Source: a virus. From it: a stretch of 64,000 nt of DNA. Within the stretch, counting starts at the first letter, position 1, and every line of letters starts with the position of its first letter. The DNA lies in IMG/VR virus record IMGVR_UViG_3300043425_001190, positions 23,298 through 87,297 of that record; one strand, 5' to 3'. This document shows positions 1 to 64,000 of this stretch, in pieces. The position numbers and the translations under genes were made by a program. Below the pieces are notes generated by a model, which did no database searches, had not been told where the DNA came from, and was given only the letters and a program-made list of their open reading frames with translations.

Positions 1-191
1 AGCTTAACAGCAGCTTTATCTGAAACGGTTATTGGCTTAGGATCGGATTCATATTGTGAAACCGCCAACTCGGCATCTCCGTCATGGATTTCCATCCCGT
101 CTGATCTAACCCGGCAGCAAAACAGCCTGCGCAGTATTAGGTCAATAGCAGCTTTACCATGCCCAAGTTCAAAGATTTGTCTTATTGTCAT
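1..191 (-). CDS. hypothetical protein (partial, runs off window start)
   Basis: ATG at 191 with upstream AGGA; frame MTIRQIFELGHGKAAIDLILRRLFCC... stays open to the window edge. Confidence 0.5.
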   Translation of the reverse strand, partial: MTIRQIFELGHGKAAIDLILRRLFCCRVRSDGMEIHDGDAELAVSQYESDPKPITVSDKAAVK

Positions 192-252
192 TTGGTTGAC
201 GTCCTGTGTACCAGCACTTACCTTAACGGCACACCACAACACAGGAACACAC

Positions 253-588
253 ATGAGCAAACTTTGTTACGTGGCCCACCCTGCCACCACCCATGGTGAT
301 TTGGCCGAAAATATGGCTAAACAACCGGCAATCTGCGCTACCTACGACCTTTCCAACGAGATTCCAATTAGCCCGTTGCTTTGCTTCGGTGGCTGGGTAG
401 ACCCGGCAATCGAAAACCATCATAAGGCCATGGCCGCGTGCTTTGCCCTTCTCAAACAATGTGATGAAATCCATATGTGGGGACAGTGGTGGTTGAGCAA
501 AGGGTGCAAGCAGGAAGTAGAATTTGCCAAACGACACAACATTGCCATCGTCTACAAAACTCAACCGTATGGTGATGTTGTCGTGTAA
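253..588 (+). CDS. DUF4406/DUF1937-like (nucleoside deoxyribosyltransferase-like fold) protein
   Basis: YVAHP..., PISPLLCF, LLKQCDEIHMWGQWWLSKGCKQEVEFAKRHNIAI match this phage family pattern; ATG 253 after AGGA. Confidence 0.7.
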   Translation: MSKLCYVAHPATTHGDLAENMAKQPAICATYDLSNEIPISPLLCFGGWVDPAIENHHKAMAACFALLKQCDEIHMWGQWWLSKGCKQEVEFAKRHNIAIVYKTQPYGDVVV

Positions 589-642
589 CCACGTATTTTT
601 AGTAGATAACCCAGCTGATACCAACAACAAGGAAATGAACAC

Positions 643-1095
643 ATGAGCCGTCCCCGTGCCACCCTAGCCAAACAAGGCATCAACTCGTTCCAACTCACTA
701 TCTCAGACAATGATGATGGTGAAACCGTCGCCATCAAGACTGTCATTCTCAAGGGTGACAAAGGAAACGGTAAGGTTGATATGTCTCCCGCTGCCGATTT
801 CTTCTTCGGCATCCTCAATAAGATCAACCAGGCCCTGTCCGGCAGCGATGTCGTAAACGAAGCGTTCAAAGACGTTGAGGCCACCCGCAAGAGTGTCGAG
901 GAAGCCCTCAAAGACCCGGAAAAGAAACAGGCCATCATGGCCGCAATCAAGGCTATGGACACCAACAAGACGTTTGAAAACGTCACCGGTGGAGATGCGG
1001 TGGCTGACGCCAACGAAGACGACACCGAAATCAAGGGTGGCATCATCCTTGACGACACCAAGAAAGGCACCGGCAACATCATCTTCCCAGGATAA
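643..1095 (+). CDS. hypothetical protein
   Basis: 150-aa ORF with RBS (AAGGA), co-oriented with neighbours. Confidence 0.7.
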   Translation: MSRPRATLAKQGINSFQLTISDNDDGETVAIKTVILKGDKGNGKVDMSPAADFFFGILNKINQALSGSDVVNEAFKDVEATRKSVEEALKDPEKKQAIMAAIKAMDTNKTFENVTGGDAVADANEDDTEIKGGIILDDTKKGTGNIIFPG

Positions 1096-1100
1096 CCATC

Positions 1101-1511
1101 ATGCCCACGGTCAAAAAAGACTCACACAAAGAACCACCCATTAGCCTAAACGCTATCCTGGTTTTGGGCCTGGCTGCCCGTGGGCAGTTTCACCCAAGTT
1201 ACCTCCCGGATGAAGAGGATAACAAATGCTGGTTTGAACGTAACCGGAAATACCAAAGTTTCCACGAAGCGGTGTTTTGGTTGAAAGAAAACGGATATCT
1301 AACTCCAGATATCACTGCCATTACCGAAAAGGGAACCCTGTTCCTACAGCTGTTCCTTGATCGGGCCACCCATATCCACCGTGATGTGTTGACCGAAACT
1401 CTGAACGCCAAGCTGATTAACGGTGCTGACAACTTAGCCGAGGGTTTCACCCGGTCGTCTCGAAACAGCTCAATGGTCCCAAACCCACCAGGCCCAGACG
1501 AGGAAGATTGA
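1101..1511 (+). CDS. hypothetical protein (possible winged-helix; WLKENGYL...ITEKGTLFL)
   Basis: RBS AGGA; closely packed in operon; wHTH-like C-terminal pattern. Confidence 0.6.
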   Translation: MPTVKKDSHKEPPISLNAILVLGLAARGQFHPSYLPDEEDNKCWFERNRKYQSFHEAVFWLKENGYLTPDITAITEKGTLFLQLFLDRATHIHRDVLTETLNAKLINGADNLAEGFTRSSRNSSMVPNPPGPDEED

Positions 1512-1512
1512 A

Positions 1513-1902
1513 ATGAAGGTTAAAGACAACTTACTGTCCGTTGCTGAACTTTTCTCTGCTGAACAGGACTCGGTAGTTTTTACCCAGCAATTTAAAACCG
1601 AGTTAACTTCTGAAATGGGTGATGACAACTTCAGCTGGATATTCGACCACAACCACATTGTGACTGATGGTGGGTGGTTAATGCTGAACCGCCCTGATGT
1701 CTATGATGAACTTTATAAGCGGAGTGGCGCAAACACTGACAACAGTCTTGAGACGATCCTTGAACAAGCCAACTTAACACCACCAAACCAAAGTGCAGTG
1801 AAGTTTATCAGGGCGTTAAAGGAACGGGTTCAAATTACTAATCTTGATATTGCCTTTCGCATCAAGCAATGGCTACGAGATAACAAAGATTTCGTTAAAT
1901 AA
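1513..1902 (+). CDS. hypothetical protein
   Basis: 129-aa ORF, 1 nt after upstream stop, followed by terminator hairpin. Confidence 0.65.
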   Translation: MKVKDNLLSVAELFSAEQDSVVFTQQFKTELTSEMGDDNFSWIFDHNHIVTDGGWLMLNRPDVYDELYKRSGANTDNSLETILEQANLTPPNQSAVKFIRALKERVQITNLDIAFRIKQWLRDNKDFVK

Positions 1903-1924
1903 CCGCTTTCGCCGGCAAATCAAC

Positions 1925-1953
1925 GAGGCCCAGGGACAGATTCCTTGGGCCTC
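1925..1953. terminator. hairpin between convergent operons (probable bidirectional terminator)
   Basis: GAGGCCCAGGGA-loop-TTCCTTGGGCCTC inverted repeat. Confidence 0.65.
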
Positions 1954-1957
1954 AACT

Positions 1958-2068
1958 TTATGCGGGTGTTTCACCATCTTTAGAAGACCAGTTGTTACCT
2001 TTATCAACGGCTTCCATCATGGCCTCAGCCTGTTGCAACCCTGGGTCAACCGAAGTAGTAGTCATCAT
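1958..2068 (-). CDS. 36-aa peptide (not in ORF track)
   Basis: MMTTTSVDPGLQQAEAMMEAVDKGNNWSSKDGETPA*; AGGAG 9 nt upstream; starts 2 nt after receiver-gene stop. Confidence 0.55.
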   Translation of the reverse strand: MMTTTSVDPGLQQAEAMMEAVDKGNNWSSKDGETPA

Positions 2069-2070
2069 GG

Positions 2071-2508
2071 TTACTTTCTCCTACGAGCTTTTTCTTCAGA
2101 TTTGTTTATATCCGATTTGGTCATCTCATTAGCGTTTAGTAACTCGATTAGTTTAGTCATCAAACTCATACCGAGTGATGTTGATTTATCCCAGATTTCT
2201 ACGTCCATCGACAACAACGTTTTTCTTGAAGGATCGGCGGTACATATAGCCACTGCTGATGACATGCGTTTAAAATGGTCTTTTAGGCTATACCCATTTC
2301 CGTCTGGTAGTTCAACATCTAAAATCACGATATCAAAATACACATTTGAGGCTATAACCATTCTAGCTTCTGCTAACGATCTGGCCACTTCTATTTTGAC
2401 TCCAGACCGTGCCAACGATCGTTGATAAAATAATATGGTCGCCTCTGAATCCTCGACCACCAGCATTGTCTTGCCAGATAGTAAAGGGCCTACATCGTGA
2501 GCGTTCAT
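2071..2508 (-). CDS. single-domain response regulator (CheY-like receiver)
   Basis: MLVVEDS (acidic pair), FDIVILDVELPDGNG (phospho-Asp), AICTAD (Thr), WDKS (Lys). Confidence 0.85.
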   Translation of the reverse strand: MNAHDVGPLLSGKTMLVVEDSEATILFYQRSLARSGVKIEVARSLAEARMVIASNVYFDIVILDVELPDGNGYSLKDHFKRMSSAVAICTADPSRKTLLSMDVEIWDKSTSLGMSLMTKLIELLNANEMTKSDINKSEEKARRRK

Positions 2509-2510
2509 TT

Positions 2511-3335
2511 TTATTTCTCGTTTGGTTCATCAACCTTACTGAACAAAGCCCCGATAAAACGCCTAGACCAGGAAACCTGGAGGGCTGATGCGTTTATCCG
2601 CTTTTCAATTTGGTTGCACTGGTTTCTGGAAGATTCGTCCCACTCTTCGCACATGGTGTTGTTTAGCTCTACAAATTCTTTTGGTGGGAATTCGGCGCAA
2701 GGAGAATCTGGGCAGACGTCCTCGCATGAAACATTGTCTGTGCTTGAAAACTGTAAGGAAACAAAACCAATTGGCTCTGGTGATTTGATGTTGCTGTCGT
2801 ACAGAATTCTGTGCATAGCCACCACAACACCGGATTCATCAAACGAGGCTGCCAGTTGACCAACCTCAAGGCTGTCTCTAGTGATGGCGTGCCACCTTGT
2901 GTCTTTAATAACCTCGGCGGTATTTGGGTGTGCAGTGTAGATGAATGACACAGCCTCAGGAGTGGTACTGATTAGAACGCCTTTGCAGGAATTGCTGATA
3001 CTGGTGCTACCCGGAGCGCATGATTCACTGTAGCACGACATCTTGGCAAGGGATTTCCCGTTAAAAAACGACTCACCGTTATGAAACATGAATACTAAAG
3101 CTCTTGATGCCTTGTGTCTTATCCGTAGCTCAATTAAAAGATCTCGTACAGCTGCGGATGCCGTATAATGGCGGTGGAAGTTTGGTTTTTTAGATGCCGC
3201 TTTTAAAGACGTGTGCATCTTCTTCGCAGCCAACTTCAAAACAAACGCTACGATTGTTATGATTATTCCGCCAATAATTTCACCAGCATGGGTAGCCAGG
3301 AATGACATTGTTGACTCTGCTACTTGGCTTCCCAT
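2511..3335 (-). CDS. membrane-anchored GAF-like protein, holin T-like architecture
   Basis: one N-terminal TM (IIGGIIITIVAFVL), then LLIELRIRHKASRALVFMFHNGE...SCYSE and PIGFVSLQF typical of GAF-like phage holin domains. Confidence 0.6.
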   Translation of the reverse strand: MGSQVAESTMSFLATHAGEIIGGIIITIVAFVLKLAAKKMHTSLKAASKKPNFHRHYTASAAVRDLLIELRIRHKASRALVFMFHNGESFFNGKSLAKMSCYSESCAPGSTSISNSCKGVLISTTPEAVSFIYTAHPNTAEVIKDTRWHAITRDSLEVGQLAASFDESGVVVAMHRILYDSNIKSPEPIGFVSLQFSSTDNVSCEDVCPDSPCAEFPPKEFVELNNTMCEEWDESSRNQCNQIEKRINASALQVSWSRRFIGALFSKVDEPNEK

Positions 3336-3357
3336 GATCTTTCCCTTTTAATGAACT

Positions 3358-3364
3358 TATTTAA
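3358..3364 (-). promoter_or_regulatory. late promoter-like motif TTAAATA
   Basis: same TAA(A/G)TA core as upstream of structural genes; 22 nt before ATG 3335. Confidence 0.5.
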
Positions 3365-3419
3365 CTGAATGCTTGCGCGGTTATGTGTTGAAGCATATTT
3401 TACTAAAAGTGGAGACAAC

Positions 3420-3818
3420 ATGGACATAAACGAAGATGTAACCCAGCCACCGCCACCATCAGAAACAGACGATGATGGTGGCGGCGATGGCGGTGGTGAC
3501 GGAAATAATAACCCAATAACTCCTGAGTTATTTTGCCGGTATGTGTGGTGGTCAAACCTTGAAAAAACGGCAATAACCACCGGCACATGTGTTGGTTTGT
3601 CGCCAAACAAAAAGGTGGTGGTGATGGATCTGCCTGGCTCAACAGCTGTAGTTGGTGTAGACCATTTAATATCCAAAATACATTCACCACCACTGGAGGA
3701 AAAACCAAAACCAACAGTTGTCATTGAAAAAACCGATACATCTGGGTGGTTCTTGATAGGTGGTATGTTTGCCATGTTGGCATACATGATCTACCTAGTA
3801 ACTTCAAAAGTAGTCTAA
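3420..3818 (+). CDS. hypothetical protein with C-terminal transmembrane anchor
   Basis: GGAG RBS before ATG 3420; PPPP/DGGG low-complexity N-terminus; C-terminal TM WFLIGGMFAMLAYMIYLV. Confidence 0.7.
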   Translation: MDINEDVTQPPPPSETDDDGGGDGGGDGNNNPITPELFCRYVWWSNLEKTAITTGTCVGLSPNKKVVVMDLPGSTAVVGVDHLISKIHSPPLEEKPKPTVVIEKTDTSGWFLIGGMFAMLAYMIYLVTSKVV

Positions 3819-3827
3819 GGAGATTAT

Positions 3828-4775
3828 ATGAGCGAAATCAACGAACCGTTAATTTTAGTAGATGCTTCTAACGTAGTATGGCAGGCTCTTCACTCTGTAC
3901 GCGGCGAGTTAAAGAAAAACAAAACTCTTTGGGCTCAGCTGCCAAAGCCAGTCAAGATGTCTCAGCTATCAATAACCAGAAACAGTGTCATCGCCTTCTT
4001 CTTGGATGAGTTGTTTACCACCATTAACAGTTATAGTGATGGTCACAAGGTTCTGATCGCCCTGGATAGTAAACCAAGTTGGAGGTACAAGGTTGCCCCA
4101 GATTATAAGGGCCACCGCAAAGAAATCAAGGACCGATTTGCCGAGGATATTGATATCGAAGACGTAATGGGCGTCTTCTCCGATATGTATGAACTATTGA
4201 AGCAATGTCCGTATTTCATCGTGGTGGCAGCCCCAACAGCCGAGGCCGACGATGTTATTGGTACAGTCGTATTGAACAACGACAGTAAGAACAACTTCAT
4301 AATGTCTTCTGACCGGGATTTCATGCAACTTGGCCATAAAGCCAGATTGGTGTCTAGGTACAAAGAGGATGGGTGTTCAAAGTTAGTATCAGAACTTGAG
4401 GCCGCTGTTATGCGTGAAAGAAAAATACTATCTGGCGACAGTGGCGACCACATCAAAGCGGTGGTACCAAAGGTCACCGGACCAAAGTTTGCCGAAAACG
4501 CAGTTACAGTGGAAAATGTCACCACATACGCTAACGGTCTTTTGACTGAACTGTGTAAGGTTCACCCGTTTGCTAGGGATTCTTTCATCAGAAACAAGAT
4601 TTTAATCGATCTGTCAAAATCACCTCCAGCTATCAAGGCCACTATTCTACTAGAATATAACCTTCAACGGTCGAAATGGCGTCGTGATCTGTCGCCATTA
4701 GTGAAGTTCTTAAGAGAACAGAATCTTATAGGCCTTGGTCCAAAAGTGCAAAGGGTGATTAACAACCACCTCTAA
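3828..4775 (+). CDS. rnh: T4-type RNase H / 5'-3' flap exonuclease
   Basis: LILVDASN, ALDSKPSWR, DYKGHR, EADDVIG, SSDRDFMQL, GDSGDHI, RNKILIDL motifs. Confidence 0.92.
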   Translation: MSEINEPLILVDASNVVWQALHSVRGELKKNKTLWAQLPKPVKMSQLSITRNSVIAFFLDELFTTINSYSDGHKVLIALDSKPSWRYKVAPDYKGHRKEIKDRFAEDIDIEDVMGVFSDMYELLKQCPYFIVVAAPTAEADDVIGTVVLNNDSKNNFIMSSDRDFMQLGHKARLVSRYKEDGCSKLVSELEAAVMRERKILSGDSGDHIKAVVPKVTGPKFAENAVTVENVTTYANGLLTELCKVHPFARDSFIRNKILIDLSKSPPAIKATILLEYNLQRSKWRRDLSPLVKFLREQNLIGLGPKVQRVINNHL

Positions 4776-4825
4776 GTTTTTGTAAATGCGTTTATCACAA
4801 CACAACCACAAGAAGGAGACACATT

Positions 4826-5002
4826 ATGTCTGAAAATAAATCTGGTGACCTAATCCAGTGCACCAAATGCGGAACATACCGTTCAAAGAAAATCTCGGCA
4901 TGCTTCACCTGCGCGGCCAGCGGTAAAAACAAAGAACCTCTCAAGGTCGCCCCTCGCAACGAATCAGTGACCAATGGTAAGACCCTCTTCAGAGAAGGTT
5001 GA
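4826..5002 (+). CDS. small zinc-finger-like protein (58 aa, not in ORF track)
   Basis: AAGGAG RBS; MSENKSGDLIQCTKCGTYRSKKISACFTCAASG...; two CxxC. Confidence 0.7.
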   Translation: MSENKSGDLIQCTKCGTYRSKKISACFTCAASGKNKEPLKVAPRNESVTNGKTLFREG

Positions 5003-5007
5003 TCCAA

Positions 5008-5040
5008 CGCCCCGGCTTGATGACTCAGCCGGGGTGCTTT
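5008..5040 (+). terminator. rho-independent terminator-like hairpin
   Basis: CCCCGGCT...AGCCGGGG followed by T-rich tract. Confidence 0.55.
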
Positions 5041-5064
5041 ATATTATAGTAAAAAACGGGTTTT

Positions 5065-6297
5065 ATGGCAAGGTACGAATTAGCAATAATGAAGTTGGTA
5101 GCCGAGCGTTTCCACTCGAAATACCCTAATCTTCCCATGCGATATTCGTCATACCACGAGGCTTGGAATATGAGCTGCCCGGTATGCGGGGAGGGCAAAT
5201 CTATTGGTCAGAAGACACGTTTAAACGTGAAAGCTCGTGGTGAAGAAAACGATTCAATAGTGATATGTTATAACTCAGGATGTGAGTTATCACAACCAAC
5301 AGACCCGTTTGTGGCACTTGGTATTATGGAAGGACAGCCGGCCATTAAGATGAAAATGGAGCTAACCGGTAGGATTGTGGTAGATGAAGTCACCGGTGAT
5401 AAGATTTATAAAAGGAAAAGAATTTCGGTGGACCTACCACCAGGTACCATTATGATTACGCCGGCAGAAATTCATAAAGCGATTAGTGAAGATCCGTCGC
5501 AGGTTGAATACCTAAAGCCAATCTGTGCTGAGCTAACCAGGCGTAAAATCAACGAAGCTCCGTTCAGGCCCCCTCTGTATGTGGTGGTAAAAAAGGAGTG
5601 GGACGAAAGGTCTGAGTATTGGAAAAACCGGTTCATCATACCATTCTACGGGATCATGCACAACCTAACCTGGTACCAGGGACGAACCATCGTAAAAGGT
5701 GAAGACCCGAAATACCGTGGTTGCACACAGAAGGCTGATGGTATCATCCTATATGGGCTTGAGAAACTACGGAACCCTAAGGCTATCACTCTGCTGGAAG
5801 GACCAATAAACTCTTTCTTTGTGGCCAACGGGATAGCGTGTGGTAACTCATTCATTTCGGTTGAAGAGTTGGATTACCTCAGCAAGGAGTTTAATGTCAA
5901 ACGCAACCAGATTATCTGGATCGGCGATAACTTCTTAATAGATACCACCGCACGGTCTAACCTGTTTAGGGCTTTGGACCTTGGTATGAGAATTTTCACG
6001 TGGAAAGGCATTGATGTAAAAGATGTCAATGACTACGTGATTAAAACCAACGACCTAACCACCTTTGCAAACATAGATTACCTACTGGAGAACAGTTTAT
6101 GCGGGATGTCAGCGGAATGCGCCCTCAAGATAATGGGCATAACCAGAGAGTCGGTGAAAGCCGAGAAGATCGAGAGGAAGAAAATCTCCTCAGGAGCGTC
6201 CCAACCATCCAACAGTATGTCGACGATATCACAGGCGGACAAAGCAAAAAATATCTTCGAAGCTTTAACTTCGAAAAATCGTTCAACACCTATATGA
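5065..6297 (+). CDS. DNA primase (T4 gp61-like)
   Basis: Zn ribbon CPVCGE...CYNSGC, RFIIPFY, YQGRTI, DPKY, TOPRIM LLEGPINS, KDVNDY. Confidence 0.9.
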   Translation: MARYELAIMKLVAERFHSKYPNLPMRYSSYHEAWNMSCPVCGEGKSIGQKTRLNVKARGEENDSIVICYNSGCELSQPTDPFVALGIMEGQPAIKMKMELTGRIVVDEVTGDKIYKRKRISVDLPPGTIMITPAEIHKAISEDPSQVEYLKPICAELTRRKINEAPFRPPLYVVVKKEWDERSEYWKNRFIIPFYGIMHNLTWYQGRTIVKGEDPKYRGCTQKADGIILYGLEKLRNPKAITLLEGPINSFFVANGIACGNSFISVEELDYLSKEFNVKRNQIIWIGDNFLIDTTARSNLFRALDLGMRIFTWKGIDVKDVNDYVIKTNDLTTFANIDYLLENSLCGMSAECALKIMGITRESVKAEKIERKKISSGASQPSNSMSTISQADKAKNIFEALTSKNRSTPI

Positions 6298-6416
6298 TTT
6301 TGAATCGTCTGAGTGAGGTCAGGCCGGACAAATCGCTAGAGTTGATGCAAATATCATACCTCAAAGAAGCATCAAAAGAACAAATTTATAACCTGTTATG
6401 TGAGGCTTTCAAATGA
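6099..6416 (+). CDS. clamp loader small subunit (gp62)-like, overlapping primase 3' end; start uncertain
   Basis: QYVDDIT...FEKSFNTYMILNRLS...SKEQIYNLL resembles gp62 FxxYMxNRxLS core. Confidence 0.45.
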   Translation: MRDVSGMRPQDNGHNQRVGESREDREEENLLRSVPTIQQYVDDITGGQSKKYLRSFNFEKSFNTYMILNRLSEVRPDKSLELMQISYLKEASKEQIYNLLCEAFK

Positions 6417-6976
6417 ACCTAGACGTTTTAGCAAAACTGCTACAGGCAACCGAAAACGATGATGGTTTCCTGGTCTGTAAAAAAGGTAAATTCTCTTTCC
6501 ATAAAGGATCGTTGTTTAGCGGAACAGCGTTATGTGGTAAAAGGATACCGTTGGTGAGAGAACACAGGGTACAGGAACTCAGCAATAACCACATAGATGT
6601 GTACATCGTTGAATCTCCAGTAGAATTTGTTGAAACAGAATTCATCACTTTATCCGGCCGATATGCTACCGTAGACAAGAGACAAGGTAGCCCATACACC
6701 GAAATGGCTGTTTGGATATCATGCGACAAAGAATTTGTTGATACATTAACTGGTAGCATTGATGATTCTTGTTCGATGATTGAACAGACAAAATGGGCCG
6801 TCAAAAACTCCATGGCCGATGAATGCGTTGTGTGCGACGTTTCATCATCAATAGCTGTTGGCGGGTATAACAAAACCGTAAAGTTAACCGGTGGCCAACT
6901 TTACGTTGTTGTTTATAGTACCGGTACCCCAAACCTTACTTTGGGGTTTGATGCGGCGTTTACCGAAGAATCTTAA
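6413..6976 (+). CDS. hypothetical protein, paralog of 7490..7996
   Basis: shares SPVEFxxTEFxxxSGRY, IAxGGYNK and FDAAFxEE motifs with 7490..7996. Confidence 0.75.
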   Translation: MNLDVLAKLLQATENDDGFLVCKKGKFSFHKGSLFSGTALCGKRIPLVREHRVQELSNNHIDVYIVESPVEFVETEFITLSGRYATVDKRQGSPYTEMAVWISCDKEFVDTLTGSIDDSCSMIEQTKWAVKNSMADECVVCDVSSSIAVGGYNKTVKLTGGQLYVVVYSTGTPNLTLGFDAAFTEES

Positions 6977-7446
6977 TAACCAGCCTTTGCTAGCTCAGAT
7001 GCCTCTAACGGTGTTAGAGGTGATTTTGCGTATACACCACCAAACATCCGTACGCTTCTATACACAGACAGCGATGTAAACAGACCAATTTTGTTTTTGC
7101 GCATAGCCTGGTATAGCAGCTCATCGGCCTGTTCTCTAGTGCACAGACCTTTTTTACACAAAAGATAGCAAAAGTCATGTATGGCGTATGCTGACCATGC
7201 CGACGGGTCCGTTGGGGTTATTACCCTCCAGAAAAAACGTGGTACACTACCTTCAAACCTGAATCCGTCTTCTATGGTTATCTCTGTTAGTATAACGTCT
7301 TTACCGGTTCTTGATGTGACAACAAAAGAGTATTGACCGATAAGTTTCAATCTGTCATCTTCCTCGTTGAAAAGCACCGTGCATACCGGTTCTTTTTCCC
7401 AATTAACGTTGACAATTTCGTCGTTAAACAGTAGTTTATTTGGCAT
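6973..7446 (-). CDS. DUF1353 family protein
   Basis: GFRFEGSVPRFFW...AYAIHDFCY...REQADELLYQAM...YRSVRMFG. Confidence 0.8.
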   Translation of the reverse strand: MPNKLLFNDEIVNVNWEKEPVCTVLFNEEDDRLKLIGQYSFVVTSRTGKDVILTEITIEDGFRFEGSVPRFFWRVITPTDPSAWSAYAIHDFCYLLCKKGLCTREQADELLYQAMRKNKIGLFTSLSVYRSVRMFGGVYAKSPLTPLEASELAKAGY

Positions 7447-7489
7447 GGTCTAACCTCTTTTCTTTTACCTAATACATTGGAGACAAAAC

Positions 7490-7996
7490 GTGAGTACCAG
7501 AAAGTTTGACGGGATGAAGCTTAACATAAACCAAATGTTGTTGACCAAAAACAACAACGCTCTAAAAAATTTACCGGTTGGCGGGTATGTTATACCTTCC
7601 CCGGTGGAGTTTATTAAAACCGAGTTCTTAATGATTTCTGGCCGTTATATGGCATCGTCTCCGTCCGATAGCGAGGATTTAGATTCTAAAAAATGTAGTA
7701 CCGCGATGTGGTGTTTTAGTAGCATGCATGAGGCATACAGGCTGATTCACAGCGCCCCAGATGATAAACACGAAGCCACTAAGTGGATGGCTCAACATTC
7801 ATTAGACGAAAACTGTGTATTCGCTGATATCACCGGCTCAAACATTGCTATAGGTGGATACAACAAAATGGTTGCGTTGAGCTTTCAAGCTTTCGTTCTT
7901 GTTGTTTACAGTAATAACCGTTGGTATAACAGTGACGGCACCGGTGAAGGTGCCGTCACTGTCAACTTTGATGCAGCGTTTAGTGAAGAGGATTAA
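7490..7996 (+). CDS. hypothetical protein, paralog of 6413..6976
   Basis: GGAG RBS before GTG; shared motifs as above. Confidence 0.75.
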   Translation: MSTRKFDGMKLNINQMLLTKNNNALKNLPVGGYVIPSPVEFIKTEFLMISGRYMASSPSDSEDLDSKKCSTAMWCFSSMHEAYRLIHSAPDDKHEATKWMAQHSLDENCVFADITGSNIAIGGYNKMVALSFQAFVLVVYSNNRWYNSDGTGEGAVTVNFDAAFSEED

Positions 7997-8751
7997 ACGC
8001 GGTCGTAGTCAAAGTAGGTTTTGTCGCCGGTGGCCATGTTGATCGCCCAAGTGATGGTGGAACCGGAAAGGGTGAATCCGTTGCCTTCAGTGTAACGGAT
8101 GCCACCAAAGTAGCCAGCGATGGTGCCGGCGATCGGGGTGTATGCCAGGGTCTGGGTGGGGCTGCCGTTGGTGACGGTTGGGAATTCTCCGATCACACGA
8201 GCTGGGGGAACATAGACCTCGTAGCCCTTGCCAATGATCAGGTCATCAGTACCAACGATGCCGGTTCCGGTATCGTTCTTGACAACCCAGACCTGGTCAG
8301 CGTAGGTACCGGCTTCAACGGTGAACGATTTGCCACCAAGATCAACGCCGACAAGGGCGTCAGCCGAGCGGGTCCAAGAGCCACCATCAACGGCAGTGTA
8401 AATGCCGTCGGCGGTGGATGTGGTTTGGCCAGCAACGAAAACTCGGTCTCCGGCGACGATCACTCGGCCATTGATGGTTTGACCAATGTTGGCCAGGGTG
8501 ATGTTAACGGTGGAGACAGTGTCAACAGCGTTGAGGCCCGGTTTGGCCAGGGCGGCGAGCAGGCTGTTAACCTGACCTAGAGTGGCTGGCGAGGTGCTGT
8601 CGACGGCGGCTTTCAGACCGATGAAGGTGGCGTTGTTGGCACCGGCGGTGAGGTCTAGGTCGACACCACCAAAGAAGTTCGCTTTGAAGAGTGAAGAACT
8701 GAGAGTGCCGTCAACTGAGGTACGGTCGAGGTCTACAGATTTGAGTGACAT
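7993..8751 (-). CDS. virion fibre/decoration protein
   Basis: TVNITLA..QTINGRVIVAGDRVFVAGQT..DGIY..GSWTRSAD fibre motif; own late promoter at 8779..8786. Confidence 0.7.
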   Translation of the reverse strand: MSLKSVDLDRTSVDGTLSSSLFKANFFGGVDLDLTAGANNATFIGLKAAVDSTSPATLGQVNSLLAALAKPGLNAVDTVSTVNITLANIGQTINGRVIVAGDRVFVAGQTTSTADGIYTAVDGGSWTRSADALVGVDLGGKSFTVEAGTYADQVWVVKNDTGTGIVGTDDLIIGKGYEVYVPPARVIGEFPTVTNGSPTQTLAYTPIAGTIAGYFGGIRYTEGNGFTLSGSTITWAINMATGDKTYFDYDRV

Positions 8752-8778
8752 GGTTATGCTCCGTGTTGGGTGACAATC

Positions 8779-8786
8779 TATTTATT
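8779..8786 (-). promoter_or_regulatory. late promoter-like AATAAATA
   Basis: T4 late consensus-like, 27 nt upstream of ATG 8751. Confidence 0.55.
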
Positions 8787-9144
8787 ATACTGGGTTATGC
8801 CAATAATTCAAATCGATTTTATCACCGTTGATGAAATTGTCTCTCCACGGTGACAAAAGCAACAGGTTTTGCCCAACAACAGACCACTTACCCGGCCCAA
8901 CCTGTGGGATACTACTGAAGTATACCTCCATAGTATCAGCGATAGGGACGAAATCAAGCGGAATTTGGGTTTGTCCGGTGAGGAATGTGTGTTGTTGTTG
9001 ATGACCTTTATGGTCGCCAAGCCCGGTAAGAGCGTCTTGTACGTTGTTTTCTGGTACGTTGGCATCGGGCACAAACGACACAAGGTTTGCCTGCGTAGGT
9101 TGGTTGATCGTGACGACTGGTGGTTTTCCTGGGTGGAACGTCAT
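8785..9144 (-). CDS. hypothetical structural protein
   Basis: NNVQDAL fibre motif; coupled to upstream gene. Confidence 0.65.
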   Translation of the reverse strand: MTFHPGKPPVVTINQPTQANLVSFVPDANVPENNVQDALTGLGDHKGHQQQHTFLTGQTQIPLDFVPIADTMEVYFSSIPQVGPGKWSVVGQNLLLLSPWRDNFINGDKIDLNYWHNPV

Positions 9145-9578
9145 TAGTCAGCCCTTGCCACGTAAATGGCCGAAAAGGTTATACCGACATGACCGCCACC
9201 GACGACCTTAATCACCGGCATGACTTTGTTTACGTCCTCCGGGTCGATAATCATGCCAACCGAGGTGCCTTGGTAAACGCGAATGAAATCCTGTCCAACA
9301 CCACCAGCCATGGACACGTTTAGTGCATCATCAAACGAAAGAGTGAACTCGTTGACGATATACCCAGGTGGGACGGCCAATGTATCCATGATAGTGCCAT
9401 CGTTGGCAACTAGCAGGTTTTTAGTGAAAATCCTGGTGCATGCCGGACTTGTTGCCACCATTTTGGCTTTTGGCCTTTCACGTCCGTTTTGCACAGCACC
9501 AAGAACAAGCCAGGACTCCTTATCGGCTAGATAGGTGTCGCCAAAGTCGTCCGATACTCGTGTGGTTGGATCGCCCAT
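9144..9578 (-). CDS. hypothetical protein
   Basis: 144-aa ORF; late-motif AATAAGTA at 9600..9607 upstream. Confidence 0.65.
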   Translation of the reverse strand: MGDPTTRVSDDFGDTYLADKESWLVLGAVQNGRERPKAKMVATSPACTRIFTKNLLVANDGTIMDTLAVPPGYIVNEFTLSFDDALNVSMAGGVGQDFIRVYQGTSVGMIIDPEDVNKVMPVIKVVGGGHVGITFSAIYVARAD

Positions 9579-9605
9579 ACTTTTTATCCTTATACCTGAT
9601 ACTTA

Positions 9606-11885
9606 TTACAGGTAATTGTGGGGTGGGAATTTAGCAGTTATTGTTGGGCCTTGTACTGTGTTAGATGTGGTATATCCTTCGGTGGCCGGATCCAAATAGG
9701 CGGCTACCGCGTTTACGGCCAGGGCCTGAGCTGCAGTCCAATCAGTGTCTTTATGATACAGGTAACTGGTTGGAATCGATTCTGTTCCACGAGTAGGGTG
9801 AATCCATTGTAGGTTGAACGACCCGGTTACCGAGTCATAATCCCAGCCGTCTAACATGTAGGCGTAGAGGCCAGCTTTCAGTCGGATTTTTCTTTTTGTA
9901 GTTGGGTCAACAGCATCCACCGAAGCTTTGAAGTCGACGTTGTGCGAACCAGACCCGTGGTATAGGGTGTCGAACCCGGTAAACGTCTGTGAAGGCGTTG
10001 AGTTGATGTATTTTGTGCCGGCACTGCTTGTGCTGGCGTTATCGGCGTGAATAAGTGGATACATGTCAGTTGCCGGGTCACCTGGTTCATAACGCCACTG
10101 GTCTCCACCACCGGCCCAACCAGCTGTTTTCTTTAGGCAAAGGAACAGGCTGGCACCCTCTTCACCACCGGCAATAAACCCATAATCACCATCGTTCTTG
10201 ATGTTGATGTACCCAAAGTACCTACCCTGGATGTTATTGCTGGAAGGGTTAGCCTGGTATTTGTAGTCAGTCCCAACAGCCGGGTAGGTTGGCGATCCAG
10301 ATAACTTCGGGTTTCCTGGGAACACACAATTTGGGTAGCTGTTATACGAAAGTTTGCCGCTCTTCTTAATAACCCTTACGTTTTGTGGGGTAGCAAGCCA
10401 GTCTATTTTCAACGGCATCAGGTTTGGCAGCGATTTACCAGTACCAGACGGGAAGTTAGTGGTGCGTGATTTGTGGTAGAACATACCAATGTAACCAGGC
10501 GAGTAACCAGCATGAGCATCCTCTAGATCGTTGTCTACCTGCAGGGCATCTTCAGCGATTTTAGTAATGGTTATCTGGCCAAACCTGGTGTCGTTGTTGT
10601 CGTATTTGGCTGGGTCAGCTGTTCCAGCAGTTCCATATGACGGCCCATATGCCTCAAAGTCACCAACTCCGGTTGTCACAGTAAACGATGCGTTATGCAT
10701 GACTTTAGAATGGATAGCGAAGGAAGCTGTCTCTTCAGACACTGACAAACACATCTCAACCGGAACTACAGTTTGCATCGCGTAGGCTGTCTTTGCGGCC
10801 AGACCAGGGTTGAATACCGCCACTCTGCTTAGGTCAAAACCGCCAGTGTCTTGGTTAAACTTCGACAAAACTACAGCGGTATCATACGCGTCGTGGTTGT
10901 ACCTTGGCAGCTGTACTTGACCAGTTATGGTGTACGTTCCGGTTGGCAGTGTTATAACTGTGTACCCAGATTCGACGTTGTTTCCAACACCAACCCCAGA
11001 ATCGCCGGCAAATGTTGGGAACCCGGCTGAACCAGGGGTCCAGCCAGGAATTGATGTAGCGCCTCCGATACCCATGCCATCATTGTAAGAAGAGGTATAC
11101 GATATATCAACGTTGGCGTTGATGGCACCAGGTTTCGTGATTGTCAGTGTCTGACCAGACAAGGAGCCATCTAGCACAAGAAGCTTTTTACCGTCAAGTG
11201 TGGTCCATCCACCTGGGGTATAAACGGTTGCCGGAGTAGCTGGACCGTTTACGATATATATCGTTTCGTAGGTGTTTGTTGATTTCGCATCGCATAGAAC
11301 CACATCACCGGTCTGTAATGTGACTCCCTCGACAACGGTTCCAGATAACAGACGAGGAGCCGGGTTGCTGTTTACTAAATCCATGGCCCTTACTACGAGG
11401 TCAACCCCGTCTGGAGGGGTGATGGTGGATGTCGGGTCAGTAACAGACAAAACCTCGTCACCCTGAATGTAACAGTATGTTGGCGAGTCCACATCTCGAC
11501 TGACCGCCGCTGTTGGGGTGAACAGCTGAGAGTTAGTATTTTTCTTTGTAACAACGTGAGTTATTTTGGCACCAGGTATAGCGGCCACCATCAGGTCACT
11601 AAACCTCATCGGCATCCCCAAATCAGCCAGCCAACTGTTGTTAAGGACGTTATCCGGTAGGTAAGCCCATGTGTTTTTTGGGGTCATTATGTATGGTTTA
11701 GCGCCGTTATCCGGCTTTCTGTTTGCCAGCACCATAACAGGTGACGCACCTGAATCACCAGCCACCAACTCGAACCCGGTACCGGCTTGGTTTAGTACTA
11801 GAGAGTACCTGGTGTTTGGTGTTACAACGGACCCGTTTAGGTTTAGGTCACCCAAAACTTGCGATAGATTAAAACCGTTGGACAT
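9606..11885 (-). CDS. tail fibre/receptor-binding protein with C-terminal PA14-like domain
   Basis: fibre motif VEGVTLQTGDVVLC; C-terminal GRYFGYINIKNDGDYGF..EEGASLFL..IRLKAGLY..FNLQW resembles PA14. Confidence 0.65.
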   Translation of the reverse strand: MSNGFNLSQVLGDLNLNGSVVTPNTRYSLVLNQAGTGFELVAGDSGASPVMVLANRKPDNGAKPYIMTPKNTWAYLPDNVLNNSWLADLGMPMRFSDLMVAAIPGAKITHVVTKKNTNSQLFTPTAAVSRDVDSPTYCYIQGDEVLSVTDPTSTITPPDGVDLVVRAMDLVNSNPAPRLLSGTVVEGVTLQTGDVVLCDAKSTNTYETIYIVNGPATPATVYTPGGWTTLDGKKLLVLDGSLSGQTLTITKPGAINANVDISYTSSYNDGMGIGGATSIPGWTPGSAGFPTFAGDSGVGVGNNVESGYTVITLPTGTYTITGQVQLPRYNHDAYDTAVVLSKFNQDTGGFDLSRVAVFNPGLAAKTAYAMQTVVPVEMCLSVSEETASFAIHSKVMHNASFTVTTGVGDFEAYGPSYGTAGTADPAKYDNNDTRFGQITITKIAEDALQVDNDLEDAHAGYSPGYIGMFYHKSRTTNFPSGTGKSLPNLMPLKIDWLATPQNVRVIKKSGKLSYNSYPNCVFPGNPKLSGSPTYPAVGTDYKYQANPSSNNIQGRYFGYINIKNDGDYGFIAGGEEGASLFLCLKKTAGWAGGGDQWRYEPGDPATDMYPLIHADNASTSSAGTKYINSTPSQTFTGFDTLYHGSGSHNVDFKASVDAVDPTTKRKIRLKAGLYAYMLDGWDYDSVTGSFNLQWIHPTRGTESIPTSYLYHKDTDWTAAQALAVNAVAAYLDPATEGYTTSNTVQGPTITAKFPPHNYL

Positions 11886-12241
11886 TAGTTGATTCCCGAG
11901 TTGATTTCAGATTGTTCCATGGATTCAAAGGCTAACTGGGCTTGGTCAATAGCCATGTCTAAAAGTGTACACACGTCATCTTTCGATATAGTAACCCAGC
12001 TGTTGGTGTGGGTCCTCCATCTGAATGACTGTCTGGTTCTTGACATACTTGCCACGGCGAAAGCCACAAAGTCTACCGAAAATAAATTTCCGTTGTATGA
12101 AATTGGGGTGTTTACTGCCGACAACCTTGAGTCCTTCATAGACTGGGTAATAATGAAAGACATAATCGTTTCGCGTGACGAATCTAGTTTAACGGTTGTT
12201 AAACTGTCGTTGCTCTGTAGAACTAAGTTTGGTTGGCTCAT
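11885..12241 (-). CDS. DUF4376-like tail fibre-associated protein
   Basis: ISYNGNLFSVD, FRWRTHTNSWVTI pattern; lies between fibre genes. Confidence 0.6.
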   Translation of the reverse strand: MSQPNLVLQSNDSLTTVKLDSSRETIMSFIITQSMKDSRLSAVNTPISYNGNLFSVDFVAFAVASMSRTRQSFRWRTHTNSWVTISKDDVCTLLDMAIDQAQLAFESMEQSEINSGIN

Positions 12242-12242
12242 A

Positions 12243-14084
12243 TTACCACTTTGTGATTTCTATGTTGCCACCGGTAAAGGTGGTTGCTGGGTTTAGGAAG
12301 AAGATTCTAACACCGTATATGGCGGACGTTGTTTTTACATAACGTGAGTACTGGGAAGAATACCCGTTCATTCTTGTATCACCGCCGTTTACGTTATCGT
12401 GTGTGCCAACCGAGTCACGGTATGAGAACGAAGTCATTACCGGCTGAAAGTCGTTTCCGTCGGTTGGTAGTGGTATCTTCATCTCACCATATATGCCATA
12501 TCCTAGTTTTGCAGTATCCTGCAGAACAAACCCGGTGATGAACGACCCGTTTGTTGGGTAAACAGACCCGGTGATTGGGTTTCCGTTACTGTCGATTGCC
12601 TGTATAACCAGGTTATCGTCGGCATTACCGGACACACCGTTAAACTTAACCTTTAAACCGCTTATCAACTCGCTGTACTGAGTTGTTGAAAGGTAAATGT
12701 CGACAATGGCCGAGCCTGGTACAATGTCCTTTTTAATCAAAGGGGTGAACGGGTCTTCGTAAAATCCGTAGTATTTGGTTTTAACGATTGTGGCGGTGTT
12801 GTCTCTAATATGCCAAACACCGTCACCAGATGAGAATGCAACAACACTGTTTGAACCCGCAGTGACAGCCGTAAACGTTAATTCTGCCGTATCCGAGTCA
12901 TCGTCAGACAAGAATTCACCGTCTAAGCCACCGTACTCGGCGTACCAACCTGAGGCGGGTTTAACCAAAACCGTTGTACCATCACCGGAACGCCTAACAG
13001 TAACATTTTCACCATCGTTCATAGAGTGAAGCTGGACGGTAACCCCAGTGGCGGTTACTAATATCAGCTTGCCTGCATAACTTGGGTCAGTAGTTATGGT
13101 GGCCCCAGGGGTGGAGGCCAAAACAACCCCCTTATACCCGGTAAAGTCGGTGGTTCCTGTGTTTTTAAAACCAACAACGTTAACAATGTCGATATAATCG
13201 TCAACGGACCGGTTTAGTGTGGCTGCCAAGGTGATGCTGTTAGGACCGGATTCTGAGTATTGGTCAGGTCCAAGTTTCTTACCGTTTTGGAATACAAACA
13301 GCGTACCGTCTCCGGGAACGTATGTTCCGCTAACCAGTGTTATAACCAGCGAACCGGAGTCTTCACCGGTTGCAATGGTGTGGCTGTCTCTCCACGGCTG
13401 TGAGTATCCAGCTATTGTTGAGATTGTAACATTGCCCGCTGAAGGAGACAAGAACGCTCTCTGATCAACAAAGTCGGCATCGGTGAATACATTACCTGAA
13501 CCTGGGTCGATAACTTTAACCTTGCAAATGTAAACACCGAGTGTGGTAGACGATGGATCAGCGTACGAAATCTCTGGTGACAACACGTTGTTTTCCATAC
13601 AGATGTAAACAAACGATCCTGGGGTTGCGGATGGTGGAGCGTCTACCAGAATTTCATCCGAAGAAGAATACTGGTTTAATACCGCTTTGGTGTTGTCGCC
13701 GAATGACTTCCAGTTGCCACGGCCAATACGCAGCTTACCGTTAGCCATTACCACCGGGCGAAGCATATCAACGTTTCTCTCGTTGATAGTACTGGCCATG
13801 AATTTACCGTCATCACCAACACCACCAGTTTTCTGGCGTAGTATTGTGGTTGGGGTGTAGGCCCCGTTAGTGGTCGGGTCACCGGATAGCTGTGCGGAAT
13901 GACTGCTAGCATCTGGCCCAACGTCAACCAGATCGGCCAGGGTCATAGCGTTGACGTAGTCACGGATATCAAGCGTGTTCTGCAAAAGCTTCTGGTGCGG
14001 CCTGTTCGAGTTGGTTGCCACTACTAATTCGTTAGCACGTACGTTGACTTTATCACGCGAAGGGTTCGTAAGGATAAGTGGCAT
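12243..14084 (-). CDS. baseplate-attached fibre/structural protein
   Basis: N-terminal NELVVATNSNRPHQKLLQN fibre-anchor-like motif, LFVFQNG Ig-like repeat; late motif at 14106..14113. Confidence 0.65.
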   Translation of the reverse strand: MPLILTNPSRDKVNVRANELVVATNSNRPHQKLLQNTLDIRDYVNAMTLADLVDVGPDASSHSAQLSGDPTTNGAYTPTTILRQKTGGVGDDGKFMASTINERNVDMLRPVVMANGKLRIGRGNWKSFGDNTKAVLNQYSSSDEILVDAPPSATPGSFVYICMENNVLSPEISYADPSSTTLGVYICKVKVIDPGSGNVFTDADFVDQRAFLSPSAGNVTISTIAGYSQPWRDSHTIATGEDSGSLVITLVSGTYVPGDGTLFVFQNGKKLGPDQYSESGPNSITLAATLNRSVDDYIDIVNVVGFKNTGTTDFTGYKGVVLASTPGATITTDPSYAGKLILVTATGVTVQLHSMNDGENVTVRRSGDGTTVLVKPASGWYAEYGGLDGEFLSDDDSDTAELTFTAVTAGSNSVVAFSSGDGVWHIRDNTATIVKTKYYGFYEDPFTPLIKKDIVPGSAIVDIYLSTTQYSELISGLKVKFNGVSGNADDNLVIQAIDSNGNPITGSVYPTNGSFITGFVLQDTAKLGYGIYGEMKIPLPTDGNDFQPVMTSFSYRDSVGTHDNVNGGDTRMNGYSSQYSRYVKTTSAIYGVRIFFLNPATTFTGGNIEITKW

Positions 14085-14118
14085 GGTATTTGTTCCTATA
14101 TGCGGTATTTATTTCAGG

Positions 14119-17100
14119 TTATAGTAGGCAAGCACCAGACGATGTTGGCGGGATCGATTCTGTCGGGTTGACCCAAACGATATTTCTCAGAACAGATGTT
14201 GCCGGTTTGACGTATTCCACCATCTCTTTGATAGTAGCCTCAATATGCCTTTTCATTTCGTATTTTTCAGTTCCTGGTAATGGGTCTACTGAGTCGCCGG
14301 ACAACTCGGAGCTGAAACCAAAATTCTTAATTTTGATATCGAACAGCCCAGATTTTCTGGCTTTTTCGTTGTAGAAGTACCATTTGGCCACTCTTTCAAC
14401 AAGAGGGTGCTTGAACGAAGCGTTGGTGTCGTACAGGATGAAATAAAGCGAATCATACAACTTGGCGCGGTAATACCGTCTAGTGTTGACCAGACCACCG
14501 CTAACCATTGATTCAGGCAGATAATAACTGGTGTCGTTTGTGAAGGTAAACATGTTTTTCAGCGAGGTGGCGTTGTACTTGATCTCGTTGGTTAGGTAGT
14601 CAACGTCTGATCCAAGGTTGATAAAACAGGCCAGGTTGAAATAATGGTTTGTTGTACCGTTGTCAAGGTCTGTAAACGTGTATCCGCCTGAAGTGGTACC
14701 AGACATACCCATGTTGTTGGCGTCATCCCAGTAGGCAAATGTGTCAATCGGCATCGGGGTAACACCATCTCCAGAGAAGGTATCAACTAACTTTGGTACC
14801 GGGGCCATAATAAGGGCTAACAACTCGTCATTGATGGTGAAGTCAATAACCTTTAGACGTTGCGATTTAAACGACTGCTCTTTTTCTACCGACCCAGCAC
14901 CGTTGATGCCGACACCGTTGTACTGATAGTACTTGTATGTGAAATCATACTCAGACTCATTAGCATAATCCATGGTTGGTGCGGTCACCAGTTTTTTAAG
15001 GAGAATTGCTGTAGTGTAGTCGTCTAGCCCGGAGTACAAGGTATCGTTGTCCGCAACATTAAACATCAAAATACCATCTCCGTTGACCTGGTTTACCACC
15101 AGACCAACAAACCCAACCACAGCTGGGGTGATCCACGCCGGCAGATCCTCAACCGCGTTGCCATATTTTTGTGAACAACGTGACACATAGTAGTTTGGTG
15201 ATGGACCAGTTACTAGGGCAAACCCTGGGTAGGTTGACGGGAATACATCACATGCCACCACTGATCCGGTCACTGTGTTCGAGCACAGGGTGGCCCATAC
15301 GTGGTTTTCCGGTCGGTACAACTGATACTGATACTGGTTGCCAAGTTTCGTAACAAACGTGTAACCATTTGACTCGTTGTCAACACGACCACAAACAAAC
15401 TCTCTGGCTCCTGTAGACTGGGCACCACCAGAAATAGGTCCGTTCGACCCAAGTTTGTAAAAGTATACCTGTTTATTGAACGTGGTGATCATTAGCGAGT
15501 CTGAGACTACGGCCACATCAGAAATCATACCTTGGAGGTTGTTTCCTCCGTATGTGATTGCCGGCAGAACCCAAATGCCGATGTTACTACCGGCCTCTTC
15601 GTTCTTCATTAAAAGAACACCGCTTGACGGAGTGTTAAAGTATCCTGACTCAGTACCACTGGCTACAATACCATCACCAGTGACGTTGAATAAGTTACAG
15701 GTTAAGATGTACTTGTTGCCGAAAGCATCGGAATCAAACTGTTTTATTGGGTGGTGCTGGTATGCCGAGGCTGCGGTAGAACCCCACTCACCATTTCTTG
15801 GGGTGGGGCAAATATGATTTTCGCCTGTGGCCTCTTCGTTGGTCAGGTACGGGATTCTTTCCTGGAAGTCGTTATAAATGTCATCTGATCCAGATACCTC
15901 TTCATCAAACAGGTATTTCAACACCCCCTGGTTATTAAAGGTGAAGTAGTGATAGGTATCATCAACCTCAAACTGGTCTAGGGCGTTCTGCAAAGTGGCG
16001 GCTGTGCCACGAGTATTTGAAACAAAATCGCTGTAGTTGGCGTATATTCCTTCAATCCCCAGCTTGATAGCCTCCTCGTACGATGGCTCTGGCATGGCAT
16101 CCCAACTGACTTTATCAACACCAACAGAACGGTACCGGTGATAGCCTTTAGTAGTAGAAATGGTGTCGTTTCCGATAGTGGCGATTTCAACACCGTGTCT
16201 TCCGTCTAAGCTTGGAGTACCGCTAACGCCAATATCGGCATCAGCGTAGGCTGAGGTCCACATATGTGATGCCGTTCCATAACCGTTTTGGTATCTGTCA
16301 ACCGGGTACGGATACGACGGGTGGCCGGTATACTGGCCATCGACTACCGCTTCATCAAACGGAGAACCAGTAACAACGAAGCCGGTATCTGATCCGGCGT
16401 ACGGGTCTACGAACGGAATGATGAGATCTTTTATAGTTTTCTGCCACGCCAAATCGGAGTCGGCATACTCTGGCATTTCGTGTTTTGATCTGTACCGGTT
16501 ATAGACATCGTTTAACCCAGGTTCCTCAACGATTGGGTTCAGGAACGCAGCTTCATCACCAGAGAAATAATTCCACGGGTCGGCAAGATCAACCACCTCG
16601 ACGTCGAAGCCGTTATTCACCACATCTTGGGTCTGGCCCCTACCGTAGAAGTTATATGCGCCTTGGACAGCGGAAATACCAACGTTGTTGTTTCCATAAT
16701 CCGTCATCTCACGCAGGATGTAGTCCCTAAACAAAAGTTCAATGGCCCGCTTTGAACCCTTATTCTGCATGCGAATCACGGTTAGCATTAGGAACTTTCT
16801 ATGCCATTTGGTTTTGTTGATAATGTAAACCAGACGGTCTTCGAAGATGGCGTACTTCTCGCCGCCAGTGGACGCCACCGGGAATTCAAGACCAAGGATT
16901 TGTGCCGCAATGACGCCGTCATCTGTTAAGTCGTCACCACCATCAACAATATATGAAGTGATCAGCTCGTAGATGGTTTTAACGCCGTCGGACACAACAT
17001 CGGTTTCGCATCCGATGGTATAGGCGGCTGAAGTTGGAACAATCGCCTCAGCTTCTAATACCAGATCGCCGTTATTAATCATGTCGGCAACGATAGACGA

Positions 17101-17496
17101 CGAGTAGTCATAGCCTGATGAACCAGAAACAGTGACGTTGGTTGCGGTAGTAACCGACTGTTCTGAAACAGCAGTGGTGTAGTAGTTGAACATTTTTAAT
17201 AGGTCAGACTGTACGGTGCCGGTGATATCCAACGATTCAAACCCACAGGTGTCAAAGTTGGTAACGCCAATCGATCTGGCAATAATCGGCAAAAATCTGA
17301 CGTCACACTGTTCGGTGTCGGAGACATTTTTAACATGTCCGGACGTCACGGCGTAGATGTCATTGAACTGACCTTCGATGGCTTCGATCAGTTTGAAAAT
17401 GTCAGAGTTGGCCGGCACATGCTTCGGTATGATTTCCCGGAAGAAGTTGGCGAATCCGGTGAAAGTTCTGTTAGTGCTTTCCATGACTGACTCCAT
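14119..17496 (-). CDS. large baseplate wedge protein (gp7-like / P2 gpI-like N-terminus)
   Basis: CDVRFLPIIARSIG, NKGSKRAIELLF, C-terminal VEYVKPATS; directly follows gp6. Confidence 0.65.
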   Translation of the reverse strand: MESVMESTNRTFTGFANFFREIIPKHVPANSDIFKLIEAIEGQFNDIYAVTSGHVKNVSDTEQCDVRFLPIIARSIGVTNFDTCGFESLDITGTVQSDLLKMFNYYTTAVSEQSVTTATNVTVSGSSGYDYSSSIVADMINNGDLVLEAEAIVPTSAAYTIGCETDVVSDGVKTIYELITSYIVDGGDDLTDDGVIAAQILGLEFPVASTGGEKYAIFEDRLVYIINKTKWHRKFLMLTVIRMQNKGSKRAIELLFRDYILREMTDYGNNNVGISAVQGAYNFYGRGQTQDVVNNGFDVEVVDLADPWNYFSGDEAAFLNPIVEEPGLNDVYNRYRSKHEMPEYADSDLAWQKTIKDLIIPFVDPYAGSDTGFVVTGSPFDEAVVDGQYTGHPSYPYPVDRYQNGYGTASHMWTSAYADADIGVSGTPSLDGRHGVEIATIGNDTISTTKGYHRYRSVGVDKVSWDAMPEPSYEEAIKLGIEGIYANYSDFVSNTRGTAATLQNALDQFEVDDTYHYFTFNNQGVLKYLFDEEVSGSDDIYNDFQERIPYLTNEEATGENHICPTPRNGEWGSTAASAYQHHPIKQFDSDAFGNKYILTCNLFNVTGDGIVASGTESGYFNTPSSGVLLMKNEEAGSNIGIWVLPAITYGGNNLQGMISDVAVVSDSLMITTFNKQVYFYKLGSNGPISGGAQSTGAREFVCGRVDNESNGYTFVTKLGNQYQYQLYRPENHVWATLCSNTVTGSVVACDVFPSTYPGFALVTGPSPNYYVSRCSQKYGNAVEDLPAWITPAVVGFVGLVVNQVNGDGILMFNVADNDTLYSGLDDYTTAILLKKLVTAPTMDYANESEYDFTYKYYQYNGVGINGAGSVEKEQSFKSQRLKVIDFTINDELLALIMAPVPKLVDTFSGDGVTPMPIDTFAYWDDANNMGMSGTTSGGYTFTDLDNGTTNHYFNLACFINLGSDVDYLTNEIKYNATSLKNMFTFTNDTSYYLPESMVSGGLVNTRRYYRAKLYDSLYFILYDTNASFKHPLVERVAKWYFYNEKARKSGLFDIKIKNFGFSSELSGDSVDPLPGTEKYEMKRHIEATIKEMVEYVKPATSVLRNIVWVNPTESIPPTSSGACLL

Positions 17497-19397
17497 TAGT
17501 ATTCTACGAACCCGATACTATCTACTGTGTTGGTAGCAACGTTGATGTTGTTAATGGAGTATGCCCCAGGAACCACTTCGGCAGTTGATAGACGGTAGAA
17601 CTCAAATTTAGCAAGACGTTTGTCAAAGTTGATGATTTCGCTGTTTGGTGGTGGCACCAGATTGTAATCACCTGAGGTAAACAAAGCGTTGTTGCCAGTG
17701 ACGTCACCGGCAGTGAAGTTTCTTCCCTTCTTGACCACAATACTCATATACTCAATCCGTTCAACCCCAGGGATTCCAAGGATTTTGGTCTTCATGTCAG
17801 AGAAGTTGATGGTACCACCAAGTTTGGCGTTGGCGAAAGATAGCGAGTCACGAATGATGGCATCGATGCTGCTGTTGATCTGGGTGATTGAAACAAGCGA
17901 GGCCGGGTTTTTCTTCACCGAAACGTATGGAATGCAGTTCACGTACACCGGGTCTGTAATAATAACTTCGGCGGTGGCGGCCTTAATATCTTTAATTTTG
18001 CGAACGATGCGTTCAACCACCGGGTGTGTTACATACTGGCCAACAGACGGAACCGAGACAACGTAGATGTTGTTGGTATCGCACGAATCCATTTGTAGAA
18101 CGTTGGATTCAGAGAACCGTAGTTTACCGATAGTGAACACCGATTTTGGGTCTTCGATGCCGTAACCACCGGTATCGTAATACTGGGCCATGTAGGTGGT
18201 CATGTATTCCCAGTTGTTCATCGGGTATGAGTCGTGGAGAACAGAAGAGAAGTTGGCGTCGAAGTATGCGGCGTAGTCACCGATAGAGTTTAGCGATCCC
18301 TGGGTGCTGAAGGTCTTTGGAGCGTTTGATCTGATCTCTGAAACGGTTTCTGGCAGACCACCAAGAGATGATTGTTCAGGCTGCGATACCATCAGCTTGA
18401 TTGGGTCCAGGGTTGTTTCAATTTCAGTTTTTATGAAATCAGATGACGCAACCGGGTATGTGATTCCGTTAATATCAACGTAGTGTGGCAACGACGGACC
18501 GGTGGCAACTTCATGGTACCTGGAGTCAAGCTCGTTGATAGTATTGGTTCCAGTTAAGAATCCTGGTCCGATCTTACCAAACAAATGGTCGGATACTAAC
18601 CGGTAAACCTTAATGGCCTGGTCGCCGATCTTTGGAATAGCCCCGTTTACCCCGTCGCCGAAGGTTACTTCGTATTGTCTATACTCGTTGAGCCGGACTT
18701 CAAACACCTGGTCCTCGGGGCCGGCAAGGTAAAGCGAATCGGTTCTCGCCCATTGTTCGTATTTGGCTGTAAGACCGTTGTAAACGTAAACATCAACAAA
18801 GCCATCGCCGATCTTTTTACCGGTTGATGGTTGTACAAGTTTGATTTTTTGTAAAGCAGATCCGTTGGACGCCGAATTGATTCTTTCATAATACCCGTTA
18901 ACCAATGATAAACGTTTGGTGAAGGTGAATTTTACCCCATCTGGGAGGTCCACGCCATCATCACCGAAGCTGAAATATATGTCTTCAAAAGTTGAATAGT
19001 ATAAATCATCACCAGTGGAGACGTTCTTGGCTGTGGATTTGAAACTGGTGTAGCGTGGGATAACCAGGGTTGGGCTGATATTACTATCTGATAGATAGAC
19101 GGTAAGATCACAATCTACTAGCGGGGCGATGTGACCCTTTGGGATGTATGATAGTGTCTTGGCTAGGGCCACGGCGTTTTCATACATCTTAGTTTTGTCT
19201 AGGTGGCTTTCCGATGCGGCGGCATTGCTCATGTAGCCAAGTAATTCTACACCATACGAAATCTGTCTCAGTAGCGATGACAGATAACTGCCTTCGCTGT
19301 TGTTGTCTCTGAAGGTGTCGCTATCAGCGACATCCGACCGCATTTTAGCCAGGATTTGATCGAAGTCCTGGTTAAGCATTTTAATGTCGTTGGCCAT
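17496..19397 (-). CDS. baseplate wedge subunit gp6
   Basis: DFDQI, FRDNNSEGSYLSSLL, LAKTLSYIPK, VTFGDGVNGAIP, GGLPETVSEIRSNAP. Confidence 0.9.
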   Translation of the reverse strand: MANDIKMLNQDFDQILAKMRSDVADSDTFRDNNSEGSYLSSLLRQISYGVELLGYMSNAAASESHLDKTKMYENAVALAKTLSYIPKGHIAPLVDCDLTVYLSDSNISPTLVIPRYTSFKSTAKNVSTGDDLYYSTFEDIYFSFGDDGVDLPDGVKFTFTKRLSLVNGYYERINSASNGSALQKIKLVQPSTGKKIGDGFVDVYVYNGLTAKYEQWARTDSLYLAGPEDQVFEVRLNEYRQYEVTFGDGVNGAIPKIGDQAIKVYRLVSDHLFGKIGPGFLTGTNTINELDSRYHEVATGPSLPHYVDINGITYPVASSDFIKTEIETTLDPIKLMVSQPEQSSLGGLPETVSEIRSNAPKTFSTQGSLNSIGDYAAYFDANFSSVLHDSYPMNNWEYMTTYMAQYYDTGGYGIEDPKSVFTIGKLRFSESNVLQMDSCDTNNIYVVSVPSVGQYVTHPVVERIVRKIKDIKAATAEVIITDPVYVNCIPYVSVKKNPASLVSITQINSSIDAIIRDSLSFANAKLGGTINFSDMKTKILGIPGVERIEYMSIVVKKGRNFTAGDVTGNNALFTSGDYNLVPPPNSEIINFDKRLAKFEFYRLSTAEVVPGAYSINNINVATNTVDSIGFVEY

Positions 19398-19436
19398 CTG
19401 TATACCTCGGTTATGGGTATACTTATGGAGAAGAAC

Positions 19437-19907
19437 TTACGCTTTGCTGATCGAAATGCCGCTTATTGAAACGTCCCTGTTCAACGCTCTGACAGTAACT
19501 TTGATGTCAATCAACCACCGGTTTCCATTAATGTCGGGGAACACGGATATGTTTGGTGCCGATACCCTTTTCTCCCATCTGGTGATGGCGTCTTTGATGG
19601 TTGCCCCTAAAATAGAAGCGTTGGCATCACTTACGACCATTTTGAAAATATACTGGTCTAGGTCGCACCCAAACTCTGGAAGGTGCACCATCTCACCAGG
19701 TTTAGTATATAGGATGTTCATGATAGAACGAATCACCGCACGTTCATCTTTAAGTGTCTCTATATCACCAGTTGGGTTGAACTTGCCCATGTTAATCATG
19801 TCAAGGTCCGACCAGGTAACGTCGACCGACTGCGGGTCTTTGGCCGATGAGGCGGTTGGGTCGGTTACTACATATCTAATGTTTACCGAGCTTAAATCGT
19901 ATCTCAT
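19437..19907 (-). CDS. baseplate wedge subunit gp25
   Basis: SDLD, AVIRSIMNILYTKPGE..LPEFGCDL, ITRWEKRV. Confidence 0.88.
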   Translation of the reverse strand: MRYDLSSVNIRYVVTDPTASSAKDPQSVDVTWSDLDMINMGKFNPTGDIETLKDERAVIRSIMNILYTKPGEMVHLPEFGCDLDQYIFKMVVSDANASILGATIKDAITRWEKRVSAPNISVFPDINGNRWLIDIKVTVRALNRDVSISGISISKA

Positions 19908-20767
19908 GATGGTACTTCTGGGGTTGGTGGTGGTGGAACCGGTACAATCGGAGCTCCGGTGGGAACTGGTGGGCCACCAACCCCAGGTCCACCAGAGTTA
20001 AGGTGGGTGTGGGAGTTTACAGATCCGTGTACTGACGTGATGATATCTAGAGCACTTACCGTTGCTGGGGTGATTATAGGCCCTAGCACGGTTAGGCTAC
20101 CTACGACCCAAACGTTGCCAGTAATCACCTGTATGGGTGCGGTAATATGTTTACTGGCGGCGTTCTCGACCACATCACCGACAACAGTAGATTCGCTTGA
20201 CCCGCCAACGTACTCATGTAGGTTTCCAGCAGTGGTATCTTTTCTTTTACCGGTAGATTTAAGATGAACACCAGACTTGCTCATTTTGATGTACGATTTG
20301 TTCTTGTGCGTAAACTGTATTCTTTCCTCTCCCGGCGTGCCATCGTACTCTACCGAGCATCCGCCAAACCCAACAACCGAGTTATCTGGATATTTGGCGG
20401 CATACTCTGAGTCGGATTCTTTACCAAGCTTAACCAGGTCTTCTGAGATTTCGCGAGCCAGAGAGTGCCAGTCAGGTACATCGTTTTCTATACACGATCT
20501 AGACCCGTCGTATATTGGGTGGCTAAGACTGCCGTTATCAAAGTATAGTGTGACTATTGTTCCAACTCGCGGAACCGAGAACATACCAGAGTTGGCACCA
20601 CCACCTAGGAAGGTCGGGGTCTTCTGGTAAGCCCATGGCAACCCGTCAGGGTTTAACTCTGTTGACTGATCAGACAACCCTGGAACATAAATGCGGACAC
20701 GGCCGGTCTTTAACGGGTCTTTGTTGTCGACAACCTTTCCAGTATAATAACCGTGATGGCGCATCAT
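19904..20767 (-). CDS. baseplate spike gp5/gpV-like (OB fold plus beta-helix, no lysozyme)
   Basis: GKVVDNKDPLKTGRVRIYVPG, LPWA, VPRVGTIV, EYDGTPGEERI, apex NSHTH. Confidence 0.85.
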   Translation of the reverse strand: MMRHHGYYTGKVVDNKDPLKTGRVRIYVPGLSDQSTELNPDGLPWAYQKTPTFLGGGANSGMFSVPRVGTIVTLYFDNGSLSHPIYDGSRSCIENDVPDWHSLAREISEDLVKLGKESDSEYAAKYPDNSVVGFGGCSVEYDGTPGEERIQFTHKNKSYIKMSKSGVHLKSTGKRKDTTAGNLHEYVGGSSESTVVGDVVENAASKHITAPIQVITGNVWVVGSLTVLGPIITPATVSALDIITSVHGSVNSHTHLNSGGPGVGGPPVPTGAPIVPVPPPPTPEVPS

Positions 20768-22161
20768 ACAATATAACCTTTTACCGGGGTGCTGATGAAG
20801 TGTGAGTTCTTAACTAGTTTCATCCTAGTGTTAAATCCAGAGTCAGACCAAGACCATGAGATTGTGTGGCACATGTAGTTACCGGCCAGCTGGTTGTTCA
20901 TGTCGTATTTTTTAAACGCTGAGTCACAAGTCACGGTGTATACTCTGCCATGTGAAGCGTTGTATACGCCTTCTTCGGTGGTGACGTCAAGGGACCAAAG
21001 GTCTTCATTCATGCTTCTGGTAAGCTTGTTGCGTACTTCGCGGCTTGTACCCTCGGACATGAAGCTGGCCAGGTTTATCTTTATATTAGAGTCTAGAACC
21101 TTCTCTTTGTGTAACAAAGAACTGGCAGTAGAGGTTTTGTTCTTAGCCTGGTTGAACTGGTCTTTTACTTTCACATCAAAATTTTTAAAAGCCTTCACCG
21201 ATGGGTCGAATGATACCAACCTGTGGTTTGACATTGTGTCCATCATTGTCTGGTGGCTTGGTAGTGAGATGGTTGCGTCTTTGATGTGAATACCAGCAAG
21301 GTGGCCAATGGTATTTGTAACACCGTCGTTTAACATATTCTTGAACACCAAAGGTCTAACGTAGGTATCGTGGTGGTTGTTGATCAACGAGTACATCGTG
21401 TCTAGACAGTATTTCCCGTCTCTGTTTCTCCACAGATAAGTGCCGAATCCGTTATTTTGTGAGGTAATCAGATCCTGGGCCTCGCGCATGATAGACTCGG
21501 CACCGTCACTGAACTGGTATGGAAACAAAAATTTGGTATCCTGGTCAACCCATCTACCGATAGGGTTGTTATCGGACACAGCGGATGCCCACTCATCGTA
21601 GTTGTGGAATTTTTGCGATATAAACTTTTTAAGCCACAGCCCAACGTTATCATCCGTTGGTATAAACGCGTTAACTGTTCCCTGTTGCATCATTCTGGCT
21701 GTGTGTATGTCAACAAGCGAAATTGAGATTGGCTGATCGGTTTTTGCTCCAACAACAGACAGCGACGGATACACTATTTGGTCTGTTGCAAAAATGTAGT
21801 CGAAACTAGCGTCCTCGTACTTCATGTTTTTACCAGACTCTGACTGTGAACGGACGAAATCTTCAATTTTCGGTCTCACCGAAATATACCACTCTTCAAC
21901 ACCGGTAAGAGACGCAAACTCAAACGTTGCGTTATTGTGGTTCTTTATGGTAATAGTTCCAGTAATATAATGGTTATCAATTGACGCTGTGATATCAATT
22001 GACGAAACCAAAGATGAAGGCATCGGGAAAATAAAAGACTGGCCTGGTATTTTAAATCCAACAGATAAATCCCAGTCGTTTGTGTTAAACCGTTTATCTG
22101 AATACTCTGGAATTTTTGATAGCTTATACACCTGATGAGGCCTTAGTTGGTAGGTTTTCAC
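20764..22161 (-). CDS. baseplate hub protein (gp27-like, by position)
   Basis: between gp53 and gp5; C-terminal LAGNYMCHTISWSW hub-like motif. Confidence 0.55.
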   Translation of the reverse strand: MKTYQLRPHQVYKLSKIPEYSDKRFNTNDWDLSVGFKIPGQSFIFPMPSSLVSSIDITASIDNHYITGTITIKNHNNATFEFASLTGVEEWYISVRPKIEDFVRSQSESGKNMKYEDASFDYIFATDQIVYPSLSVVGAKTDQPISISLVDIHTARMMQQGTVNAFIPTDDNVGLWLKKFISQKFHNYDEWASAVSDNNPIGRWVDQDTKFLFPYQFSDGAESIMREAQDLITSQNNGFGTYLWRNRDGKYCLDTMYSLINNHHDTYVRPLVFKNMLNDGVTNTIGHLAGIHIKDATISLPSHQTMMDTMSNHRLVSFDPSVKAFKNFDVKVKDQFNQAKNKTSTASSLLHKEKVLDSNIKINLASFMSEGTSREVRNKLTRSMNEDLWSLDVTTEEGVYNASHGRVYTVTCDSAFKKYDMNNQLAGNYMCHTISWSWSDSGFNTRMKLVKNSHFISTPVKGYIV

Positions 22162-22516
22162 GAACTTCTTTAAGAATCAGAAACATCAGGCTTTTTGGTA
22201 GTACTTTTATAGTATCACCAACCAGTGGAAGTTCGGTAAACGGGTTTATTACCGAGTTGAACTGGGCTAGCAACCACCAAAACTTGGTGTCTCCATAGAG
22301 TTTATACGAAATAAATGGCCAGTTGTCGTTATTGGTTACTGTATATAGACCAACTTCGGTAGATTCGTTAACCCCAACAAAGTCAATATTACCAATCGGG
22401 TTGTGTAAAAAAACCTCATCTATTAGGTGTACCGGCAGCAGGTTCAACCTTGAGTGAACCGGCACGAAAGTACCAGTACCCATTTCGTCGGCAGAGTATC
22501 CTAGTTCATCGCTCAT
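22124..22516 (-). CDS. baseplate wedge gp53-like (LysM-type)
   Basis: YTVTNNDNWPFISYKLYGDTKFWWLLAQFNSVINPF. Confidence 0.85.
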   Translation of the reverse strand: MSDELGYSADEMGTGTFVPVHSRLNLLPVHLIDEVFLHNPIGNIDFVGVNESTEVGLYTVTNNDNWPFISYKLYGDTKFWWLLAQFNSVINPFTELPLVGDTIKVLPKSLMFLILKEVRENLPTKASSGV

Positions 22517-23691
22517 TTGTTGCCCTTGTAGTTTTTAGATAGTTCCTCAAACGTAGCAGTAGAACTCTTTGATTCAGATGCTGAGCCCAGGTTTATGCCG
22601 CCTTTATCGGCGAAAGCCCCTTTACCGATATACTTGTTTACCACGGTAACCCCGTTTATACTACCACCATGCCCGGCAGCGTACAGCTCTTGTGAAACCA
22701 TTACTAACTCTTTGAACGAGACGTTCAGTTTATATGCTTGCGGAGCCTTAAACTGGCTATCACCACCAAACGAACCCATTTGCTGAGCCAACCCATAAAA
22801 GCTGGTCGTGCCATAGTGACCGGTCGGCCAGTTGGCTATCGCTTTTGCTGGTACCTTCCTATCAACAAAATACCCAACGCTGGCTACCGTAAGGTTATTC
22901 ACGGCAACAAACGGGCACCAATAAAACCCAGGTATTTTAAGTTCGAAAACGTTTGGTGAATAGCGGTATAAATTTTGGTGGCTGTGTCTAATAGCCATAT
23001 TCAGACCATGAATCAGTCTCAAGTTCTGTATAAAGTTTTCATCGGTATCGTTGATCAGGTTTATCTCAACATTGTCGATGGTGTTTGACGACCCAGTCCA
23101 GCTTTGGCCCATTTCTCTGTTGATCGGCATGAGATTCATGAAACTCTTTAACGTGGAAATACCACTGAACATACCAGTAATTGACGACATCATATCAGCG
23201 TCTGACCACTCGGATTGCACACCATATCCAACCTTCTCGGTTATTGGGATACGGTATACATTTGTATATCTACCAGGGTACAGTGATTTAAACGCCTCAA
23301 TGTATGAAGATAACTCCATATTAACATCACCGATACCGTTAACCACCCTGTCTGATGAAAGTTTATGTATCGAGTCAAGTAGGTTTCCGTCGGCGGCTGT
23401 CATCCCGTTAGCAAACGCCTTACCAATGGCTGAACCAGAGGCAAACGCGGTGTTAAACGTTTGTTCAATTTGGGTCAACACAGTGTTCATTGACCGGTCT
23501 AAGGCAATTTCGGTTAGCTCAATATATGGATGGCGGCTGTGATCGCCAAGGTGTGGCACATCAAACGTGGTAGATGAGGTTTGGACGGTTTGTGTTTTGG
23601 CCGTTTCACTAATCTCGTTGGCGATCTTTACAGCACCAGATGTGGTTTGTGGGACCTTAATCGGCGATACCGGTGTTTTTTCGTCTGCCAT
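22513..23691 (-). CDS. baseplate tail-tube cap (gp48-like)
   Basis: YSPNVFELKIPG, YKLNVSFKEL; position after tape measure. Confidence 0.55.
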   Translation of the reverse strand: MADEKTPVSPIKVPQTTSGAVKIANEISETAKTQTVQTSSTTFDVPHLGDHSRHPYIELTEIALDRSMNTVLTQIEQTFNTAFASGSAIGKAFANGMTAADGNLLDSIHKLSSDRVVNGIGDVNMELSSYIEAFKSLYPGRYTNVYRIPITEKVGYGVQSEWSDADMMSSITGMFSGISTLKSFMNLMPINREMGQSWTGSSNTIDNVEINLINDTDENFIQNLRLIHGLNMAIRHSHQNLYRYSPNVFELKIPGFYWCPFVAVNNLTVASVGYFVDRKVPAKAIANWPTGHYGTTSFYGLAQQMGSFGGDSQFKAPQAYKLNVSFKELVMVSQELYAAGHGGSINGVTVVNKYIGKGAFADKGGINLGSASESKSSTATFEELSKNYKGNK

Positions 23692-23693
23692 TG

Positions 23694-25718
23694 TTATCTA
23701 CCTCTGATTTCGTTTCGGCTATTCTTGGCTACCGGTGGGTTTGTTACAGTGATAACCGGTGCCGAAGCCGCCTGGACCATTGGTTTCGGGTCTGGCTTAG
23801 CTACCATTGCCTCAGCGGCTGCGGCCGATTTATTTGTTGCTTCTGTCATTTTATCCATTTTTTCAGCAAGTTTATTGAGAGCGGCTTGGCTGGCTACTGT
23901 GTCGGTCTGCACTCGCGGTATAATTTTTAGGCCGGCTATTCTACTTGCCTCGGCAGCAGACAGGCTAGACTGTTTAAGGGCTGTCTCGTTGGTGCCGCCC
24001 TTCAACTTGCTGATATCAGCCGCCGACAACCCCTTTTCGGTTCCATATTTGTCTAACTGCTTAATATACTCGCTGTCTATATCAGAAGCACCGGACCTCT
24101 TTGCCTTGTCATAAGCATATTTTCTTATTTCCTCAGCATCGGCCCCAGTGCTTTTGTTAAAGGCAATGTTTAGTTTTGCAGCTCTTTCTTCGTTAGCTTT
24201 GTCGGTGGCTGCTTGCTGCCTTTCGGCTGCTGAAGGGCCAATATGCAAAAGGTCTTTAATACCTTGTACAATATCACCAAAACCACCACTAAACAGCTCT
24301 TTTAGGTATTTCCACCCGTTTTCAACCGATGCGGCAAACTCTGGAAATAGTGATTTTACACCATCCCATAATAGTTCGAACGCCTTTGTTAACGGGTAGA
24401 ACGTTAGCTTAATAAAACCAATCAACATATCCGGTATGCGCTTTAAGAAAGCCGGAACAGCCTCCATCAAAAACCCAGCAGCGAAAAGGAACATTACCGG
24501 GATTGATACAAACACTTTTTCGATGGTTGACGCAATACCGGTGATGACACCACTGATAATTTCAGGAATCGCTGATACTACCATACCGGCAATATTGGCA
24601 AATCTCATTAGGCCACCGGCAGCGGCGGTAAGGCTAGACCCTGCCTTACCAAGTACGGCAGCTCCTGGGCCACCCTTCATGCCAAGAGATTCTCTCTTTT
24701 TCATGTTGTCGAGCATGGCCTCGGCTTGCTCTCTTCGTTTATCTGACAGACCCTCTTTTACTGAGTATGATTCATTACCATCTTCGTCTACGTTTTTCTC
24801 TAGATCCCGCGAGGCAATGGCCATCCGCAGGGCGTCAGCAGCATTGGCCATAACACCAGCAGCGATTTCGGTTTCTTTATACTCTTCTTTGTCAGTTTTG
24901 GATTTTTCACCGTTTTGGTCAGCTTTAGCCGAGTCGCCAACAAGACCAACCCTGGACAGAAACCCAGCTACACCAGTTAGGTTAGCGGTGTTTGGTTCCT
25001 TTGATGAGGCGGTAGCACCACGTAAAGTTTCGGCGTTTGATTTTACCATTTTATCAACTGCATCAACCAGCGTGCCAACTTTTTCAGATAGAACATCAAC
25101 CGACACACTTTGTGTTGGTTGGATAACATTACCTGGCGAGGCCGCTGGTGTGGCAGCTTTAGCTGTATTACTTGGGATTTTGTTGATAGCCATAATCAGT
25201 TTATCTTTAGCGTCGTCAGCGTTTTCATAGTACGCCGTCATACCATCGGTAACAGCTCCGGCCATGCCGGATTTTGTAACCATGGTTTCTTTTAGAAAGG
25301 TGGATATAACCACAAGCTCTGAGGCAGAATCTGCCGACCGGTTTTTAATTGCTGTCAACTCATCCGCTTGTGGCTTATCAATGGCCACCATTTGCAGCTG
25401 TTTATCTGGTGTGGACAGCTTAATATTACCAACTGCCTGCGAAACAGCTCTTTCTATACTTTTAATGCCGTCTGATGAAACTTTTGACTCAACCGAGTTG
25501 AGGTTCTTCATCACCTGGGTGAGCAACTTTTCCGTACCAGAAACCATATTATTAGTTGCTGTAAACATCTCGTTAGCCTTGGCAATCGACTCGGCCGAGG
25601 CCTTGGTGGCCGCGTTGACGTTCGATACAGTAGCCTCCGAAGAGGTAGTAATCTCTTTGGTATACTGGTTGATGGTTTCAACCAGAGTGTCTAGGCTTAC
25701 TGGGGTTGGGTCGGGCAT
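23694..25718 (-). CDS. tape measure protein (gp29-like)
   Basis: 674 aa, Ala-rich helical with central hydrophobic segment; follows gp26/gp51-like genes. Confidence 0.65.
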   Translation of the reverse strand: MPDPTPVSLDTLVETINQYTKEITTSSEATVSNVNAATKASAESIAKANEMFTATNNMVSGTEKLLTQVMKNLNSVESKVSSDGIKSIERAVSQAVGNIKLSTPDKQLQMVAIDKPQADELTAIKNRSADSASELVVISTFLKETMVTKSGMAGAVTDGMTAYYENADDAKDKLIMAINKIPSNTAKAATPAASPGNVIQPTQSVSVDVLSEKVGTLVDAVDKMVKSNAETLRGATASSKEPNTANLTGVAGFLSRVGLVGDSAKADQNGEKSKTDKEEYKETEIAAGVMANAADALRMAIASRDLEKNVDEDGNESYSVKEGLSDKRREQAEAMLDNMKKRESLGMKGGPGAAVLGKAGSSLTAAAGGLMRFANIAGMVVSAIPEIISGVITGIASTIEKVFVSIPVMFLFAAGFLMEAVPAFLKRIPDMLIGFIKLTFYPLTKAFELLWDGVKSLFPEFAASVENGWKYLKELFSGGFGDIVQGIKDLLHIGPSAAERQQAATDKANEERAAKLNIAFNKSTGADAEEIRKYAYDKAKRSGASDIDSEYIKQLDKYGTEKGLSAADISKLKGGTNETALKQSSLSAAEASRIAGLKIIPRVQTDTVASQAALNKLAEKMDKMTEATNKSAAAAEAMVAKPDPKPMVQAASAPVITVTNPPVAKNSRNEIRGR

Positions 25719-25975
25719 TTTATCATCCTGTTAATCTCTGATGTGTCGTATGACTGCGCTGGCTCGTCATCTCCCTGGCCGGTATTTACCCCATCCTCTT
25801 TCGCCTTCTTTATCTCGTCAATGTGTTTATCCACATAATAGTTGATGTCGTTTAGCGAGGTTCGGTAAAACCCAGCTAACGGTTGGTTGAACTCTTTCAT
25901 AAAAAGATAAGATACATCAAGCAGATATGCTATCTCTTGGTATATGGCGTCGAGGTCTCCTAACCTTAACGCCAC
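25697..25975 (-). CDS. gp51-like baseplate hub assembly protein
   Basis: small helical ORF right after gp26-like gene. Confidence 0.5.
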   Translation of the reverse strand: MALRLGDLDAIYQEIAYLLDVSYLFMKEFNQPLAGFYRTSLNDINYYVDKHIDEIKKAKEDGVNTGQGDDEPAQSYDTSEINRMIKCPTQPQ

Positions 25976-26799
25976 ACCACAAAAAAATCCTTATCCAACA
26001 AATTAGAGATCACCTTGTACTTGTTAGTGCACGATTCACATGTGACGTCGTTTACCTTCACCAGCTTTGAAATCTCCTTTGATATGTTGGCAATATTCAT
26101 CTCGGAGATCCGGTTTACCACGATGTTTGGCAACGACAGCATAACCTTAATTTTATCAGCGAGAGGTCTACCATCAAAACTCATACTAACCTCACCGATT
26201 TTAATTGCCGAAATGGTGGATGCCATAATCAACACGTTTTTGACCTGGTCGATATCCTCCTTACTCATGTCACCGAACGCCTTTTTGTCGGCAAAATAAC
26301 TGGCAATGTAAGACTCTAGGTTTTTATTGATTTCTTTTACGTCACCGTATAGAGGGTGGTTTACGTCAACTGAAATCCTACCACACTCAGCATGCATCGG
26401 GTATTCAACTTCGGCAATGGCCGAGTAGTATGCCTGCATTACCCCGTCAACAATCATGTCGATTTTAAGCTGATTTGGGTTCTTGCAAACGGGACACTCG
26501 CTAGTCATGTTGATCTCTGGACCATAAGCCGTTACTCTGGTGTGGGCCAAAAGGAAACTTACGTCCCAATCCGGTAGCGCATTAATATCAATTGACTGGT
26601 CGACTAATGTTCTCTTGACCAAATCAACACTTCGTTCAACTTTTTTTGATGAGTCGGCTGATACCGACTTTAAGGTATCAAGTCTGTGTTTAGCTGTAAT
26701 ATCTCTAGTTTTGATTTCAAGTTTCGATACCGGAAGCTTAACTTCATGTGCAAAGTCGTCTGACTCCATAGCGGCCAAAAGGTCTTTAATATCCGACAT
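25966..26799 (-). CDS. baseplate hub assembly chaperone gp26-like
   Basis: VKLPVSKLEIKTR, DVSFLLAHTRVTAYG, CPVC, CESC, terminal DFF. Confidence 0.8.
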   Translation of the reverse strand: MSDIKDLLAAMESDDFAHEVKLPVSKLEIKTRDITAKHRLDTLKSVSADSSKKVERSVDLVKRTLVDQSIDINALPDWDVSFLLAHTRVTAYGPEINMTSECPVCKNPNQLKIDMIVDGVMQAYYSAIAEVEYPMHAECGRISVDVNHPLYGDVKEINKNLESYIASYFADKKAFGDMSKEDIDQVKNVLIMASTISAIKIGEVSMSFDGRPLADKIKVMLSLPNIVVNRISEMNIANISKEISKLVKVNDVTCESCTNKYKVISNLLDKDFFVVWR

Positions 26800-26827
26800 A
26801 CTCTACTCCTAGGTTGATCCGAAGGAT

Positions 26828-28423
26828 TTACCGCAGAGATAGAATTTCGTCAACCTCTTTTTCTACCTCTTTGAGCTCCGCCAATGAGAAAGGCGCTGTA
26901 TACGCTCCACCAACCCTTTTCTGTTGCGCAGAGGTGAAGTGCCCTATTAGCTCTCCTACGTCGAGACCGGTTTCCTTCCATCCAACAAGGTAGTTGAACA
27001 GTTTGTCTCTAACAGGGTTAGGGAATGTGTGGTTGCCAACACGTTTAAACCTGTGAACCCATCTTATCCATGGTAGGCACATTACTTTATGTCCAGCGTT
27101 ACGGTATTTCTGGTGGATATATCCTTCCTCACCACCCCACGATCTAAAATGCTTGCTGAAGCCAGGCCATGATCTTTTGGCCGCCATAAACAGACCCATT
27201 CCATGCATCGGAATCTCAAACGGGATGTTGTCACGCCTTGTTTTCTCCGTCCATTTTCCAAAGAACAGTTCGTTCCATACAGGATCCATATGGCTAGCCC
27301 AGTCGTTTCCCATATGATCAACCAGTATGCCATGATATAGGTCATCGGTTATTGGTTCTAGCAGAAATTGTTGTAATTTGTCAGCCCCGTCTGGGTTCAG
27401 TAAAACATGGCAATCAATCACCAGAACATAATCGCTTGTCGCCAGGTTAAACAGCTCGCTACGAATTGATGTGGACTTCTTTTCGGTGTGGGTAATATAT
27501 CTGACAACGCCGCCACCTAGGGTTGCCGTCAATTTACCATCTTCACTATCTGGGTTATTATCTAAAATAATAACTTCGTTTATCAACTTTTTGAACGGTC
27601 CGTTCATCAATGATGCCAACGAAAAGAAGACACCCTGATAATCATCATAGCACGCCATACCAACAGTAAGAGTGGCCTGCCGTATTGTCTTTGGCTCTTT
27701 AAATTTTCTGACTTTATTATACTGGTCAGAGTTATTGGTATTGTTAACCAGGTCGTTTAGGCATACACGGCCAGATTTTATGGACCCGTTGTCCATAGCC
27801 GATTTGACAGTACTCTTTATTCTTTGCTCCCGGCCTTCGATATCGCCAAACACTGAGGCGCTGTATATGTTGCTACCAACCCGGTAAACAAGAAGACCTT
27901 CGGTCAGCGGTTTAAAACGTTTAACTCTAGAACCACTTTCCATCTTCGTTCTGGTGGTTTGGTCAAAGTCGTACTGGTGGGTGTTGAACGAGTATCCTCC
28001 CCTTTCAACAAGAGTCTTCTTATTATACATCACCCAGTTTGGGGCGGTAGACTCGGTGATACTATGGATGTTGCCAGCGTTTTGCAAGCAATACCCATGC
28101 GGAGATACCACATCATATTCGGCTGTCTTAATAATTGCCTCATAGGACCCCAGTACCCACGGCATCCAAACATCGTCATCATCAAGAACCGTTACATATT
28201 CGCCAGTTGTATACCCGACAGCTATATTATGGGCGTCTGGAAGATTTGGTCTAAAATCTAGGTTATACACTTTAATGTTATCGTACCCATCTAAAACTAG
28301 ATGCTGATCAACATTGGTGTTTAGTATTACTAACTCGGAGTTTATTACATTCTGGTCTAGGAAAGATCGTATAGTTTCCGGAAGTGAAACCCTGCCGTAC
28401 ACCACACATATGACGGATATCAT
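26828..28423 (-). CDS. two-domain GT-A glycosyltransferase (GT2 plus ppGalNAc-T-like domain)
   Basis: domain 1: ISVICVVYGR, SFLDQ, GEYVTVLDDDD; domain 2: IILDNN, VLVIDCH, GMGLF, SWGGEE, WVHRF. Confidence 0.85.
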   Translation of the reverse strand: MISVICVVYGRVSLPETIRSFLDQNVINSELVILNTNVDQHLVLDGYDNIKVYNLDFRPNLPDAHNIAVGYTTGEYVTVLDDDDVWMPWVLGSYEAIIKTAEYDVVSPHGYCLQNAGNIHSITESTAPNWVMYNKKTLVERGGYSFNTHQYDFDQTTRTKMESGSRVKRFKPLTEGLLVYRVGSNIYSASVFGDIEGREQRIKSTVKSAMDNGSIKSGRVCLNDLVNNTNNSDQYNKVRKFKEPKTIRQATLTVGMACYDDYQGVFFSLASLMNGPFKKLINEVIILDNNPDSEDGKLTATLGGGVVRYITHTEKKSTSIRSELFNLATSDYVLVIDCHVLLNPDGADKLQQFLLEPITDDLYHGILVDHMGNDWASHMDPVWNELFFGKWTEKTRRDNIPFEIPMHGMGLFMAAKRSWPGFSKHFRSWGGEEGYIHQKYRNAGHKVMCLPWIRWVHRFKRVGNHTFPNPVRDKLFNYLVGWKETGLDVGELIGHFTSAQQKRVGGAYTAPFSLAELKEVEKEVDEILSLR

Positions 28424-29250
28424 AAGGTCACAGTCAGGGTTACTGAGTTATCATAATCGCCGTTAAACAGCATGTTTGATGAACCAATCGGTACCACAAA
28501 ACTTGACATTTGGCCACCTTGAGCACCAGGTAACGCCGGGTATGCTGGGTACATATAGAACTCACCAATATGTACAGTTACCGTGTACGTGTCCCAGTTA
28601 ATGGTAAACCCAAAGGTTCCGGCCTCTAGGTTACCAGTGTCATACTGGTATGTTCCGTTACTGACGGTTGATACCGCCACCGATCCCGATGTTGAGAAGG
28701 CCGACGCTGGCGCGTACCCTGGACTATATGAAAACGAGAACATAATCGGCGAGGATCTTGGCTGTAAAGGTGGCTCCGTTGTCACAGGTGGCGGCTCGGT
28801 AGTGACAGGTGGCGGCTCCGTTGTCACAGGTGGCGGCTCGGTAGTGACAGGTGGCGGTTCAGTAGTGACAGGTGGCGGCTCCGTTGTCACAGGTGGCGGC
28901 TCGGTAGTGACAGGTGGCGGCTCGGTAGTGACAGGTGGCGGCTCGGTAGTGACAGGTGGCGGCTCGGTAGTGACAGGTGGCGGCTCAGTAGTGACAGGTG
29001 GCGGCTCGGTAGTGACAGGTGGCGGCTCGGTAGTGACAGGTGGCGGCGGAGGTTTTGGCCTACTAGATACAGCTCCACCCTGACTTGGTATATCGTTATT
29101 GTCGGATTTGACGGCCGATAGAAGCCACCTTCTGTCAGAGATTGCCTTCTGCATTACACCCTGTAAAGAAGACGAAACGGTAGTTTCGCTGGCCAAACGG
29201 CTGAGCGGGGTTGATCTCTGTGTTGGTCCGTTGCCGTACGCTCTTAGCAT
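28420..29250 (-). CDS. mucin-like Pro/Thr-rich repeat protein
   Basis: AGGA RBS before ATG 29250; about 13x PPPVTTE then beta-rich C-terminal domain; stop overlaps GT start (ATGA). Confidence 0.75.
   Translation of the reverse strand: MLRAYGNGPTQRSTPLSRLASETTVSSSLQGVMQKAISDRRWLLSAVKSDNNDIPSQGGAVSSRPKPPPPPVTTEPPPVTTEPPPVTTEPPPVTTEPPPVTTEPPPVTTEPPPVTTEPPPVTTEPPPVTTEPPPVTTEPPPVTTEPPPVTTEPPPVTTEPPLQPRSSPIMFSFSYSPGYAPASAFSTSGSVAVSTVSNGTYQYDTGNLEAGTFGFTINWDTYTVTVHIGEFYMYPAYPALPGAQGGQMSSFVVPIGSSNMLFNGDYDNSVTLTVTL
28769..29047. repeat. 21-bp tandem repeat, about 13 copies (GGTGGCGGCTCGGTAGTGACA)
   Basis: directly visible; variants differ only at synonymous positions of the minus-strand PPPVTTE frame. 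Confidence 0.95.
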
Positions 29251-29260
29251 ATTATGTCCT

Positions 29261-30772
29261 TTAGAATTGGTACCATGATGGCTGTGGTGGGGCTTCTGAT
29301 ATGGTACTGGTGGTTTTGGTTTGATCAAATGACGTGCCGCCAGCATCATACGCAGCGCTAGTATACTCACCAGAAGGTGTTGGCGGTGCAGTAAATGGCG
29401 ACTTAACCGATTCCCATGCTGACGAGGCACCATCAGATACCTTGTCGCCAACGTAACCAGCACCGTCTGAAACAGCGCCTCCGGCTGACCGTACAGCACC
29501 GCCAACTGACTTACCAAACACCCCGGTGTTATTTTCTAAACCGGTGAACACTTTAGCCCCATATTCACCAAGACCGGCACCTTGGTTATATATTCCCTCA
29601 GCTGAGTTCATTACTGCGCCCATGTTATCAAGGGTTAGACCACCATTTTTGATGCCGTCTACAGTGCTTTTGACTGTTTTAATAAGATCTTTGGCTTTAT
29701 TGACCTCGTTCTTGACGTCGCTATACACTTTTATGCCACGACGAACGTCTGTAATAGCGTCCCTAAACCCATAAGGTTTTGATCCAACCGGGTTTTCTGG
29801 TGTAATGCCAGGAAGAGGGGTTGTCTTTGGGATAAACTTAAATTTGTCTTGCGCCAACTTACCAAGGCCAGGTTTCTTTTTAGTAGATGACACAGATGTG
29901 GTTGATGTAGTCTTAGCCTCACGTTGAACGGCCACCCTGCGGTATGAAATACCAACACTGAAGGTTGATAACTCTTCGGTAGTGTAGTCTAAATCTTCAC
30001 CGGAAATTGATTCAACCTGCGATCCGTAGTATTTGTATGTCACAACGTTCTCGCCGTTAAAAGAATAACGGTTAATAGTGATGATAGCCTGGTTGTTGAA
30101 TGAGTTACCAATTTGTTCGATATTTGCCGTATTATTGGCAATGTTGTCAACCACATTGTAATCGGTATTTCTTCTTGATGCCATGGTATATAACGCTTGA
30201 CGCAAGATGCCGGCTGAATCATCTAGAAAGTCTATTTTTAGGTTTTCTACCGTAACACCGGTAGGGACTTTAACCGGTAGACTGTTTATAGACGGTTTTA
30301 TCTCCATAAACTGAGTTGTCGTGCCAGGTATGTTGACGGACCTGACAAAAATCTCGGCTGCTTCACCAGAAATTTCTATAGTAGACTCAGTTTTTACGCC
30401 ACCTGTGCTGGCATAGACATCATCAATAATACCAGCAAACTGTCCACCAAATTTGACTGTCCACAGGTACTTTGGTGTTGGAGCTACAGCCGAGGTTTCT
30501 GACCCACGAACAACAAGAGAGTAATACTTTGACATCAAATCTTTTAGCTGGGCTTTACCACCAGCAGATGTTGAGAACCTGTTGATTTCCTCGTCTGGTG
30601 TAGGCTCCATGTACGCAGGTTCACTGAACTCAGCCGGTAACTTAACCTCTTCTCCCCAGCCAATTTTACCAGGCGGCAGGAACTCCTCTGGTGTGATCCG
30701 TTTATGCTTATTGCTCAGACCCTTTGCTGGGACTGATCCAAAAATGTCTTCTGCCGAGTCAAGTATTCCCAT
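29261..30772 (-). CDS. tail tube-like baseplate protein (gp54/gp19-like domain) with long C-terminal extension
   Basis: PKYLWTVKF, VRSVNIPG, LKIDFLDD, LDYTTEELSTFSVGISY; late motif GATAAGTA at 30793..30800. Confidence 0.65.
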   Translation of the reverse strand: MGILDSAEDIFGSVPAKGLSNKHKRITPEEFLPPGKIGWGEEVKLPAEFSEPAYMEPTPDEEINRFSTSAGGKAQLKDLMSKYYSLVVRGSETSAVAPTPKYLWTVKFGGQFAGIIDDVYASTGGVKTESTIEISGEAAEIFVRSVNIPGTTTQFMEIKPSINSLPVKVPTGVTVENLKIDFLDDSAGILRQALYTMASRRNTDYNVVDNIANNTANIEQIGNSFNNQAIITINRYSFNGENVVTYKYYGSQVESISGEDLDYTTEELSTFSVGISYRRVAVQREAKTTSTTSVSSTKKKPGLGKLAQDKFKFIPKTTPLPGITPENPVGSKPYGFRDAITDVRRGIKVYSDVKNEVNKAKDLIKTVKSTVDGIKNGGLTLDNMGAVMNSAEGIYNQGAGLGEYGAKVFTGLENNTGVFGKSVGGAVRSAGGAVSDGAGYVGDKVSDGASSAWESVKSPFTAPPTPSGEYTSAAYDAGGTSFDQTKTTSTISEAPPQPSWYQF

Positions 30773-30813
30773 TGTGTACCGCCATTATGGCATACTTATC
30801 AACACGTAACCTG

Positions 30814-31167
30814 TTACGGGTTGACTCCGGCAACTAGGTTAACAATTGTTTGGATACCACCAAGAACTTCGATACCGGCTGGTGAGGAAGCCCATGTAGA
30901 GGTAGTCACTGTTGGGTCAACCACCTCACTGCCGTCGGCAAAGGAAATATGCAACCCGTCGGGTAGAATATCAACTTTGGCATGCGGTGTAGTTTTAATC
31001 GATGTTTCATCCGCGTCATCGACCACCCATTCGTGATCGACGGTGTATGAGATTCTTTCGTCAGGCCATTTTCTGAATGCAGAAAACTCCCACACGGCCA
31101 AGAAAGCCTTGGTTCCGGCAGCTGGTGATGGTAGGTTAAGGCGGGCTAGAGGTTGTATAGCAGACAT
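30814..31167 (-). CDS. hypothetical fibre-associated protein (paralog domain of 48538..49416)
   Basis: FLAVWEFSAFRKWPDERISY...VDPTVTTSTWASSPAG shared with both halves of 48538..49416. Confidence 0.7.
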   Translation of the reverse strand: MSAIQPLARLNLPSPAAGTKAFLAVWEFSAFRKWPDERISYTVDHEWVVDDADETSIKTTPHAKVDILPDGLHISFADGSEVVDPTVTTSTWASSPAGIEVLGGIQTIVNLVAGVNP

Positions 31168-32285
31168 CAGATTTTCTCCCAACGGGTAAGTGTTGCGTTA
31201 TAACGAACAGTGAAGTTATCTCCGCTTTTCCAAACCCCAGAGAAGCTGGCGAATACAGTTTGGGCAGCAGAGATGGTGAGTGAGGTTACTACATCTGCAC
31301 CAAAGGCGACGGTGCCTCCGAAAACTACATAACGTTCAGTGCCATCGGGCGGAGCGCTCGGTAGTGTTAAGGTAACAGCCGCCTGGATAGAAGCCGGGTT
31401 ATAGTATGTTTTACTTTTGGTGATCGTTCGGTTTCCACCACCGGTGTAGTTTTCGAAGGTGAGGTTTGAGAAGCTCTCGCCGCTATAGGTGTGACGGTCA
31501 AGACCAGCGTCATATACGTACGCATCGCCAGAAGTCAGTTTTTTGATCTTGAAATCAACATCGTTGGCCCCGACGTTGAAAGTATTCTCGCCGAAGTTCA
31601 TTCGGTAATTTACACGTTCTGTCCCAGAGTCCATCCGAATGAAGTCAAAAGAGTCAGCCGAGGCGTTATGCCTAAGTTTGAACCCCCAGTTGACGTCGCT
31701 TTCCGTCATGACTATTTCGCCGGCGTTTGTCGTAGTATTGGAGCTCGATGTTATGGTTATTTTTGGCGATATTGCGTTCTTGAAAGCCAACGTGGCAGAT
31801 GATGGTGTCATTCTAACGGTTTCAACACCTATAGAATACCAATACATAACCCCAGATAAACCAAGTATTCTAACTGACGTGGTGTCCGATTTTCCTTCTC
31901 TAAAAACAATGTCTGGACCCCATATAGCCAACTCATCGTCTATTATTTCTCCTATGCCAGCATACGGTGTGGTATCACCTCCGTCGCCAAAACCAATGTA
32001 CCCACCAGATCTAAAACTACCAGTGCTGTTGATATGTATATGCCCGTCAGCATATACAGTAAAGGGTCTACTCGCAGTTCCGTTGTATAAGCCAAAAATA
32101 CGTTCGGTGGCTGTCGCGTTAGGATATGTAAGATCTAAACTTTTGCCAGTAGAAAGGTTAATATTACCATCAGAATCAGAAGCGTAGGCTTGCTGTATCG
32201 TTACTGCGTGAGGGTTACTGACGTTAGCTTCGTGAGCGTTAATATACGCCACCATAGCTGCAGGGGTTGTGATTTCTACACCCAT
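31167..32285 (-). CDS. tail fibre-like protein
   Basis: HEANVSNPHAVT fibre motif; C-terminus paralogous to C-terminus of 52367..54910. Confidence 0.7.
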   Translation of the reverse strand: MGVEITTPAAMVAYINAHEANVSNPHAVTIQQAYASDSDGNINLSTGKSLDLTYPNATATERIFGLYNGTASRPFTVYADGHIHINSTGSFRSGGYIGFGDGGDTTPYAGIGEIIDDELAIWGPDIVFREGKSDTTSVRILGLSGVMYWYSIGVETVRMTPSSATLAFKNAISPKITITSSSNTTTNAGEIVMTESDVNWGFKLRHNASADSFDFIRMDSGTERVNYRMNFGENTFNVGANDVDFKIKKLTSGDAYVYDAGLDRHTYSGESFSNLTFENYTGGGNRTITKSKTYYNPASIQAAVTLTLPSAPPDGTERYVVFGGTVAFGADVVTSLTISAAQTVFASFSGVWKSGDNFTVRYNATLTRWEKI

Positions 32286-32288
32286 TGG

Positions 32289-32696
32289 TTACACTCCGGC
32301 CTGGATGGTGGAGAAGATAAACGAAACGCTTGAAGATCCGGAAGCTACTTTGAACACCGGTGAGGTTTCGTCAACGTCTGAAGGGTCGATCAGAATTTTA
32401 ATCACCGGGTTTGTTCCAAGACTAACGAAATCCTGGCCAGAAGCCCCTGCCATTAACACCGGTACGGACGAAACAATCACCATTTCGGTGATTAGAAATC
32501 CGTCTGGAACCAGTCCGCTGAACGGGGATTTGGACTCAGCGGTAGTAAGGGTGGCATTTTTGGTGAAAAACTTGGTTGTAGGAGCCAGACTAACCGTAAG
32601 CCTAGCGGTTGGTTCAACCTCGCCAAACTTACCAAGTCTCATCCATGATAACCAATCAGCCTGGTTGTTGCCACCTGAAATTTTTGGGCCTGGCAT
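32289..32696 (-). CDS. hypothetical late protein
   Basis: perfect TATAAATA 32 nt upstream. Confidence 0.65.
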   Translation of the reverse strand: MPGPKISGGNNQADWLSWMRLGKFGEVEPTARLTVSLAPTTKFFTKNATLTTAESKSPFSGLVPDGFLITEMVIVSSVPVLMAGASGQDFVSLGTNPVIKILIDPSDVDETSPVFKVASGSSSVSFIFSTIQAGV

Positions 32697-32728
32697 ATTT
32701 TCACCTAGAGTTTACGGTTTACACAATA

Positions 32729-32736
32729 TATTTATA
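32729..32736 (-). promoter_or_regulatory. T4-type late promoter TATAAATA
   Basis: exact T4 late consensus, just downstream of the gp19 terminator. Confidence 0.75.
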
Positions 32737-32739
32737 GGG

Positions 32740-32768
32740 AGAAACCCGGCCTGAACGGCCGGGTTTCT
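32740..32768 (-). terminator. terminator after tail tube gene
   Basis: AGAAACCCGGCC-loop-GGCCGGGTTTCT. Confidence 0.75.
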
Positions 32769-32797
32769 TGGCTCAACATCACAACTTGGCGTGGTAC

Positions 32798-33310
32798 TTA
32801 AACGACGAAGTCCCAGTACTGGTATTCGAATGTAACGTCCATAGTAGCGACGTTTTCACCAGATTCCTGTGACAGAGTAACCTCACCTAGGCCAGTAGGG
32901 TACATACCCTCGAACTTAATCTTTTTAGTTGGGTTCAACTTATTGTCGAGGAGAGTTAGGGTGACTGTTTCGAGACGGGAGAAGGTCTCGCTGGCACCCG
33001 TGTTGATGTCGTAGATTTCGCTCATCCAGTCGGATACGAATTTGCGCAAATCATAACGCATGTCGCAACGAAGTTGAACACCCCAGCTCTCGAACGAGGC
33101 GGTACCTGGCATCTTGAACTTGAAACCAAGGAACGGAGTCGCGATGGTGCCAATGGCTTTGGTGGGCCATTTGGTGGAGAAGACATAAAGTTCGGCTTCA
33201 TCACCAAGACGCGATGGGAATGTCACTCTGAACAGGTGACCGCGAGCCAAGTCAGTCTTTTTGATCTGCTGATAAAAGCCGGAAACCTTGTAGCTATCGG
33301 ATATGGCCAT
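32798..33310 (-). CDS. tail tube protein gp19
   Basis: DLARGHLFRV, PFLGFKFKMPG, FEGMYPTGLGEV, VTFEYQYW. Confidence 0.9.
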   Translation of the reverse strand: MAISDSYKVSGFYQQIKKTDLARGHLFRVTFPSRLGDEAELYVFSTKWPTKAIGTIATPFLGFKFKMPGTASFESWGVQLRCDMRYDLRKFVSDWMSEIYDINTGASETFSRLETVTLTLLDNKLNPTKKIKFEGMYPTGLGEVTLSQESGENVATMDVTFEYQYWDFVV

Positions 33311-33364
33311 GATACTTCTCCATTAAACTGGGTGGTTTTATTATATCGTATTTAGGGTATGAGA

Positions 33365-33390
33365 AGGCCCGGTCATTTCTGACCGGGCCT
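33365..33390 (-). terminator. hairpin after tail sheath gene
   Basis: AGGCCCGGTCA-TTTC-TGACCGGGCCT. Confidence 0.7.
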
Positions 33391-33395
33391 GGATT

Positions 33396-35765
33396 TTAGC
33401 CTTTCTGGCGGATAACCTCGGTGAGGTTGGCCCCGACTCTTGAGGCGATCATGTTGATGATGATGAATTCACCGGTTCTGGCGGCGTCGAGGGCGAGGTC
33501 AACCACCAGTTCGTTCTTTTCCAGAACTTCCGGGGTGTTGTTCGTCTCATCGCAGACGAGAAGGAAGTCGTTGAGACCCTCCTTCGACTTGGCGTAATCA
33601 AGCAGAGGCTTGATAGCGTCGACCACTCTGGTGCGTGTTGGATAAGTGTTGTTCTTGAAGACGAAGCGGTACATGATACGCGAAATGCGCTTTTCCAGTA
33701 CCAGGAACAGCAGGCGGACGTTGATCCGGCTGAAGGCCGAGGTAGTGGTAAGCAGAGTCTTCTGACCCCAAACGATGGTGCCATAGGCGGGCAGGTTGAT
33801 GATGTTGTTGATGCCACGCTTGTACAGGACACCTTGCGAGTCCGGGGTGGGGTTGATTGCGAGCTGAAGGGCACCGGGGATGGTAGCTCTGTCGATACCA
33901 GCGGGGGCGAACCAGGGCTCTTCTTGCTTCGACATCTTACCAATGACAGCGGCCACTTTGGACGAGACTGGGTGCCAGTATTGACCTTTATTGTAACGGT
34001 CGCGCATCTTCACCCAGTTTCCGTAAACGGCGAGGTAGCTGGAAGCTAGGACACCCTGGCTGTAGCTGCCGCAATCGCGGTTGAACCGGTCGTTCAAGAC
34101 CTTGTCAAGGCAATCGTTGTAGCTGACACCATCAGAACCGCTCTCGTCGCCAACAATGTATTTTTCAACGCGACCGGGCATTGCTTCGCCCATACCGACC
34201 TGTCCGGAGACAACGTATTGACGGGGAATGTCGATGAGGACAAGCACGTCTTTACGGGTCAGGTTGGCGAAGTTGTGGTATTGGTCGATGATGTTGTCGT
34301 AGTTGGTGGTGTTGAACGTACTGCCAAGGACGATGTGGTTGGTGAATTCATACATACGGTCCATGGCGTAGGTTGGGCCGTAGTACGAACCGCTGGGGCT
34401 GAGGCTGGTGGCGTTGGTAGCACCGGCAATGGTTGATAGGCCAGCGTCGACAAGCAAGTCAAGGGGAACTTGCTGCGGGTTGGCGATCTTTGGCATGGCC
34501 AGAACGAGTTTGGCGTTGACGTCACCGATGATCATGTTTTCACGTGACATTTTGGAGTGGGACAAGCTGTAGGTGCGGTTACCATCACCGAGTGGAGAAA
34601 CCTTCACGGAGGTGGGGCTGATGACCTCGGTGACCAGGTGGGTGGCCAGAGTGACACCGTAAGCTCTCTTGTAGGTGCCACCATCGTTGTACACTTTGTC
34701 TTGTACAACTAGGTTGTTGCCGGTGACGGTGGTGGAGTTGGCGATGGTTGGTTTCTTCTGAATGACGATACCATCCGAGAAGTGAGCCCAGTCGGTGAGG
34801 TCGTCGGCGGTGGAGCTGCGGCCAGTGTAAGCGCGGATTCTGGTTGAGTTGTTGTTGATGACGTCTTCGATGAAGAGGGTGTTGCCGTAGCTGTCAGTCT
34901 TGGCGGGGTCGAGAGAAACATCATAGCGTTCAACGATGGTCATGGTACCACGGTCGGCCTGGAATTGCGAAGAGGCGTTGTAACGGAACAGGATGACACT
35001 GATGCTGTCTTTCGACATGACGTTCTGGATGCCGGCCCAGGCGGCAGACGAAACCGACTTGATGTCAACGTCAACGATTTTGGAGTTGTCGTATTCACCG
35101 TAGATGGCGGCGCTGTTGACGTATGGAACGGTGTCGGCTAACCAGGTGGGGCGGGTAGCCGGGGTTGCAGCGGTGAACGAGTCGATGATGGCCAAGTAGA
35201 GGTCGCCGTCGCCGTTTGGGGCGTTGTCGACGCTGCGGTTGACGAACAGGATATCTCCAATGCCGATTTGGCCGAGGGTGCCACCAAGAGAGGTGGTTCT
35301 GTCACCAGCGGCTAGGGCGGTGAGCTCGGTATCGGTGATGGTAGCCTGGGTACCGTCCATGGCGTTGGTGCCGGTAATGACTGAGCTGAGAACGGTGTAG
35401 TTGCCGGCAGCAAGACCATAGTCTGCACTGACACCACTTGAGGGGGCTGCGAAGGTCATTTTGAAGGCTGAGTGCTTGATCTCATCAGCATCACCGTAGG
35501 GGAGACGGACGCCGATCACAGCACCAGTTTCGTTGACAACATCAATGAGTGAGTGTACGAAGTAACGTTCGGCTTCGTTGGTGGGCTGACCCCAGTTACT
35601 AACGACTTCCTCCTGGGTGGTAGCAACCATCGGCTCAAGAGAACGGCCTTTCTGTGAGAAACCAAAGGCCACGCCAACCGTGCTTTCTTGAACGGTGGCC
35701 GGAACTTCCGACATATCAATCTCGTTAATGATAACGCCCGGGGCGTTCTTTGCGTTGTTGGCCAT
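33396..35765 (-). CDS. tail sheath protein gp18
   Basis: APGVIINEID, PWFAPAG, VWGQKTL, SAFSRINVRLLFL, VCDETNNTP. Confidence 0.95.
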   Translation of the reverse strand: MANNAKNAPGVIINEIDMSEVPATVQESTVGVAFGFSQKGRSLEPMVATTQEEVVSNWGQPTNEAERYFVHSLIDVVNETGAVIGVRLPYGDADEIKHSAFKMTFAAPSSGVSADYGLAAGNYTVLSSVITGTNAMDGTQATITDTELTALAAGDRTTSLGGTLGQIGIGDILFVNRSVDNAPNGDGDLYLAIIDSFTAATPATRPTWLADTVPYVNSAAIYGEYDNSKIVDVDIKSVSSAAWAGIQNVMSKDSISVILFRYNASSQFQADRGTMTIVERYDVSLDPAKTDSYGNTLFIEDVINNNSTRIRAYTGRSSTADDLTDWAHFSDGIVIQKKPTIANSTTVTGNNLVVQDKVYNDGGTYKRAYGVTLATHLVTEVISPTSVKVSPLGDGNRTYSLSHSKMSRENMIIGDVNAKLVLAMPKIANPQQVPLDLLVDAGLSTIAGATNATSLSPSGSYYGPTYAMDRMYEFTNHIVLGSTFNTTNYDNIIDQYHNFANLTRKDVLVLIDIPRQYVVSGQVGMGEAMPGRVEKYIVGDESGSDGVSYNDCLDKVLNDRFNRDCGSYSQGVLASSYLAVYGNWVKMRDRYNKGQYWHPVSSKVAAVIGKMSKQEEPWFAPAGIDRATIPGALQLAINPTPDSQGVLYKRGINNIINLPAYGTIVWGQKTLLTTTSAFSRINVRLLFLVLEKRISRIMYRFVFKNNTYPTRTRVVDAIKPLLDYAKSKEGLNDFLLVCDETNNTPEVLEKNELVVDLALDAARTGEFIIINMIASRVGANLTEVIRQKG

Positions 35766-35842
35766 GTTATTCTACTCCGTATTTGTGGGATGTGCTAAAG
35801 TATTTACCTCAGCTACCGGCATACGGACACAGTATTTTTAAC

Positions 35843-36463
35843 TCAAAGCGAGGCTGGTGGCCTGGTGAGTTTATTCCACCTGTAAACAGGGAAATCGTAT
35901 GATAACTTAGCGGTAGATTTAACGTATTCCTCACCTGACTCGTCATAAGCCATTACTGTTGGTGACAGCATGGTAATAAAGGCTCCATTTAGTGTGCAGG
36001 TCATCACCGGTTCGTCGAAGTTGTCCAACGCGGTAATGGTTACGTTGATATACGGAGAAATTTCCTCACCTTTCAACCCGCTTGGTTTGTCTTTGTTACT
36101 GATCTGACCATTCATACCCAGGAATTGGAAGCCAGTACCGTTCTCATGATTCTTAATGGCCTGGTTCCATATGTTTAAAATACCCCAGTTTACATACCAG
36201 TCATCAACGGCGAACGAGAACTCGAAATCATCAAACGTGGTCTCGTTGCCATTCTGTTTGATTTGCATACCATACTGTTTAACAACAACAGGTGGTGTGT
36301 TCATCCCCGGAATGGAACAACCAAATACGTTCATAGTCAAGGATTCTTCTTTGTACTCGGTAAACACCTCCCTAATAACTGGGATGATTGGGATGGTAAT
36401 CAGGAATTTAGATTTTACTGCCTGGTTCTGGCCAATCGTTTTGGCGTTTAGGTTGTTTTCCAT
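35843..36463 (-). CDS. tail completion/terminator gp3-like (tube fold)
   Basis: CSIPG, FSFAVDD, GAFITMLS motifs. Confidence 0.65.
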   Translation of the reverse strand: MENNLNAKTIGQNQAVKSKFLITIPIIPVIREVFTEYKEESLTMNVFGCSIPGMNTPPVVVKQYGMQIKQNGNETTFDDFEFSFAVDDWYVNWGILNIWNQAIKNHENGTGFQFLGMNGQISNKDKPSGLKGEEISPYINVTITALDNFDEPVMTCTLNGAFITMLSPTVMAYDESGEEYVKSTAKLSYDFPVYRWNKLTRPPASL

Positions 36464-38187
36464 TAGTATCTTCCTTGTTTTATAACCGGGAATCCGTCTT
36501 TTTCCTCGTCGTAGTCAGATTTACCCTTCATGGTTGAGAAAGTAGACTTCTTGTACTTGTCAAACGAGTCTTCGTCGTCTTCCTCAGCAAAGTATCTTTT
36601 TGGTTTTTCCATCGGACTCATAGATTTAGCCGGTGTTTCAATATCATTTGTCTCAATCAGTTCTTCGAGTTCCTTATGGTTGGCCAGGTTGGCAATCATT
36701 GAACTCATAACGTGGTCGTCTTTTTCCCCTTGACCGGCGTATGTGCCAAATGAAAGACGAACGAAACTGGCCAGCTGTTTGATAGTTTTAGCATCTCGTA
36801 GTTTTAGTCTTCCAGTCTCTACCATTCGTTTATAGTTGGTACACATCAGATTTTTGGTTACCTGGTTGGTGGTAATACCCTTTTTGCGTTTGTTACCTTG
36901 GCCGGCTCCATACGATATTAACCTGTCGTACTCGTAGTCTTTGAAAATTTCACTAGCAAGGTTACCCATATTGTTTTCCACCAAGAGGTTTGCCTCACCA
37001 TAGAACCGGCAGATCTGAACCACTATTTCAGCCATATCGTACGACGGGGTCTTGTTAGAACTCCACACCGCAGCCTGCTCTATATTCATAGGATCAGTAA
37101 TGTCGTATACGTCAACAACAGAGTCATCGCCACCACCACCTTCACCAAGGTCAACCCCGGCTGCATATGTTCTACCAGGTTGTGGTTCGGCATATATCCT
37201 AAATTCAGACTCAACACCAATATCATATGTGGTCCTGACTGGGTCTGAGTGCATCATGTTTTCTAGGACGCCGGCAGATACTAGCGTCTGCTGTGACCCA
37301 AGGAATCTACACTCAAATTCCTGGAACCATTTAAGTTCGCCGATATCAGCAATAGTCTTGCGTTTAAACTCCTCATCCCTGCCTGGCGGTTCATCCCATT
37401 CGATCTTCACCAGTTTGAACCGGTTTTCGCCTCTCTCCGCTCTCTTAACGATGGTGTGGAACTGATTGGCTATACCTTTAGGCGTTGAGATAACAATAAT
37501 CTTGGTGGTTTCACCGGAAGAAACGGTAGCATAAACGGACGCCCAGAAAGGGCCGGCAACGTGTTCGGCAACGTGGGCAAATTCTTCTAGAACCAGCATA
37601 TTAATGGAGCCAGAACGACCAGAGTTGTCTGACGTGGCAGCAGCCGAGATGGTTGAACCATTGTCGAATTTAACACGCTCTTTACCCCATTCAACAACAC
37701 CAGGCTTTAGCCAGTACGGCAGCTCTTCGTATGCCATCTTGATACGAGCCAGTATGTCTTTTGCAGCGTCAGCTTTATGGGCCAGGATGAGGATGTTATA
37801 GTCCTCGTTGAACATGGCATAATGTAAAATTGGAGCGGCTGTAGCTGTAGTCTTACCGCACTGACGTGGAGCCATGATACATGAGAATCTATCGTTGGCG
37901 ATCGTATCGATTATACGTTGCTGGTATGGTCTAGGCTTGAACTTTACGCGGCCATGGTCAAGGGAGATAATGGTGATATACTTGATGAAGTGATCCATAT
38001 CGACAGCACATTTTGCCGTCTCAGTGATCTCTTCTGGTTTCCATACCCACTCAACGTCAGGAGCACGTAGGTTCTTGTTACCGTCACAATAAACCCTGTC
38101 TCTTGTTGGGGTGCCACGTTTATATGACAGTAATGGTCTAAACGGCCCCATTTCGGTATCAACAGGGTTGACTAACGTGGCAGCCAT
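36463..38187 (-). CDS. terminase large subunit gp17
   Basis: PRQCGKT, LVLEEFAH, ISTPKG, FQEFECRF, GVDLGEG, DDHVMS. Confidence 0.95.
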   Translation of the reverse strand: MAATLVNPVDTEMGPFRPLLSYKRGTPTRDRVYCDGNKNLRAPDVEWVWKPEEITETAKCAVDMDHFIKYITIISLDHGRVKFKPRPYQQRIIDTIANDRFSCIMAPRQCGKTTATAAPILHYAMFNEDYNILILAHKADAAKDILARIKMAYEELPYWLKPGVVEWGKERVKFDNGSTISAAATSDNSGRSGSINMLVLEEFAHVAEHVAGPFWASVYATVSSGETTKIIVISTPKGIANQFHTIVKRAERGENRFKLVKIEWDEPPGRDEEFKRKTIADIGELKWFQEFECRFLGSQQTLVSAGVLENMMHSDPVRTTYDIGVESEFRIYAEPQPGRTYAAGVDLGEGGGGDDSVVDVYDITDPMNIEQAAVWSSNKTPSYDMAEIVVQICRFYGEANLLVENNMGNLASEIFKDYEYDRLISYGAGQGNKRKKGITTNQVTKNLMCTNYKRMVETGRLKLRDAKTIKQLASFVRLSFGTYAGQGEKDDHVMSSMIANLANHKELEELIETNDIETPAKSMSPMEKPKRYFAEEDDEDSFDKYKKSTFSTMKGKSDYDEEKDGFPVIKQGRY

Positions 38188-38717
38188 TATTTGTCACCGT
38201 TGCCTTTTTTAGCCAGGGCGATAATTTCACCACGGGTAAGAGCAACCGTGTTGTTCACCGTGTTACCATGGTTGATAGTTACGCTCGACGGGCCTTTAAC
38301 CGTATGTTTGATTTTCTTATTCGCCTGAAAGTCCCTGAATTCTCGGTCTCTCTTCTTGTTTTCAATAGATGCTAACTCTTTAGCTAACTTGGCCTGTGTC
38401 TCGAAGATTTTGGCTACAGAGTTTAACTCCTGAGCGTTTGGTAGCATACCAGAGCTGCTAATCACATTAGCGAATACCGTGCCAAGTTCGGCAACAATGG
38501 TTTGGCCAACTTTCATGGTATCTACTAAGGCCTGTTCGGCGTCAGTTTGGTTTTTTGAGTCAGTCTCGGTGTACTCTTCGATTTCACCTGGAGCTTTTTC
38601 TAACAATTCGGTGTCAAACTCCGGTTCATCTGGTTCAACATCAATGACTACGGCGTCTGCCGGAGTTCTTGGTTTTTGTTCTATACCAAGCAGCTCTGAA
38701 ATTTTATCTGTACCCAT
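38187..38717 (-). CDS. terminase small subunit gp16-like
   Basis: helical protein coupled upstream of gp17; C-terminal TVNNTVALT. Confidence 0.65.
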   Translation of the reverse strand: MGTDKISELLGIEQKPRTPADAVVIDVEPDEPEFDTELLEKAPGEIEEYTETDSKNQTDAEQALVDTMKVGQTIVAELGTVFANVISSSGMLPNAQELNSVAKIFETQAKLAKELASIENKKRDREFRDFQANKKIKHTVKGPSSVTINHGNTVNNTVALTRGEIIALAKKGNGDK

Positions 38718-38755
38718 TTATTCACCTGCTGTTCACCTGTAGTTACGCCAACCAG

Positions 38756-39670
38756 TTATCTGTAGTTGTTCAACAGGTCCTCGATGGTGGCCTCGCCTGA
38801 TACCATCAACTTACCAGCGTTAATGACATAATATCCGGGTGATGGTTCGTAAGTTGGCTCACCAGACCCGGCAATAGAGGTGTCTACCACGTTGCCTGAG
38901 ACCAAGACGTCAGCCAACGATGATTGCATGCCGGAAACGGTGTCCCCAGATATTCCCCACGAGATGAGGGTATTGGCTGGTTCTTGCTTGGTTTGGTCTT
39001 TGAGGTAGGCACTGAACTCTGTGTAGATTCTGATGATCGGGCCATAATCGAAATCTTTGAACATAAAGTTCCAGGTATGAACTTTGACCGTGGCGGTAGA
39101 GGCGAAGTATTGAATCTTGTCGGTACCAAAAACGTGTTCTGGCTGGGTGCTACCATCCCATACCATCTTTAAGTTAACAAACCGTTCTTGTTCAGAGGCC
39201 GATTCATCAACCCCGGGAACCGGCATTCGAACAAAGGCGTACGGCCTCATCCAGTAGAATTTGTTTTGGATAATCTGCTCCATATCTTCGGCCAACCTGG
39301 TAAAGATAGTGAGTTTGAAGGTCATCGTTACAGGTTGTGGTCTGTATTGTTCAACCGAACCGCCGCCAGGCATATTAAAAATGATGTTCTCGTGCATCCC
39401 GCGTTCGCGTTGTTTGTCATATTCAAGGCCACCGGTTGACGGCTCGATAACAATGAACGGCATTTTGTTTGGGAAGGTAGGCGGGTTTCCATGTCTGAGA
39501 TCGCTGTAAACAGCAGTTTTTTCACCAACCACAGCCCTAACGGTGTACGTGCCTATAGGGTTGCGGTCTTTGTCCATCCGGTTGATGACAATATTATTGA
39601 AAAAGTCAGCAACCTGTACCACCGAGTAGTACAGGCTCATGTGATTACCGAATATCTGGTTAGTACTCAT
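38756..39670 (-). CDS. tail sheath stabiliser gp15
   Basis: FFNNIVINR, LEYDKQR, PQPVTMTFKLTI, DMEQIIQN. Confidence 0.8.
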   Translation of the reverse strand: MSTNQIFGNHMSLYYSVVQVADFFNNIVINRMDKDRNPIGTYTVRAVVGEKTAVYSDLRHGNPPTFPNKMPFIVIEPSTGGLEYDKQRERGMHENIIFNMPGGGSVEQYRPQPVTMTFKLTIFTRLAEDMEQIIQNKFYWMRPYAFVRMPVPGVDESASEQERFVNLKMVWDGSTQPEHVFGTDKIQYFASTATVKVHTWNFMFKDFDYGPIIRIYTEFSAYLKDQTKQEPANTLISWGISGDTVSGMQSSLADVLVSGNVVDTSIAGSGEPTYEPSPGYYVINAGKLMVSGEATIEDLLNNYR

Positions 39671-40377
39671 AGCTGGTCAAGCCCCGGAAGTTTATACCCA
39701 CCGTAAGCTTTGTCTTCGCCTTTCGGGTAGTTGTAAATTGTGTCAGATTCAGATTCGATATCGTTATTATCGTCAAGAACATCACCAGGAACACCGTCAT
39801 AACCAACGTCGTTAGCCCGTGTGTTGATATACTTGGCACAGACAAGTTTCCACGTGTAGTATGCTGCCAACTGGGCGTTTGGAGCCTGGGTTTCATCTCT
39901 AAATGTCACCTGGAAAGTGTCAGCTATGACGCAATGGAAGTTGAATATATCACCGGATTTTGGCATCGAGTTAGCACCAAACACCTGCTCGAACGAGTCT
40001 TTGCTGATGTTGATTTCAATCGTGGTTGTGTCGAAATATCCACCTGACATCATGGTAATGTTTATGGTGGGGTCAGCCGGCAGGACTCTGATTGTTCTTG
40101 GTTCTTCATACGGGGTAACGTGGTCCTCACCACGGATGTTGAACCTAGCTACCGAAGTATCTGGCATTTGTCTACGATAATGAACATCGATACCGAACAG
40201 GTTGATTTGGTCGGTATACCAGCTGGCGAATGTGTCCCTTGGGGTACCAAGGGTTGAGCATTGAAGCATACCAAAGCCGGTATTGGCGTCTTCACCAGTA
40301 CCATCTCCGTTGGTGGCAACAGGCATTGGGCACCCGTGACTACCACCACTCAACATGCTTCGCCAATCGTTCGCCAT
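39667..40377 (-). CDS. neck protein gp14
   Basis: INLFGIDVHY, PKSGDIF, YTWKLVC; position. Confidence 0.75.
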   Translation of the reverse strand: MANDWRSMLSGGSHGCPMPVATNGDGTGEDANTGFGMLQCSTLGTPRDTFASWYTDQINLFGIDVHYRRQMPDTSVARFNIRGEDHVTPYEEPRTIRVLPADPTINITMMSGGYFDTTTIEINISKDSFEQVFGANSMPKSGDIFNFHCVIADTFQVTFRDETQAPNAQLAAYYTWKLVCAKYINTRANDVGYDGVPGDVLDDNNDIESESDTIYNYPKGEDKAYGGYKLPGLDQL

Positions 40378-40378
40378 G

Positions 40379-41479
40379 TTACTTCAGAAGCCTTTTACAA
40401 CGAGGACATTTTGGGCAGTCACCACTTGACAGGATACCAGAGTTAAGTGGACCACACTTTGGGCAGTTCATACCATTGGTGTTGGTTTTGTCGTACATCT
40501 CTTCTTCACCACGAGCCCAGGCCTCGGTGTACTTGTGGCGGGCGTTGGTGCTTTCGGCAAACGGGTTGGCCTTTTTACCGCCCTTCTTGCCGCCTTTAAG
40601 GAAGGCCGGTTTGCTGTCTTTATCGAAGGCATCAGGGGTGCCATCATCATCTTCGTCTTTTGAAAAATCCGGTTTACCTTTCTTTTTCATAAACTTTTTG
40701 AGGGCATCAGGAAGTTTTCGTTTTTCTTCGACAAGACCACAGTATCTAATCATAGGATTAAGGTTATTTGCTGCCTCAGCCATCATATCAATGCCACCAT
40801 ACGAGCCAACGAAGATTTCAACACACTCTTGGGCAAGTTGGGCATCAGGAGACATCACGTCGTCATCGGCAACCACCGGGCCCGGTGGCTGGTCTGACAT
40901 CTTGGCGGTGATACGCTGAACGTCTTCGTCACTTTCACCAGGAACGATGCCATCATCAGTACCGGCAGCCACCTCTTGGGCAACAGGATCGGCTGAACTA
41001 GCCTCACCCTCGGACACACGGCTTGATACTTCGTTAACGTGTTGTTCGAGTTTGCTCACCTTATCTTCAAAAGAGGTAAGCTGGTCTTGCAACTTTTTGA
41101 TTTCTGGCAATGTGCTGGTATCACCGCTGAGTTCGACAGCCTCGCACATGTGGGCTAATTTGTTATAACCACGGTCCAACACTTGTTGGTAACTCGATAA
41201 GTTTAGAGTTGTAGCCACTTTGGTCAGCTCCTGTTTTCTTTGATTTGGGTTGGTCTGCGCTGATTTTTTAAGCATCCACGCTTTTAAGGTATCAGGTGAT
41301 ACACCGGTTTTTACAGCGTCATCAATGGCTTTTTTAGCGGCAGGGTTGGTCCTCATTAACTCGTCGAACGCCCTGTCTGGGTCTGAGTTTACTCGCTTCT
41401 TGAAATTTGGGTCAAGAAGTTGTGGGGCCATTGCGCCGGTAGGGACGGCCAACTTGGTGGCATTTTGATTTGGTAGCAT
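40379..41479 (-). CDS. probable internal head protein with C-terminal Cys cluster
   Basis: K/D-rich KLPDALKKFMKKK...KPAFLK segment, several hydrophobic-x-E sites, CPKC..CPKCPRC. Confidence 0.6.
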   Translation of the reverse strand: MLPNQNATKLAVPTGAMAPQLLDPNFKKRVNSDPDRAFDELMRTNPAAKKAIDDAVKTGVSPDTLKAWMLKKSAQTNPNQRKQELTKVATTLNLSSYQQVLDRGYNKLAHMCEAVELSGDTSTLPEIKKLQDQLTSFEDKVSKLEQHVNEVSSRVSEGEASSADPVAQEVAAGTDDGIVPGESDEDVQRITAKMSDQPPGPVVADDDVMSPDAQLAQECVEIFVGSYGGIDMMAEAANNLNPMIRYCGLVEEKRKLPDALKKFMKKKGKPDFSKDEDDDGTPDAFDKDSKPAFLKGGKKGGKKANPFAESTNARHKYTEAWARGEEEMYDKTNTNGMNCPKCGPLNSGILSSGDCPKCPRCKRLLK

Positions 41480-41492
41480 TGTGTGTCCTAGG

Positions 41493-42236
41493 TTATCCTA
41501 CGAAGAAGCCGACAGGCTCCGATTCAATACCGGAGATTAACTCTTTAATGAGTTCTTCCCTGATAGTACGGTAATCTTGTTCACCAACCAGGGCTTCAAG
41601 GGTACCTCCACCAAGCATTTGAGTTTGTCCGAACTTTGTTCGAATACGTGAAATCCTAATAGATGCCTCGTTCTGGGCGAACCTCATGATCCATGGGATA
41701 TTCCATAGGAATGATGTAGGCACCATAACAGTAACATCTAGAATCAAATACCCCTTAATATACGATGGGGTGAAGGTGACGACCTTGGTGTATTTGTTAT
41801 AGTTGAACCGGATGTTTTGACCAAGAACCTGGTTTTTAATTTCAAGCCAGTTTTGTAGTACCACCCATGACACCAAGTCGAAGTTCCTAAAATCGTAATA
41901 ACCCTGCGAATACATAAAGTTTTCGGCAGTGAATAATGTGTTTATACCAGCAGCGCCGGTGATGTTTTGATAAACATCGTTGATCCCTAGCACATGGTAT
42001 GGTAGTTTGTATCCAGTAGCAGGATCAGAAACCATACTAGGGTCAACAACCATCGCGGCCTTAGAGTGTACTTCATACTGTCTGTACGTTTCAACGGTGA
42101 TCTTGGTGATGTCTTTAATTTGCTCTTCGGTCAGTTCAACTTTAACCAACGGCGCACCAAAACTACGAAGCAACACACACACGAATTCATCGTAGTCCAT
42201 AATTTTTGTGGATTCTAACTCGTCGAATTCGGCCAT
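41493..42236 (-). CDS. neck protein gp13
   Basis: LRSFGAPLVKVELTEEQI, TKFGQTQMLGGGTL, terminal EPVGFFVG. Confidence 0.9.
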   Translation of the reverse strand: MAEFDELESTKIMDYDEFVCVLLRSFGAPLVKVELTEEQIKDITKITVETYRQYEVHSKAAMVVDPSMVSDPATGYKLPYHVLGINDVYQNITGAAGINTLFTAENFMYSQGYYDFRNFDLVSWVVLQNWLEIKNQVLGQNIRFNYNKYTKVVTFTPSYIKGYLILDVTVMVPTSFLWNIPWIMRFAQNEASIRISRIRTKFGQTQMLGGGTLEALVGEQDYRTIREELIKELISGIESEPVGFFVG

Positions 42237-42257
42237 GTTGCACCTGTTTGTTAACTA

Positions 42258-42265
42258 TATTTATA
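42258..42265 (-). promoter_or_regulatory. T4-type late promoter TATAAATA
   Basis: exact consensus 21 nt upstream of gp13. Confidence 0.75.
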
Positions 42266-42279
42266 AGCAAGGACCAACC

Positions 42280-43194
42280 GTGATCACACCCGAAAATAAA
42301 ATGTTACCTAAAACCATCACAACTAAAAATGGGCTGTCTGTTATACAGGCTAGCCCAGAGGTTGGGGTGAAGAGCAGATGTCTGGTTGGAACGTTAGATT
42401 GTACCACTGGCCTTGAGGTATCTATTAGCGGCAACAACCAAAAAGAGTATCAGGATTCATTAAAAACAAGAAAAGAAAACCTGATTGGGACCCTTGGTAA
42501 GCTTGGATGGCTACCAAAAACTACGGGGTACCCTATTCAGTTTGGAGTGCTCAACGCCAATGCCGGCCATACCGCTACTGTGATGCTTGGGTCAAAAATA
42601 TTCTGTTCTAGTAACCCAGATACTGTAACCATTGAAGAACTTCAGCACACGATGATGGATGGGTTTGTTAGCGGTGGCATAGTCACAGCACCGTTCAAAC
42701 CAGAAAACAAATACAAAATCAGACAGGAAGAACACCAAATCGAAATCGGCCGGCGTCCATACTACGAATATTCATGTGGAGCCAGGTCTTTGTTTGTGGC
42801 TGAAATGATTGCCCAGCTTGAGGATTTGTGGGTGCTAGCTAGAGAGGCTGATGGTCACCACCCAGTAGCCAATAAATCAGGAGGTACCCAGGCAACGCTG
42901 AATAACTGGGTGAGAGAAAACCTAACCATAATGGCGGCCAATATAAACCATATGTGTCACGAAGGGATTTTAAAAGAAGCGTCAGAAATTAACTCTGATT
43001 TCCGTGAACCAAATATGCCGCCGATGGTTACTAAAGAGCAAAGACGCAACTTTTTACTTTCCGGTAGGTATACAAAACCGGATTCATACACCCAGAACGG
43101 CGACACCATCAGCCGCGTAAACCAACGACTGTCTAAGGTCTGGTCTGCTTCCGATAATCCGGTAGAAAGAACTCTTAAAAATTTGGAGAACTAA
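42280..43194 (+). CDS. hypothetical protein
   Basis: long ORF; AAGGA before GTG 42280. Confidence 0.7.
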   Translation: MITPENKMLPKTITTKNGLSVIQASPEVGVKSRCLVGTLDCTTGLEVSISGNNQKEYQDSLKTRKENLIGTLGKLGWLPKTTGYPIQFGVLNANAGHTATVMLGSKIFCSSNPDTVTIEELQHTMMDGFVSGGIVTAPFKPENKYKIRQEEHQIEIGRRPYYEYSCGARSLFVAEMIAQLEDLWVLAREADGHHPVANKSGGTQATLNNWVRENLTIMAANINHMCHEGILKEASEINSDFREPNMPPMVTKEQRRNFLLSGRYTKPDSYTQNGDTISRVNQRLSKVWSASDNPVERTLKNLEN

Positions 43195-43195
43195 G

Positions 43196-43669
43196 ATGGG
43201 CACCCCGTGGGAATCGCTACCTGAGCTATGGAAAGACGAAAAAGAGTTTTGTAGCAAATACCTACGTGGCGCGGCTAGGGCGGTTTGGTCTAAACACCCA
43301 ATACGTACCAGCTACATGAAAGCCACCAGGTATAAAGCCCCCATCGGCATCATCAATAAGGGAAACCTTGATGGTATGGTGTGGGCGTGGAATTGCGAGA
43401 TCTGTAACTGTGTCACCAGAAAGCCAGAAACCGACCACAAGAAGCAATGCGGGTCTACCGGCAGTGTTGCTGAATGGAAAAGCTGGATGGAAAACCTTCT
43501 AATTGTTGGGTATGATGACCTGCAATTACTTTGTAAAAATTGCCACGATTGCAAATCGTATTCTGACCGGATGGGTATTTCGTTTGAAGCCGCATTGGTA
43601 AAGAAGAAAGAAATATCCGATAAGAAAGCTTTGGCCGCACAGAAGAAAGCGGCGAAAACCACCAAATAA
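43196..43669 (+). CDS. HNH endonuclease-family protein
   Basis: CEIC...ETDHKKQCG...LQLLCKNCHDCKS. Confidence 0.8.
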   Translation: MGTPWESLPELWKDEKEFCSKYLRGAARAVWSKHPIRTSYMKATRYKAPIGIINKGNLDGMVWAWNCEICNCVTRKPETDHKKQCGSTGSVAEWKSWMENLLIVGYDDLQLLCKNCHDCKSYSDRMGISFEAALVKKKEISDKKALAAQKKAAKTTK

Positions 43670-43672
43670 ATA
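43665..43672 (+). promoter_or_regulatory. late promoter-like AATAAATA
   Basis: 21 nt upstream of ATG 43694 with GAGGT RBS. Confidence 0.55.
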
Positions 43673-43693
43673 TACTATCAACAAGAGGTAGTT

Positions 43694-44104
43694 ATGCGCC
43701 CACTACAAGATTACGTGATCGGCAAGGTAATAGGTGAATCATACTCATGGAGTTTCGCAAAGTCAAAGATTGCCGGCATCAACGGTGTGGTTGATGTTGA
43801 ATACAACGACGAGACCAAGGTACTCACCTTGTCAATACTACCAGACGAGACTGTTGGTAGAATACTAAACGATGTTGAGTACATTATAGGCGGCACAATC
43901 AACGACTCCTCGTCTACAGCTTTGATGGCTATTCCAATGGAACAACAGGTTGTAACATCTCGGGTAGACGATTCCTCGACCGAGCATCATGTCACCGGAT
44001 GTGCCGAGGTATCCCGCCTCATCATTAACAAAATCTCAACCGAGGGCGAGGATTCAGCTGTCGATTCGTTTGATGTTAACATCGAAGATAACGAAATTAC
44101 TTGA
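43694..44104 (+). CDS. hypothetical late protein
   Basis: GAGGT RBS, late motif, acidic composition. Confidence 0.7.
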   Translation: MRPLQDYVIGKVIGESYSWSFAKSKIAGINGVVDVEYNDETKVLTLSILPDETVGRILNDVEYIIGGTINDSSSTALMAIPMEQQVVTSRVDDSSTEHHVTGCAEVSRLIINKISTEGEDSAVDSFDVNIEDNEIT

Positions 44105-44164
44105 CTGATTTCACAGGTAAGTGTATTGTCCCCTGAGAACACCAACCCAGGGGACAAAAAATAT

Positions 44165-44785
44165 ATGACTACCGTACTAAACAAAAAGCGCACCGGTGAT
44201 TACATCCGCCTTATTAACCAGGCCGTACCTGACGACCATAAACCACACGTCGCAGACATCATCTCAGAGATTGAGAACAAACGCAAAATTTCCGATCTTA
44301 GTGACAAAGCTTTAACTATTCTTCGTGAGTCGATGTCTCTTCTAATTGAAAACATGAAAACCAAATCCGAAGAGTTATGTGAAACAGACAATAGAAACGA
44401 TGGAAAGTTATCAGCCAGGTTGTTCCTAAAAGCCACCAGTATTGAGTATGCCATTATGCCAATACGGGCTGAAATACAAAACCGTTCTTGTTCTGGAGCC
44501 AGAAAAAAATTAATTGACGCTATGGTTGATGCTCTCAACGAAGATGACGATGTTGTCACTACTGAGTGGGCTGTCAGCAACAACCCAAAGCTAGTGGAAA
44601 GAGCTTTATCTAGCCAGTATCTTGCAGTGAAATCGGCTCTAAACTACGGAACCTCATTGCCGGTTTTCCTCACTGAAATCACAAGGTGTATGGGTATCAT
44701 GTCTCCAAAATCGTTGATGTGTCATGAGTTAAGAGTAGCTATGCGGCATACCACTTTTGTTGGCCACCCTTCCGAGTTAGTATAA
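44165..44785 (+). CDS. hypothetical protein
   Basis: helical ORF of about 206 aa ending at a palindrome; start uncertain. Confidence 0.65.
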   Translation: MTTVLNKKRTGDYIRLINQAVPDDHKPHVADIISEIENKRKISDLSDKALTILRESMSLLIENMKTKSEELCETDNRNDGKLSARLFLKATSIEYAIMPIRAEIQNRSCSGARKKLIDAMVDALNEDDDVVTTEWAVSNNPKLVERALSSQYLAVKSALNYGTSLPVFLTEITRCMGIMSPKSLMCHELRVAMRHTTFVGHPSELV

Positions 44786-44787
44786 AG

Positions 44788-44815
44788 AAAACCCCGGTTT
44801 TAAAACCGGGGTTTT
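44788..44815. terminator. perfect 28-bp palindrome; bidirectional terminator
   Basis: AAAACCCCGGTTTTAAAACCGGGGTTTT between convergent genes. Confidence 0.75.
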
Positions 44816-44822
44816 GCGTGTC

Positions 44823-45341
44823 TCATCTATACGGTCTAGGTCTAACTTCAGACAGTGTGTAAATTTGTTTATACCCAAAACAATGCATCATCACATCGTA
44901 TAAAGAGGGTTGTCCGTTGCATTCCATTTCTGCCAACGTTTGGTTCATATCGTTTTCCATCATCCGCGCCACCGATGATGACATTTGCCTATCAATATAT
45001 TTGCTAGCGGTTGGTTTTAGTATTGGCCACACAGTATCTACAAGGTCTGAATATGCTCTAGTAAACCAGTCGGCCAACAGCTGATCGTTACCGTTTTGTC
45101 TTGGTGAGTGGGTGGCAGTACTACGGGCCATACGCTCAACATCAGCACCAAACCCAATACAAGCCGACCCGCTGCCTGGGTGTAAAGTAACCGATATGGT
45201 TACATTTTTACCTTCCATCGTACAGTCAAACCGCCTAACGTACAGTTGGTTACTAGTGAAATTTGGGATTTTATACTTTTGAATGTTGAGACGACCATTC
45301 CAGTATTCAGCCACTTTTCCCTGTGTTTCGTTGTCATCCAT
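44823..45341 (-). CDS. hypothetical protein
   Basis: 172 aa, overlaps gp44 stop. Confidence 0.65.
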   Translation of the reverse strand: MDDNETQGKVAEYWNGRLNIQKYKIPNFTSNQLYVRRFDCTMEGKNVTISVTLHPGSGSACIGFGADVERMARSTATHSPRQNGNDQLLADWFTRAYSDLVDTVWPILKPTASKYIDRQMSSSVARMMENDMNQTLAEMECNGQPSLYDVMMHCFGYKQIYTLSEVRPRPYR

Positions 45342-46170
45342 TGGTCTGTTCCTTCATGATTATAAACACGCACATGGCGTTGATTACCACGTGGGCGGTT
45401 TTTCTATGGTTTTCCAGGTGTGATTGTATTCTCAAAGCTCTGTCAACCTGGTTGGCCTCGATACATGTGTTGAAAGAATCAACAATATATTTCTCGATTG
45501 AGGCTGGACCACATGCTTTAAAAATAAAAGAGGCTTCTAACGCGGTAGATGGACGTATTGTTATTTCTTCTTCTAACTTGCCACCAGTAACTAGTTCTAC
45601 GCCCTTTCGGTAGTCTGGGAACAGTTCAGCGGCCTTTCTGACCATGGCCACCGCTTCAAGCTGGGTTACACCCGTTGTTATGGCTGCCTTGAACATTCTG
45701 TTGTTGTAGAAATTTTGTGTTGTAATCCGGTCAAACCTAATTGGTTTAAGCCTAGACCACAGTGGCTGAATAATCTTTTCAGAGTTGTTGCAAATGAAAA
45801 TAAACCTAGTATGCTCATGGTATTCCTCAATCGGAACTTTCATGGCATCCTGAGCGCTTGGGGTGAGCCGGCACGCTTCATCAATAATGACGTATTTCAT
45901 TTTCCCGTCAATAGAAGCTGACTTGCAAAATGGTAACACCTCCTCCCTGATGTAATCTACACCGTTATCTGACGACCCGTTGATATACTTGTATGGGCAA
46001 TCCATATCACGGATCAAAGCCATAGCCATTGATGTTTTACCAAGACCTGGACCTGGGCTATAAAACAGGAAATTATCATTTCCGAACGTTGTACCGTAGC
46101 CGATAGCAGCAAGTAAAGCCGGATCGAACTCAGACATTTTAGACGGCCTGAAGGTTTCAGATGTCAGCAT
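45334..46170 (-). CDS. clamp loader AAA+ subunit (gp44-like)
   Basis: Walker A GPGLGKTS, INGSSDNGVDYIR, Walker B IIDEA, RFIFICN, PLWSRL. Confidence 0.9.
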   Translation of the reverse strand: MLTSETFRPSKMSEFDPALLAAIGYGTTFGNDNFLFYSPGPGLGKTSMAMALIRDMDCPYKYINGSSDNGVDYIREEVLPFCKSASIDGKMKYVIIDEACRLTPSAQDAMKVPIEEYHEHTRFIFICNNSEKIIQPLWSRLKPIRFDRITTQNFYNNRMFKAAITTGVTQLEAVAMVRKAAELFPDYRKGVELVTGGKLEEEITIRPSTALEASFIFKACGPASIEKYIVDSFNTCIEANQVDRALRIQSHLENHRKTAHVVINAMCVFIIMKEQTNG

Positions 46171-46712
46171 TTGCTTTTCCTTTTATTCTTTCTTTTACAC
46201 ATAAAGACGGTTTTGATTTTGTGTATGCTGATTCCGGTAACCCTACAAGCTTCAGCCATTGACTTGTACTGAATACCGTCGATGGCAACTGGTTTATACT
46301 GTGGTGTTTTCCATGTACCATCTAACGAAGCCCGTCTCGCTTTGACGTAAGAACAACCGTTCTTTTTAGCGGCCTCCGATATACTTTTATACTTCATGCC
46401 GTCAATAACACATGGTTTAGATCTATCGATTGGGGCATCTGATTCGGCAACCACACCCTCGATTCTCCTCTTGCGCAGTCGTTTCCATTTATTCGACTCG
46501 CGTTTGTATTCCGGTGGTCGGTTTCTACCGTGAAGAAACATCCATCCGTCGCATGGTTTACGCCGCAAAGGCTCGGTATCCAACTCCTGACCACGTGATA
46601 CACGGTTATGCACAGCTGTTGTGGTTATACCAAGTATGGCACTTATTTCTTTGGCGGTCTTCTTTTCACCACGAAAGTCGTAGTATCTAACGGTTGTTCT
46701 TCCACCAGGCAT
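46164..46712 (-). CDS. DNA-binding protein with NUMOD1/HTH-type repeats
   Basis: AGGAG RBS; KPCVIDGMKYKSISEAAK and KPVAIDGIQYKSMAEACR repeats plus N-terminal HTH. Confidence 0.7.
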   Translation of the reverse strand: MPGGRTTVRYYDFRGEKKTAKEISAILGITTTAVHNRVSRGQELDTEPLRRKPCDGWMFLHGRNRPPEYKRESNKWKRLRKRRIEGVVAESDAPIDRSKPCVIDGMKYKSISEAAKKNGCSYVKARRASLDGTWKTPQYKPVAIDGIQYKSMAEACRVTGISIHKIKTVFMCKRKNKRKSKC

Positions 46713-46755
46713 GGTCGTTCTCCTTTTTAAAAGGTAACCCGCCATCGGTTTAGTA

Positions 46756-48534
46756 TCAAGCGTTGATCGTTCCGCCGTTATTGACGAAGGTTGTCCCAGT
46801 GTGAGCGAAACCACCTTTGTTGATAACTCCACCAGCGTTGACGGTCACCGTTCTGGTGCCGGTGGTGTTGGCCGTGTAGGTGAGAGTACCATTGACGGTG
46901 GTGGCTCCGATGGTCAACGAAGCCGCCCCGCCGATTGTCAGGGTACTGCCGGAGTCGACTGTCATTGTTCCGATGGTCGTGTTGGTACCCGACAGGGTGA
47001 GGTTGCCTGAGACTGTCCAGTTACCCGTGCCGCCGATGACACCTGACAAGGTCTGAGAGACAGACGAGGCCCAGACAACAGTACCGTTGAAGCCCATCGG
47101 CATGGCGGAGTTGCCAGATGCCCAGGAGAATGTCCCGGCGAAAGTTGCTTTGCCAGTGAAGGAACCGAAGGCGGTGCCGAAGCCCCAATAAGAGTTCGCA
47201 TGGGCAGCTGGGCACGAGCCGGTGAATTTGACGTGGCCGGCACCATTGATGTAGAGGCCAAACCCACCTACGGCGTTGGCACCGATTGGCCCTTTGATTT
47301 CAAGGTCGCCGGTGGCGTTGTTGGCACCGTTGGAGACGCTGATCCGGTAGCCATAACCACCGTCCAGGACGGTAACTGTGGAGTCGATTACCGACCCAGA
47401 GGCAGCGGAGTTTACGGTGAGGAAGATACCGTTGACGTCGAATCCACGAATGGTTCCAGACGTGCCGTTACTCGCCCGAATTGTGCTCGGAGCAACGGAG
47501 AGGACTATATCGCCGTTATACCAGGCTGGAACGTACAGACCTGAAGTGTCAGCTGCCGACACGCCGTTGACAGTCACTGTTCTGACCCCGTAACCACCAG
47601 ATACACTGGACGCTTGCATGTCGAGAGTCGCACCGGCACCGACCGTGATACCAGAGGTAAACAAGTTATCTGGGTTGACCGTGATACGCACCGTGCCGTT
47701 GGTGATACTGAGGATGCCAGCGCCAGCAACGACGTTGTTGGTGGCGAACACCAACGTTCCGGGTCGGGTCTTGGACGTCGTCTTACCGTTCCTGTTGAAT
47801 GTTGTCGATGCACCGATGGTTACGGTTACGCCTGGCTCAACCCTGATAGTAGAGTTGGCAGCTAGTGTGACAATGTTGGCTCCGAAGTTGAAGTCGTAGT
47901 CGAAACGCGGGGTTCCAAGCAAATTGACCCCTCGACATGTCGGCAAGGTGTAACCGCCCGAGTTGATGATGGGGCCATCGCCGAGAGATAGCAGCATGTT
48001 CGGGCTAATTTGAGTAGCAGTGAGGTCGAGGGAGGCGTTACCGAGCCCAGGCGCAAACCTCAGGTCGCCGGTGAACTCCGAGGTGTCGGTGAGTCGGTAC
48101 TGGCCCATGACGACCCCGACTGCAACGGTCGGGGCGTCAATCTTCAGTATGCCGTCGCCGGTCAGTTTACTGATGGTGCACAGAGCACCAGCGGTGTTGT
48201 CGCCGCCTTTACGCTTCAGGGTCAAAACCGCGCCATCGATGGCCAGGTTGGGGATAGTCCAGGCGCTGTTGTTGCCCTGCTCGTCCCAGGTCTGGTCATT
48301 CCTGACGCGTGCTCCGCCGATCCCTTTAAACAGGGTGCGGACCACTCCGTCGGTATTGCCGGTGAGGCCCGCTGCTGGGACCACCACGGCAGGTGCCGGG
48401 ACAATCGGTCGGCTGTCCAGTGTGATGGCACTCGGAATGCGAATCTCGCCAGCGGTGAGCGACTTGAATAGGTCGTTCAACGAGGCACCGTTGACAGTGC
48501 CGCCTGGTGATTCAAGTAGCGACGGGGTGGGCAT
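46756..48534 (-). CDS. beta-helix adhesin-like protein (autotransporter-associated beta-strand-like repeats)
   Basis: G/T/N-rich repeats such as GNLTLSGTNTTIGTMTVDSG, TLSGVIGGTG. Confidence 0.65.
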   Translation of the reverse strand: MPTPSLLESPGGTVNGASLNDLFKSLTAGEIRIPSAITLDSRPIVPAPAVVVPAAGLTGNTDGVVRTLFKGIGGARVRNDQTWDEQGNNSAWTIPNLAIDGAVLTLKRKGGDNTAGALCTISKLTGDGILKIDAPTVAVGVVMGQYRLTDTSEFTGDLRFAPGLGNASLDLTATQISPNMLLSLGDGPIINSGGYTLPTCRGVNLLGTPRFDYDFNFGANIVTLAANSTIRVEPGVTVTIGASTTFNRNGKTTSKTRPGTLVFATNNVVAGAGILSITNGTVRITVNPDNLFTSGITVGAGATLDMQASSVSGGYGVRTVTVNGVSAADTSGLYVPAWYNGDIVLSVAPSTIRASNGTSGTIRGFDVNGIFLTVNSAASGSVIDSTVTVLDGGYGYRISVSNGANNATGDLEIKGPIGANAVGGFGLYINGAGHVKFTGSCPAAHANSYWGFGTAFGSFTGKATFAGTFSWASGNSAMPMGFNGTVVWASSVSQTLSGVIGGTGNWTVSGNLTLSGTNTTIGTMTVDSGSTLTIGGAASLTIGATTVNGTLTYTANTTGTRTVTVNAGGVINKGGFAHTGTTFVNNGGTINA

Positions 48535-48537
48535 GGT

Positions 48538-49416
48538 TTAGACCTGGGTGTAGCCGCCGGCCATCCGGACGATGTGGGTGATTGAAAGGATACCGGCCTC
48601 GATCTCGTTGCCGGCCGAGGAGCCTCCCCAGGTGGCAACCGAGACTTCAGGGTCGACAAGCTCGGTGCCGTCCTCGAAGATGGTCATATGGAGTTGGTCG
48701 GTGATGACGATGCGGGCGACCTCTTTTGACGCAGCTTCGTTGACGAGCTCGCCGGTGTCGGCCCACTCGGTTTCATCCTCGATGCAATAATAGATCTCTT
48801 CGCGCGGCCAGCGTTTGATCGCCTTGAACTCCCAGATGCGGAGGAAGCGACGGGTGTCACCTTGGCGGACCGCGACGATCTCGATCTCGGCGATGGCAGC
48901 CGGATCGGGGAGTGGCAGCGGAACTCCGTCGAGGATTTCGGCGTAGCCGCGATTGGTGGCATACTGCTGGAGGACAGCCTGTAGGCGGGAAACAACCGCG
49001 ATACCAGCAGCAGACGCTCTCCAGCCAGCCGTGGTGACCTGCGGGTTGACGTAAAGGTATTGGGTCTCCGGGAAGAAGACCTGCAGGCCGGTTGGTGTGA
49101 TCGCCACCTCGGCAGCATCGACGCCGGAGATGAACTCGCCGTCACTGGTCCACTCAAGCTCGTCCTCGACGTGGTAGGAAATCTTCGGCAATGGCCAATT
49201 GGTCATTGCGGCGAACTCCCACACCCGAAGGTAACGCGAGGTGTTGGCCCTGGGGGCTACGATGGGGATCTGCGCCAGAGGGGTCCATACCGGTGGCGTG
49301 TCGACGAGGGTGACGCTGACGATGTTGTCGCCGACGACAGGCGGGACCAGGAACGGGATGTCCTGGTAGCTGCCGTTGGTGTAGACGACGCGGTAGAGTG
49401 ATTCGCCGGGGGCCAT
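48538..49416 (-). CDS. hypothetical protein with duplicated WEF..WP domain
   Basis: two internal copies: RYLRVWEFAAMTNWP and RFLRIWEFKAIKRWP. Confidence 0.75.
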   Translation of the reverse strand: MAPGESLYRVVYTNGSYQDIPFLVPPVVGDNIVSVTLVDTPPVWTPLAQIPIVAPRANTSRYLRVWEFAAMTNWPLPKISYHVEDELEWTSDGEFISGVDAAEVAITPTGLQVFFPETQYLYVNPQVTTAGWRASAAGIAVVSRLQAVLQQYATNRGYAEILDGVPLPLPDPAAIAEIEIVAVRQGDTRRFLRIWEFKAIKRWPREEIYYCIEDETEWADTGELVNEAASKEVARIVITDQLHMTIFEDGTELVDPEVSVATWGGSSAGNEIEAGILSITHIVRMAGGYTQV

Positions 49417-49427
49417 GGTGGGAGTCC

Positions 49428-50612
49428 TTAGGTAATGCCGTATTTGGATTTAAACGCGGATACAACGGTAGCCAGGTATGCTTTATCCGGGGTGCCATAG
49501 ACACCGACAGCGCAGGTGTCGTTAGCGTCAAACTGAACCCCACTGGAGTTTCCGCTGCGAACCAGACCGCCGACAGTCAGGCGGTCAATGTCAGTACGAG
49601 GGACGCAGGAGACGGATTCTTCTGCACCACCATCAATGCTGAGGTAGGCCGTGGTCGGTGTGACCCGCAGCAGGTAAAGGTGAAGAGCGCCGGTGGTAGC
49701 GGCGTTGGCAGAGTTGATGTCGTGAAGGGCATTACCCGAGTCGACGAGGTATACTCTCGGCTTATTGCTGTTGAACGCCGAGTCCGGCATGATTGCGTTG
49801 TAGGCGCTACCGTCACTGAACAGGTTCCAAGCCACAGCCATGCCGCTGTCATTCGTAGTTGACTTACAAACGAGCAGTATAGCAAACGAGCGTGAGTTCA
49901 ACGCGGCAAGGAGCGTGGTGTTCGTCCACTGGGTGACCTGACCTGCGCCGTCGTAGGATAGCGATGCGTGCCCGTTGTATGTAGCGCCGGCCGGTGGTGT
50001 CGAGCCGATCTGGGTGGCGGCGGCCCCTGTCGAAGACTGATCCGTGAATCCGGTGTCGCCCTCAATGAGTAACTTGAGCTGTGGGCCGACCAGTGGGAAC
50101 AGTTCGCGGCGTTGAATGTCGGTATCGGGGTAGACGACAGCTGATCCGTTAGACCCGACAGCGGCAGACAGATTGCGACGCTGAATGTCGGTATCCGGGT
50201 AGGTGACGGTGGAACCGTTAGACCCGACAGCGGCAGACAGGTTGCGGCGTTGGATATCTGCGTCTGGGTAGGTGACGGTAGATCCACTCGCTCCAACTGA
50301 CGCCGTCAGGTTGCGGCGTTGGATATCTGCGTCTGGGTAGGTGACGGTAGAACCGCTCGATCCAACAGATGCCACCAGGTTACGGCGCTGAATGTCGGCG
50401 TCTGGGTAGGTGACGGTCGAACCGCTCGATCCAACAGATGCCACCAGGTTACGGCGCTGAATGTCGGCGTCCGGTACCGTGGTTGACCCAGCACCGTTCC
50501 CGACACAGGCAGCGGGGTTGCGGCGCTGAATGTCGGTGTCTACCCACACGACTGAGCCGACTCCCTGGGCGAGCCCGGAGCACAGCATGGCGTGAGTGAG
50601 GAAGGTGCGCAT
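49428..50612 (-). CDS. repeat protein with C-terminal ConA/LamG-like domain
   Basis: 7x DIQRR-containing 23-aa repeats; C-terminal LHLYLLRVTPTTAYLSIDG..LTVGG. Confidence 0.7.
   Translation of the reverse strand: MRTFLTHAMLCSGLAQGVGSVVWVDTDIQRRNPAACVGNGAGSTTVPDADIQRRNLVASVGSSGSTVTYPDADIQRRNLVASVGSSGSTVTYPDADIQRRNLTASVGASGSTVTYPDADIQRRNLSAAVGSNGSTVTYPDTDIQRRNLSAAVGSNGSAVVYPDTDIQRRELFPLVGPQLKLLIEGDTGFTDQSSTGAAATQIGSTPPAGATYNGHASLSYDGAGQVTQWTNTTLLAALNSRSFAILLVCKSTTNDSGMAVAWNLFSDGSAYNAIMPDSAFNSNKPRVYLVDSGNALHDINSANAATTGALHLYLLRVTPTTAYLSIDGGAEESVSCVPRTDIDRLTVGGLVRSGNSSGVQFDANDTCAVGVYGTPDKAYLATVVSAFKSKYGIT
50100..50545. repeat. about 69-bp tandem repeat, 7 units (PDADIQRRNLxAxVGSxGSTVTY)
   Basis: visible in nucleotide and protein sequence. 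Confidence 0.85.
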
Positions 50613-50618
50613 AATTGG

Positions 50619-51533
50619 TTAGCTAGCTTGGTTGAACGTCGGTGCGCCGACGAGTGAGGCGACAAGTGACGATTGGACCGTGAGTGGATCGGTGACGACG
50701 TTATAGCCGTTCTGTGTGACCTTGAAGTCGGCAATGAGCGGGAGTACAGAGACACTGCTTGAGCAGCTTCCGAGGTACCACACGGCATCGGTAGCAGTCT
50801 GCGCCCCGCCAAAGATGTAGTTAGAGCTGGCCCCTGAGGTGACGGACACTCCGTTCATTTCTAGGGTTACGGTCGGGGTGGCAGAGGCGGTAATCGTAAT
50901 CTTGACGGAATACCAACGGCCGCGCACGATACCAAATGCGGAAGAGTTGGAGATCGGCAGTTGCTGGGTGTTTGAGGCGTTCCGCAGGTACAAAGTCACC
51001 GCGTTACCGTTACCAATCTGACTGATTCCAAGGAACAAAGTAGCCATCGCGGCGGTCACGCTAGAGTTGGCGCTACCTTCCGTGGAGGCGACCGCCGTAG
51101 ACAGCGAGGCTGCGGTTCTGCCGAGGAACACATAGCGAAGACCAGCGTCGGCAACCGGGACATAAATGTCGGCTTCGATAACTGTGTCCGCAGTGGCACT
51201 TGAGTTGACAATACCAGCAGTCACAGTGGTGTTGAAGATCAGACCAGAGCTGAGGTTGGCGTGGGCCTTCATCCCTTTCTCTTTGACTGAGATGGTCTGG
51301 TTGATGATGACGTCAGACTGCCCGATCTTGGTGCAGGTGACCTGGACGGAGTAGTCTCGGCAAAGGTAGTTGGTGGCAGCTTTGAACTGCACGTCGTTGC
51401 CCGTTATCTGGAACAGGGAGTTGTCGGCAAATCCGGGGGTGAGCGCGAAGGACCAGCCGTCCGGGACCTCCTCTGTGGTGTTGACGAAGCAGCCGAAGAT
51501 GTTCTGCGCGGCGGTGGTGGAGTAAATGGCCAT
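50619..51533 (-). CDS. cadherin-like plus ConA/LamG-like virion protein
   Basis: ADNSLFQITGNDVQFK..YSVQVT cadherin-like; GRWYSVKITI..LEMNG LamG-like. Confidence 0.6.
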   Translation of the reverse strand: MAIYSTTAAQNIFGCFVNTTEEVPDGWSFALTPGFADNSLFQITGNDVQFKAATNYLCRDYSVQVTCTKIGQSDVIINQTISVKEKGMKAHANLSSGLIFNTTVTAGIVNSSATADTVIEADIYVPVADAGLRYVFLGRTAASLSTAVASTEGSANSSVTAAMATLFLGISQIGNGNAVTLYLRNASNTQQLPISNSSAFGIVRGRWYSVKITITASATPTVTLEMNGVSVTSGASSNYIFGGAQTATDAVWYLGSCSSSVSVLPLIADFKVTQNGYNVVTDPLTVQSSLVASLVGAPTFNQAS

Positions 51534-51545
51534 GGCGGTTGGTCC

Positions 51546-52367
51546 TTATTGCTTGAAGATGAGGATTTCAGTGCCGGACACCCAGAGGAACGCGGCTGCT
51601 TTGTAGGATGGTAGGGAGAATGACGCAGTACCACCCTTCGGGGTCATTGCGACGTCGACGTTTACCGTGATGGCACTTCCGCTGTCGTTGAACACAGTGA
51701 CCTGGGTATTGGCGGTCAGCACGGCGACGGTAGTGGTGCCGTCGACGCCAACTACCTTGCCGGCGTCACCCTGAACCAAGGTATAGGCTCCGGCAGACTT
51801 GCGAGAGTATTCGGCGGCGCGAGGGAGGAAGTCGGCGGCAGCAGCCACCGCAGCGGTGCCGAGCCCCAGGTTGGTGCGGGCGGTAGCGGCGCTAGCGAGG
51901 TCTGAGAGGTTGTTACTAGAGAGGAGGCCGCCGACCAGATTGTGCTCGACGATGAACCAGCTGGTACCGACCGCCGCTTGGGTGCCGCCCGCGTTGATCG
52001 ATTTGGCGACAACGAGGTCACCGATGTCGACGTTGAGACCGCTGGCACCGCCCACCTTACCGGCAGCACTGATCGTCCAGGCCTGGTAGGCGGCGGTAGC
52101 GTTGGGGTAGTTCGGGTTGGCCGAGCAGTCAAGATCACCCATGCCCTTGTAGACACTGGTGATCAAGCCGTCGGCGTAGGTGCGGGTGCAGGCGTCACTG
52201 CCGGCCTGCGGTGCCCCGAGGTTGGTGATGCGGAAGCCACCCCAGTCAGTGTCGACCGCGCCGAGGCCGATGGCTAGGCGCTGGGCGGCAGCACTGGCGG
52301 CTTTGAGAACGGAGCGGCCGGCAGCAGTGTGGCCGACCAGGTCACGGAGTCCTTGGAGGAAACTCAT
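51546..52367 (-). CDS. tail fibre protein
   Basis: RITNLGAPQAGSDACTRTYAD, SNNLSDLASAATARTNLGLGTAA fibre motifs. Confidence 0.75.
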   Translation of the reverse strand: MSFLQGLRDLVGHTAAGRSVLKAASAAAQRLAIGLGAVDTDWGGFRITNLGAPQAGSDACTRTYADGLITSVYKGMGDLDCSANPNYPNATAAYQAWTISAAGKVGGASGLNVDIGDLVVAKSINAGGTQAAVGTSWFIVEHNLVGGLLSSNNLSDLASAATARTNLGLGTAAVAAAADFLPRAAEYSRKSAGAYTLVQGDAGKVVGVDGTTTVAVLTANTQVTVFNDSGSAITVNVDVAMTPKGGTASFSLPSYKAAAFLWVSGTEILIFKQ

Positions 52368-54910
52368 TAGATCACCTCCCAGCGGGTCTTGGCGGAGTTG
52401 TAGCGGAACACGTAGGTGTCTCCCGAGTATGCGGTGAAGGATGCGACGTCCCCGAACACCGTCTGAGCGGCGGTGATGGTGCAGGCGGTGATAACAGGGC
52501 TACCCAGTGCGACAGTGCCGCCGAAGGTGACGCTAACCTCGACCTTATCCTCTGGGGAACTTGGGAGGGTGTAGGTGGCGGAGGCTTGCAGGGATGTGTC
52601 TACACTGCATCGACCTTCAAACAGGTTCTGGTTTCCAACGGCGGTGATGTCGGTATGAGTCATGACACCACGGCTGACCGACCCACCCATGAACACCCAG
52701 GTAGGTGTAGCAGGCCCGACTGCGCAGTACTTCCACTTGAAGACAACGTCCGCGTCCTTGAAGTTGAGGCCGGGTGGAGTCAGGATGGCTGTACCAGCGC
52801 CTGCGTTCAGGGTCAATGCTGTGACACCAAACGCGCCGGTGGAAAGGGTGAACTCCGTACCATCAACCAGAACGGTGGCGGCAGGGAGGTTGACTGTCGC
52901 CGCGTTGAGTTGGCTAGTGCCGCCGAAGTGGACGTGGTTGTCGTTTACCACGAGGTTGATCGTGGTAGCGGTGGCACCAGTGTTGGTGTTGTAGACGTAG
53001 TTGGTGGCGAAACCACGGAGAGCGGTAAGGACGCCGCCCTTACTGATCTTGGCGGAAGCGGTAAGCGAGGTGCCGACGCCGACAGCGAATACCATCTCCA
53101 TCAGCTGCGAAGCGCTGTTCCAGGCGAAGGCTTGGGTGGAGTTAGTGCGGATGGTACCGCCAATGAATGCACCCGCATCACCGCAGAAGAATAGGTCAAC
53201 GAACTTGTTCGCGGTTGTTGCTGCAGAGACGTTGACCAGGGCCAACCCGACGACACCAGAAGCAAGGTTGCCTTTAATCTGGGCTACCGGCGTAGTGTTG
53301 GCAGCTGGGGCTGACTGGATGACGTGGGTACCAGTGCCGGCCGCGTTGCCTAATGTAATGATACCGGAGGTGAGTCCAGGCCCAATATTAATGGCTCCGG
53401 TCGTTTGTGTGCTACTGCCTAGTTGGGTTGTGGCACCAGCGGCAGCGATACCGAAGACAGCGGACGAAGAACTAGTCACCGTTGTGAAGATGACGTTGTT
53501 GTTGCTGATGGTGAAGGTGCCGGTACCAGTGGCGGTCATCGACGTGTTACCGTTGGCACCTGCTGCACGCGTCAGGGAGAAAGTGGCCGAGTTACCGCCG
53601 TTGGAGTAGAAGGCAAGCGATTGACCAACAGCAGAAAATCCCCATTTGTTTACCGATATCTGGCCATCAATTGCGACGCCGTTGTTAAAAAGTTGCGACA
53701 CTGTAATTGGTGTTGTGCCGATGGTGATCGCGGACGTGTTGGTGATGGCAACCTCGGCACCACTGGTATTGGCGTTGCCGTTTGCTTTGGCAACCGCTCG
53801 CATACCTAGAAGAGTGGCACTGGAGTTGGCCCAGGTCGGACGGGTCCAGGCACCAGCAGACGCCAGCCAGAAACCGTTGTTGACGGATCCGGCCCCCTGG
53901 ACAGCGACGAAGATCAGATCGTCCGCCACCGGGGTATAACCGTCAGTCGCGCCGAGCCCGGAAAAACTAGGGGCGGTAATCATGATCATGTCGACAGTGA
54001 CACTCTTGGTGGCCGCCAGCTTGTTGAAACCCTCTACCGATAACAACCCAGACGACGTAACGGTGGCAACACCTACCGGAGCCGATTGCGGGCGTGTCCA
54101 CCTAATATGTAAAACGGTAGCCGACTGGGCCACACCGACAGGTACGTTAAGAGTGCCTGCTGTGTTAGCCATCTGACCAGGGGTATCACTGAGATACATG
54201 GTATCACCGGAGGTTAATCCGGTTGTGATAAACCTGGTTCCGGGCATCTGGTACACAAAGTTATTAACATCGGCAACTGACTTGACAACACCCACCCATT
54301 CTGCGTTTGTGGCGGTGGTGGCGTCAGCCTTTGCATATGTGTCTGCCCCGGTAACTCTAATCCAGTCACCAACAACTAGACCGTGTGATGCCTGGGTAAC
54401 CGGCACCTCACCAAACTCTGTACTATCACCAGCCGACCTCCAAACCACCGACAACGAGTGGTTGTTAGCGTAGTTGGTTGTGCCGCTACCTGTACTTGAG
54501 ATTAAGGAGACCGGAATCGAAAGATATGATCCGTTGGCATGGTCAAAGAATGTCGGGCTACCAGAGATTTGCCATCTCTGTGTGTTTGAGCTGTCGTCTT
54601 TATCACCTATAAACAACGAGTCACCAACAGACATCGACTGTAGAACCGGGTCAATATCTATACCATCAAAAGTGAGGTGATCAATGAAAATAACGGTTGA
54701 ACTAACCTGTGTTGCGTTATTCCATAGGATATAACCATCACCAGGGTCACCAGACGTAGCTGACGTTTTAGCTTTGAATTCAAGGATTTGTGATCCACCA
54801 CCGACATCAACAGACCACGTAGCAACTCCACCAACCACCTTTAAACTGTATCCTTCGGGACCAGGTTTAAAGGTTTTTACGTCTACTGTTTGGATATCTG
54901 CAATACTCAT
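52367..54910 (-). CDS. long tail fibre protein
   Basis: 847 aa; QASHGLVVGDWI..YAKADA, GLTSGDTMYLS, NNGFWLASAGAWTR motifs; late motif TTAAATA at 54930..54936. Confidence 0.75.
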   Translation of the reverse strand: MSIADIQTVDVKTFKPGPEGYSLKVVGGVATWSVDVGGGSQILEFKAKTSATSGDPGDGYILWNNATQVSSTVIFIDHLTFDGIDIDPVLQSMSVGDSLFIGDKDDSSNTQRWQISGSPTFFDHANGSYLSIPVSLISSTGSGTTNYANNHSLSVVWRSAGDSTEFGEVPVTQASHGLVVGDWIRVTGADTYAKADATTATNAEWVGVVKSVADVNNFVYQMPGTRFITTGLTSGDTMYLSDTPGQMANTAGTLNVPVGVAQSATVLHIRWTRPQSAPVGVATVTSSGLLSVEGFNKLAATKSVTVDMIMITAPSFSGLGATDGYTPVADDLIFVAVQGAGSVNNGFWLASAGAWTRPTWANSSATLLGMRAVAKANGNANTSGAEVAITNTSAITIGTTPITVSQLFNNGVAIDGQISVNKWGFSAVGQSLAFYSNGGNSATFSLTRAAGANGNTSMTATGTGTFTISNNNVIFTTVTSSSSAVFGIAAAGATTQLGSSTQTTGAINIGPGLTSGIITLGNAAGTGTHVIQSAPAANTTPVAQIKGNLASGVVGLALVNVSAATTANKFVDLFFCGDAGAFIGGTIRTNSTQAFAWNSASQLMEMVFAVGVGTSLTASAKISKGGVLTALRGFATNYVYNTNTGATATTINLVVNDNHVHFGGTSQLNAATVNLPAATVLVDGTEFTLSTGAFGVTALTLNAGAGTAILTPPGLNFKDADVVFKWKYCAVGPATPTWVFMGGSVSRGVMTHTDITAVGNQNLFEGRCSVDTSLQASATYTLPSSPEDKVEVSVTFGGTVALGSPVITACTITAAQTVFGDVASFTAYSGDTYVFRYNSAKTRWEVI

Positions 54911-54955
54911 GGTGCTGTACTCCAGCCAGTATTTAACACCAAAGTTGGGCTGGTA

Positions 54956-55192
54956 TTATTTCTGAGCGGAGAACAATTTATAAACACCAAATGTCCATAG
55001 GCCGGTGTAGAATATTGCCGTACCAAAAATTCCCCATGAGCTGGACTGGTACGCAGTATATAGCCAAAAAGGTTGAGAGGATAGACCCAAAATCGGGCCT
55101 ACCCTCCTGATCTTCAGGTTTGATGAGAATGAGCAGCACGTTGCCGAAACTGACAGCACAAACAGCAAAACCTGTGATATCAACCCGAACAT
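54956..55192 (-). CDS. small multi-TM membrane protein
   Basis: about three hydrophobic segments, GLSSQPFWLY. Confidence 0.65.
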   Translation of the reverse strand: MFGLISQVLLFVLSVSATCCSFSSNLKIRRVGPILGLSSQPFWLYTAYQSSSWGIFGTAIFYTGLWTFGVYKLFSAQK

Positions 55193-56127
55193 TAAATCAT
55201 GTCCTGGACGGTGGCCTTAATCATATCTTTGTACATTCCCCTGGTTGAAGGGTGACGAATGATCAACTCGGCAATAGCCCGGTCAAGCTCTTTATCCTTG
55301 GCATCTTTACCCTTGTGGTCCTTCGACAGGTAAATGTCGATCACCTTTTTCGGGCCGTCAGCACTGTTGAGGATTTCGTTGGTTGCCGATTCGCGCATCA
55401 TGGCGAATGGGTCTTGTGGTATGGCTGGTTGACTCACAACGGTCACCTTTGGTTCTAATGATTGCTGCTCGGCTTGCGGTTGGGCAACCGGGGGAGTGTA
55501 ATTGATTGGTTTGTTCTTTTTCAGGTAGTGTTCATCTTTGAACAGCTGTATTTTGGCACCGAAAACTCTGAGTTCTTTGTGATACGGCTTCGAACGGATG
55601 ATGGAAAGTAGCTGGGGGTGGATGCCAGACATACCAGGCCCGATGGTGGTGACTACTGGAATATCAACCAATTCGGTTTTGGCGGTTGCACCAACACCAA
55701 CAGTGACCTGTTGCTTTAGGCCAACAAACTCGTTGACGAACTCAAACGAGCTTACCAGGATAATTCTCTGCCCATCTTGTGAACTGATGCCATCGGCAGC
55801 TGCCACCCATCCTTTGATTTTCTCTTGACCATTGTCAATTCCTACGCAGTCCCCAATTCGGAGGACCATTACGCGCTGAGCCGCACCGGAAACATCGTAG
55901 TTGTTGCCTGTGGGATTCTTTTTGTCATGCATTGTTCCCTGTGACAGGGAGATGAACGCACCACCACGACGATATCTTTCATGGTATGGAAGAGAATCCT
56001 GCGAGCAGAAATTTACCCCTTGAACCGGGTATACCTTTTCTGCAGTTACGATGACTGGCATCTGGAGGTTGTCGGCGCCATCGACAATAGATTTATCAGA
56101 ATATCCAACTGTTGTTGGTGCGTGCAT
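55192..56127 (-). CDS. hypothetical protein
   Basis: about 311 aa; ATG 56127 just after the upstream stop. Confidence 0.7.
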   Translation of the reverse strand: MHAPTTVGYSDKSIVDGADNLQMPVIVTAEKVYPVQGVNFCSQDSLPYHERYRRGGAFISLSQGTMHDKKNPTGNNYDVSGAAQRVMVLRIGDCVGIDNGQEKIKGWVAAADGISSQDGQRIILVSSFEFVNEFVGLKQQVTVGVGATAKTELVDIPVVTTIGPGMSGIHPQLLSIIRSKPYHKELRVFGAKIQLFKDEHYLKKNKPINYTPPVAQPQAEQQSLEPKVTVVSQPAIPQDPFAMMRESATNEILNSADGPKKVIDIYLSKDHKGKDAKDKELDRAIAELIIRHPSTRGMYKDMIKATVQDMI

Positions 56128-56131
56128 GATA

Positions 56132-56479
56132 TTATTTCCCAGCTTTTGGTGTTGGTGCCGGTTTAACAGGTTTCGCAGGCTTCGCAGCGGGTTTGTCAGC
56201 CAATGCAACATTGCCATCTCCGGGGGTTTCAGATGCAGCGACGACAGTAGCCATCGGGGTACAGATGTCTTCGAAGGTCTTTTTCAGCTCGTTAACCGAG
56301 TTGTCAACGGCCTCAATGGCGCTCTTATCAACCATCCTCGACTTCATCCAGTTCACGATCTGTGAAATCTCGTTGATCTTATCGGCGACAGCACCAATTT
56401 CAGGTGGCCGTTGAACACCGTAGTTCTCACGGCCGACGAGAGGTTGGATGACGTGGGTTGCCGGGTTGTCAATTTTCAT
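56132..56479 (-). CDS. hypothetical protein (coiled coil, KPA-rich tail)
   Basis: ATGA-coupled to the deaminase; GGAG RBS. Confidence 0.7.
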   Translation of the reverse strand: MKIDNPATHVIQPLVGRENYGVQRPPEIGAVADKINEISQIVNWMKSRMVDKSAIEAVDNSVNELKKTFEDICTPMATVVAASETPGDGNVALADKPAAKPAKPVKPAPTPKAGK

Positions 56480-57405
56480 TTCTTTTTCTCCGTTTTAAAC
56501 AGTCTGAATTTTTGTTCATTTTCCCATGAAAAATCTCTGCCAGTTAACTTAGCGAAAACGTCGCACGCGTTCTTCATGTCCCCACACATAACATCGGCGT
56601 CAGTACACGGAATAACGGTAATTCCGTTGTCTATTAGTGTTGTATATATCTCGGATAGTTGGGTTGGTGTGTAGTGTAGCAGGTTTGACATGGGGCATAA
56701 CTCAAGTACTGTACCATTGATTCTTACGTTTTCAACCATTGGTTGGAATTTTGAAATCATTAATCCATGACCTATTCTGTGTGGTGACAACTGGTCGATA
56801 ATTGACCAAAGATAATCTTCTACTCCTTCGTAGTCAACCTCACCGCAGTGGATAGTAACACCAAGGCCAGCGTCCTTGCATTCGTTTATGGCATCTGAGT
56901 ACTCTTTTGGGTCAAATTGACCAGACCGTTCATCCCCAGCCAAATCTACACCAACAACACCACGGTTTGAATATTTTATCGCTTTTGATAACGTAATGAA
57001 ATTCTTATTTTTAGTGAACTTTCTATCCATACACAAAATTAGACCACCGTCGATACCATAGTAGTCAGCCGCTCGTTCAAACCCATTAATAGCCGACGAG
57101 ATAATTCTATCCATGTCGTTCTCACCGCCGTTTGTCCTCAGCATCGGACAGAATCTTAGCTCCTGATACTTGACTCCAGAACGATACGCCTCGGCAAACA
57201 CCTCAAACACGCTTCGTTCCATCGCGTAGCTGTTGCTCTGTATTTTTTCAACCATTGGATAAGCAGAGAAATACCCATCGTACGAAGAAACAGGTGGCAT
57301 GAAATCATCATATCTTTTGGCCACCTTGTAACCCAACGTACATGCTATTTCCCATAAAACCGACCGTTTAGTAGACCCACCAAGGTGAGCGTGCAAATTT
57401 ATCAT
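56476..57405 (-). CDS. adenosine/AMP deaminase-family metallohydrolase
   Basis: LHAHLGGS, ELRF, GVDLAGDE, TIHCGE, RIGHG, ELCPMSN, CTDAD. Confidence 0.9.
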   Translation of the reverse strand: MINLHAHLGGSTKRSVLWEIACTLGYKVAKRYDDFMPPVSSYDGYFSAYPMVEKIQSNSYAMERSVFEVFAEAYRSGVKYQELRFCPMLRTNGGENDMDRIISSAINGFERAADYYGIDGGLILCMDRKFTKNKNFITLSKAIKYSNRGVVGVDLAGDERSGQFDPKEYSDAINECKDAGLGVTIHCGEVDYEGVEDYLWSIIDQLSPHRIGHGLMISKFQPMVENVRINGTVLELCPMSNLLHYTPTQLSEIYTTLIDNGITVIPCTDADVMCGDMKNACDVFAKLTGRDFSWENEQKFRLFKTEKKK

Positions 57406-57439
57406 ATGTCGCCTTTCTCGGGATTTAGTCAAAATACGA

Positions 57440-57468
57440 AAAAGCCCCAGGTTTCCCTGGGGCTCTTA
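57440..57468 (-). terminator. terminator after HNH gene
   Basis: AGCCCCAGG-loop-CCTGGGGCT followed on minus strand by a T run. Confidence 0.7.
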
Positions 57469-57476
57469 TCAGGCCG

Positions 57477-58349
57477 CTATACCGCCAGGCCAAAAAATTT
57501 TTTGGCCGCACATACGTCGTATACACCAGATTTGTCACTGTTCTCTTCCCACCACATCGGCCTCAGGTTGGTATGGTGGTTAAGGATAACCACAAAACAC
57601 TGAAACTCTTCGTCACTACCGGCTAAGTCCTGCGCCGCTTTGATTGGGATAATATGGTCAAGCACCCACTTACCAATGCCATGTCCGTAATTTTCCAGAG
57701 ACATACCATCGGCAAAAAGCAGAGTAACATATACCAACAACTCAGGCATAGTACAGCCTAGAATATTATGCGTTTTAGCTGGTTTAGAGGAAGACCACAT
57801 GGTGGAACGTTTAAAGGATTGTTTTACAAGACATCGGACGTTTTTTGCAAACCGAAAGTTGGAGTCATTGGCTAATCTGGCTCTCTGGTATTCGGCATCA
57901 CATTCGGCCTTTCTGTCGCGGTTCAACGTTCTATATTCTTTAGACTTCTTGTTTATGGTGTCTTTATTTTTGGTATAGTAGTCTGCATGTTTAGCCTTAA
58001 GCTCATCCTTCTTTAACTGCCACCTCTTTTTATTGGCAGCAGCTATGGCTTCTTTATTGTTCTTTCTCCACTCGGCCCTATCTTTTTTACACTTTTCGAT
58101 GTTGTCTAGGTATCTAACACGGTTACGAGCCGAAACAACCTCTTTGTTGGCGGTTGCATACTCCTTAACTCGTGCCTTAATGTGTTCTCGGTTGGTCAGA
58201 TATTTGTTTTTGGAATACGTTTTTGTACACGCCTGCTCCCAACTTCCCTCCCATGTGATGCCCTTGGCAGCAGTCTCCTTCTTGTTGAAGGCCTTAGGAG
58301 CTACCAACTTGCCATCGATGTAAACACTTTCAGTAAATTCTTCAGACAT
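57477..58349 (-). CDS. HNH homing-endonuclease-like protein
   Basis: K/Y/N-rich helical repeats, ILGCT, ENYG..WVLDHIIP, NHHTNLRPMWWEENSDK. Confidence 0.85.
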   Translation of the reverse strand: MSEEFTESVYIDGKLVAPKAFNKKETAAKGITWEGSWEQACTKTYSKNKYLTNREHIKARVKEYATANKEVVSARNRVRYLDNIEKCKKDRAEWRKNNKEAIAAANKKRWQLKKDELKAKHADYYTKNKDTINKKSKEYRTLNRDRKAECDAEYQRARLANDSNFRFAKNVRCLVKQSFKRSTMWSSSKPAKTHNILGCTMPELLVYVTLLFADGMSLENYGHGIGKWVLDHIIPIKAAQDLAGSDEEFQCFVVILNHHTNLRPMWWEENSDKSGVYDVCAAKKFFGLAV

Positions 58350-58420
58350 CTTCTCACCTCTTTCGTGGGATTGTTTGTTTAGAACGGCACGAGGTTACAA
58401 GCTCTCGTGCCGTTCGCTTA

Positions 58421-58428
58421 TACTTATA
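58421..58428 (-). promoter_or_regulatory. late promoter TATAAGTA for HNH gene
   Basis: immediately downstream of the gp23 terminator. Confidence 0.6.
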
Positions 58429-58429
58429 A

Positions 58430-58461
58430 AAAATCGCCCCGGATTTCTCCGGGGCGATTTT
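58430..58461 (-). terminator. terminator after major capsid gene
   Basis: AAAATCGCCCCGGA-TTTC-TCCGGGGCGATTTT. Confidence 0.85.
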
Positions 58462-58478
58462 ATTCTACGAGCCGTCAA

Positions 58479-59816
58479 CTAGCCAAAGACGGGAAATGCG
58501 GGGACACTGCGTGGCTGATTGCTCGCGTCGACACCACTGGGGATGGCAACAGTGGGGTAAGTCTTGGACGCGGAGCTGAAATTAACTCTAATTATACGAT
58601 AGTAGTTGTGCGCACCGAGCAGGTGACGGCTGACGCCGTAACGGGTCATCAGACCGACGCGGGGCATGAAGTCATCTTCACCCTGAGTGCGGCTGATCAT
58701 GAGGGGGATGTAGGGGCAGTAGATGATGCCCGAGTCCCACTCTTCGGTACCACGGTAGCCGACCAGGACGTAATCGCTTGTGGCGAAGGTGTCGCGATAG
58801 ACCGTGAGGCGACCGTCGAGCTGACCGACCTTCGACAGACCGGTTTCCTGGCTGGCGATGGTGTTCTTGACGGGGAAGTACTGGAACTGGTCCAGGGTCT
58901 GGAGGGCGGCCACAACGGTGGGGCTGCAGACGATGAAGTTACCGGCACCGCGACGGGTGGCGATGGCGATCGAGTTGGCTTCTACCAGGATCTGGTAGTA
59001 GAGGGTGACGAAGATTTCAGCCATCCAGCGGCCATCGGAGGTACTAGGAGCCCAGCTGCTGACGTTGCCGGCCTTGAGGGCGGTGGCAATCATACGGCCG
59101 ATAATTTCACGGTCGATTTCAGCCTGGATTTGGTAGGCCATCATGCCGACCATTTCGGAGTCGATGTCGAGCGAGTGGACATTGGCGATGTCCTGCTGGA
59201 TTTCGAGGGTCCAGGTGGCTTTCAGCTTGCGGGTACCGGCACGGATGGTTTCCGATTCGATCGAGATGTCCATCTCAGGGATGGTGTAGTTGGTGGCACT
59301 GGGGTAGTGAGTCCAGTCCTGACCAACGACTTCAGCACCGGAGGTGAGCATGCTCTGACCGCCGTCGTAGTTGTCGGAACCGCCGTTGGCAGAGGTACCA
59401 TAGGCGTTGGTGCCGGCACCGGTGTAGCGGGGGTCGATCAAGTTGTAGCCAGCTTCGTCACCAGCGGTGATGTTGCCGATCGAGTTGGTGAAGCGGTAGC
59501 GCATGGCGAAGGCCAGGCCAACCGGGCCGGACATGGGGAGGACGCCGACGAGTTCGTTGGCAATCAGCTCGGGGAAGACGCGACGAATCATTGGGACGGT
59601 GACTTTCAGGTAGTTGGCCATACCCGGCTGGGTGGTGGTCATGTTTTCCTTGAAGTACTTCATCTGGTTGTTCATCAGAAGAGCGGTGTTCTCGCGGAGG
59701 GCTTTGCCTTTGACGGGCTTGGAACCGGCGTCGAGCATTCCTTTCCAGGATTCGACAATAGCACGACGCTTAGCAGCGTTTCCGACGTGTTCTTTGGGGA
59801 GGGCGAGGTTTGACAT
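58479..59816 (-). CDS. major capsid protein gp23
   Basis: PMIRRVFPELIANELVGVLPMSGPVGLAFAMR, RKLKATWTLE, EIDREII, IIYCPYIPL, MTRYG; GGAG RBS before ATG 59816. Confidence 0.97.
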   Translation of the reverse strand: MSNLALPKEHVGNAAKRRAIVESWKGMLDAGSKPVKGKALRENTALLMNNQMKYFKENMTTTQPGMANYLKVTVPMIRRVFPELIANELVGVLPMSGPVGLAFAMRYRFTNSIGNITAGDEAGYNLIDPRYTGAGTNAYGTSANGGSDNYDGGQSMLTSGAEVVGQDWTHYPSATNYTIPEMDISIESETIRAGTRKLKATWTLEIQQDIANVHSLDIDSEMVGMMAYQIQAEIDREIIGRMIATALKAGNVSSWAPSTSDGRWMAEIFVTLYYQILVEANSIAIATRRGAGNFIVCSPTVVAALQTLDQFQYFPVKNTIASQETGLSKVGQLDGRLTVYRDTFATSDYVLVGYRGTEEWDSGIIYCPYIPLMISRTQGEDDFMPRVGLMTRYGVSRHLLGAHNYYRIIRVNFSSASKTYPTVAIPSGVDASNQPRSVPAFPVFG

Positions 59817-59850
59817 GATATGATCTCCAGTGTGTTGGTGGGACGATGGA

Positions 59851-60711
59851 TTAGCCGTTGGCCGAGTCCATGTGATTGAACGATTCTTTGAACTCAAGTT
59901 TCAGTGCATCGTCGGAATCAAAGTTTTCGTTGATGACCGAACGATTTTGGTCCTGCTTGCGCAGAGCCGATGCCTTTTCCAAAATGACTTTCCGGTCAGC
60001 AGCACTCGGGCCAGCAACGGGGGCTTTTTGTGCGGTTGATTCGGTGATCACTTTGGCGGCTTTGCCAGCACTGGCCGATTCTTTGAGAACCTGCTTGAGA
60101 GCACTGGGGAGATTTTTGGTGATGAACTCGGCGTTCTTACCGTTGAATTTCTCAGCGAGAATAGCTTTCTGTTCAGTGGTGCAACCAACGGTTGCTTTTT
60201 TGAATGCCATGCCGGCTTCGTATTGGCCGAGTTTCTTGCGCAGGGCAAGGTTTTCTTCGGTGACGAGGTTGGCTTGAGCCTTGACCTGGTTGGACTCGTT
60301 GACAGCCTTTTTGATGGCGGCGCGGGCAAGCTGGTCTTTACTGGCTTCGTTGACGGTGAGTCTTTCAACGATAACGTTGACTAGTTCACTGTTGAAACGG
60401 GCGTCAGCCTGCTCAACGATGACGGCTTCGGTGACGGTTTTGTTGAGGTAGGCCTGGATGAAGTCCTGCATACCTTCGGTGAGAGCAACCTTGAACTCAG
60501 AAGAGTCTTTGATTACCGAGTCACTGACGTTGCGGTGAAGGTGTTCACAGAGTGACATGAAGGCGACTTTGGCGCGAGCTTTGCAAGCCTTATAGCTCTC
60601 AATCTTGATGTCGCGGAGTTTGGCGGTAACTGCTTCATTGAAGGCGGTAACCAGCTGGGCCTGCATTTCAGCGGGGAGATTGCTTGACTCAACGATTTTC
60701 TTGATACTCAT
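59851..60711 (-). CDS. prohead core/scaffold gp22-like
   Basis: FNEAV, many (I/L/V)xE cleavage-type sites; upstream of gp23; AATAAATA at 60740..60747. Confidence 0.8.
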   Translation of the reverse strand: MSIKKIVESSNLPAEMQAQLVTAFNEAVTAKLRDIKIESYKACKARAKVAFMSLCEHLHRNVSDSVIKDSSEFKVALTEGMQDFIQAYLNKTVTEAVIVEQADARFNSELVNVIVERLTVNEASKDQLARAAIKKAVNESNQVKAQANLVTEENLALRKKLGQYEAGMAFKKATVGCTTEQKAILAEKFNGKNAEFITKNLPSALKQVLKESASAGKAAKVITESTAQKAPVAGPSAADRKVILEKASALRKQDQNRSVINENFDSDDALKLEFKESFNHMDSANG

Positions 60712-60745
60712 GGTGTATTGACCTTTCTGTGTACGGGGTTATTTA

Positions 60746-60925
60746 TTATTTCGTGGCCGGGGTCTGATCAACAAACGACTTGCGTTTGGCTTCGACTTTA
60801 TTGGAAATGGCTTCGTCAATTGCCGATTTGGCCGCTTCCTGTAAAGTGATGCGAGCAGACATTTTGTCGCCAGAAAGGTACTCTTTTACGCACTGTGTAA
60901 CTTTGGATTTGTCGATGGTAATCAT
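60746..60925 (-). CDS. small prohead core protein (gp67-like; 59 aa, not in ORF track)
   Basis: MITIDKSKVTQCVKEYLSGDKMSARITLQEAAKSAIDEAISNKVEAKRKSFV; GAGG RBS; late motif at 60958..60964. Confidence 0.55.
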   Translation of the reverse strand: MITIDKSKVTQCVKEYLSGDKMSARITLQEAAKSAIDEAISNKVEAKRKSFVDQTPATK

Positions 60926-60993
60926 GAGCGGTATCCCTCAATGGGTTGGTTCTCTGTTATTTAACAGCACAATAACTTATTATCAAATGTGAG

Positions 60994-62079
60994 TTAGCCA
61001 TGAGTCCCTACATCGCCACTAAAAGACAGTTTAACCGATCTAGGGTGATAATGCTTCTCTTTGTTGTACGAATATGAGTCAAGTTGGTGCCTACCTGACA
61101 TAGCAGTAGTGCTAGCAAGTGTGTAGTTGATTATCATATACCCGTCCGCAGTCGTGGTTATGATGGATGGGTGGACAAATGGGGAGAACATATTAACTAC
61201 CAACCGGTTGAAGTAGTGAAATGATCCATCGCCAACACCATCGTAGTCGTTATCATCCATAATATCGGATAGACCGCCAAACGCCGCTATGTACTTCCGA
61301 TTCACACGCTTATTCTTGAAATTCAGTATATCTGAAACCGGCACCACCATTGTCACAAGATGGCAGTAAGACGACATGACTCTTTTCAGTGCTATAACCT
61401 CGTCCGCAGTATACCCAAGACCAAAGTTGAAAAACTCTGGCCCAATAATAGCTCTCTTTATGTCGTTATCTGCTACGAATGCCTCGACACCAGATATGTC
61501 CTTTGGATCAAACATCGAGATATTGACATTACAACTCTGTGGTTTTGTTCGCCCGTCATATGATATTGCTGCGATACTAGACCCGCAGCACCTACACAAC
61601 TCTACCGGTGGAAGCGTCCGGCATAACCAGGAGGCAATGCCGGCAGATGAAAGCTCAGCACTACCACTAAACACAGCCGGAGCGGATCTTCTGTCCATTT
61701 GCTTTACCAGTGATTTTAACACTGACGGCTTTGGTCTGAAGCATTTGGTATCCGCACACCCTTCGGTGGTTTTCTTTGCCATTGGGTTTGTGGTATATGA
61801 CGCCAGAACCTTGCTGGTTTGATCAAACAACGGTTGGTACACTCTATTTTTTGGCTCCGAATCATAGAATTTGTGACATCTTGGTGATGTTACTAAAATG
61901 TCGTTGGCCAACCTGGCGGAGAAGAAATTAGACACACAGCCAACATCAAGAAACCCGCATCCGGTAGTATGGTATTCAGACATATCGTTTGAAGACAGAT
62001 TCGCCGCTATTCCTTTCGTCATAGCGGCGAACAGTCCAGAGTCTAATTCGGTGTCGAATATACCCTGGTATAATGCCAT
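60994..62079 (-). CDS. hypothetical Cys-rich protein inserted in head module
   Basis: 361-aa ORF coupled to gp21 stop. Confidence 0.7.
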   Translation of the reverse strand: MALYQGIFDTELDSGLFAAMTKGIAANLSSNDMSEYHTTGCGFLDVGCVSNFFSARLANDILVTSPRCHKFYDSEPKNRVYQPLFDQTSKVLASYTTNPMAKKTTEGCADTKCFRPKPSVLKSLVKQMDRRSAPAVFSGSAELSSAGIASWLCRTLPPVELCRCCGSSIAAISYDGRTKPQSCNVNISMFDPKDISGVEAFVADNDIKRAIIGPEFFNFGLGYTADEVIALKRVMSSYCHLVTMVVPVSDILNFKNKRVNRKYIAAFGGLSDIMDDNDYDGVGDGSFHYFNRLVVNMFSPFVHPSIITTTADGYMIINYTLASTTAMSGRHQLDSYSYNKEKHYHPRSVKLSFSGDVGTHG

Positions 62080-62792
62080 TATTTGATCCTGCCGGTCTTC
62101 AAACCAATAAGGAATTCGTTCATGGCTTTGAAGGTGCTTTCGTGTTGAGCTGTCTGGCGAACAGGTCTGTTGTTCAGTGATTTGGCCATATGGTCGTAAG
62201 CCGATTCCACTATAACACCGCCCTTACCAATGACCCATTCTTTATGGCAAAGAACGTTTTCAACGAAGGTACCAGGAGCCGACGGGTCGTGCACCATGTC
62301 ATTGCAGATGTAGTAGAAATTCCTGACTGTTGGAACGGCGGTTGACTCGTCTAGCTCTCCAAGAGCACGACTTGAGGTACCGATTTTCACACCATCCACC
62401 ATCAGGCCGGCAAGAACCCTACCAGTGGGAGTTGAGCTTAGAACTTTTGAGGTGCCGACTGCGATGTTACCAGCCATTTCAAGCTTGACACAGATGTGAC
62501 ATGCTTCTTTCAGATTGACATTTGGTGCCTCAGGGTGTTCAAGCTCACCAACCGATCTGTTATCACGGATCATTTTTTGGTAACGGTCAACTTCCGAGAT
62601 ACCTTCGTCTAAAAGGTATTGTCTTCCGTTGCGGTTCTTGGTCTCGAAGACCATGTACGGTCCCGAGTACGTGATGCTCTTGTATGAGGTGAGAGAACCC
62701 TGGCTGTCACGTTCTACACCTTCTTGTATAACCTTGAAATTACCGAAGTGTTCTTGGGTTTGTGCGTCCCTAATAAGTTTTAGTCCTGACAT
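62079..62792 (-). CDS. prohead protease gp21
   Basis: KNRNGRQY, GELEHP, STPTGRVL, GTSSRALG, DMVHDPSAPG. Confidence 0.93.
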   Translation of the reverse strand: MSGLKLIRDAQTQEHFGNFKVIQEGVERDSQGSLTSYKSITYSGPYMVFETKNRNGRQYLLDEGISEVDRYQKMIRDNRSVGELEHPEAPNVNLKEACHICVKLEMAGNIAVGTSKVLSSTPTGRVLAGLMVDGVKIGTSSRALGELDESTAVPTVRNFYYICNDMVHDPSAPGTFVENVLCHKEWVIGKGGVIVESAYDHMAKSLNNRPVRQTAQHESTFKAMNEFLIGLKTGRIK

Positions 62793-62818
62793 ACCGTTCT
62801 CCGTGGATGATAATATAC

Positions 62819-64000
62819 TTAAGATGGGATAGGAGGAACATCACCAGGTAGTGGCTCTTCTGCCGCTCCCATTGCTCCGTCTTCTGGCATAGCATCAGCC
62901 ATCGAAGCCAAATCCATCTCAGCAGGGACGTCTTCGGCTGGTAGCTCACCACCAGGTCCACCGCCACCAAAGTCAACAGGGGCTCCACCGCCACCAGTAG
63001 TACCACCAGCAGCGTCAGCCGCGCCAGCACCTTTGGCTAGGGCTCGTTTTTTGTAGGTGTCGTTCTCTTCAATTTCTTCGGCAGTCATCTTGAGAACTCT
63101 TCTAGCAAGCCATTCTTTGTGGAGGTATTCGTCTTCTTTGAACTTGGAATATGTGTCAACTCGGAGGTTAAGGATTTCCATTTCAAGGAATTCTTTGTAG
63201 TGTGAGGCATCGGTGAAGGTAACGGCCATATCTTCTTCAGAAAGACCATACTGGTCCCACATTCCACACAGGATTAGGTCGGTAATGAAGCCTTTATAAA
63301 GGCTGGTACCAAACCCTTCTTTAATACGGCCTGTCATGCGGGAGAATTTGATTTCATCGCGCTGAGTTTCCATACCAGATTGCTGGGTTGGGCCGCCGCC
63401 TTTACCGGTTAGGTCTCTACCGGTAGGAACCTTCATTGCCTTATAGAACAAACGCGAAAAATACTCGATATCTTCAATTTCACCCAGGTTCTTACCACCT
63501 TGTAGGGTGTCGACCTTGGTATTTGAGTTGCCATTTCGTGCGGCAAACCAGTAATCTTCCGACATTGAAATCGGGTTATATTGCTGGTTAATCTGTCCGG
63601 TTTTGGGGTCGTAGACCTTTTTTGACTGGTACTGCGACATCTGAGCTTTGATGTATTCCTCACCACGGGTTTTGGACATATCACCAATGTCAATAGTGAA
63701 GATTCTACGTTCCGGAGCGCGGACGATGCGGTAGATGACCGAAGCATCCTCCATGAGGTTTAGTTGACGCCAAACCTTCATGGCACGGTGGATGAACGGA
63801 ACTTGCGTTTCAAAGCCTTCAGTCCAAATACCAGAACCAACGTATACTACTTGTTCAGGTAGCATAGGAACGTCAACCCCAGATTTTCCGTGATAGCAGA
63901 ATCCAACAATGTTGTCAACGTCCTCTTCATCACGTACCACAATCACATTTTCCGGCATCATTCTTTTAACGCCGATAATTCCACGTCTAGGGTCTGACGG
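62819..64000 (-). CDS. portal protein gp20 (partial, 5' end beyond window)
   Basis: LMEDASVIYRIVRAPERRIFTIDIG, SMSEDYW, TLQGGKNLGEIEDIEYF, RDEIKF. Confidence 0.96.
   Translation of the reverse strand, partial: PSDPRRGIIGVKRMMPENVIVVRDEEDVDNIVGFCYHGKSGVDVPMLPEQVVYVGSGIWTEGFETQVPFIHRAMKVWRQLNLMEDASVIYRIVRAPERRIFTIDIGDMSKTRGEEYIKAQMSQYQSKKVYDPKTGQINQQYNPISMSEDYWFAARNGNSNTKVDTLQGGKNLGEIEDIEYFSRLFYKAMKVPTGRDLTGKGGGPTQQSGMETQRDEIKFSRMTGRIKEGFGTSLYKGFITDLILCGMWDQYGLSEEDMAVTFTDASHYKEFLEMEILNLRVDTYSKFKEDEYLHKEWLARRVLKMTAEEIEENDTYKKRALAKGAGAADAAGGTTGGGGAPVDFGGGGPGGELPAEDVPAEMDLASMADAMPEDGAMGAAEEPLPGDVPPIPS

Follow-up and report, generated by a model that had tools for sequence, protein, structure and literature searches.

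A late-type operon of a freshwater T4-like myovirus couples a membrane-anchored GAF protein to an intact receiver and is a candidate lysis-control unit

In the 64,000-nt stretch of viral DNA analysed here (hereafter the window; positions 23,298 to 87,297 of the IMG/VR record IMGVR_UViG_3300043425_001190), a membrane protein with one transmembrane helix and a GAF domain at its C-terminus (TM-GAF), a stand-alone receiver (REC) protein and a putative 36-aa peptide are encoded in one minus-strand unit. This unit is best explained as being transcribed late by a freshwater T4-like myovirus. Lysis control is the function that we favour by inference for this operon, and we tentatively propose, as a possibility short of a probability, that it represents a late lysis-control unit in which the receiver would act via a cytoplasmic GAF domain. 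The observed properties of the operon behind this proposal are the fold and architecture of the membrane protein, its membership in a viral family, an intact receiver under selection, the tight coupling of the genes and a late-type motif upstream.

The three open reading frames (ORFs) of 274, 145 and 36 aa (2511-3335, 2071-2508 and 1958-2068, all on the minus strand) are separated by gaps of 2 nt, and a stem-loop (1925-1954, minus strand) begins 4 nt past the stop codon of the last one, which confirms the tightly packed trio running up to a hairpin that had been recognised in an earlier note on this DNA. The hairpin (centroid energy -20.5 kcal/mol, z -3.2; equally good folds in none of 200 shuffles) is located between the operon and the converging plus-strand ORF 1513-1902 and probably serves both as a two-way terminator; it has no clean T-run and is missing from the output of a consensus terminator scan. 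The late-promoter-like motif TTAAATA (3358-3364, minus strand), with the core TAAATA at 3358-3363, precedes the 274-aa gene at a distance of 23 nt from the ATG. The heptamer as such is not enriched in the window (4 copies versus 8.3 expected). The core is depleted overall (13 copies versus 29.8 expected, with at least 13 in 100 of 100 shuffles), yet 10 of the 13 copies are placed 20 to 39 nt upstream of same-strand starts of ORFs of at least 60 aa, and copies other than that of the operon precede the genes for tail sheath, tail tube, head-tail adaptor and a head-decoration-like protein. Judging from this placement, late expression of the operon is plausible. Contigs from four sequencing runs cover the stretch in part, and one of the RNA-library contigs (X10) spans the GAF/REC junction at 2487-2717; because DNA may occur in such libraries, these contigs do not establish transcription, and stretches that no contig covers are uninformative. 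Among cultured phages, no DNA match to the operon region was found.

The 274-aa protein itself has no Pfam match (GAF PF01590: none at E <= 1, and none on the contig at E <= 10), and PF01590 is matched by 23 of the 74 aligned members of its family (best E 6.8e-8). The AF2 model of the protein (pLDDT 88.6) aligns with the GAF structure 6mgh at Z 15.3 (rmsd 2.6, 147 residues), 562 chains among the Foldseek top matches reach a Z of at least 8, and the family profile retrieves GAF chains from the PDB (E 3.9e-7). The claim of a single-TM protein with a GAF-like domain is thereby borne out, the GAF fold extending over residues ~52-258 (2562-3182, minus strand) behind one membrane helix. Both of the sequence hallmarks that had been pointed out within the domain proved to be conserved features. 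FHNG (F84-H85-N86-G87) is part of a family-wide R...FHNG...E signature, in which R78 and N86 are invariant and H85 and E104 nearly so, and the five cysteines of the Cys-rich insert (C204, C208, C213, C229 and C240) are invariant across a close subfamily of five sequences. These conserved polar residues hint at a putative pocket for a ligand or for catalysis, which many GAF domains possess. The top PDB matches of the model are phytochrome and cyanobacteriochrome GAFs; a bilin-binding role was rejected because the cysteine of the family, C101, is not invariant and because the model of T4 holin T has many of the same top matches.

The membrane helix (residues 19-37; 3225-3281, minus strand; hydropathy 2.23) is preceded by an acidic N-terminal tail and followed by five K/R within 15 residues. 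Throughout the family, the mean number of K/R is 0.53 before and 4.66 after the helix, and the charge counts put the GAF domain in the cytoplasm for 190 of 196 members. The prediction on this basis is a GAF domain in the cytoplasm and an N-terminal tail outside, in agreement with the topology, unlike that of T4 holin T, that had been suggested from the basic residues behind the helix. In this layout, a short acidic external tail would lead into the single membrane helix, followed by a stalk helix and, in the cytoplasm, the GAF domain, which may constitute the regulatory surface of the protein.

TM-GAF proteins form a large, unnamed and almost purely viral family: 193 clusters (50 % identity) match at E <= 1e-3, viral proteins make up 88-100 % of the nearest Atlas clusters, and PHROGs labels the family "unknown function". 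Cultured phages with a homologue include Nonlabens phage P12024S (gp12) and Ma-LMM01 (gp021). The closest homologues (P0002, P0003 and P0005) share 43-55 % identity with the window protein; single-protein scans of IMG/VR for their loci found none, and a metagenome scan gave only the distant contig L004 discussed below. A tblastn search with a TM-GAF protein of the baseplate-associated group (L011) had no match among cultured phages, neither the TM-GAF protein nor the 36-aa peptide had a PADLOC match, and a literature search outside subscription papers found neither a description of a phage membrane GAF protein nor a paper joining "holin T" and "GAF".

According to the structural models, the TM-GAF family and holin T share their fold and architecture. 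The T4 T model matches 6pxe at Z 24.9 and thereafter solely GAF entries (Z 13.7-12.4 at the listed ranks 4-50), which supports the earlier statement that T4 holin T carries a GAF-like domain. As for the window protein, these are mostly phytochrome or cyanobacteriochrome GAFs, and at least 12 entries occur in both top-50 PDB lists. The order of secondary-structure elements is the same in the two models, and the BFVD matches of the window model include T-type holins in positions 20, 21 and 23, with E values near 1e-4. In an hhalign comparison with 15 T sequences, the TM-GAF family gives a weak match that runs colinearly through 137 columns (E 7e-4, probability 26.4 %), and PF11031 has no match in the 274-aa protein (E <= 1), in any of 74 family members (E <= 0.01) or elsewhere in the contig. 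The designation "holin T-like" is hence appropriate with respect to fold, architecture and BFVD neighbours, but it does not extend to the sequence level, where the profile searches indicate that the 274-aa protein is not a member of the holin T family.

The 145-aa protein matches PF00072 with 38.4 bits (cut-off 30.2; E 1.5e-9; residues 16-94) as well as 29 PDB receiver chains at E <= 0.01. E19-D20, D64 and T90 align with their counterparts in the NtrC-type receiver 1zit, and K108 was assigned from its position in IWDKS and from the alignment to the L004-type family. The receiver is thus intact, as had been read from the sequence before, with the acidic pair E19-D20, the phospho-acceptor D64, T90 and K108 all in place, and it ends in a basic C-terminal tail of 25 residues. 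All 12 differences between the receiver gene and a variant contig are synonymous, and the receiver is therefore considered to be under purifying selection. The reported absence of a histidine kinase from the window applies to the whole 87-kb contig, in which HisKA has no match and no second REC was found. The sole HATPase_c match above the Pfam cut-off in the contig was considered as a hidden histidine kinase, but this idea was dropped because the ORF is a homologue of rIIA (phrog_612, E 4.9e-52); a second, weak HATPase_c match (E 0.027, 11 bits) belongs to an ORF of 409 aa that lies beyond the window.

The lysis module envisaged in the earlier note finds a counterpart in some relatives, but most TM-GAF genes reside elsewhere. 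An M15 endolysin and/or a holin stands next to the TM-GAF gene in Nonlabens phage P12024S, where the gene order is TM-GAF, M15 endolysin and phrog_3427 holin, and in 4 of 76 IMG/VR loci; in one of the loci an M15 peptidase gene stops 2 nt upstream of the TM-GAF gene (L033), and in another the phrog_3427 holin adjoins it (L037). Within 3.5 kb, phrog_3427 holin homologues are present in 4 and M15 homologues in 3 of the 76 loci, so that a lysis gene is found at this distance in about 4 of them. In contrast, the baseplate gene gp25 directly adjoins the TM-GAF gene in 53 of the 76 loci and a DUF7217-like gene in 50; the surrounding 3.5 kb contain PAAR in 47, gp5 in 44 and gp6 in 40 loci. PhoH is a neighbour in 11 loci. 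Beside the operon, no endolysin, holin or spanin was detected in the window (PF00959 and PF11031 were searched); the contig is ~40 % complete, and other lysis genes may therefore be located elsewhere in the genome. PF11031 holin T is likewise absent from five TM-GAF-bearing records, three of which are at least 90 % complete.

The predominance of baseplate neighbours, the occasional PhoH gene and the putative pocket around R78, H85, N86 and E104 would all suit a late membrane factor unrelated to lysis, e.g., a platform or chaperone of baseplate and tail assembly, a superinfection exclusion protein or a sensor or sponge for small molecules in the cytoplasm, to which the receiver would have been added as a lineage-specific signalling partner. 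We regard this explanation as somewhat unlikely, since the fold and architecture of TM-GAF match those of T-type holins, holin and endolysin genes adjoin TM-GAF in an independent phage lineage, and late timing is poorly suited to exclusion or anti-defence roles. Moreover, T4 T and TM-GAF are both encoded by late genes amid structural genes; the T4 t gene comes after the tail-fibre genes 37 and 38, so that such a position is compatible with a holin.

The pairing of GAF and REC genes is rare. Synteny of the two genes in other phages, which the earlier note had proposed to look for, was not borne out: REC is absent from the TM-GAF flanks in 76 of 76 IMG/VR loci, and a REC match is present in 1 of 48 whole TM-GAF records, where it is not adjacent. 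The only comparable arrangement was found in L004, a distant 200-kb metagenome contig, in which a 218-aa TM-GAF gene is followed after 1 nt by a 144-aa REC-like gene. This REC-like partner has no equivalents of the conserved T and K; K or R is kept at the Lys position in 11 of the 12 family clusters of the L004 receiver, and a profile search yielded 11 further L004-type receivers. No additional pairing locus was confirmed when IMG/VR was scanned with the window receiver, with that of L004 and with a 13-row alignment of receivers. A complex prediction for GAF residues 45-274 (74-row alignment) and the receiver, run without controls, scored 0.00 twice with a mark of 0.32 and speaks neither for nor against binding.

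The usual lack of a REC neighbour in the TM-GAF family could also mean that the receiver is independent of the membrane protein and merely shares its transcript, serving as a sink for phosphate or as a decoy in two-component or phosphorelay systems of the host, or in host takeover. That the receiver stands alone, has every phospho-acceptor residue and lies on a contig without a kinase would be in line with this explanation, and for the stand-alone receiver DtcB a role as absorber of the phosphate signal has been proposed (bioRxiv 10.1101/2023.01.24.525353). Such independence is nevertheless improbable in our view, because the gene order and the spacing of 1-2 nt recur in the distant contig L004 and a late promoter is poorly suited to counter-defence. 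PADLOC returned no Detocs-type match and, across the REC fold, weak matches to SduA and PDC-M60B, based on a 2023 library that may lack Detocs models.

The 36-aa ORF is acidic (6 D/E, 2 K/R), and the strong ribosome-binding site (RBS) ascribed to it was located as AGGAGA at 2077-2082, 8 nt upstream of the ATG. The exact sequence is called on three contigs, but no family match or homologue was found. There is a considerable chance, though a less than even one, that this ORF is not translated, its 111 nt being the 3' untranslated region of a transcript of two genes that stops at the hairpin. In addition to the missing homologues, this is suggested by the L004 pair, in which no small ORF follows REC (the next ORF, of 180 aa, begins 85 nt downstream), and the sole other contig covering this region is identical and thus offers no substitution pattern. 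Translation, in turn, is favoured by the RBS, by the gap of just 2 nt behind the REC stop codon and by the fact that the ORF takes up the space to within 4 nt of the hairpin.

Under the proposed lysis control, the TM-GAF gene would have departed from the baseplate module, its home in most relatives, and would have become coupled to the receiver and the small acidic ORF. TM-GAF might form the holes itself in the manner of T, or it might regulate a separate holin from within the membrane; the regulator role is at least as likely, because the relatives in lysis cassettes have a separate phrog_3427 holin. The receiver would be charged by a host histidine kinase or by acetyl phosphate, and the charged form may bind or free the cytoplasmic GAF domain, a switch that would result in earlier or later permeabilisation of the membrane. 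The 36-aa peptide may be a further modulator. A more far-reaching version appears quite unlikely. In this version, TM-GAF would be the as yet unrecognised equivalent of holin T, with inverted topology, in many aquatic T4-like phages and flavobacterial phages, and in the phage studied here its cytoplasmic GAF domain would be gated by the phosphorylated receiver. If true, the lysis clock would directly read the two-component or acetyl-phosphate state of the host, which would represent a new route of lysis timing that is distinct from periplasmic lysis inhibition of the RI type.

To our knowledge, holins and lysis regulators have not been identified in most environmental T4-like phages. Should TM-GAF turn out to act in lysis, an entire class of phage lysis genes could be annotated, and the T-type design would prove to be workable with a cytoplasmic sensor domain. 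Its coupling to the receiver, if true, would be a rare example of a virulent phage that has connected a late function to a phosphorelay module of bacterial type.

Among known systems, T4 holin T (class III, PF11031; PDB 6pxe, 6px4 and 6psk) resembles TM-GAF in its build, with a membrane helix at the N-terminus, a GAF-like globular domain at the C-terminus and a long stalk helix between them, and its length of 218 aa compares with about 200-275 aa in the TM-GAF family. According to the entry titles, the T4 T domain crystallised with the antiholin RI is periplasmic, whereas the TM-GAF domain is predicted to be cytoplasmic, the reverse of the N-in, C-out orientation of T, and the K/R counts before and after the helix are 2.8 and 2.5 in 15 T sequences versus 0.53 and 4.66 in the TM-GAF family. 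Unlike T4 T, TM-GAF has its own R...FHNG...E signature and, in this phage, an attached receiver gene. The T-RI structure is reportedly the work of Krieger et al. (2020).

A cytoplasmic GAF domain that is controlled by a small inhibitor has a precedent in SpoIISA of Bacillus subtilis, which is described as a membrane-anchored protein with N-out/C-in topology and a cytoplasmic GAF domain after an extended helix, and for which holin-like membrane damage has been proposed (PMC3057836). The 56-aa unstructured protein SpoIISB neutralises SpoIISA by binding to the GAF dimer (PMC3057836). Going by that description, SpoIISA and TM-GAF have the membrane anchor and the (in TM-GAF predicted) cytoplasmic GAF domain in common, but SpoIISA has three membrane segments, is chromosomal and has no receiver partner, whereas TM-GAF has one hydrophobic segment and is phage encoded; SpoIISB is basic, while the 36-aa ORF is acidic, present in this operon and absent from L004. 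No sequence relation to SpoIISA was seen, as no SpoIISA chain is listed among the 24 PDB profile matches of the TM-GAF family at E <= 1. The pinholin gp63 of phage N4 is of class III type and has a cytoplasmic regulatory region that is proposed to receive an inhibitory signal, but the "Receiver domain" is the authors' name for a short region and not a CheY-like fold (PMC12642591). Detocs consists of the kinase DtcA, the buffer receiver DtcB and the effector DtcC, whereas the contig contains neither HisKA nor a second REC. Single-domain response regulators of the CheY-like/DtcB type have the receiver of ~120 residues, the acidic pair and the conserved Asp, Thr and Lys in common with the 145-aa protein, which differs from them in its occurrence in a phage of virulent type, its late-type motif, its membrane GAF partner, surroundings free of a kinase or an effector response regulator, and its basic tail.

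The 274-aa protein encoded in the minus-strand operon belongs to an uncharacterised GAF family of phages, here termed TM-GAF, which combines one membrane helix with a C-terminal GAF domain. No Pfam hit of its own was found, and its family matches are confined to two PHROGs of unknown function, but an exhaustive profile-free search (E ≤ 1e-3) yielded 193 clusters, nearly all of 190 to 260 aa and of like layout. In the 74-row alignment R78 and N86 are invariant and F84, H85, G87, E104, G109, and G190 nearly so, the R...FHNG...E signature is plain among the family members listed, and 23 rows match Pfam GAF. The AF2 model of the 274-aa protein (pLDDT 88.6) aligns with GAF structures in Foldseek (E about 1e-6) and VIA-align (Z 15.3, rmsd 2.6 over 147 residues), which bears out the single-TM protein with a GAF-like domain and FHNG motif described in the earlier note. 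Several members have Cys-rich, CxxC-like inserts in the GAF domain (family alignment A3; e.g., P0026, P0049, P0058, and P0149), located after its second strand and ahead of the following helix, which is not where the window subfamily has its C-terminal Cys cluster.

The distribution of the family is essentially viral: the nearest ESM Atlas clusters are 88 to 100% viral, and a pattern search of one genome per species (185,579 prokaryotes) returned two loci only, L087 and L088, both from Leptospira. These are contigs of 68 and 73 kb from Leptospira adleri and L. ainazelensis; since the L. adleri contig and the IMG/VR record behind locus L073 both measure 68,167 bp, the former is probably a phage or phage-plasmid. 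Across 196 distinct members, the mean number of K/R is 0.53 before the hydrophobic helix and 4.66 in the 15 residues after it, with an excess after the helix in 190 of them. The positive-inside rule predicts a short acidic N-tail outside and a GAF domain in the cytoplasm, as had been proposed from the single sequence.

The 64-kb window forms the 3' part of an IMG/VR viral contig of 87,297 bp, whose completeness is about 40% (CheckV). Three sequencing runs contain every sampled word of the stretch and may be its source, and another three, from three other studies (labeled freshwater, freshwater sediment, and aquatic), gave pieces identical to it. Both the run labels and the gene content are in keeping with a freshwater T4-like phage. 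The 274-aa gene (3335..2511, minus) is followed on the same strand by the 145-aa receiver gene (2508..2071) and a 36-aa ORF (2068..1958), with intergenic gaps of 2 nt. The 36-aa ORF has AGGAGA 8 nt 5' of its ATG, and translation of the peptide is somewhat favored. A stem-loop at 1925-1954 begins 4 nt past its stop codon (centroid energy -20.5 kcal/mol, z -3.2; none of 200 shuffles folded equally well), so that the reading of three tightly spaced genes ending at a hairpin holds. The stem-loop also abuts the converging plus-strand gene 1513..1902, lacks a clean T-run, and has no entry in the consensus terminator scan. On the other side, a spacer at 3336-3419 lies between the operon and a plus-strand ORF that diverges from it (3420-3818, RBS GGAGAC), just downstream of which is a 5'-3' exonuclease gene. 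The product of this ORF is acidic and Pro/Gly-rich with one C-terminal hydrophobic helix, no family match to it was found, and ORF 3320..3787, which overlaps it on the minus strand, is probably spurious.

The TTAAATA motif, which the earlier note had taken as a late signal, is not enriched as a heptamer (4 copies in the window versus 8.3 expected), and two copies of the canonical T4 octamer TATAAATA are present. The TAAATA core of the heptamer is more informative, with one copy at 3358-3363, 23 nt 5' of the 274-aa gene. The core hexamer is depleted in the window (13 copies versus 29.8 expected; 100 of 100 shuffles have at least 13), and 10 of the 13 copies lie 20 to 39 nt 5' of same-strand starts of ORFs of at least 60 aa, i.e., at 3363, 8784, 14111, 32734, 33354, 35806, 42263, 54935, and 60745 on the minus strand and at 43667 on the plus strand; one further copy is found 65 nt 5' of an ORF start. 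The genes behind these sites include those for the tail sheath, the tail tube (phrog_45), a head-tail adaptor (phrog_211), and a head-decoration-like protein. Because of this placement 5' of virion genes and because the phage carries gp5, gp25, gp6, and rIIA homologues, a putative T4-type late promoter is a reasonable reading of 3358-3363, and the TAAATA positions can serve to map the probable late promoters of the phage.

The 145-aa protein is an ordinary member of the receiver family. It matches PF00072 above the cut-off (38.4 versus 30.2 bits) as well as 29 PDB receiver chains, and the full catalytic set claimed for it was found (acidic pair E19-D20, phospho-acceptor D64, T90, and K108). 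A freshwater metatranscriptome library holds a variant of the gene on a contig of 229 nt; each of its 12 listed differences is synonymous, even within the D64 and T90 codons, and the receiver gene is therefore under purifying selection. The absence of a histidine kinase was upheld for the whole contig, in which neither a HisKA match nor a second receiver was found; of the HATPase_c matches, the only one to exceed the Pfam cut-off is that of rIIA, and a second one is weak (E 0.027). The HATPase_c ORF at 14680-16920 of the contig, outside and upstream of the window, was rejected as a histidine kinase, being an rIIA homologue (phrog_612, E 4.9e-52).

The pairing of TM-GAF and receiver genes is rare. 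No receiver was present in the fetched flanks of 76 IMG/VR loci, and among 48 whole records searched one had a REC match, distant from the TM-GAF gene, but the pair sought elsewhere does recur in L004, a 200-kb metagenome contig, in addition to a near-identical ENA contig of 2,812 bp that carries both members (P0001 and P0153). In L004, the TM-GAF protein has 218 aa and 41% identity over the core, and 1 nt after its gene comes one for a REC-like protein of 144 aa (8503-8937), which shares 24% identity with the window receiver (pairwise E 1e-5), matches PF00072 weakly (E 0.0023), and keeps the acidic residues and the Asp without Thr and Lys equivalents. Its family comprises 12 clusters of stand-alone proteins (the L004 member and P0164-P0174; 139 to 146 aa, 61 to 75% identical) with K or R at the Lys position in 11, a GPCP.C-type insert after strand 1 in all, and a conserved C-terminal Cys in 10; a TM-GAF gene is known to precede only the L004 member. 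No description of such coupling to a receiver was found in the literature searched.

Genomic context was sampled from the same 76 loci, which came from a pattern search and are biased by the pattern used, with neighbors counted by local phmmer. The TM-GAF gene is directly adjacent to a gp25 homologue in 53 loci and to a DUF7217-like gene in 50, and PAAR, gp5-OB, and gp6 lie within 3.5 kb in 47, 44, and 40, respectively. Within the same distance, an M15 peptidase occurs in three loci (adjacent in L033) and a phrog_3427 holin homologue in four (adjacent in L037). In the cultured Nonlabens phage P12024S, tail fibre-like gp10 and gp11 are followed by TM-GAF gp12, M15 endolysin gp13, and holin gp14; the homologue in Microcystis phages is without such neighbors. 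Since gene t of T4 comes after tail-fibre genes 37 and 38, a location among structural genes is compatible with a holin. In the window, the gp5-OB, gp25, and gp6 homologues are contiguous (17496-20767, minus) and the PAAR, DUF7217, and TM-GAF genes, which precede gp25 in 50 to 53 of the 76 related loci, are missing there; as the operon holds the sole TM-GAF copy within 87 kb, the gene has been relocated in this lineage. PhoH is adjacent in 11 loci. A second conserved context, seen in L050, L052, L055, L063, L064, L070, and L074-L078, begins with PhoH and a TM-GAF protein of about 207 aa, followed by zinc-ribbon (about 100 aa) and sigma-70-like (about 247 aa) proteins and one of 349 aa.

The likeness to T4 holin T proposed in the earlier note stood for fold and architecture but not for sequence membership. 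A model of T, folded from aligned homologues from IMG/VR loci (pLDDT 78.8), matched its own crystal entries 6pxe, 6px4, and 6psk (Z 24.9-23.4), and the next 47 entries listed were all GAF domains (Z 13.7-12.4, rmsd about 3 over about 130 residues), in agreement with the GAF-like domain ascribed to T. These were, as with the window protein, mostly phytochrome or cyanobacteriochrome GAFs; the two top-50 PDB lists share at least 12 entries, and the secondary-structure elements run in identical order in both models. In a viral structure library, the window model ranked its own family first (among others, Polaribacter, Tenacibaculum, Cronobacter GAP32, Klebsiella RaK2, and crAss-like phage proteins), and ranks 20, 21, and 23 fell to Serratia and Proteus phage proteins named "T holin lysis mediator," "Holin," and "Class III holin" (E 8e-5 to 1e-4). 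Judged from the models, the two proteins very probably have the same fold and architecture, and common descent is possible. The profile-profile alignment of the TM-GAF family with T is colinear over 137 columns and weak (probability 26.4%, E 7e-4), and PF11031 gave no match to the 274-aa protein, to 74 family members, or to the whole contig, which places the protein outside the T family by sequence. Five records with a TM-GAF gene, of which three reach 90% completeness or more, likewise had no PF11031 match.

The evidence best supports a reading in which a T-like membrane protein controls lysis, with a lysis-related role at about even odds; the cytoplasmic GAF domain would then serve as the sensor surface and the receiver would link that surface to host kinases or acetyl phosphate. 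An action of the receiver on the TM-GAF protein is a tentative and rather doubtful step, suggested by the tight gene coupling and the recurrence in L004. Since the flavobacterial phages have a separate phrog_3427 holin, a regulator role as antiholin or pro-holin is at least as likely for the TM-GAF protein as hole formation. A precedent is SpoIISA, a membrane protein whose GAF domain is cytoplasmic; a holin-like action is proposed for it, and a 56-aa protein that wraps the GAF dimer blocks it (PMC3057836). A second precedent is the pinholin of N4, which has its regulatory region in the cytoplasm (PMC12642591). In its design the TM-GAF family works like class III holin T, but it differs from T in sequence profile and in predicted orientation; the K/R counts around the helix of T are balanced (2.8 before versus 2.5 after in 15 sequences).

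Follow-up and report, generated by a model that had tools for sequence, protein, structure and literature searches.

A repeat-protein gene overlaps a two-domain glycosyltransferase gene in a tail operon

The window, a 64,000-nt stretch of DNA from an uncultured freshwater T4-like phage (positions 23,298 to 87,297 of IMG/VR record IMGVR_UViG_3300043425_001190), contains two co-oriented genes on the minus strand among tail and baseplate genes. One of them (28420..29250) encodes a 276-aa repeat protein, the putative glycosylation substrate, and was defined by its open reading frame (ORF), by AAGGA 6 nt upstream of the ATG at 29250, and by an ENA gene call (P0127). The other (26828..28423) encodes a 531-aa glycosyltransferase (GT), defined by its ORF and by two matches to PF00535 (Glycos_transf_2). 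The stop codon of the repeat-protein gene and the start codon of the GT gene share the sequence ATGA (28420-28423), a 4-nt overlap, and the gaps from the pair to the flanking tail genes are 10 and 28 nt. Upstream, the product of the minus-strand gene at 29261..30772 (503 aa, gp54/gp48-like) is assigned a gp19-type tail-tube fold by a weak match to phrog_4542, tail tube protein (E 6e-7). Downstream, the minus-strand gene at 25966..26799 encodes a 277-aa T4-type baseplate hub protein, which matches both PF12322 (T4_baseplate; E 3.8e-11) and phrog_150 (baseplate hub; E 4.1e-13). The GT gene is located between baseplate hub and tube-fold genes, in a tract that encodes sheath, tube and spike proteins. 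A first-pass annotation, made from the sequence alone, had placed the pair between gp54-like and gp26-like baseplate genes; the upstream gp54-like neighbor matches the tube fold only weakly (PF06841, E 0.0036, under the cut-off).

The central part of the repeat protein is encoded by a tandem array on the minus strand (28772..29047), which Tandem Repeats Finder resolved into 13.1 copies of a 21-bp unit (score 468, 92% matches). Translated, it yields 13 exact PPPVTTE units at residues 69-159. Only four DNA columns vary among the 13 units, all at codon position 3, and the units therefore encode one identical peptide. This synonymous variation leaves the coding strand unsettled, because the antisense frame, (GGSVVTG)n, has the same third positions. 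The array has the Pro/Thr/Ser-rich tandem repeats of a mucin-like protein, with 26 Thr in 91 residues, and the protein as a whole contains 19.9% Pro, 15.2% Thr and 10.1% Ser. As read from the sequence, each of the two Thr residues in the unit has Pro at +3, an arrangement preferred by polypeptide GalNAc-transferases (ppGalNAc-Ts) in their acceptors. The ENA version of this protein (P0127, 199 aa) begins with an identical N-terminus and start Met but contains only two PPPVTTE repeats, so that the copy number of 13 rests on one assembly. The gene call of the collection on this record (source JGI/IMG), P0122, covers only the last 107 aa of the 276-aa ORF.

The N-terminal region (residues 1-68; 29047..29250, minus strand) belongs to no known family; no relatives were obtained at E ≤ 0.01 among 11 candidates, and there was no tblastn match in 161 fetched loci. 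The C-terminal region (residues 170-276; 28420..28743, minus strand) is an all-beta domain that resembles MBG-type adhesin repeats. Its only close homologue, P0121, is 60% identical over an N-terminal domain that begins at residue 1 and runs on into poly-Thr tracts. The beta domain also matched P0123 in 11 stretches (phmmer E 1.9e-11); this 1785-aa protein contains 13 MBG_2 domains as well as a Por_Secre_tail. Eight strands were predicted for this domain, the AF2 model of which had too low a pLDDT (45) to be used. The repeat protein has no hydrophobic segment (maximum Kyte-Doolittle 19-residue mean 0.71) and matches no known virion protein family. That its gene lies in the tail operon and that its beta domain is adhesin-like hint that it may be a virion component.

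PF00535 matched the GT at residues 3-111 (E 4e-11) and at about 254-420 (E 4.6e-9). The whole protein scored 76.9 bits against a gathering cut-off of 23.3, and domains 1 and 2 scored 43.6 and 36.9 bits, respectively, both above the curated cut-off. The motifs DDDD, IDCH, GMGLF, SWGGEE and WVHRF occur in this order at residues 81, 336, 408, 428 and 455. Domain 1 (residues 1-249; 27677..28423, minus strand) is a small GT2-type GT-A domain and a putative extending transferase, in which DDDD (residues 81-84) is the acidic DxD-type metal/nucleotide motif. The Atlas clusters nearest to it contain stand-alone GT2 proteins of viruses, 229-254 aa in length (structural TM 0.84). The two GT-A domains, the order of the four motifs in domain 2, the ATGA overlap, the roughly 13 repeats and the absence of a signal peptide from the repeat protein had all been described in the first-pass annotation and were recovered here.

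Domain 2 resembles ppGalNAc-Ts in modeled fold and in motifs

Domain 2 (residues 250-531; 26828..27676, minus strand) is a ppGalNAc-T-like GT-A domain and a putative initiating protein O-glycosyltransferase. Its AF2 model had a pLDDT of 89.4 and a pTM of 0.88. In a Foldseek search with this domain, all 34 matches listed (ranks 1-47) were ppGalNAc-Ts of family GT27, and the best among those listed had an E-value of 4.3e-16 and a TM-score of 0.72. Similarly, when the model was compared with 48,161 chains by VIA-align, it matched mouse GalNAc-T1 (8V9Q; Z 21.6, rmsd 3.0, 255 residues aligned) and Toxoplasma GalNAc-T3 (8UHV; Z 20.9), and the next rows after GT27 were B4GALNT1 (Z 17.0), WrtF (16.6) and K4CP (16.3). 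By both methods, the closest solved structures are GT27 enzymes, among them human GalNAc-T2 (2FFU, 4D0T), with a clear margin.

In an alignment to human GalNAc-T2 spanning 200 residues, D337/H339, GMGLF, SWGGEE and H457 of domain 2 align with D224/H226, GGLF, WGGEN and H359, respectively. The Asp, both His and the GGEE residues are invariant across 21 family members. D337, H339 and H457, which form a DxH motif with a downstream His, are predicted to be Mn2+ ligands. WGGE, the Gal/GalNAc-T motif, is defining for GT27; the Pfam model of this region, PF02709, matched domain 2 with an E-value of 0.021 and 14.9 bits, against a cut-off of 23. According to PMC4202792, the Mn2+ ligands of mouse GALNT1 are Asp209, His211 and His344.

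By contrast, sequence similarity to GT27 was not significant. A phmmer search with domain 2 gave E 0.013 to GalNAc-T2 and 0.013-0.15 over T2/T10, and the family profile matched GalNAc-T10 at E 0.077, with TarP and K4CP both scoring better; its best match was to TarP, a GT of teichoic acid, over the N-terminal half of that protein (E 6e-7). In structural alignments, domain 2 shares 13-18% identity with GT27. GT27 enzymes are type II membrane proteins of the secretory pathway, whereas the phage GT has neither signal anchor nor stem and no hydrophobic segment that could serve as a membrane anchor (maximum Kyte-Doolittle 19-residue mean 1.41), and it would be soluble and presumably cytoplasmic. 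GT27 enzymes also have a C-terminal ricin-like lectin domain, according to PMC4202792. The phage GT chain terminates about 30 residues past the catalytic domain, and no lectin family was detected in it by Pfam even at E ≤ 10. In some phage homologues, the position of the ricin lectin domain in GT27 is taken by a C-terminal PF00754 domain, which we take to be of F5/8 type C and sugar-binding. Judged by sequence, domain 2 is outside GT27, and its membership in this family is not established.

Pro/Thr/Ser-rich genes are enriched upstream of domain 2 relatives

Relatives of domain 2, most of them single-domain enzymes, were found in hundreds of viral and metagenomic contigs. In the viral set, 474 of 535 candidate stretches encode such relatives, and 80 loci were kept. 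We defined a gene as Pro/Thr/Ser-rich if its product holds a 30-aa window with at least 80% Pro/Thr/Ser. Such genes were present upstream of the GT gene at positions -1 (27/79), -2 (5/74), -3 (9/71) and -4 (3/63), with only 2/293 at +1 to +4 and 2/501 further out. When the viral loci were clustered at 70% GT identity, 14 of 28 clusters had a Pro/Thr/Ser-rich gene upstream and 2 of 28 downstream (Fisher p 0.0008). The metagenome set (80 loci) repeated the upstream enrichment more weakly, with 13/71 at -1, 5/52 at -2 and 6/644 elsewhere, or 12/46 clusters upstream and 3/52 downstream (p 0.0096). Only some 50% of viral clusters and 25% of metagenome clusters show the pairing. In bacterial genomes it is weak (6/68 at -1 versus 8/882 at other positions). 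Domain 2 of the window is on a long, unplaced branch of a quick tree (length 1.59) and, for this reason, is not assignable to a clade showing the pairing.

The partner proteins share only Thr-rich tracts and are otherwise unrelated (beta-helix, Ig-like or no family). In the largest cluster, the Thr-rich partner genes come after Gp10_C and Mtd_N tail-fibre genes. One subclade, comprising 16 of the 104 tree representatives of the domain-2 family, is located in a replication module together with genes for DnaB helicase, primase, dNMP kinase, PD-(D/E)XK nuclease and Pol III alpha, a setting that suggests a different acceptor for this subclade, possibly DNA.

Domain-1-like GT2 genes adjoin domain-2 genes in 9/81 and 7/80 loci, and in P0004 the two parts are fused in the opposite order. 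These separate and reverse-fused GT2s fit a two-step pathway. At other loci, GT25, methyltransferase and sulfotransferase genes are present between the Thr-rich gene and the GT gene. Cellular homologues carry a fused TPR or PF05402, the latter presumably PqqD, a peptide-binding module. The longest contigs of P0121, the homologue of the beta domain, and of P0002, the closest homologue of the GT, are both 25,682 bases long. A tblastn search of 50,697 deposited phage genomes matched neither domain 2 nor P0051 and, because the enzyme is absent from the deposited genomes searched, the system is at present accessible through metagenomic sequence only. We found no published description of such a repeat-protein/GT pair in the literature.

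Discussion

In this phage, a gene for a Pro/Thr-repeat protein directly precedes the gene for a ppGalNAc-T-shaped enzyme, and the phage therefore probably sugar-coats its own repeat protein. We propose that the two genes constitute a phage-encoded, cytoplasmic protein O-glycosylation cassette, with initiating and extending enzymes fused in one chain, within the tail/baseplate operon, and we estimate the probability of this reading at roughly 55%. The 276-aa protein would begin with a short N-terminal region, continue as a rigid Pro/Thr stalk, (PPPVTTE)n, and end in the adhesin-repeat-like beta domain. Domain 2, as a Mn-dependent GT-A enzyme of ppGalNAc-T shape, would most likely attach the first sugar to Thr residues of the stalk, and domain 1, the fused small GT2 enzyme, would most likely attach the next. 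This would yield a stalk protein decorated with glycans, probably displayed on the tail or baseplate. What is observed directly are the gene anatomy, the resemblance in fold and motifs, and the pairing that recurs in other phages; that the repeat protein is the acceptor, which domain acts first, what sugar is added and where the product sits on the virion are inferred.

Several known systems share features with this pair. Like GT27 enzymes acting on mucins, domain 2 has a Pro/Thr-rich tandem repeat as its presumed acceptor; unlike them, the phage GT has an additional N-terminal GT2 domain. GT27 enzymes are retaining transferases that move GalNAc from UDP-GalNAc onto Ser/Thr of polypeptides, and the repeats of mucin-like proteins are densely O-glycosylated. 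In the serine-rich repeat adhesins of Gram-positive bacteria, neighboring GTs (GtfA/B, GlyE) glycosylate the repeat stalk in the cytoplasm. There, too, a Ser/Thr-rich stalk displays a binding domain, and initiating and then extending enzymes are encoded alongside; however, initiation in that system is performed by a GT-B pair and export proceeds via the accessory Sec system, whereas the phage pair comprises a GT-A enzyme and no export signal. GlyE (5GVV) itself aligned to domain 2 with a VIA-align Z-score of 11.4. The E. coli K4 chondroitin polymerase, K4CP (2Z86), likewise carries a pair of GT-A domains within a single chain, and one of the pair is related to the Gal/GalNAc-transferase type (profile E 0.005), but its Z-score of 16.3 is 5 units under that of GT27, so that polymerase domains are not the closest to domain 2, and most relatives of domain 2 are single-domain.

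Among viruses, chloroviruses and giant viruses have eukaryotic hosts and use other enzyme families to place N-linked or atypical glycans on capsid proteins, whereas the virus described here is a tailed phage with a mucin-like putative substrate. As in the autonomous glycosylation reported for those viruses (PMC4691112), the phage enzyme would be virus-encoded and cytoplasmic, and would act on the virus's own structural proteins independently of host secretion. The only phages for which we found a published description of particle glycosylation by phage enzymes are mycobacteriophages, in which, according to PMC12801897 and PMC12619734 (citing Freeman et al. 2023, Cell Host Microbe), GTs whose genes lie amid the structural genes act on proteins of the phage particle itself, with glycans on the C-termini of capsid and tail-tube subunits. 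The putative target here is, by contrast, a dedicated repeat protein.

Could the acceptor of the GT instead be something other than protein, for instance a polysaccharide or lipid of the host envelope, or the DNA of the phage, with the GT located beside the repeat gene only because both entered the tail operon as accessory genes? The 16 of 104 representatives found between PD-(D/E)XK nuclease and Pol III alpha, beside dNMP kinase, suggest DNA modification, and the pair in the window is, by contrast, ATGA-coupled within tail genes, far from the replication genes seen there. The best sequence-profile match is a wall-teichoic-acid GT, TarP, albeit over its N-terminal half only, and two GT-A domains in one chain are reminiscent of the K4CP polysaccharide polymerase; structurally, however, every polysaccharide GT is 4 Z units below GT27 for domain 2. 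Pro/Thr/Ser-rich neighbors are rare in bacterial homologues, yet in the viral and metagenome loci they are enriched specifically at -1 to -4 and nowhere else, and the sole close relative of the beta domain, P0121, likewise bears poly-Thr tracts. We consider a non-protein acceptor unlikely. A less probable reading still has the GT acting, exclusively or additionally, on other virion proteins, with the PPPVTTE tract a bare rigid linker. The mycobacteriophage capsid and tail-tube glycans (PMC12801897, PMC12619734) provide a precedent, and both the 503-aa gp54-like protein, with its Thr/Ser/Pro-rich C-terminal tail, and a gp5-like spike (PF04717; 19904-20767), with a Pro-rich one, are candidates. 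These tails are weak (no more than 60% Pro/Thr/Ser per 20-aa window), the repeat protein contains the only strong Pro/Thr/Ser tract of the 87-kb record, and the recurrent GT partner elsewhere is a gene with long Thr tracts, not a capsid or tube gene.

A further reading dispenses with the mucin-like substrate: the array would not be translated as PPPVTTE, the gene being either the 107-aa ORF from Met170 (P0122 in the collection) or the plus-strand (GGSVVTG)n frame. The homologous domain opens P0121 at residue 1, and the plus-strand ORF at 28583-29083 is open across the array with the same synonymous third positions. However, the minus frame is open and in phase from the AAGGA-preceded Met through the array into the conserved domain, with no comparable site seen ahead of Met170, and the independent ENA call begins at the same Met and reads PPPVTTE. 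Were the gene to encode only 107 aa, about 517 nt would be noncoding in an operon where gaps elsewhere are 10-28 nt; the plus-strand ORF would be antisense to 160 nt of the conserved domain. The repeat period is also divisible by 3, and the variation is wholly synonymous. Taken together, these points make this reading very improbable.

Glycosylation of the repeat protein by the adjacent GT remains our preferred reading, and the first-pass annotation, which had interpreted the pair in this way, is partly supported. It had likened domain 2 to GT27: the modeled fold is nearest to GT27, not to polysaccharide or DNA glycosyltransferases, and the DxH, WGGE and His residues align, but the sequence E-values, the missing lectin domain and the missing anchor do not fit. 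The co-occurrence with Pro/Thr-rich genes that it had suggested looking for is borne out upstream of the GT in viral and metagenome loci, but not in the replication-module subclade, and only weakly in bacteria.

O-glycosylation of the mucin type is viewed as a trait of eukaryotes. In a wider reading, which we put forward tentatively and hold to be somewhat less probable than not, uncultured aquatic tailed phages own a self-contained form of it, in which a large viral lineage of GalNAc-T-shaped enzymes primes dedicated Thr/Pro-rich proteins and, in the phage described here, is fused with an extender to build a glycosylated bottle-brush stalk bearing an adhesin-like domain on the baseplate. This lineage might be a sister of eukaryotic GT27, and the neighboring GT2, GT25, methyl- and sulfotransferases might complete the glycans. 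If true, freshwater and marine tailed phages would make mucin-like glycoproteins of their own, using a GT shaped like the initiating enzyme of animals, with consequences for phage adhesion to surfaces, hiding from defences and grazers, and host recognition. Such phages would also be a source of small, soluble, bacterially expressible GalNAc-T-like enzymes for glyco-engineering, and their existence would raise the question of the origin of GT27.

A repeat protein gene and a glycosyltransferase gene lie between tail genes

The IMG/VR record is 87,297 bases long (CheckV completeness 40%), with the window as its final 64 kb. The minus strand of the window carries a T4-type tail module that comprises a sheath gene, with tblastn matches to many T4-like phages (all <60% identity), a gp19-type tube gene (phrog_45, E 8.6e-35), a gene for a 503-aa gp54-like protein with a tube fold (29261-30772), a T4_baseplate hub gene (25966-26799), and a gp5-type spike gene (PF04717; 19904-20767). 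As claimed in the first-pass annotation, a repeat protein gene (28420-29250, minus strand) and a glycosyltransferase (GT) gene (26828-28423, minus strand) are wedged into this module, between the tube-fold gene and the hub gene. The repeat protein has 276 aa; its gene has AAGGA 6 nt ahead of the ATG and shares the sequence ATGA with the GT gene, whose start codon overlaps the terminal TGA. Thirteen exact PPPVTTE units occupy residues 69-159, and the underlying DNA is a tandem array of 13.1 copies of a 21-bp unit. The GT (531 aa) contains two PF00535 stretches, along which DDDD (residue 81), IDCH (336), GMGLF (408), SWGGEE (428), and WVHRF (455) follow in that order. Neither protein has a hydrophobic segment. 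Gene anatomy, repeats, motifs, and the absence of a hydrophobic segment thus confirmed the initial description of an overlapping pair that encodes a 13-fold repeat protein and a two-domain enzyme.

Matches to the T4 late-promoter motif TATAAATA numbered two in the window, against 1.4 expected, none of them close to the pair, and a scan for sigma-70 promoters and terminators gave no usable result. A hub-protein search of viral contigs found no near kin of the phage. Elsewhere on the minus strand, six ORFs in a row, of 273-847 aa and all lacking a Pfam match at E <= 0.001, occupy a GC-rich island (46756-54910), where GC is about 0.60 compared with about 0.45 across the remainder of the window.

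The coding strand and length of the PPPVTTE array

Four columns vary among the 13 units, every one at a third codon position, so that each unit encodes the identical peptide. The antisense frame reads (GGSVVTG)n and has its third codon positions at the same nucleotides as the PPPVTTE frame. A plus-strand ORF of 166 aa (28583-29083) is open across the array in this frame. Since synonymous variation cannot tell the strands apart, it argues for coding without choosing a strand. The minus strand is favoured because translation there stays in phase from a Met preceded by a good ribosome-binding site through to a conserved C-terminal domain, across which the plus-strand ORF would be antisense, because the remaining gaps in the operon are just 10-28 nt, and because the ENA call of the repeat protein (P0127) begins at the same Met and reads PPPVTTE.

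Public gene calls for the repeat protein differ, with 107 aa in JGI/IMG (P0122), 86 aa in a fragment (P0126), and 199 aa in ENA (P0127). The JGI/IMG protein-collection call on this record covers the last 107 aa alone and counts against the 276-aa model, and the ENA version has 2 repeats rather than 13, together with four conservative changes in the C-terminal domain; the repeat number of 13 therefore rests on one assembly. In two public sequencing runs (X1 and X2), Logan contigs end at 28801/28813 and restart at 29018. No contig among those listed spans the array, so the runs leave the count of 13 neither confirmed nor refuted, and contig depths were not usable as copy numbers.

Domain 2 of the GT resembles polypeptide GalNAc-transferases in predicted fold

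All 119 non-self relatives listed for the GT cover just about half of the query, and in the three examined the shared region is residues 250-500, at 42-52% identity. This region belongs to the second domain (residues 250-531; domain 2), which was proposed at first reading to resemble the polypeptide GalNAc-transferases (GT27). When 20 short relatives were aligned with domain 2 (alignment A1), the motifs D-x-H, PFEIPMHGxG, GGEEGY, and W-x-H-x-F-x-R proved invariant, and the AlphaFold model of domain 2 built from A1 is confident (pLDDT 89.4, pTM 0.88). When this model was compared with the PDB by Foldseek, the 34 matches listed (ranks 1-47) were all polypeptide GalNAc-transferases (best E 4.3e-16, TM 0.72), representing human T2, T4, T7, T10, and T12, mouse T1, Toxoplasma T3, and Drosophila PGANT9A. 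Likewise, an independent structure alignment over 48,161 chains gave the mouse GalNAc-T1 a Z score of 21.6 (rmsd 3.0, 255 aligned) and Toxoplasma GalNAc-T3 20.9; past a gap came B4GALNT1 (17.0), WrtF (16.6), K4CP (16.3), and SpsA and TarS (15.3). The structure comparisons thereby bore out the proposed resemblance. A phmmer alignment of 200 residues with human GalNAc-T2 placed D337/H339 on D224/H226, H457 on H359, GMGLF on GGLF, and SWGGEE on WGGEN.

By sequence, the relation of domain 2 to GT27 is not significant (E 0.013 with the single sequence). The profile of the domain-2 family matched GalNAc-T10 at E 0.077, more weakly than TarP (6e-7, over the N-terminal half only) and K4CP (0.005), and the GT has neither a ricin lectin domain nor a membrane anchor. 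For these reasons domain 2, which appears GT27-like in modelled shape and predicted working, cannot be filed as a member of GT27; these transferases are its closest known enzymes by fold and motifs.

Domain 1 (residues 1-249) is an ordinary small GT2 domain, and the Atlas clusters closest to it are made up of free-standing viral proteins, 229-254 aa long. Homologues of domain 2 (P0003, P0022, P0043, P0048, the marine homologue P0051, P0120, and others) are fused to many modules, including PF00754 in marine proteins of about 430 aa, TPR families (annotated by JGI in P0033), PF05402, PF01755 (GT25), PF13640, and PF13578.

The repeat protein ends in a predicted beta domain that resembles adhesin repeats

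Relatives of residues 1-68 of the repeat protein were sought and none was found. For the C-terminal domain (residues 170-276), an all-beta structure is predicted; the structure model was unusable (pLDDT 45), and an Atlas search with the domain gave no usable match. When 1.84 billion representatives were searched by phmmer, five proteins matched the beta domain: the JGI/IMG call of the gene itself, P0121, and three giant proteins, each with repeated matches. Of the giants, P0123 carries 13 MBG_2 domains plus a sorting tail for type-IX secretion, on which basis the beta domain resembles the repeats of bacterial surface adhesins. P0121 (61% identity; 60% by BLASTP) has this domain at its N-terminus, ahead of poly-Thr tracts. 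The longest contig is 25,682 bases both for P0121 and for P0002, the closest relative of the GT (52% identity), which suggests that the pair has been retained in a related phage. A metagenome search for the contig of P0002 returned no match above 52% identity.

Apart from that of the repeat protein, the 87-kb record contains no strong Pro/Thr/Ser tract. The gp54-like protein (29261-30772) has a weakly Thr/Ser/Pro-rich C-terminal tail and the gp5-type spike (19904-20767) a weakly Pro-rich one; both tails would be weak candidates for further glycosylation sites.

Thr-rich genes recur upstream of domain-2 genes

We examined the neighbourhoods of domain-2 relatives in three sets, with ORFs called by script and a gene scored as Pro/Thr/Ser-rich if any 30-aa window had at least 80% Pro, Thr, or Ser. 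In the viral set, 474 of 535 candidate stretches found with profile A1 encode relatives, of which 80 loci were kept, plus one from a separate search. Pro/Thr/Ser-rich genes occurred upstream of the GT at position -1 in 27/79, at -2 in 5/74, at -3 in 9/71, and at -4 in 3/63, compared with 2/293 at +1 to +4 and 2/501 further away. When GTs were clustered at 70% identity, 14 of 28 viral clusters had such a gene within four genes upstream and 2 of 28 downstream (Fisher p 0.0008); in 7 of 28 it lay immediately upstream on the same strand. The metagenome set (562 of 596 candidates were relatives; 80 loci kept) repeated this pattern more weakly, with 13/71 at -1 and 5/52 at -2 versus 6/644 elsewhere, and with 12/46 clusters upstream versus 3/52 downstream (p 0.0096). 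In the bacterial set (395 of 476; 80 loci kept, including Arenicellales, Desulfobulbaceae, Rhizobiales, and Streptomyces), GTs were mostly long and multidomain (median ORF 650 aa), and the pairing was faint (6/68 at -1 versus 8/882 across all other positions).

The partner proteins are strongly mucin-like, containing stretches of 30-100 Thr or repeats of PT, ST, or TTTP. Beyond this they are unrelated: a right-handed beta-helix is present in one and Ig-like domains in another, and most have no family match. In the 27 loci of the largest viral cluster, a Gp10_C baseplate gene and two Mtd_N fibre genes precede the partner gene. Short Thr-rich partners from several loci share a C-terminal Cys-containing ending, C-x-x-x-C-N-K-L-G-F/Y, seen in L003 (5336-5980), L017 (5516-5980), L028 (5447-5980), and L059 (4246-5978). 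Further enzyme genes stand between the Thr-rich gene and the GT at some loci, namely GT25, a SAM methyltransferase, and a Sulfotransfer_2 enzyme in L002 (4067-5957), a GT2-FkbM methyltransferase fusion in L006 (3889-5337), and a GT2 gene in L066; in L023, a GT2 gene immediately follows the GT. Judged by their predicted families, the tailoring genes of L002 and L006 are hints of methylated or sulfated glycans. Genes like domain 1 adjoin domain-2 genes in 9 of 81 viral and 7 of 80 metagenome loci, and in one protein (P0004) both domains are fused in reversed order.

The proposed coupling of such a GT with Pro/Thr-rich genes recurred in the viral set, more weakly in the metagenome set, and faintly in bacteria, and the pairing is no universal rule across the domain-2 family. 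In a clustered group of 16 of the 104 tree representatives, the GT lies inside a replication module, in the order DnaB helicase, primase, dNMP kinase, PD-(D/E)XK nuclease, GT, a gene without assigned function, and Pol III alpha (L037, 1752-10213; the same order in L042, L053, L072, L106, L108, L110, L128, L145, and L150). These loci have no Thr-rich neighbour, and for this reason the subclade may modify another acceptor, perhaps DNA, as a DNA-glycosylating branch. Domain 2 of the window forms a long, unplaced branch in a quick IQ-TREE analysis, so we withhold its assignment to a clade; its assignment as a putative protein-glycosylating enzyme rests on its own neighbour rather than on its place in the tree.

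Distribution and expression

Three public runs from two studies, all labelled freshwater metagenomes, contain 91-97% of the sampled words. One of the two studies may have supplied this DNA; in run X2, which belongs to the other, contigs are identical to the window on either side of the array. Runs X8-X21, with a minor share of the words, do not enter these results. In a freshwater metatranscriptome (X6), seven contigs at least 99% alike lie on the pair and its upstream neighbour; these are only a hint of transcription of the pair, because such libraries may include DNA. Among 50,697 deposited phage records, tblastn found no match with the whole GT as query (E <= 1e-5), and none with domain 2 or with P0051 from the marine set of homologues (E <= 1e-3). 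The domain-2 family, relatives of which occur in hundreds of viral and metagenomic contigs, thus seems absent from deposited phage genomes.

A candidate protein glycosylation system encoded among tail genes

The closest known phage biology to the pair is the virion glycosylation reported for mycobacteriophages. In its logic, the pair comes nearest to the way serine-rich repeat adhesins are glycosylated. A literature search, mostly outside subscription journals, turned up no account of phage enzymes that are GalNAc-T-like and pair with Thr-rich proteins. This pair is distinguished by its fused two-domain enzyme, by its place in a baseplate operon of T4 type, and by an array of exact PPPVTTE units.

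From their position in the tail operon, the repeat protein and the GT, both presumably soluble, would be produced together late in infection. Domain 2 would bind a UDP-sugar via Mn held by D337, H339, and H457, as the alignment suggests, and would move the first sugar onto Thr of PPPVTTE. Each Thr of the array has Pro at +3, a context favoured by GT27 enzymes. Domain 1, whose likes recur as a neighbour or fusion partner of domain 2, would then add a second sugar. The product would be a stiff glycosylated stalk, which we guess, from gene position only, to be attached to the baseplate, and which would keep the adhesin-like domain away from the particle.

Follow-up and report, generated by a model that had tools for sequence, protein, structure and literature searches.

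Gene neighborhood of the phage deaminase

The window, by which we mean the whole 64,000-nt stretch of viral DNA that was analyzed, carries on its minus strand a predicted deaminase gene (P0001) of a freshwater T4-like phage; three freshwater sequencing runs contain the entire stretch, and runs with only small word shares did not count toward the habitat. The portal, protease, scaffold and gp23 genes lie directly upstream of it, and the gp23 protein scored 327 bits against the Pfam Gp23 family, which marks the phage as a close T4 relative. The viral record to which the window belongs is 87 kb long and about 40% complete; it ends 6.6 kb past the deaminase gene, with about 80 kb visible on the other side. 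The features of the locus, in the direction of reading, are:

57440-57467, minus strand: terminator-like hairpin of 12 pairs (7 of them G-C) followed by a T-run, which separates the deaminase gene from the 290-aa gene upstream
57412-57417, minus strand: Shine-Dalgarno-like GAAAGG, 6 nt 5' of the ATG at 57405, read from the sequence
56476-57405, minus strand: predicted deaminase gene P0001, 309 aa, stop codon included (from the translation, the PF00962 match, the AlphaFold2 model and the codons of a variant strain)
56132-56479, minus strand: gene for a 115-aa protein; its start codon shares bases with the stop codon of the deaminase gene (ATGA), from the sequence at the junction
55192-56127, minus strand: gene for a 311-aa protein, beginning 5 nt after the 115-aa gene (from the list of open reading frames, in which its longest frame starts at 56217)

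The deaminase start was placed at the ATG at 57405, and the ENA gene call (P0270) is also 309 aa long. The longest open reading frame begins at a TTG at 57432, which sits in the T-tract of the terminator-like hairpin. The T4 late promoter motif TATAAATA was found twice in the 64 kb, a chance frequency, and both copies lie far from the deaminase gene, so no promoter was assigned; the sigma-70-like candidates are weak matches to the consensus. Judged by the ATGA overlap only, the 115-aa protein is a putative partner of the deaminase. Neither it nor the 311-aa protein gave a match in Pfam or PHROG, and no homologues of the two were found at E ≤ 0.01 in other phage loci with a deaminase of the same clade (G-type, defined below).

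The first-pass annotation had called this enzyme family uncommon near T4-like head genes, and this was borne out by the absence of PF00962 from all 23 other T4-like IMG/VR records of at least 20 kb.

Conservation of the gene

A 2018 freshwater contig of a variant strain differs from the window at 28 of 843 bases and diverges from it at 57464, just past the hairpin. Among the listed differences, 23 deaminase codons are changed, 20 of them synonymously and three conservatively. Purifying selection thus acts on the gene. It lies in a variable region, with a likely mobile endonuclease gene beside it.

In the careful tree, P0001 forms a clade with two other proteins, P0003 and P0122 (support 97/94). 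The JGI contigs that encode these two are 59,627 and 9,729 bp long, and the two closest gp23 sequences (71% and 70% identity) come from contigs of just these lengths. The two closest deaminase relatives thus appear to lie on the contigs that carry the closest gp23 genes, their phage origin being read only from these equal lengths, and the deaminase appears to be conserved in a small T4-like lineage with its gene beside the major capsid gene. Scans of IMG/VR with the three proteins for the context of the relatives returned no match, and the one metagenome scanned for closer deaminase relatives contained none above 39% identity. Identical contigs were present in a metatranscriptome library, which places the sequence in an RNA library and is not evidence of transcription; since DNA may have been carried over, the finding weighs little.

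Fold and active site

The 309-aa protein belongs to the adenosine/AMP deaminase superfamily, with a (beta/alpha)8 amidohydrolase fold and intact catalytic residues. It matched PF00962 (A_deaminase) over residues 3-289 with an E-value of 1e-33 and 117.3 bits, against a cut-off of 27. The AlphaFold2 model has a mean pLDDT of 93.6 and a pTM of 0.92, and its top Foldseek matches in the PDB are all ADA-family structures (probability 1.00, TM by query 0.71-0.84, the last value for 6n91). By sequence, the best PDB match was the bacterial adenosine deaminase 6n9m (4.3e-18), with 6iv5 at 1e-16. The six catalytic positions, H5, H7, H186, E189, H213 and D269, align with H12, H14, H197, E200, H221 and D278 of E. 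coli Add. The motifs, read from the translation and compared in alignments, are:

57376-57393, minus strand: HAHLGG, residues 5-10, with two zinc-binding His; Gly9 replaces the Add Asp that contacts the ribose 5' group
57136-57138, minus strand: Arg90, in the loop after strand 2; the clade reads RFNPxxR and the phage protein RFCPMLR
56839-56850, minus strand: HCGE, residues 186-189, with the third zinc-binding His and the catalytic Glu; invariant in both clades
56764-56772, minus strand: GHG, residues 212-214, with the catalytic His
56593-56604, minus strand: TDAD, residues 268-271, with the zinc-binding Asp269; Ala270 replaces the Add Asp that contacts the purine N7

The combination of intact metal and catalytic motifs with altered HAHLGG and TDAD sites, which the first-pass annotation had read from the letters, was confirmed by the translation, the PF00962 score and the Add alignment. 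A capsid-packaged enzyme injected with the DNA was also considered; it was dropped because inspection by eye showed neither an N-terminal targeting signal nor an LxE cleavage signal, and zinc-binding His occur from residue 5 on.

A separate clade of deaminases

In sequence trees the phage deaminase sits in a large clade, apart from Add, that is marked by HxHxG, NPxxR and TD[G/A]. We defined this clade here as G-type and call the other side of the tree D-type. The G-type side (92-96 rows) was split from E. coli Add, annotated add genes, a KomA-like protein and Cad1-like domains with SH-aLRT values of 99-100 in two trees, and support for the D-type outgroup was 100/99 in the careful tree; the protein thus does not cluster with ordinary Add enzymes, and it also scored below the equivalog cut-offs given later. 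The D-type side includes the add genes of Ilyobacter (Fusobacteriota) and Clostridium butyricum. RdrB, AMPD, ADAL and ADGF sequences stood outside the trees and were compared by profile or PDB scores only.

Seven signature residues (G9, Q56, S57, N86, R90, D97 and K141) occur in at least 85% of G-type rows and at most 7% of D-type rows, and the phage protein has six of them, with C86 in place of Asn. Gly at site 9, where E. coli Add has D16, is found in 92% of G-type and 0% of D-type rows, and Arg at site 90 in 95% and 0%. The second-site motif is mostly TDG[PT] in the clade and reads TDAD, TDAS and TDGT in the three related phages.

These comparisons alter the weight to be given to the two replaced Asp residues. 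They are not a peculiarity of the phage enzyme, since 153 of 230 aligned homologues have Gly at both sites. The second change, offered at first as telling, is weakly diagnostic, since the annotated add genes of Ilyobacter and C. butyricum read TDNR there. Loss of the first Asp had been taken as a sign of nucleotide substrates, and it is suggestive of them; it is not diagnostic, since Cad1-like domains keep that residue. A substrate other than adenosine is nevertheless plausible given the separate clade and the canonical HxHLDG paralogs that coexist with the G-type gene in 8 of 20 genomes. Nothing found here points to an attack on signalling molecules as counter-defence. Of the remaining genomes, four have an HxHxEG (adenine-deaminase-like) paralog and eight the G-type gene alone.

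Bacterial and archaeal hosts of G-type genes include Chloroflexota, Myxococcota, Gaiellales/Thermoleophilia, Rokubacteria, Binatia and some archaea. As the clade is common in bacteria and archaea without Z-DNA, its basic activity is presumably a housekeeping one. Public sources label its members "adenosine deaminase," and we found no characterized member in them. Among 80 bacterial loci, the conserved G-type neighbors are lineage-specific genes and, in 21, a convergent FolD gene, a pattern from which we read no function.

Association with PurZ

G-type deaminases are associated with PurZ in phages. A PurZ-like gene (PF00709) was present in seven (L132, L133, L139, L141, L142, L143 and L145, from uncultured phages) of the eight IMG/VR records with a G-type deaminase. 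The controls were empty, with none in the 23 T4-like IMG/VR records and none in the three other viral records with ADA-family genes (Fisher p = 3e-6). In one of the seven records, the PF00709 protein matched the solved PurZ best (7odx, 6e-24, versus 3e-15 for an archaeal PurA). PurZ lies 2-33 kb from the deaminase in these other records, by coordinate arithmetic. In the careful tree, the phage trio with P0001 is sister, with only moderate support (90/62), to a seven-row clade (100/100) that holds the L133 and L145 deaminases; the quick trees joined the two groups with supports of 70, 94 and 92. Two roles floated in the first-pass annotation, nucleotide-pool editing and DNA modification, gain support from the contrast of 7/8 with 0/23 records, whereas nothing was found for the third, counter-defence.

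No PurZ was detected in the 87-kb record, about 40% of the genome, either by PF00709 or when a PurZ protein from a phage served as the query (E ≤ 1); profile and PHROG scans of the same record gave no match for MazG, HD_3, Ham1, IMPDH or ribonucleotide reductase. With most of the genome missing, the absence of such nucleotide-metabolism partners says little. Among the 120 of 142 PurZ homologues that were listed, none lay on a contig of 59,627, 87,297 or 9,729 bp. An HD_3 protein is also encoded in three of the eight G-type records, so the deaminase is not simply a replacement for DatZ. Gp23-family matches occur in four of the eight (34-57 bits), which makes these phages distantly T4-like, and gp44-like genes are found in L131 and L132. 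A nucleoside substrate, such as the dA that DatZ releases, would explain the link with PurZ just as well.

To our knowledge, the described routes by which Z-genome phages remove adenine are all hydrolases or transferases (DatZ, MazZ/DUF550, DutZ, DUF5664 and DmtZ). A literature search of main texts returned no paper describing a link between PurZ and a deaminase. Phrase searches gave no report on a phage or viral adenosine deaminase or an adenosine deaminase AMG, and none for dAMP deaminase, dATP deaminase or bacterial AMP deaminase. In the 2026 NAR survey (PMC12884076), the word "deaminase" does not occur.

Proposed function

We propose that the phage deaminase edits the adenine nucleotide pool, possibly in connection with adenine replacement, and give this reading a probability of about 0.5. 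By the chemistry of its family, the protein would be a zinc-dependent hydrolytic 6-aminopurine deaminase in which the zinc-bound water is held by His5, His7, His186 and Asp269, N1 receives its proton from Glu189 and the base is His213; with this chemistry kept, the adenine ring would become hypoxanthine. Gly at the ribose 5' side, together with the clade residues Arg90 and Lys141, suggests a substrate with a 5'-phosphate, to which Arg90 may bind. Arg90 lies two residues past the position aligned with Lys100 of MAPDA, which is named as phosphate-binding in PMC6451127. AMP, dAMP or the di- or triphosphates would then be turned into inosine nucleotides, and adenine (deoxy)nucleotides would be removed and/or sent via IMP to guanine nucleotides. 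In making Z (2-aminoadenine) genomes, a phage would need to eliminate dA nucleotides and would use dGMP as the precursor of dZMP. Since the phage relatives almost always occur with PurZ, the most likely setting is adenine replacement or depletion in phage DNA synthesis. For this phage, the nucleotide substrate, the pool-editing role and any link to Z-DNA are inferred.

A bolder version, which we offer tentatively, is that a true T4-like freshwater lineage replaces or depletes adenine. The gp23-adjacent deaminase might then be core to an undescribed pathway that destroys dA nucleotides and passes them through IMP to the guanine/2-aminoadenine branch, beside or instead of DatZ, DutZ or DmtZ, and purZ might be found in the 60% of the genome that is not yet sequenced.

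A G-type clade that tracks PurZ in phages points to a further, deamination-based form of purine-pool management, and the window adds close T4 relatives to the phages that carry such a deaminase. The phage data also offer a way into the function of a large clade, bacterial and archaeal, whose members are labelled "adenosine deaminase" and yet are paralogs of Add. If (d)AMP or (d)ATP is preferred, the protein would be of practical use as a small nucleotide deaminase that works by itself.

Alternative functions

The protein could instead be an ordinary adenosine or deoxyadenosine (or adenine) deaminase, an auxiliary purine-salvage gene that recycles nucleosides from host nucleic acid as inosine or hypoxanthine; we regard this as unlikely. 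Its catalytic residues are all as in ADA, but the acidic residue of the 5' site is lost and a clade-specific Arg and Lys are gained. Bacterial adenosine deaminases (6n9m, 6n91) are its best sequence and fold matches in the PDB, and the second Asp is missing in annotated add genes too; however, the protein stays under all NCBIfam cut-offs, in a clade separate from Add. The public name is "adenosine deaminase," and the G-type gene is the sole PF00962 gene in 8 of 20 genomes, whereas a canonical paralog is present in 8 and an adenine-deaminase-like one in 4. In PurZ phages such an enzyme could dispose of dA made by DatZ, whose reaction yields dA according to PMC12884076.

A modified or 5'-substituted adenine is a quite improbable substrate. 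Candidates would be N6-methyl-(d)AMP, in a MAPDA-like sanitation of methylated host nucleic acid, S-adenosylhomocysteine, methylthioadenosine or 2,6-diaminopurine nucleotides. Small residues stand in for both contact Asp residues and may leave more room in the pocket near the 5' group and N7. ADA enzymes accept 2,6-diaminopurine nucleosides; conversion of Z to G nucleotides would, however, harm a Z-genome phage. The FolD gene found near 21 of 80 bacterial G-type genes would bring in one-carbon metabolism, but it is encoded on the other strand and is missing from three quarters of the loci. MAPDA/ADAL structures rank near ADA among the PDB matches (6iv5, 1e-16). In PMC6451127, MAPDA is described as binding phosphate via Asn17, Thr98 and Lys100 and using Asp296 for N7; these are not kept in the phage protein, which has G9, C86, M88 and A270.

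A counter-defence protein that destroys immune messengers (cyclic oligoadenylates, cGAMP-type dinucleotides, ADPR-derived signals) or blocks Kongming, RADAR or Cad1 is very unlikely. The gene is accessory, lies in a variable region and has a likely mobile endonuclease gene adjoining it, yet its relatives of known context are PurZ phages and not anti-defence loci. Nucleotides are the targets of this fold in defence systems, and the only PADLOC match is to CARF_ADA (1.7e-25); this match, however, reflects general family similarity. Cad1-like and KomA-like sequences lie across the tree, and there is no sensor or binding domain in the 309 aa. A phrase search of the literature turned up no anti-defence protein of the ADA family from a phage.

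An inactive gene in decay, or a head-region protein with a structural and not an enzymatic role, to which the position among late structural genes just below a terminator-like hairpin and the shortened C-terminal helix (compared with bacterial relatives) might point, is almost certainly excluded by the intact catalytic residues, the confident fold, the 20 synonymous changes among 23 codons and the retention of the gene in three related phages, with the identical metatranscriptome contigs as weak further evidence.

Comparison with known systems

The phage protein and Add share the fold, the zinc ligands and the catalytic Glu and His but fall into separate clades, and HRHLDGN, SPYMA and TDDP of E. 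coli Add (b1623) correspond to HAHLGGS, CPMLR and TDAD in the phage protein. Its best NCBIfam score was with the classical Add equivalog TIGR01430, 142.1 bits against a cut-off of 216.55, and it scored below the cut-off of all seven adenosine deaminase equivalog models (TIGR01430, NF0068xx). The ADGF/ADA2 model TIGR01431 gave 35.4 bits against a cut-off of 315. AMP deaminase (PF19326) was not among its Pfam matches at E ≤ 1.

Among defence families, CARF_ADA was the only PADLOC family matched at E ≤ 1, over profile positions 329-540 of 605, which correspond to the deaminase domain. The N-terminal CARF sensor domain of Cad1 is absent from the 309-aa protein, and Cad1-like domains keep the first Asp (HxHLDGS) and lie on the D-type side. 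RdrB of RADAR, a protein of about 800 aa, gave no PADLOC match at E ≤ 1 in release 2.0.0 of the database, which we take to include RdrB models.

KomA of the Kongming defence system is closer in size. It is described in bioRxiv 10.1101/2024.12.20.629578 as deaminating dAMP, which makes it a PF00962 protein of about 320 aa that acts on adenine nucleotides. The KomA-like P0273, which we recognized from an operon of the ADA-HAM1-SIR2 type, has HVHLNG and SDNP at the two sites, so both substrate-contact Asp residues are replaced, as in the phage protein. It is, however, only 28% identical to the phage protein, lies with Add on the D-type side, has Asn at the first site and is without the NPxxR Arg (ELRNSVIY, with Ile aligned to R90). 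The Kongming operon partners, a HAM1-like KomB and a SIR2 KomC, are lacking in the phage fragment: a Ham1 match is absent from the 87-kb record, and the deaminase neighbors are phage genes.

MAPDA/ADAL proteins (PDB 6ijn, 6iv5, 8qch) are of similar size and fold (TM about 0.78), with about 24% identity. Their first-site Asp is replaced too, and their motif HAHL(N/G)GS is nearly the same as that of the phage protein. By manual count, the position aligned with the phosphate-binding His65 of MAPDA is the acidic Glu53 in the phage protein.

The bacterial and archaeal G-type proteins (about 330 aa; HxHxGG, RFNPMKR, NTDGP) fall into the same clade as the phage protein in every tree and are 35-43% identical to it over nearly the full length. 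The phage protein differs from them in a shorter C-terminus, C86 for Asn, CTDAD for NTDGP and a DYEGV insertion after HCGE. The G-type deaminases of PurZ-bearing phages are 32-37% identical to it; their first site is G or S, and all five rows examined for the conserved Arg have it. Gene neighborhoods are not common to those phages and the deaminase phage described here; they are distantly T4-like, whereas it is a much closer T4 relative in whose record PurZ was not seen.

Genomic context of the deaminase gene

P0001, the adenosine-deaminase-family (ADA-family) protein of the window, is encoded just past the T4-type head genes of an 87,297-bp IMG/VR viral record estimated to be ~40% complete.

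Features around the P0001 gene
Upstream of the deaminase gene, minus strand (same strand): T4-type portal, prohead protease, scaffold and gp23 major capsid genes
58382-58415, in the scan on the plus strand only: hairpin of 13 pairs between gp23 and the 290-aa gene
57477-58349, minus strand: 290-aa gene between gp23 and the deaminase gene
57440-57467: second, terminator-like hairpin, between the 290-aa gene and the deaminase gene
56476-57405, minus strand: P0001 deaminase gene, 309 aa by translation
56132-56479, minus strand: 115-aa gene with a Pro/Ala/Lys-rich tail, its start overlapping the deaminase stop (ATGA)
55192-56127, minus strand: 311-aa gene, 5 nt after the 115-aa gene

The longest open reading frame for P0001 starts at a TTG at 57432, inside the T-run of the 57440-57467 hairpin; a GAAAGG box lies 6 nt upstream of the ATG at 57405, and an independent ENA gene call (P0270) gives the same 309 residues. 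The protein carries HAHLGG (residues 5-10), HCGE (186-189), GHG (212-214) and TDAD (268-271). It matched the Pfam A_deaminase model at 1e-33 (117 bits, cut-off 27), and its AlphaFold2 model (mean pLDDT 93.6, 119-sequence alignment as input) had ADA-family enzymes as every top match among solved structures. The first-pass annotation had proposed an intact ADA-family enzyme, and this holds, as all four motifs are present and Pfam and fold agree.

Parts of the stretch were found on freshwater or freshwater-sediment metagenome contigs of four studies, besides three possible source runs. A contig from 2018 carried 28 differences from the window over 843 bases; of the 23 deaminase codons changed among the differences listed, 20 were synonymous and the other three were conservative (S170A, E175D, I229T), and the gene is under purifying selection. 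One metatranscriptome library held contigs identical to the window over 56821-57129 and 55908-56525, which shows presence in an RNA library and is not proof of transcription. Judged from its sequence, the P0001 gene is real, under selection and predicted to be catalytically complete.

The palindrome at 58382-58415, read by eye, could also fold on the minus strand, directly after the gp23 stop, and for this reason looks like a gp23 terminator. Neither Pfam nor PHROG gave a match for the product of the 290-aa gene, even at E<=1, and the Atlas clusters nearest to it were viral, some being named HNH nuclease. An RNA contig of another strain skips 57578-58231 and has 448 different letters in its place, and DNA contigs of other strains diverge at 57540, 57581 and beyond 57464. 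The gene is probably a mobile insert of the homing-endonuclease type. An HNH-like motif was also noticed in the protein by eye. The overlap and the 5-nt gap couple the 115-aa and 311-aa genes tightly to that of the deaminase. Neither the 115-aa nor the 311-aa protein matched a Pfam or PHROG family, and no homologs of the two were present in the other phage loci examined. Fibre genes and then the clamp loader gp44 follow the 311-aa gene. In the window ~10 kb, including a GC-rich fibre cassette, separates gp44 from the deaminase gene.

P0001 belongs to a clade distinct from Add

P0001 scored under all NCBIfam adenosine-deaminase cut-offs (best 142 bits vs 216.55), fell in no PHROG family and had as its sole PADLOC match the deaminase half of CARF_ADA. 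In searches covering 5.8 and 1.8 billion proteins, the closest relatives were P0003 and P0122 (40-45% identity), and a very large set at 30-43% came next. The first-pass annotation had flagged HAHLGG and TDAD as altered from the usual HxHLDG and TDDP. The unusual substrate site was borne out, with Gly for the first Asp and Ala in TDAD. It is not particular to this gene, since 153 of 230 aligned full-length hits have Gly at both sites, which makes the altered residues a trait of the clade.

Three quick trees (129-146 rows) and one careful tree (54 rows, site-heterogeneous model) all placed P0001 within this G-type clade (Gly at the first site), parted from the Add side by a branch with support of 99-100. 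Across that branch lie E. coli Add, the Ilyobacter and Clostridium butyricum add genes, a KomA-like protein recognised from the ADA-HAM1-SIR2 operon that encodes it on a plasmid of Vibrio parahaemolyticus, and the deaminase domains of 750-830-aa proteins matching the Cad1 model. Seven signature positions (G9, Q56, S57, N86, R90, D97 and K141) are conserved at >=85% in the clade and <=7% on the other side, and P0001 retains six of them.

The clade is widely distributed: 595 or more genome contigs match it, spread over Myxococcota, Chloroflexota, Gaiellales, Rokubacteria, Binatia and archaea. Among 20 genomes, the G-type gene was accompanied by an HxHLDG gene in eight and by an HxHxEG (adenine-deaminase-like) gene in four, and was the lone ADA-family gene in eight; the G-type enzyme is a paralog of Add and does not replace it. 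Structure and literature searches found no solved structure or publication for any clade member. P0001 belongs to a distinct, functionally uncharacterised clade of the family and can be classed neither as an ordinary Add nor as KomA, Cad1, RdrB, AMPD or MAPDA. In the bacterial G-type loci (L005-L084) the commonest neighbor was a FolD-like gene (21/80, mostly adjacent and convergent), read by eye as methylene-THF dehydrogenase/cyclohydrolase.

Association of phage G-type deaminases with PurZ

PurZ is a marker of 2-aminoadenine (Z) genomes. IMG/VR was searched with two alignments, of the short and the "GSM" G-type subclades, and eight records with G-type deaminase genes were recovered. Seven of these, including fragments of 19, 47 and 55 kb, had a match to PF00709 (adenylosuccinate-synthetase family), vs none of 23 T4-like control records (>=20 kb, selected by gp23 similarity) and none of three more viral records that carry other ADA-family genes (Fisher's exact test for the association, p = 3e-6). 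The 23 controls also lacked PF00962 matches. One of the PF00709 genes matched PurZ structures best (7odx, 6e-24; phiVC8 PurZ, 6e-23; against 3e-15 for archaeal PurA). PurZ and deaminase genes lay 2-33 kb apart. A distant Gp23-family capsid gene was present in four of the eight records, an HD_3 protein in three (two over the cut-off) and MazG in two; given these HD_3 and MazG counts, the deaminase accompanies the known Z-phage enzymes and is not a strict replacement. Our literature searches found no description of such a deaminase in Z phages; a 2026 survey of the nucleotide enzymes of Z phages (PMC12884076) nowhere uses the word "deaminase" in its available text and describes no such enzyme.

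Other phage loci offered two further observations by eye: a ThyX-type thymidylate synthase lookalike two genes after the deaminase in a PurZ-bearing record (L141, 4423-5538), and a deaminase gene overlapping the end of a gp62-like gene for the small clamp-loader subunit (L132, 9531-10960). A gp44-like gene is near the deaminase in both L131 and L132.

P0001, P0003 and P0122 form a clade (97/94, careful tree), sister to a seven-row clade (100/100) that includes deaminases from two PurZ records; the sister relation is moderately supported (careful tree, 90/62; quick trees, 70, 94 and 92). P0003 and P0122 each come from one JGI contig (59,627 and 9,729 bp), and the two closest gp23 proteins (71% and 70% identity) come from JGI contigs of exactly these sizes. 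From the equal contig sizes only, the deaminase seems fixed near gp23 across a small T4-like lineage. Two results speak against a Z link. PurZ, MazG and HD_3 gave no match in the 87,297-bp record, from which ~60% of the genome is missing and in which only 6.6 kb is visible to one side of the deaminase gene. Of 142 PurZ homologs 120 were listed, and none of these was on a contig as long as any of those carrying P0001, P0003 and P0122. The chance that this phage is itself a PurZ phage is put at roughly one in three to even.

Predicted function and comparison with known deaminases

We favor, at a probability of about 50%, a model where P0001 would hydrolytically deaminate adenine nucleotides; the reaction would serve phage nucleotide-pool editing, possibly as part of adenine replacement. 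Pool editing or DNA modification had been proposed earlier and is upheld as a candidate role by the PF00709 distribution. The main rival, plain deamination of nucleosides, is unlikely. Nothing was found in support of the counter-defence role also proposed.

According to the available text of PMC13733733, Asp19 of ADA keeps out phosphorylated substrates and is missing in AMP deaminases. In that of PMC6451127, MAPDA grips the phosphate of N6-methyl-AMP through Asn17 (the first-Asp site), Thr98, Lys100 and His65, and contacts N7 through Asp296. The preferred substrate of KomA is dAMP, as given in the available part of bioRxiv 10.1101/2024.12.20.629578, and the KomA-like protein reads HVHLNG and SDNP. 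Loss of both Asp is thus a recurrent feature among the nucleotide deaminases of the family. Caution is called for in reading a phosphate site into P0001, as Cad1-like domains retain the first Asp, TDN at the second site is frequent in genes annotated add, and P0001 has Glu at the position aligned with MAPDA His65.

Several other deaminase loci were met. Nine proteins of 745-828 aa (P0180, P0208, P0209, P0211, P0212, P0247, P0250, P0258 and P0266) have an N-terminal domain resembling the deaminase half of CARF_ADA (Cad1; PADLOC, 1e-59 to 1e-76), no CARF part ahead of it and ~400 more residues behind, and may be undescribed deaminase fusions. Enterobacter cancerogenus plasmid NZ_CP082282.1 (L099, 3015-6195) carries an operon of a nucleoside hydrolase, an ADA-family gene and an MFS transporter, a nucleoside-catabolism setting; the deaminase (HVHLDTC ... 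NTDAR) is of the D-type found on the Add side, with Ala at the second site. On plasmid pHLA of Vibrio parahaemolyticus (NZ_CP114196.1; L100, 3962-6281), after a small HTH gene and with tet(B) nearby, genes for adenosine deaminase, non-canonical purine NTP pyrophosphatase and a SIR2 protein form an operon in the KomABC gene order of Kongming.

At the first site, where MAPDA has Asn17, the G-type clade has Gly, and an invariant Arg lies two residues past the position aligned with MAPDA Lys100; the Gly and the Arg together fit a putative 5'-phosphate site.
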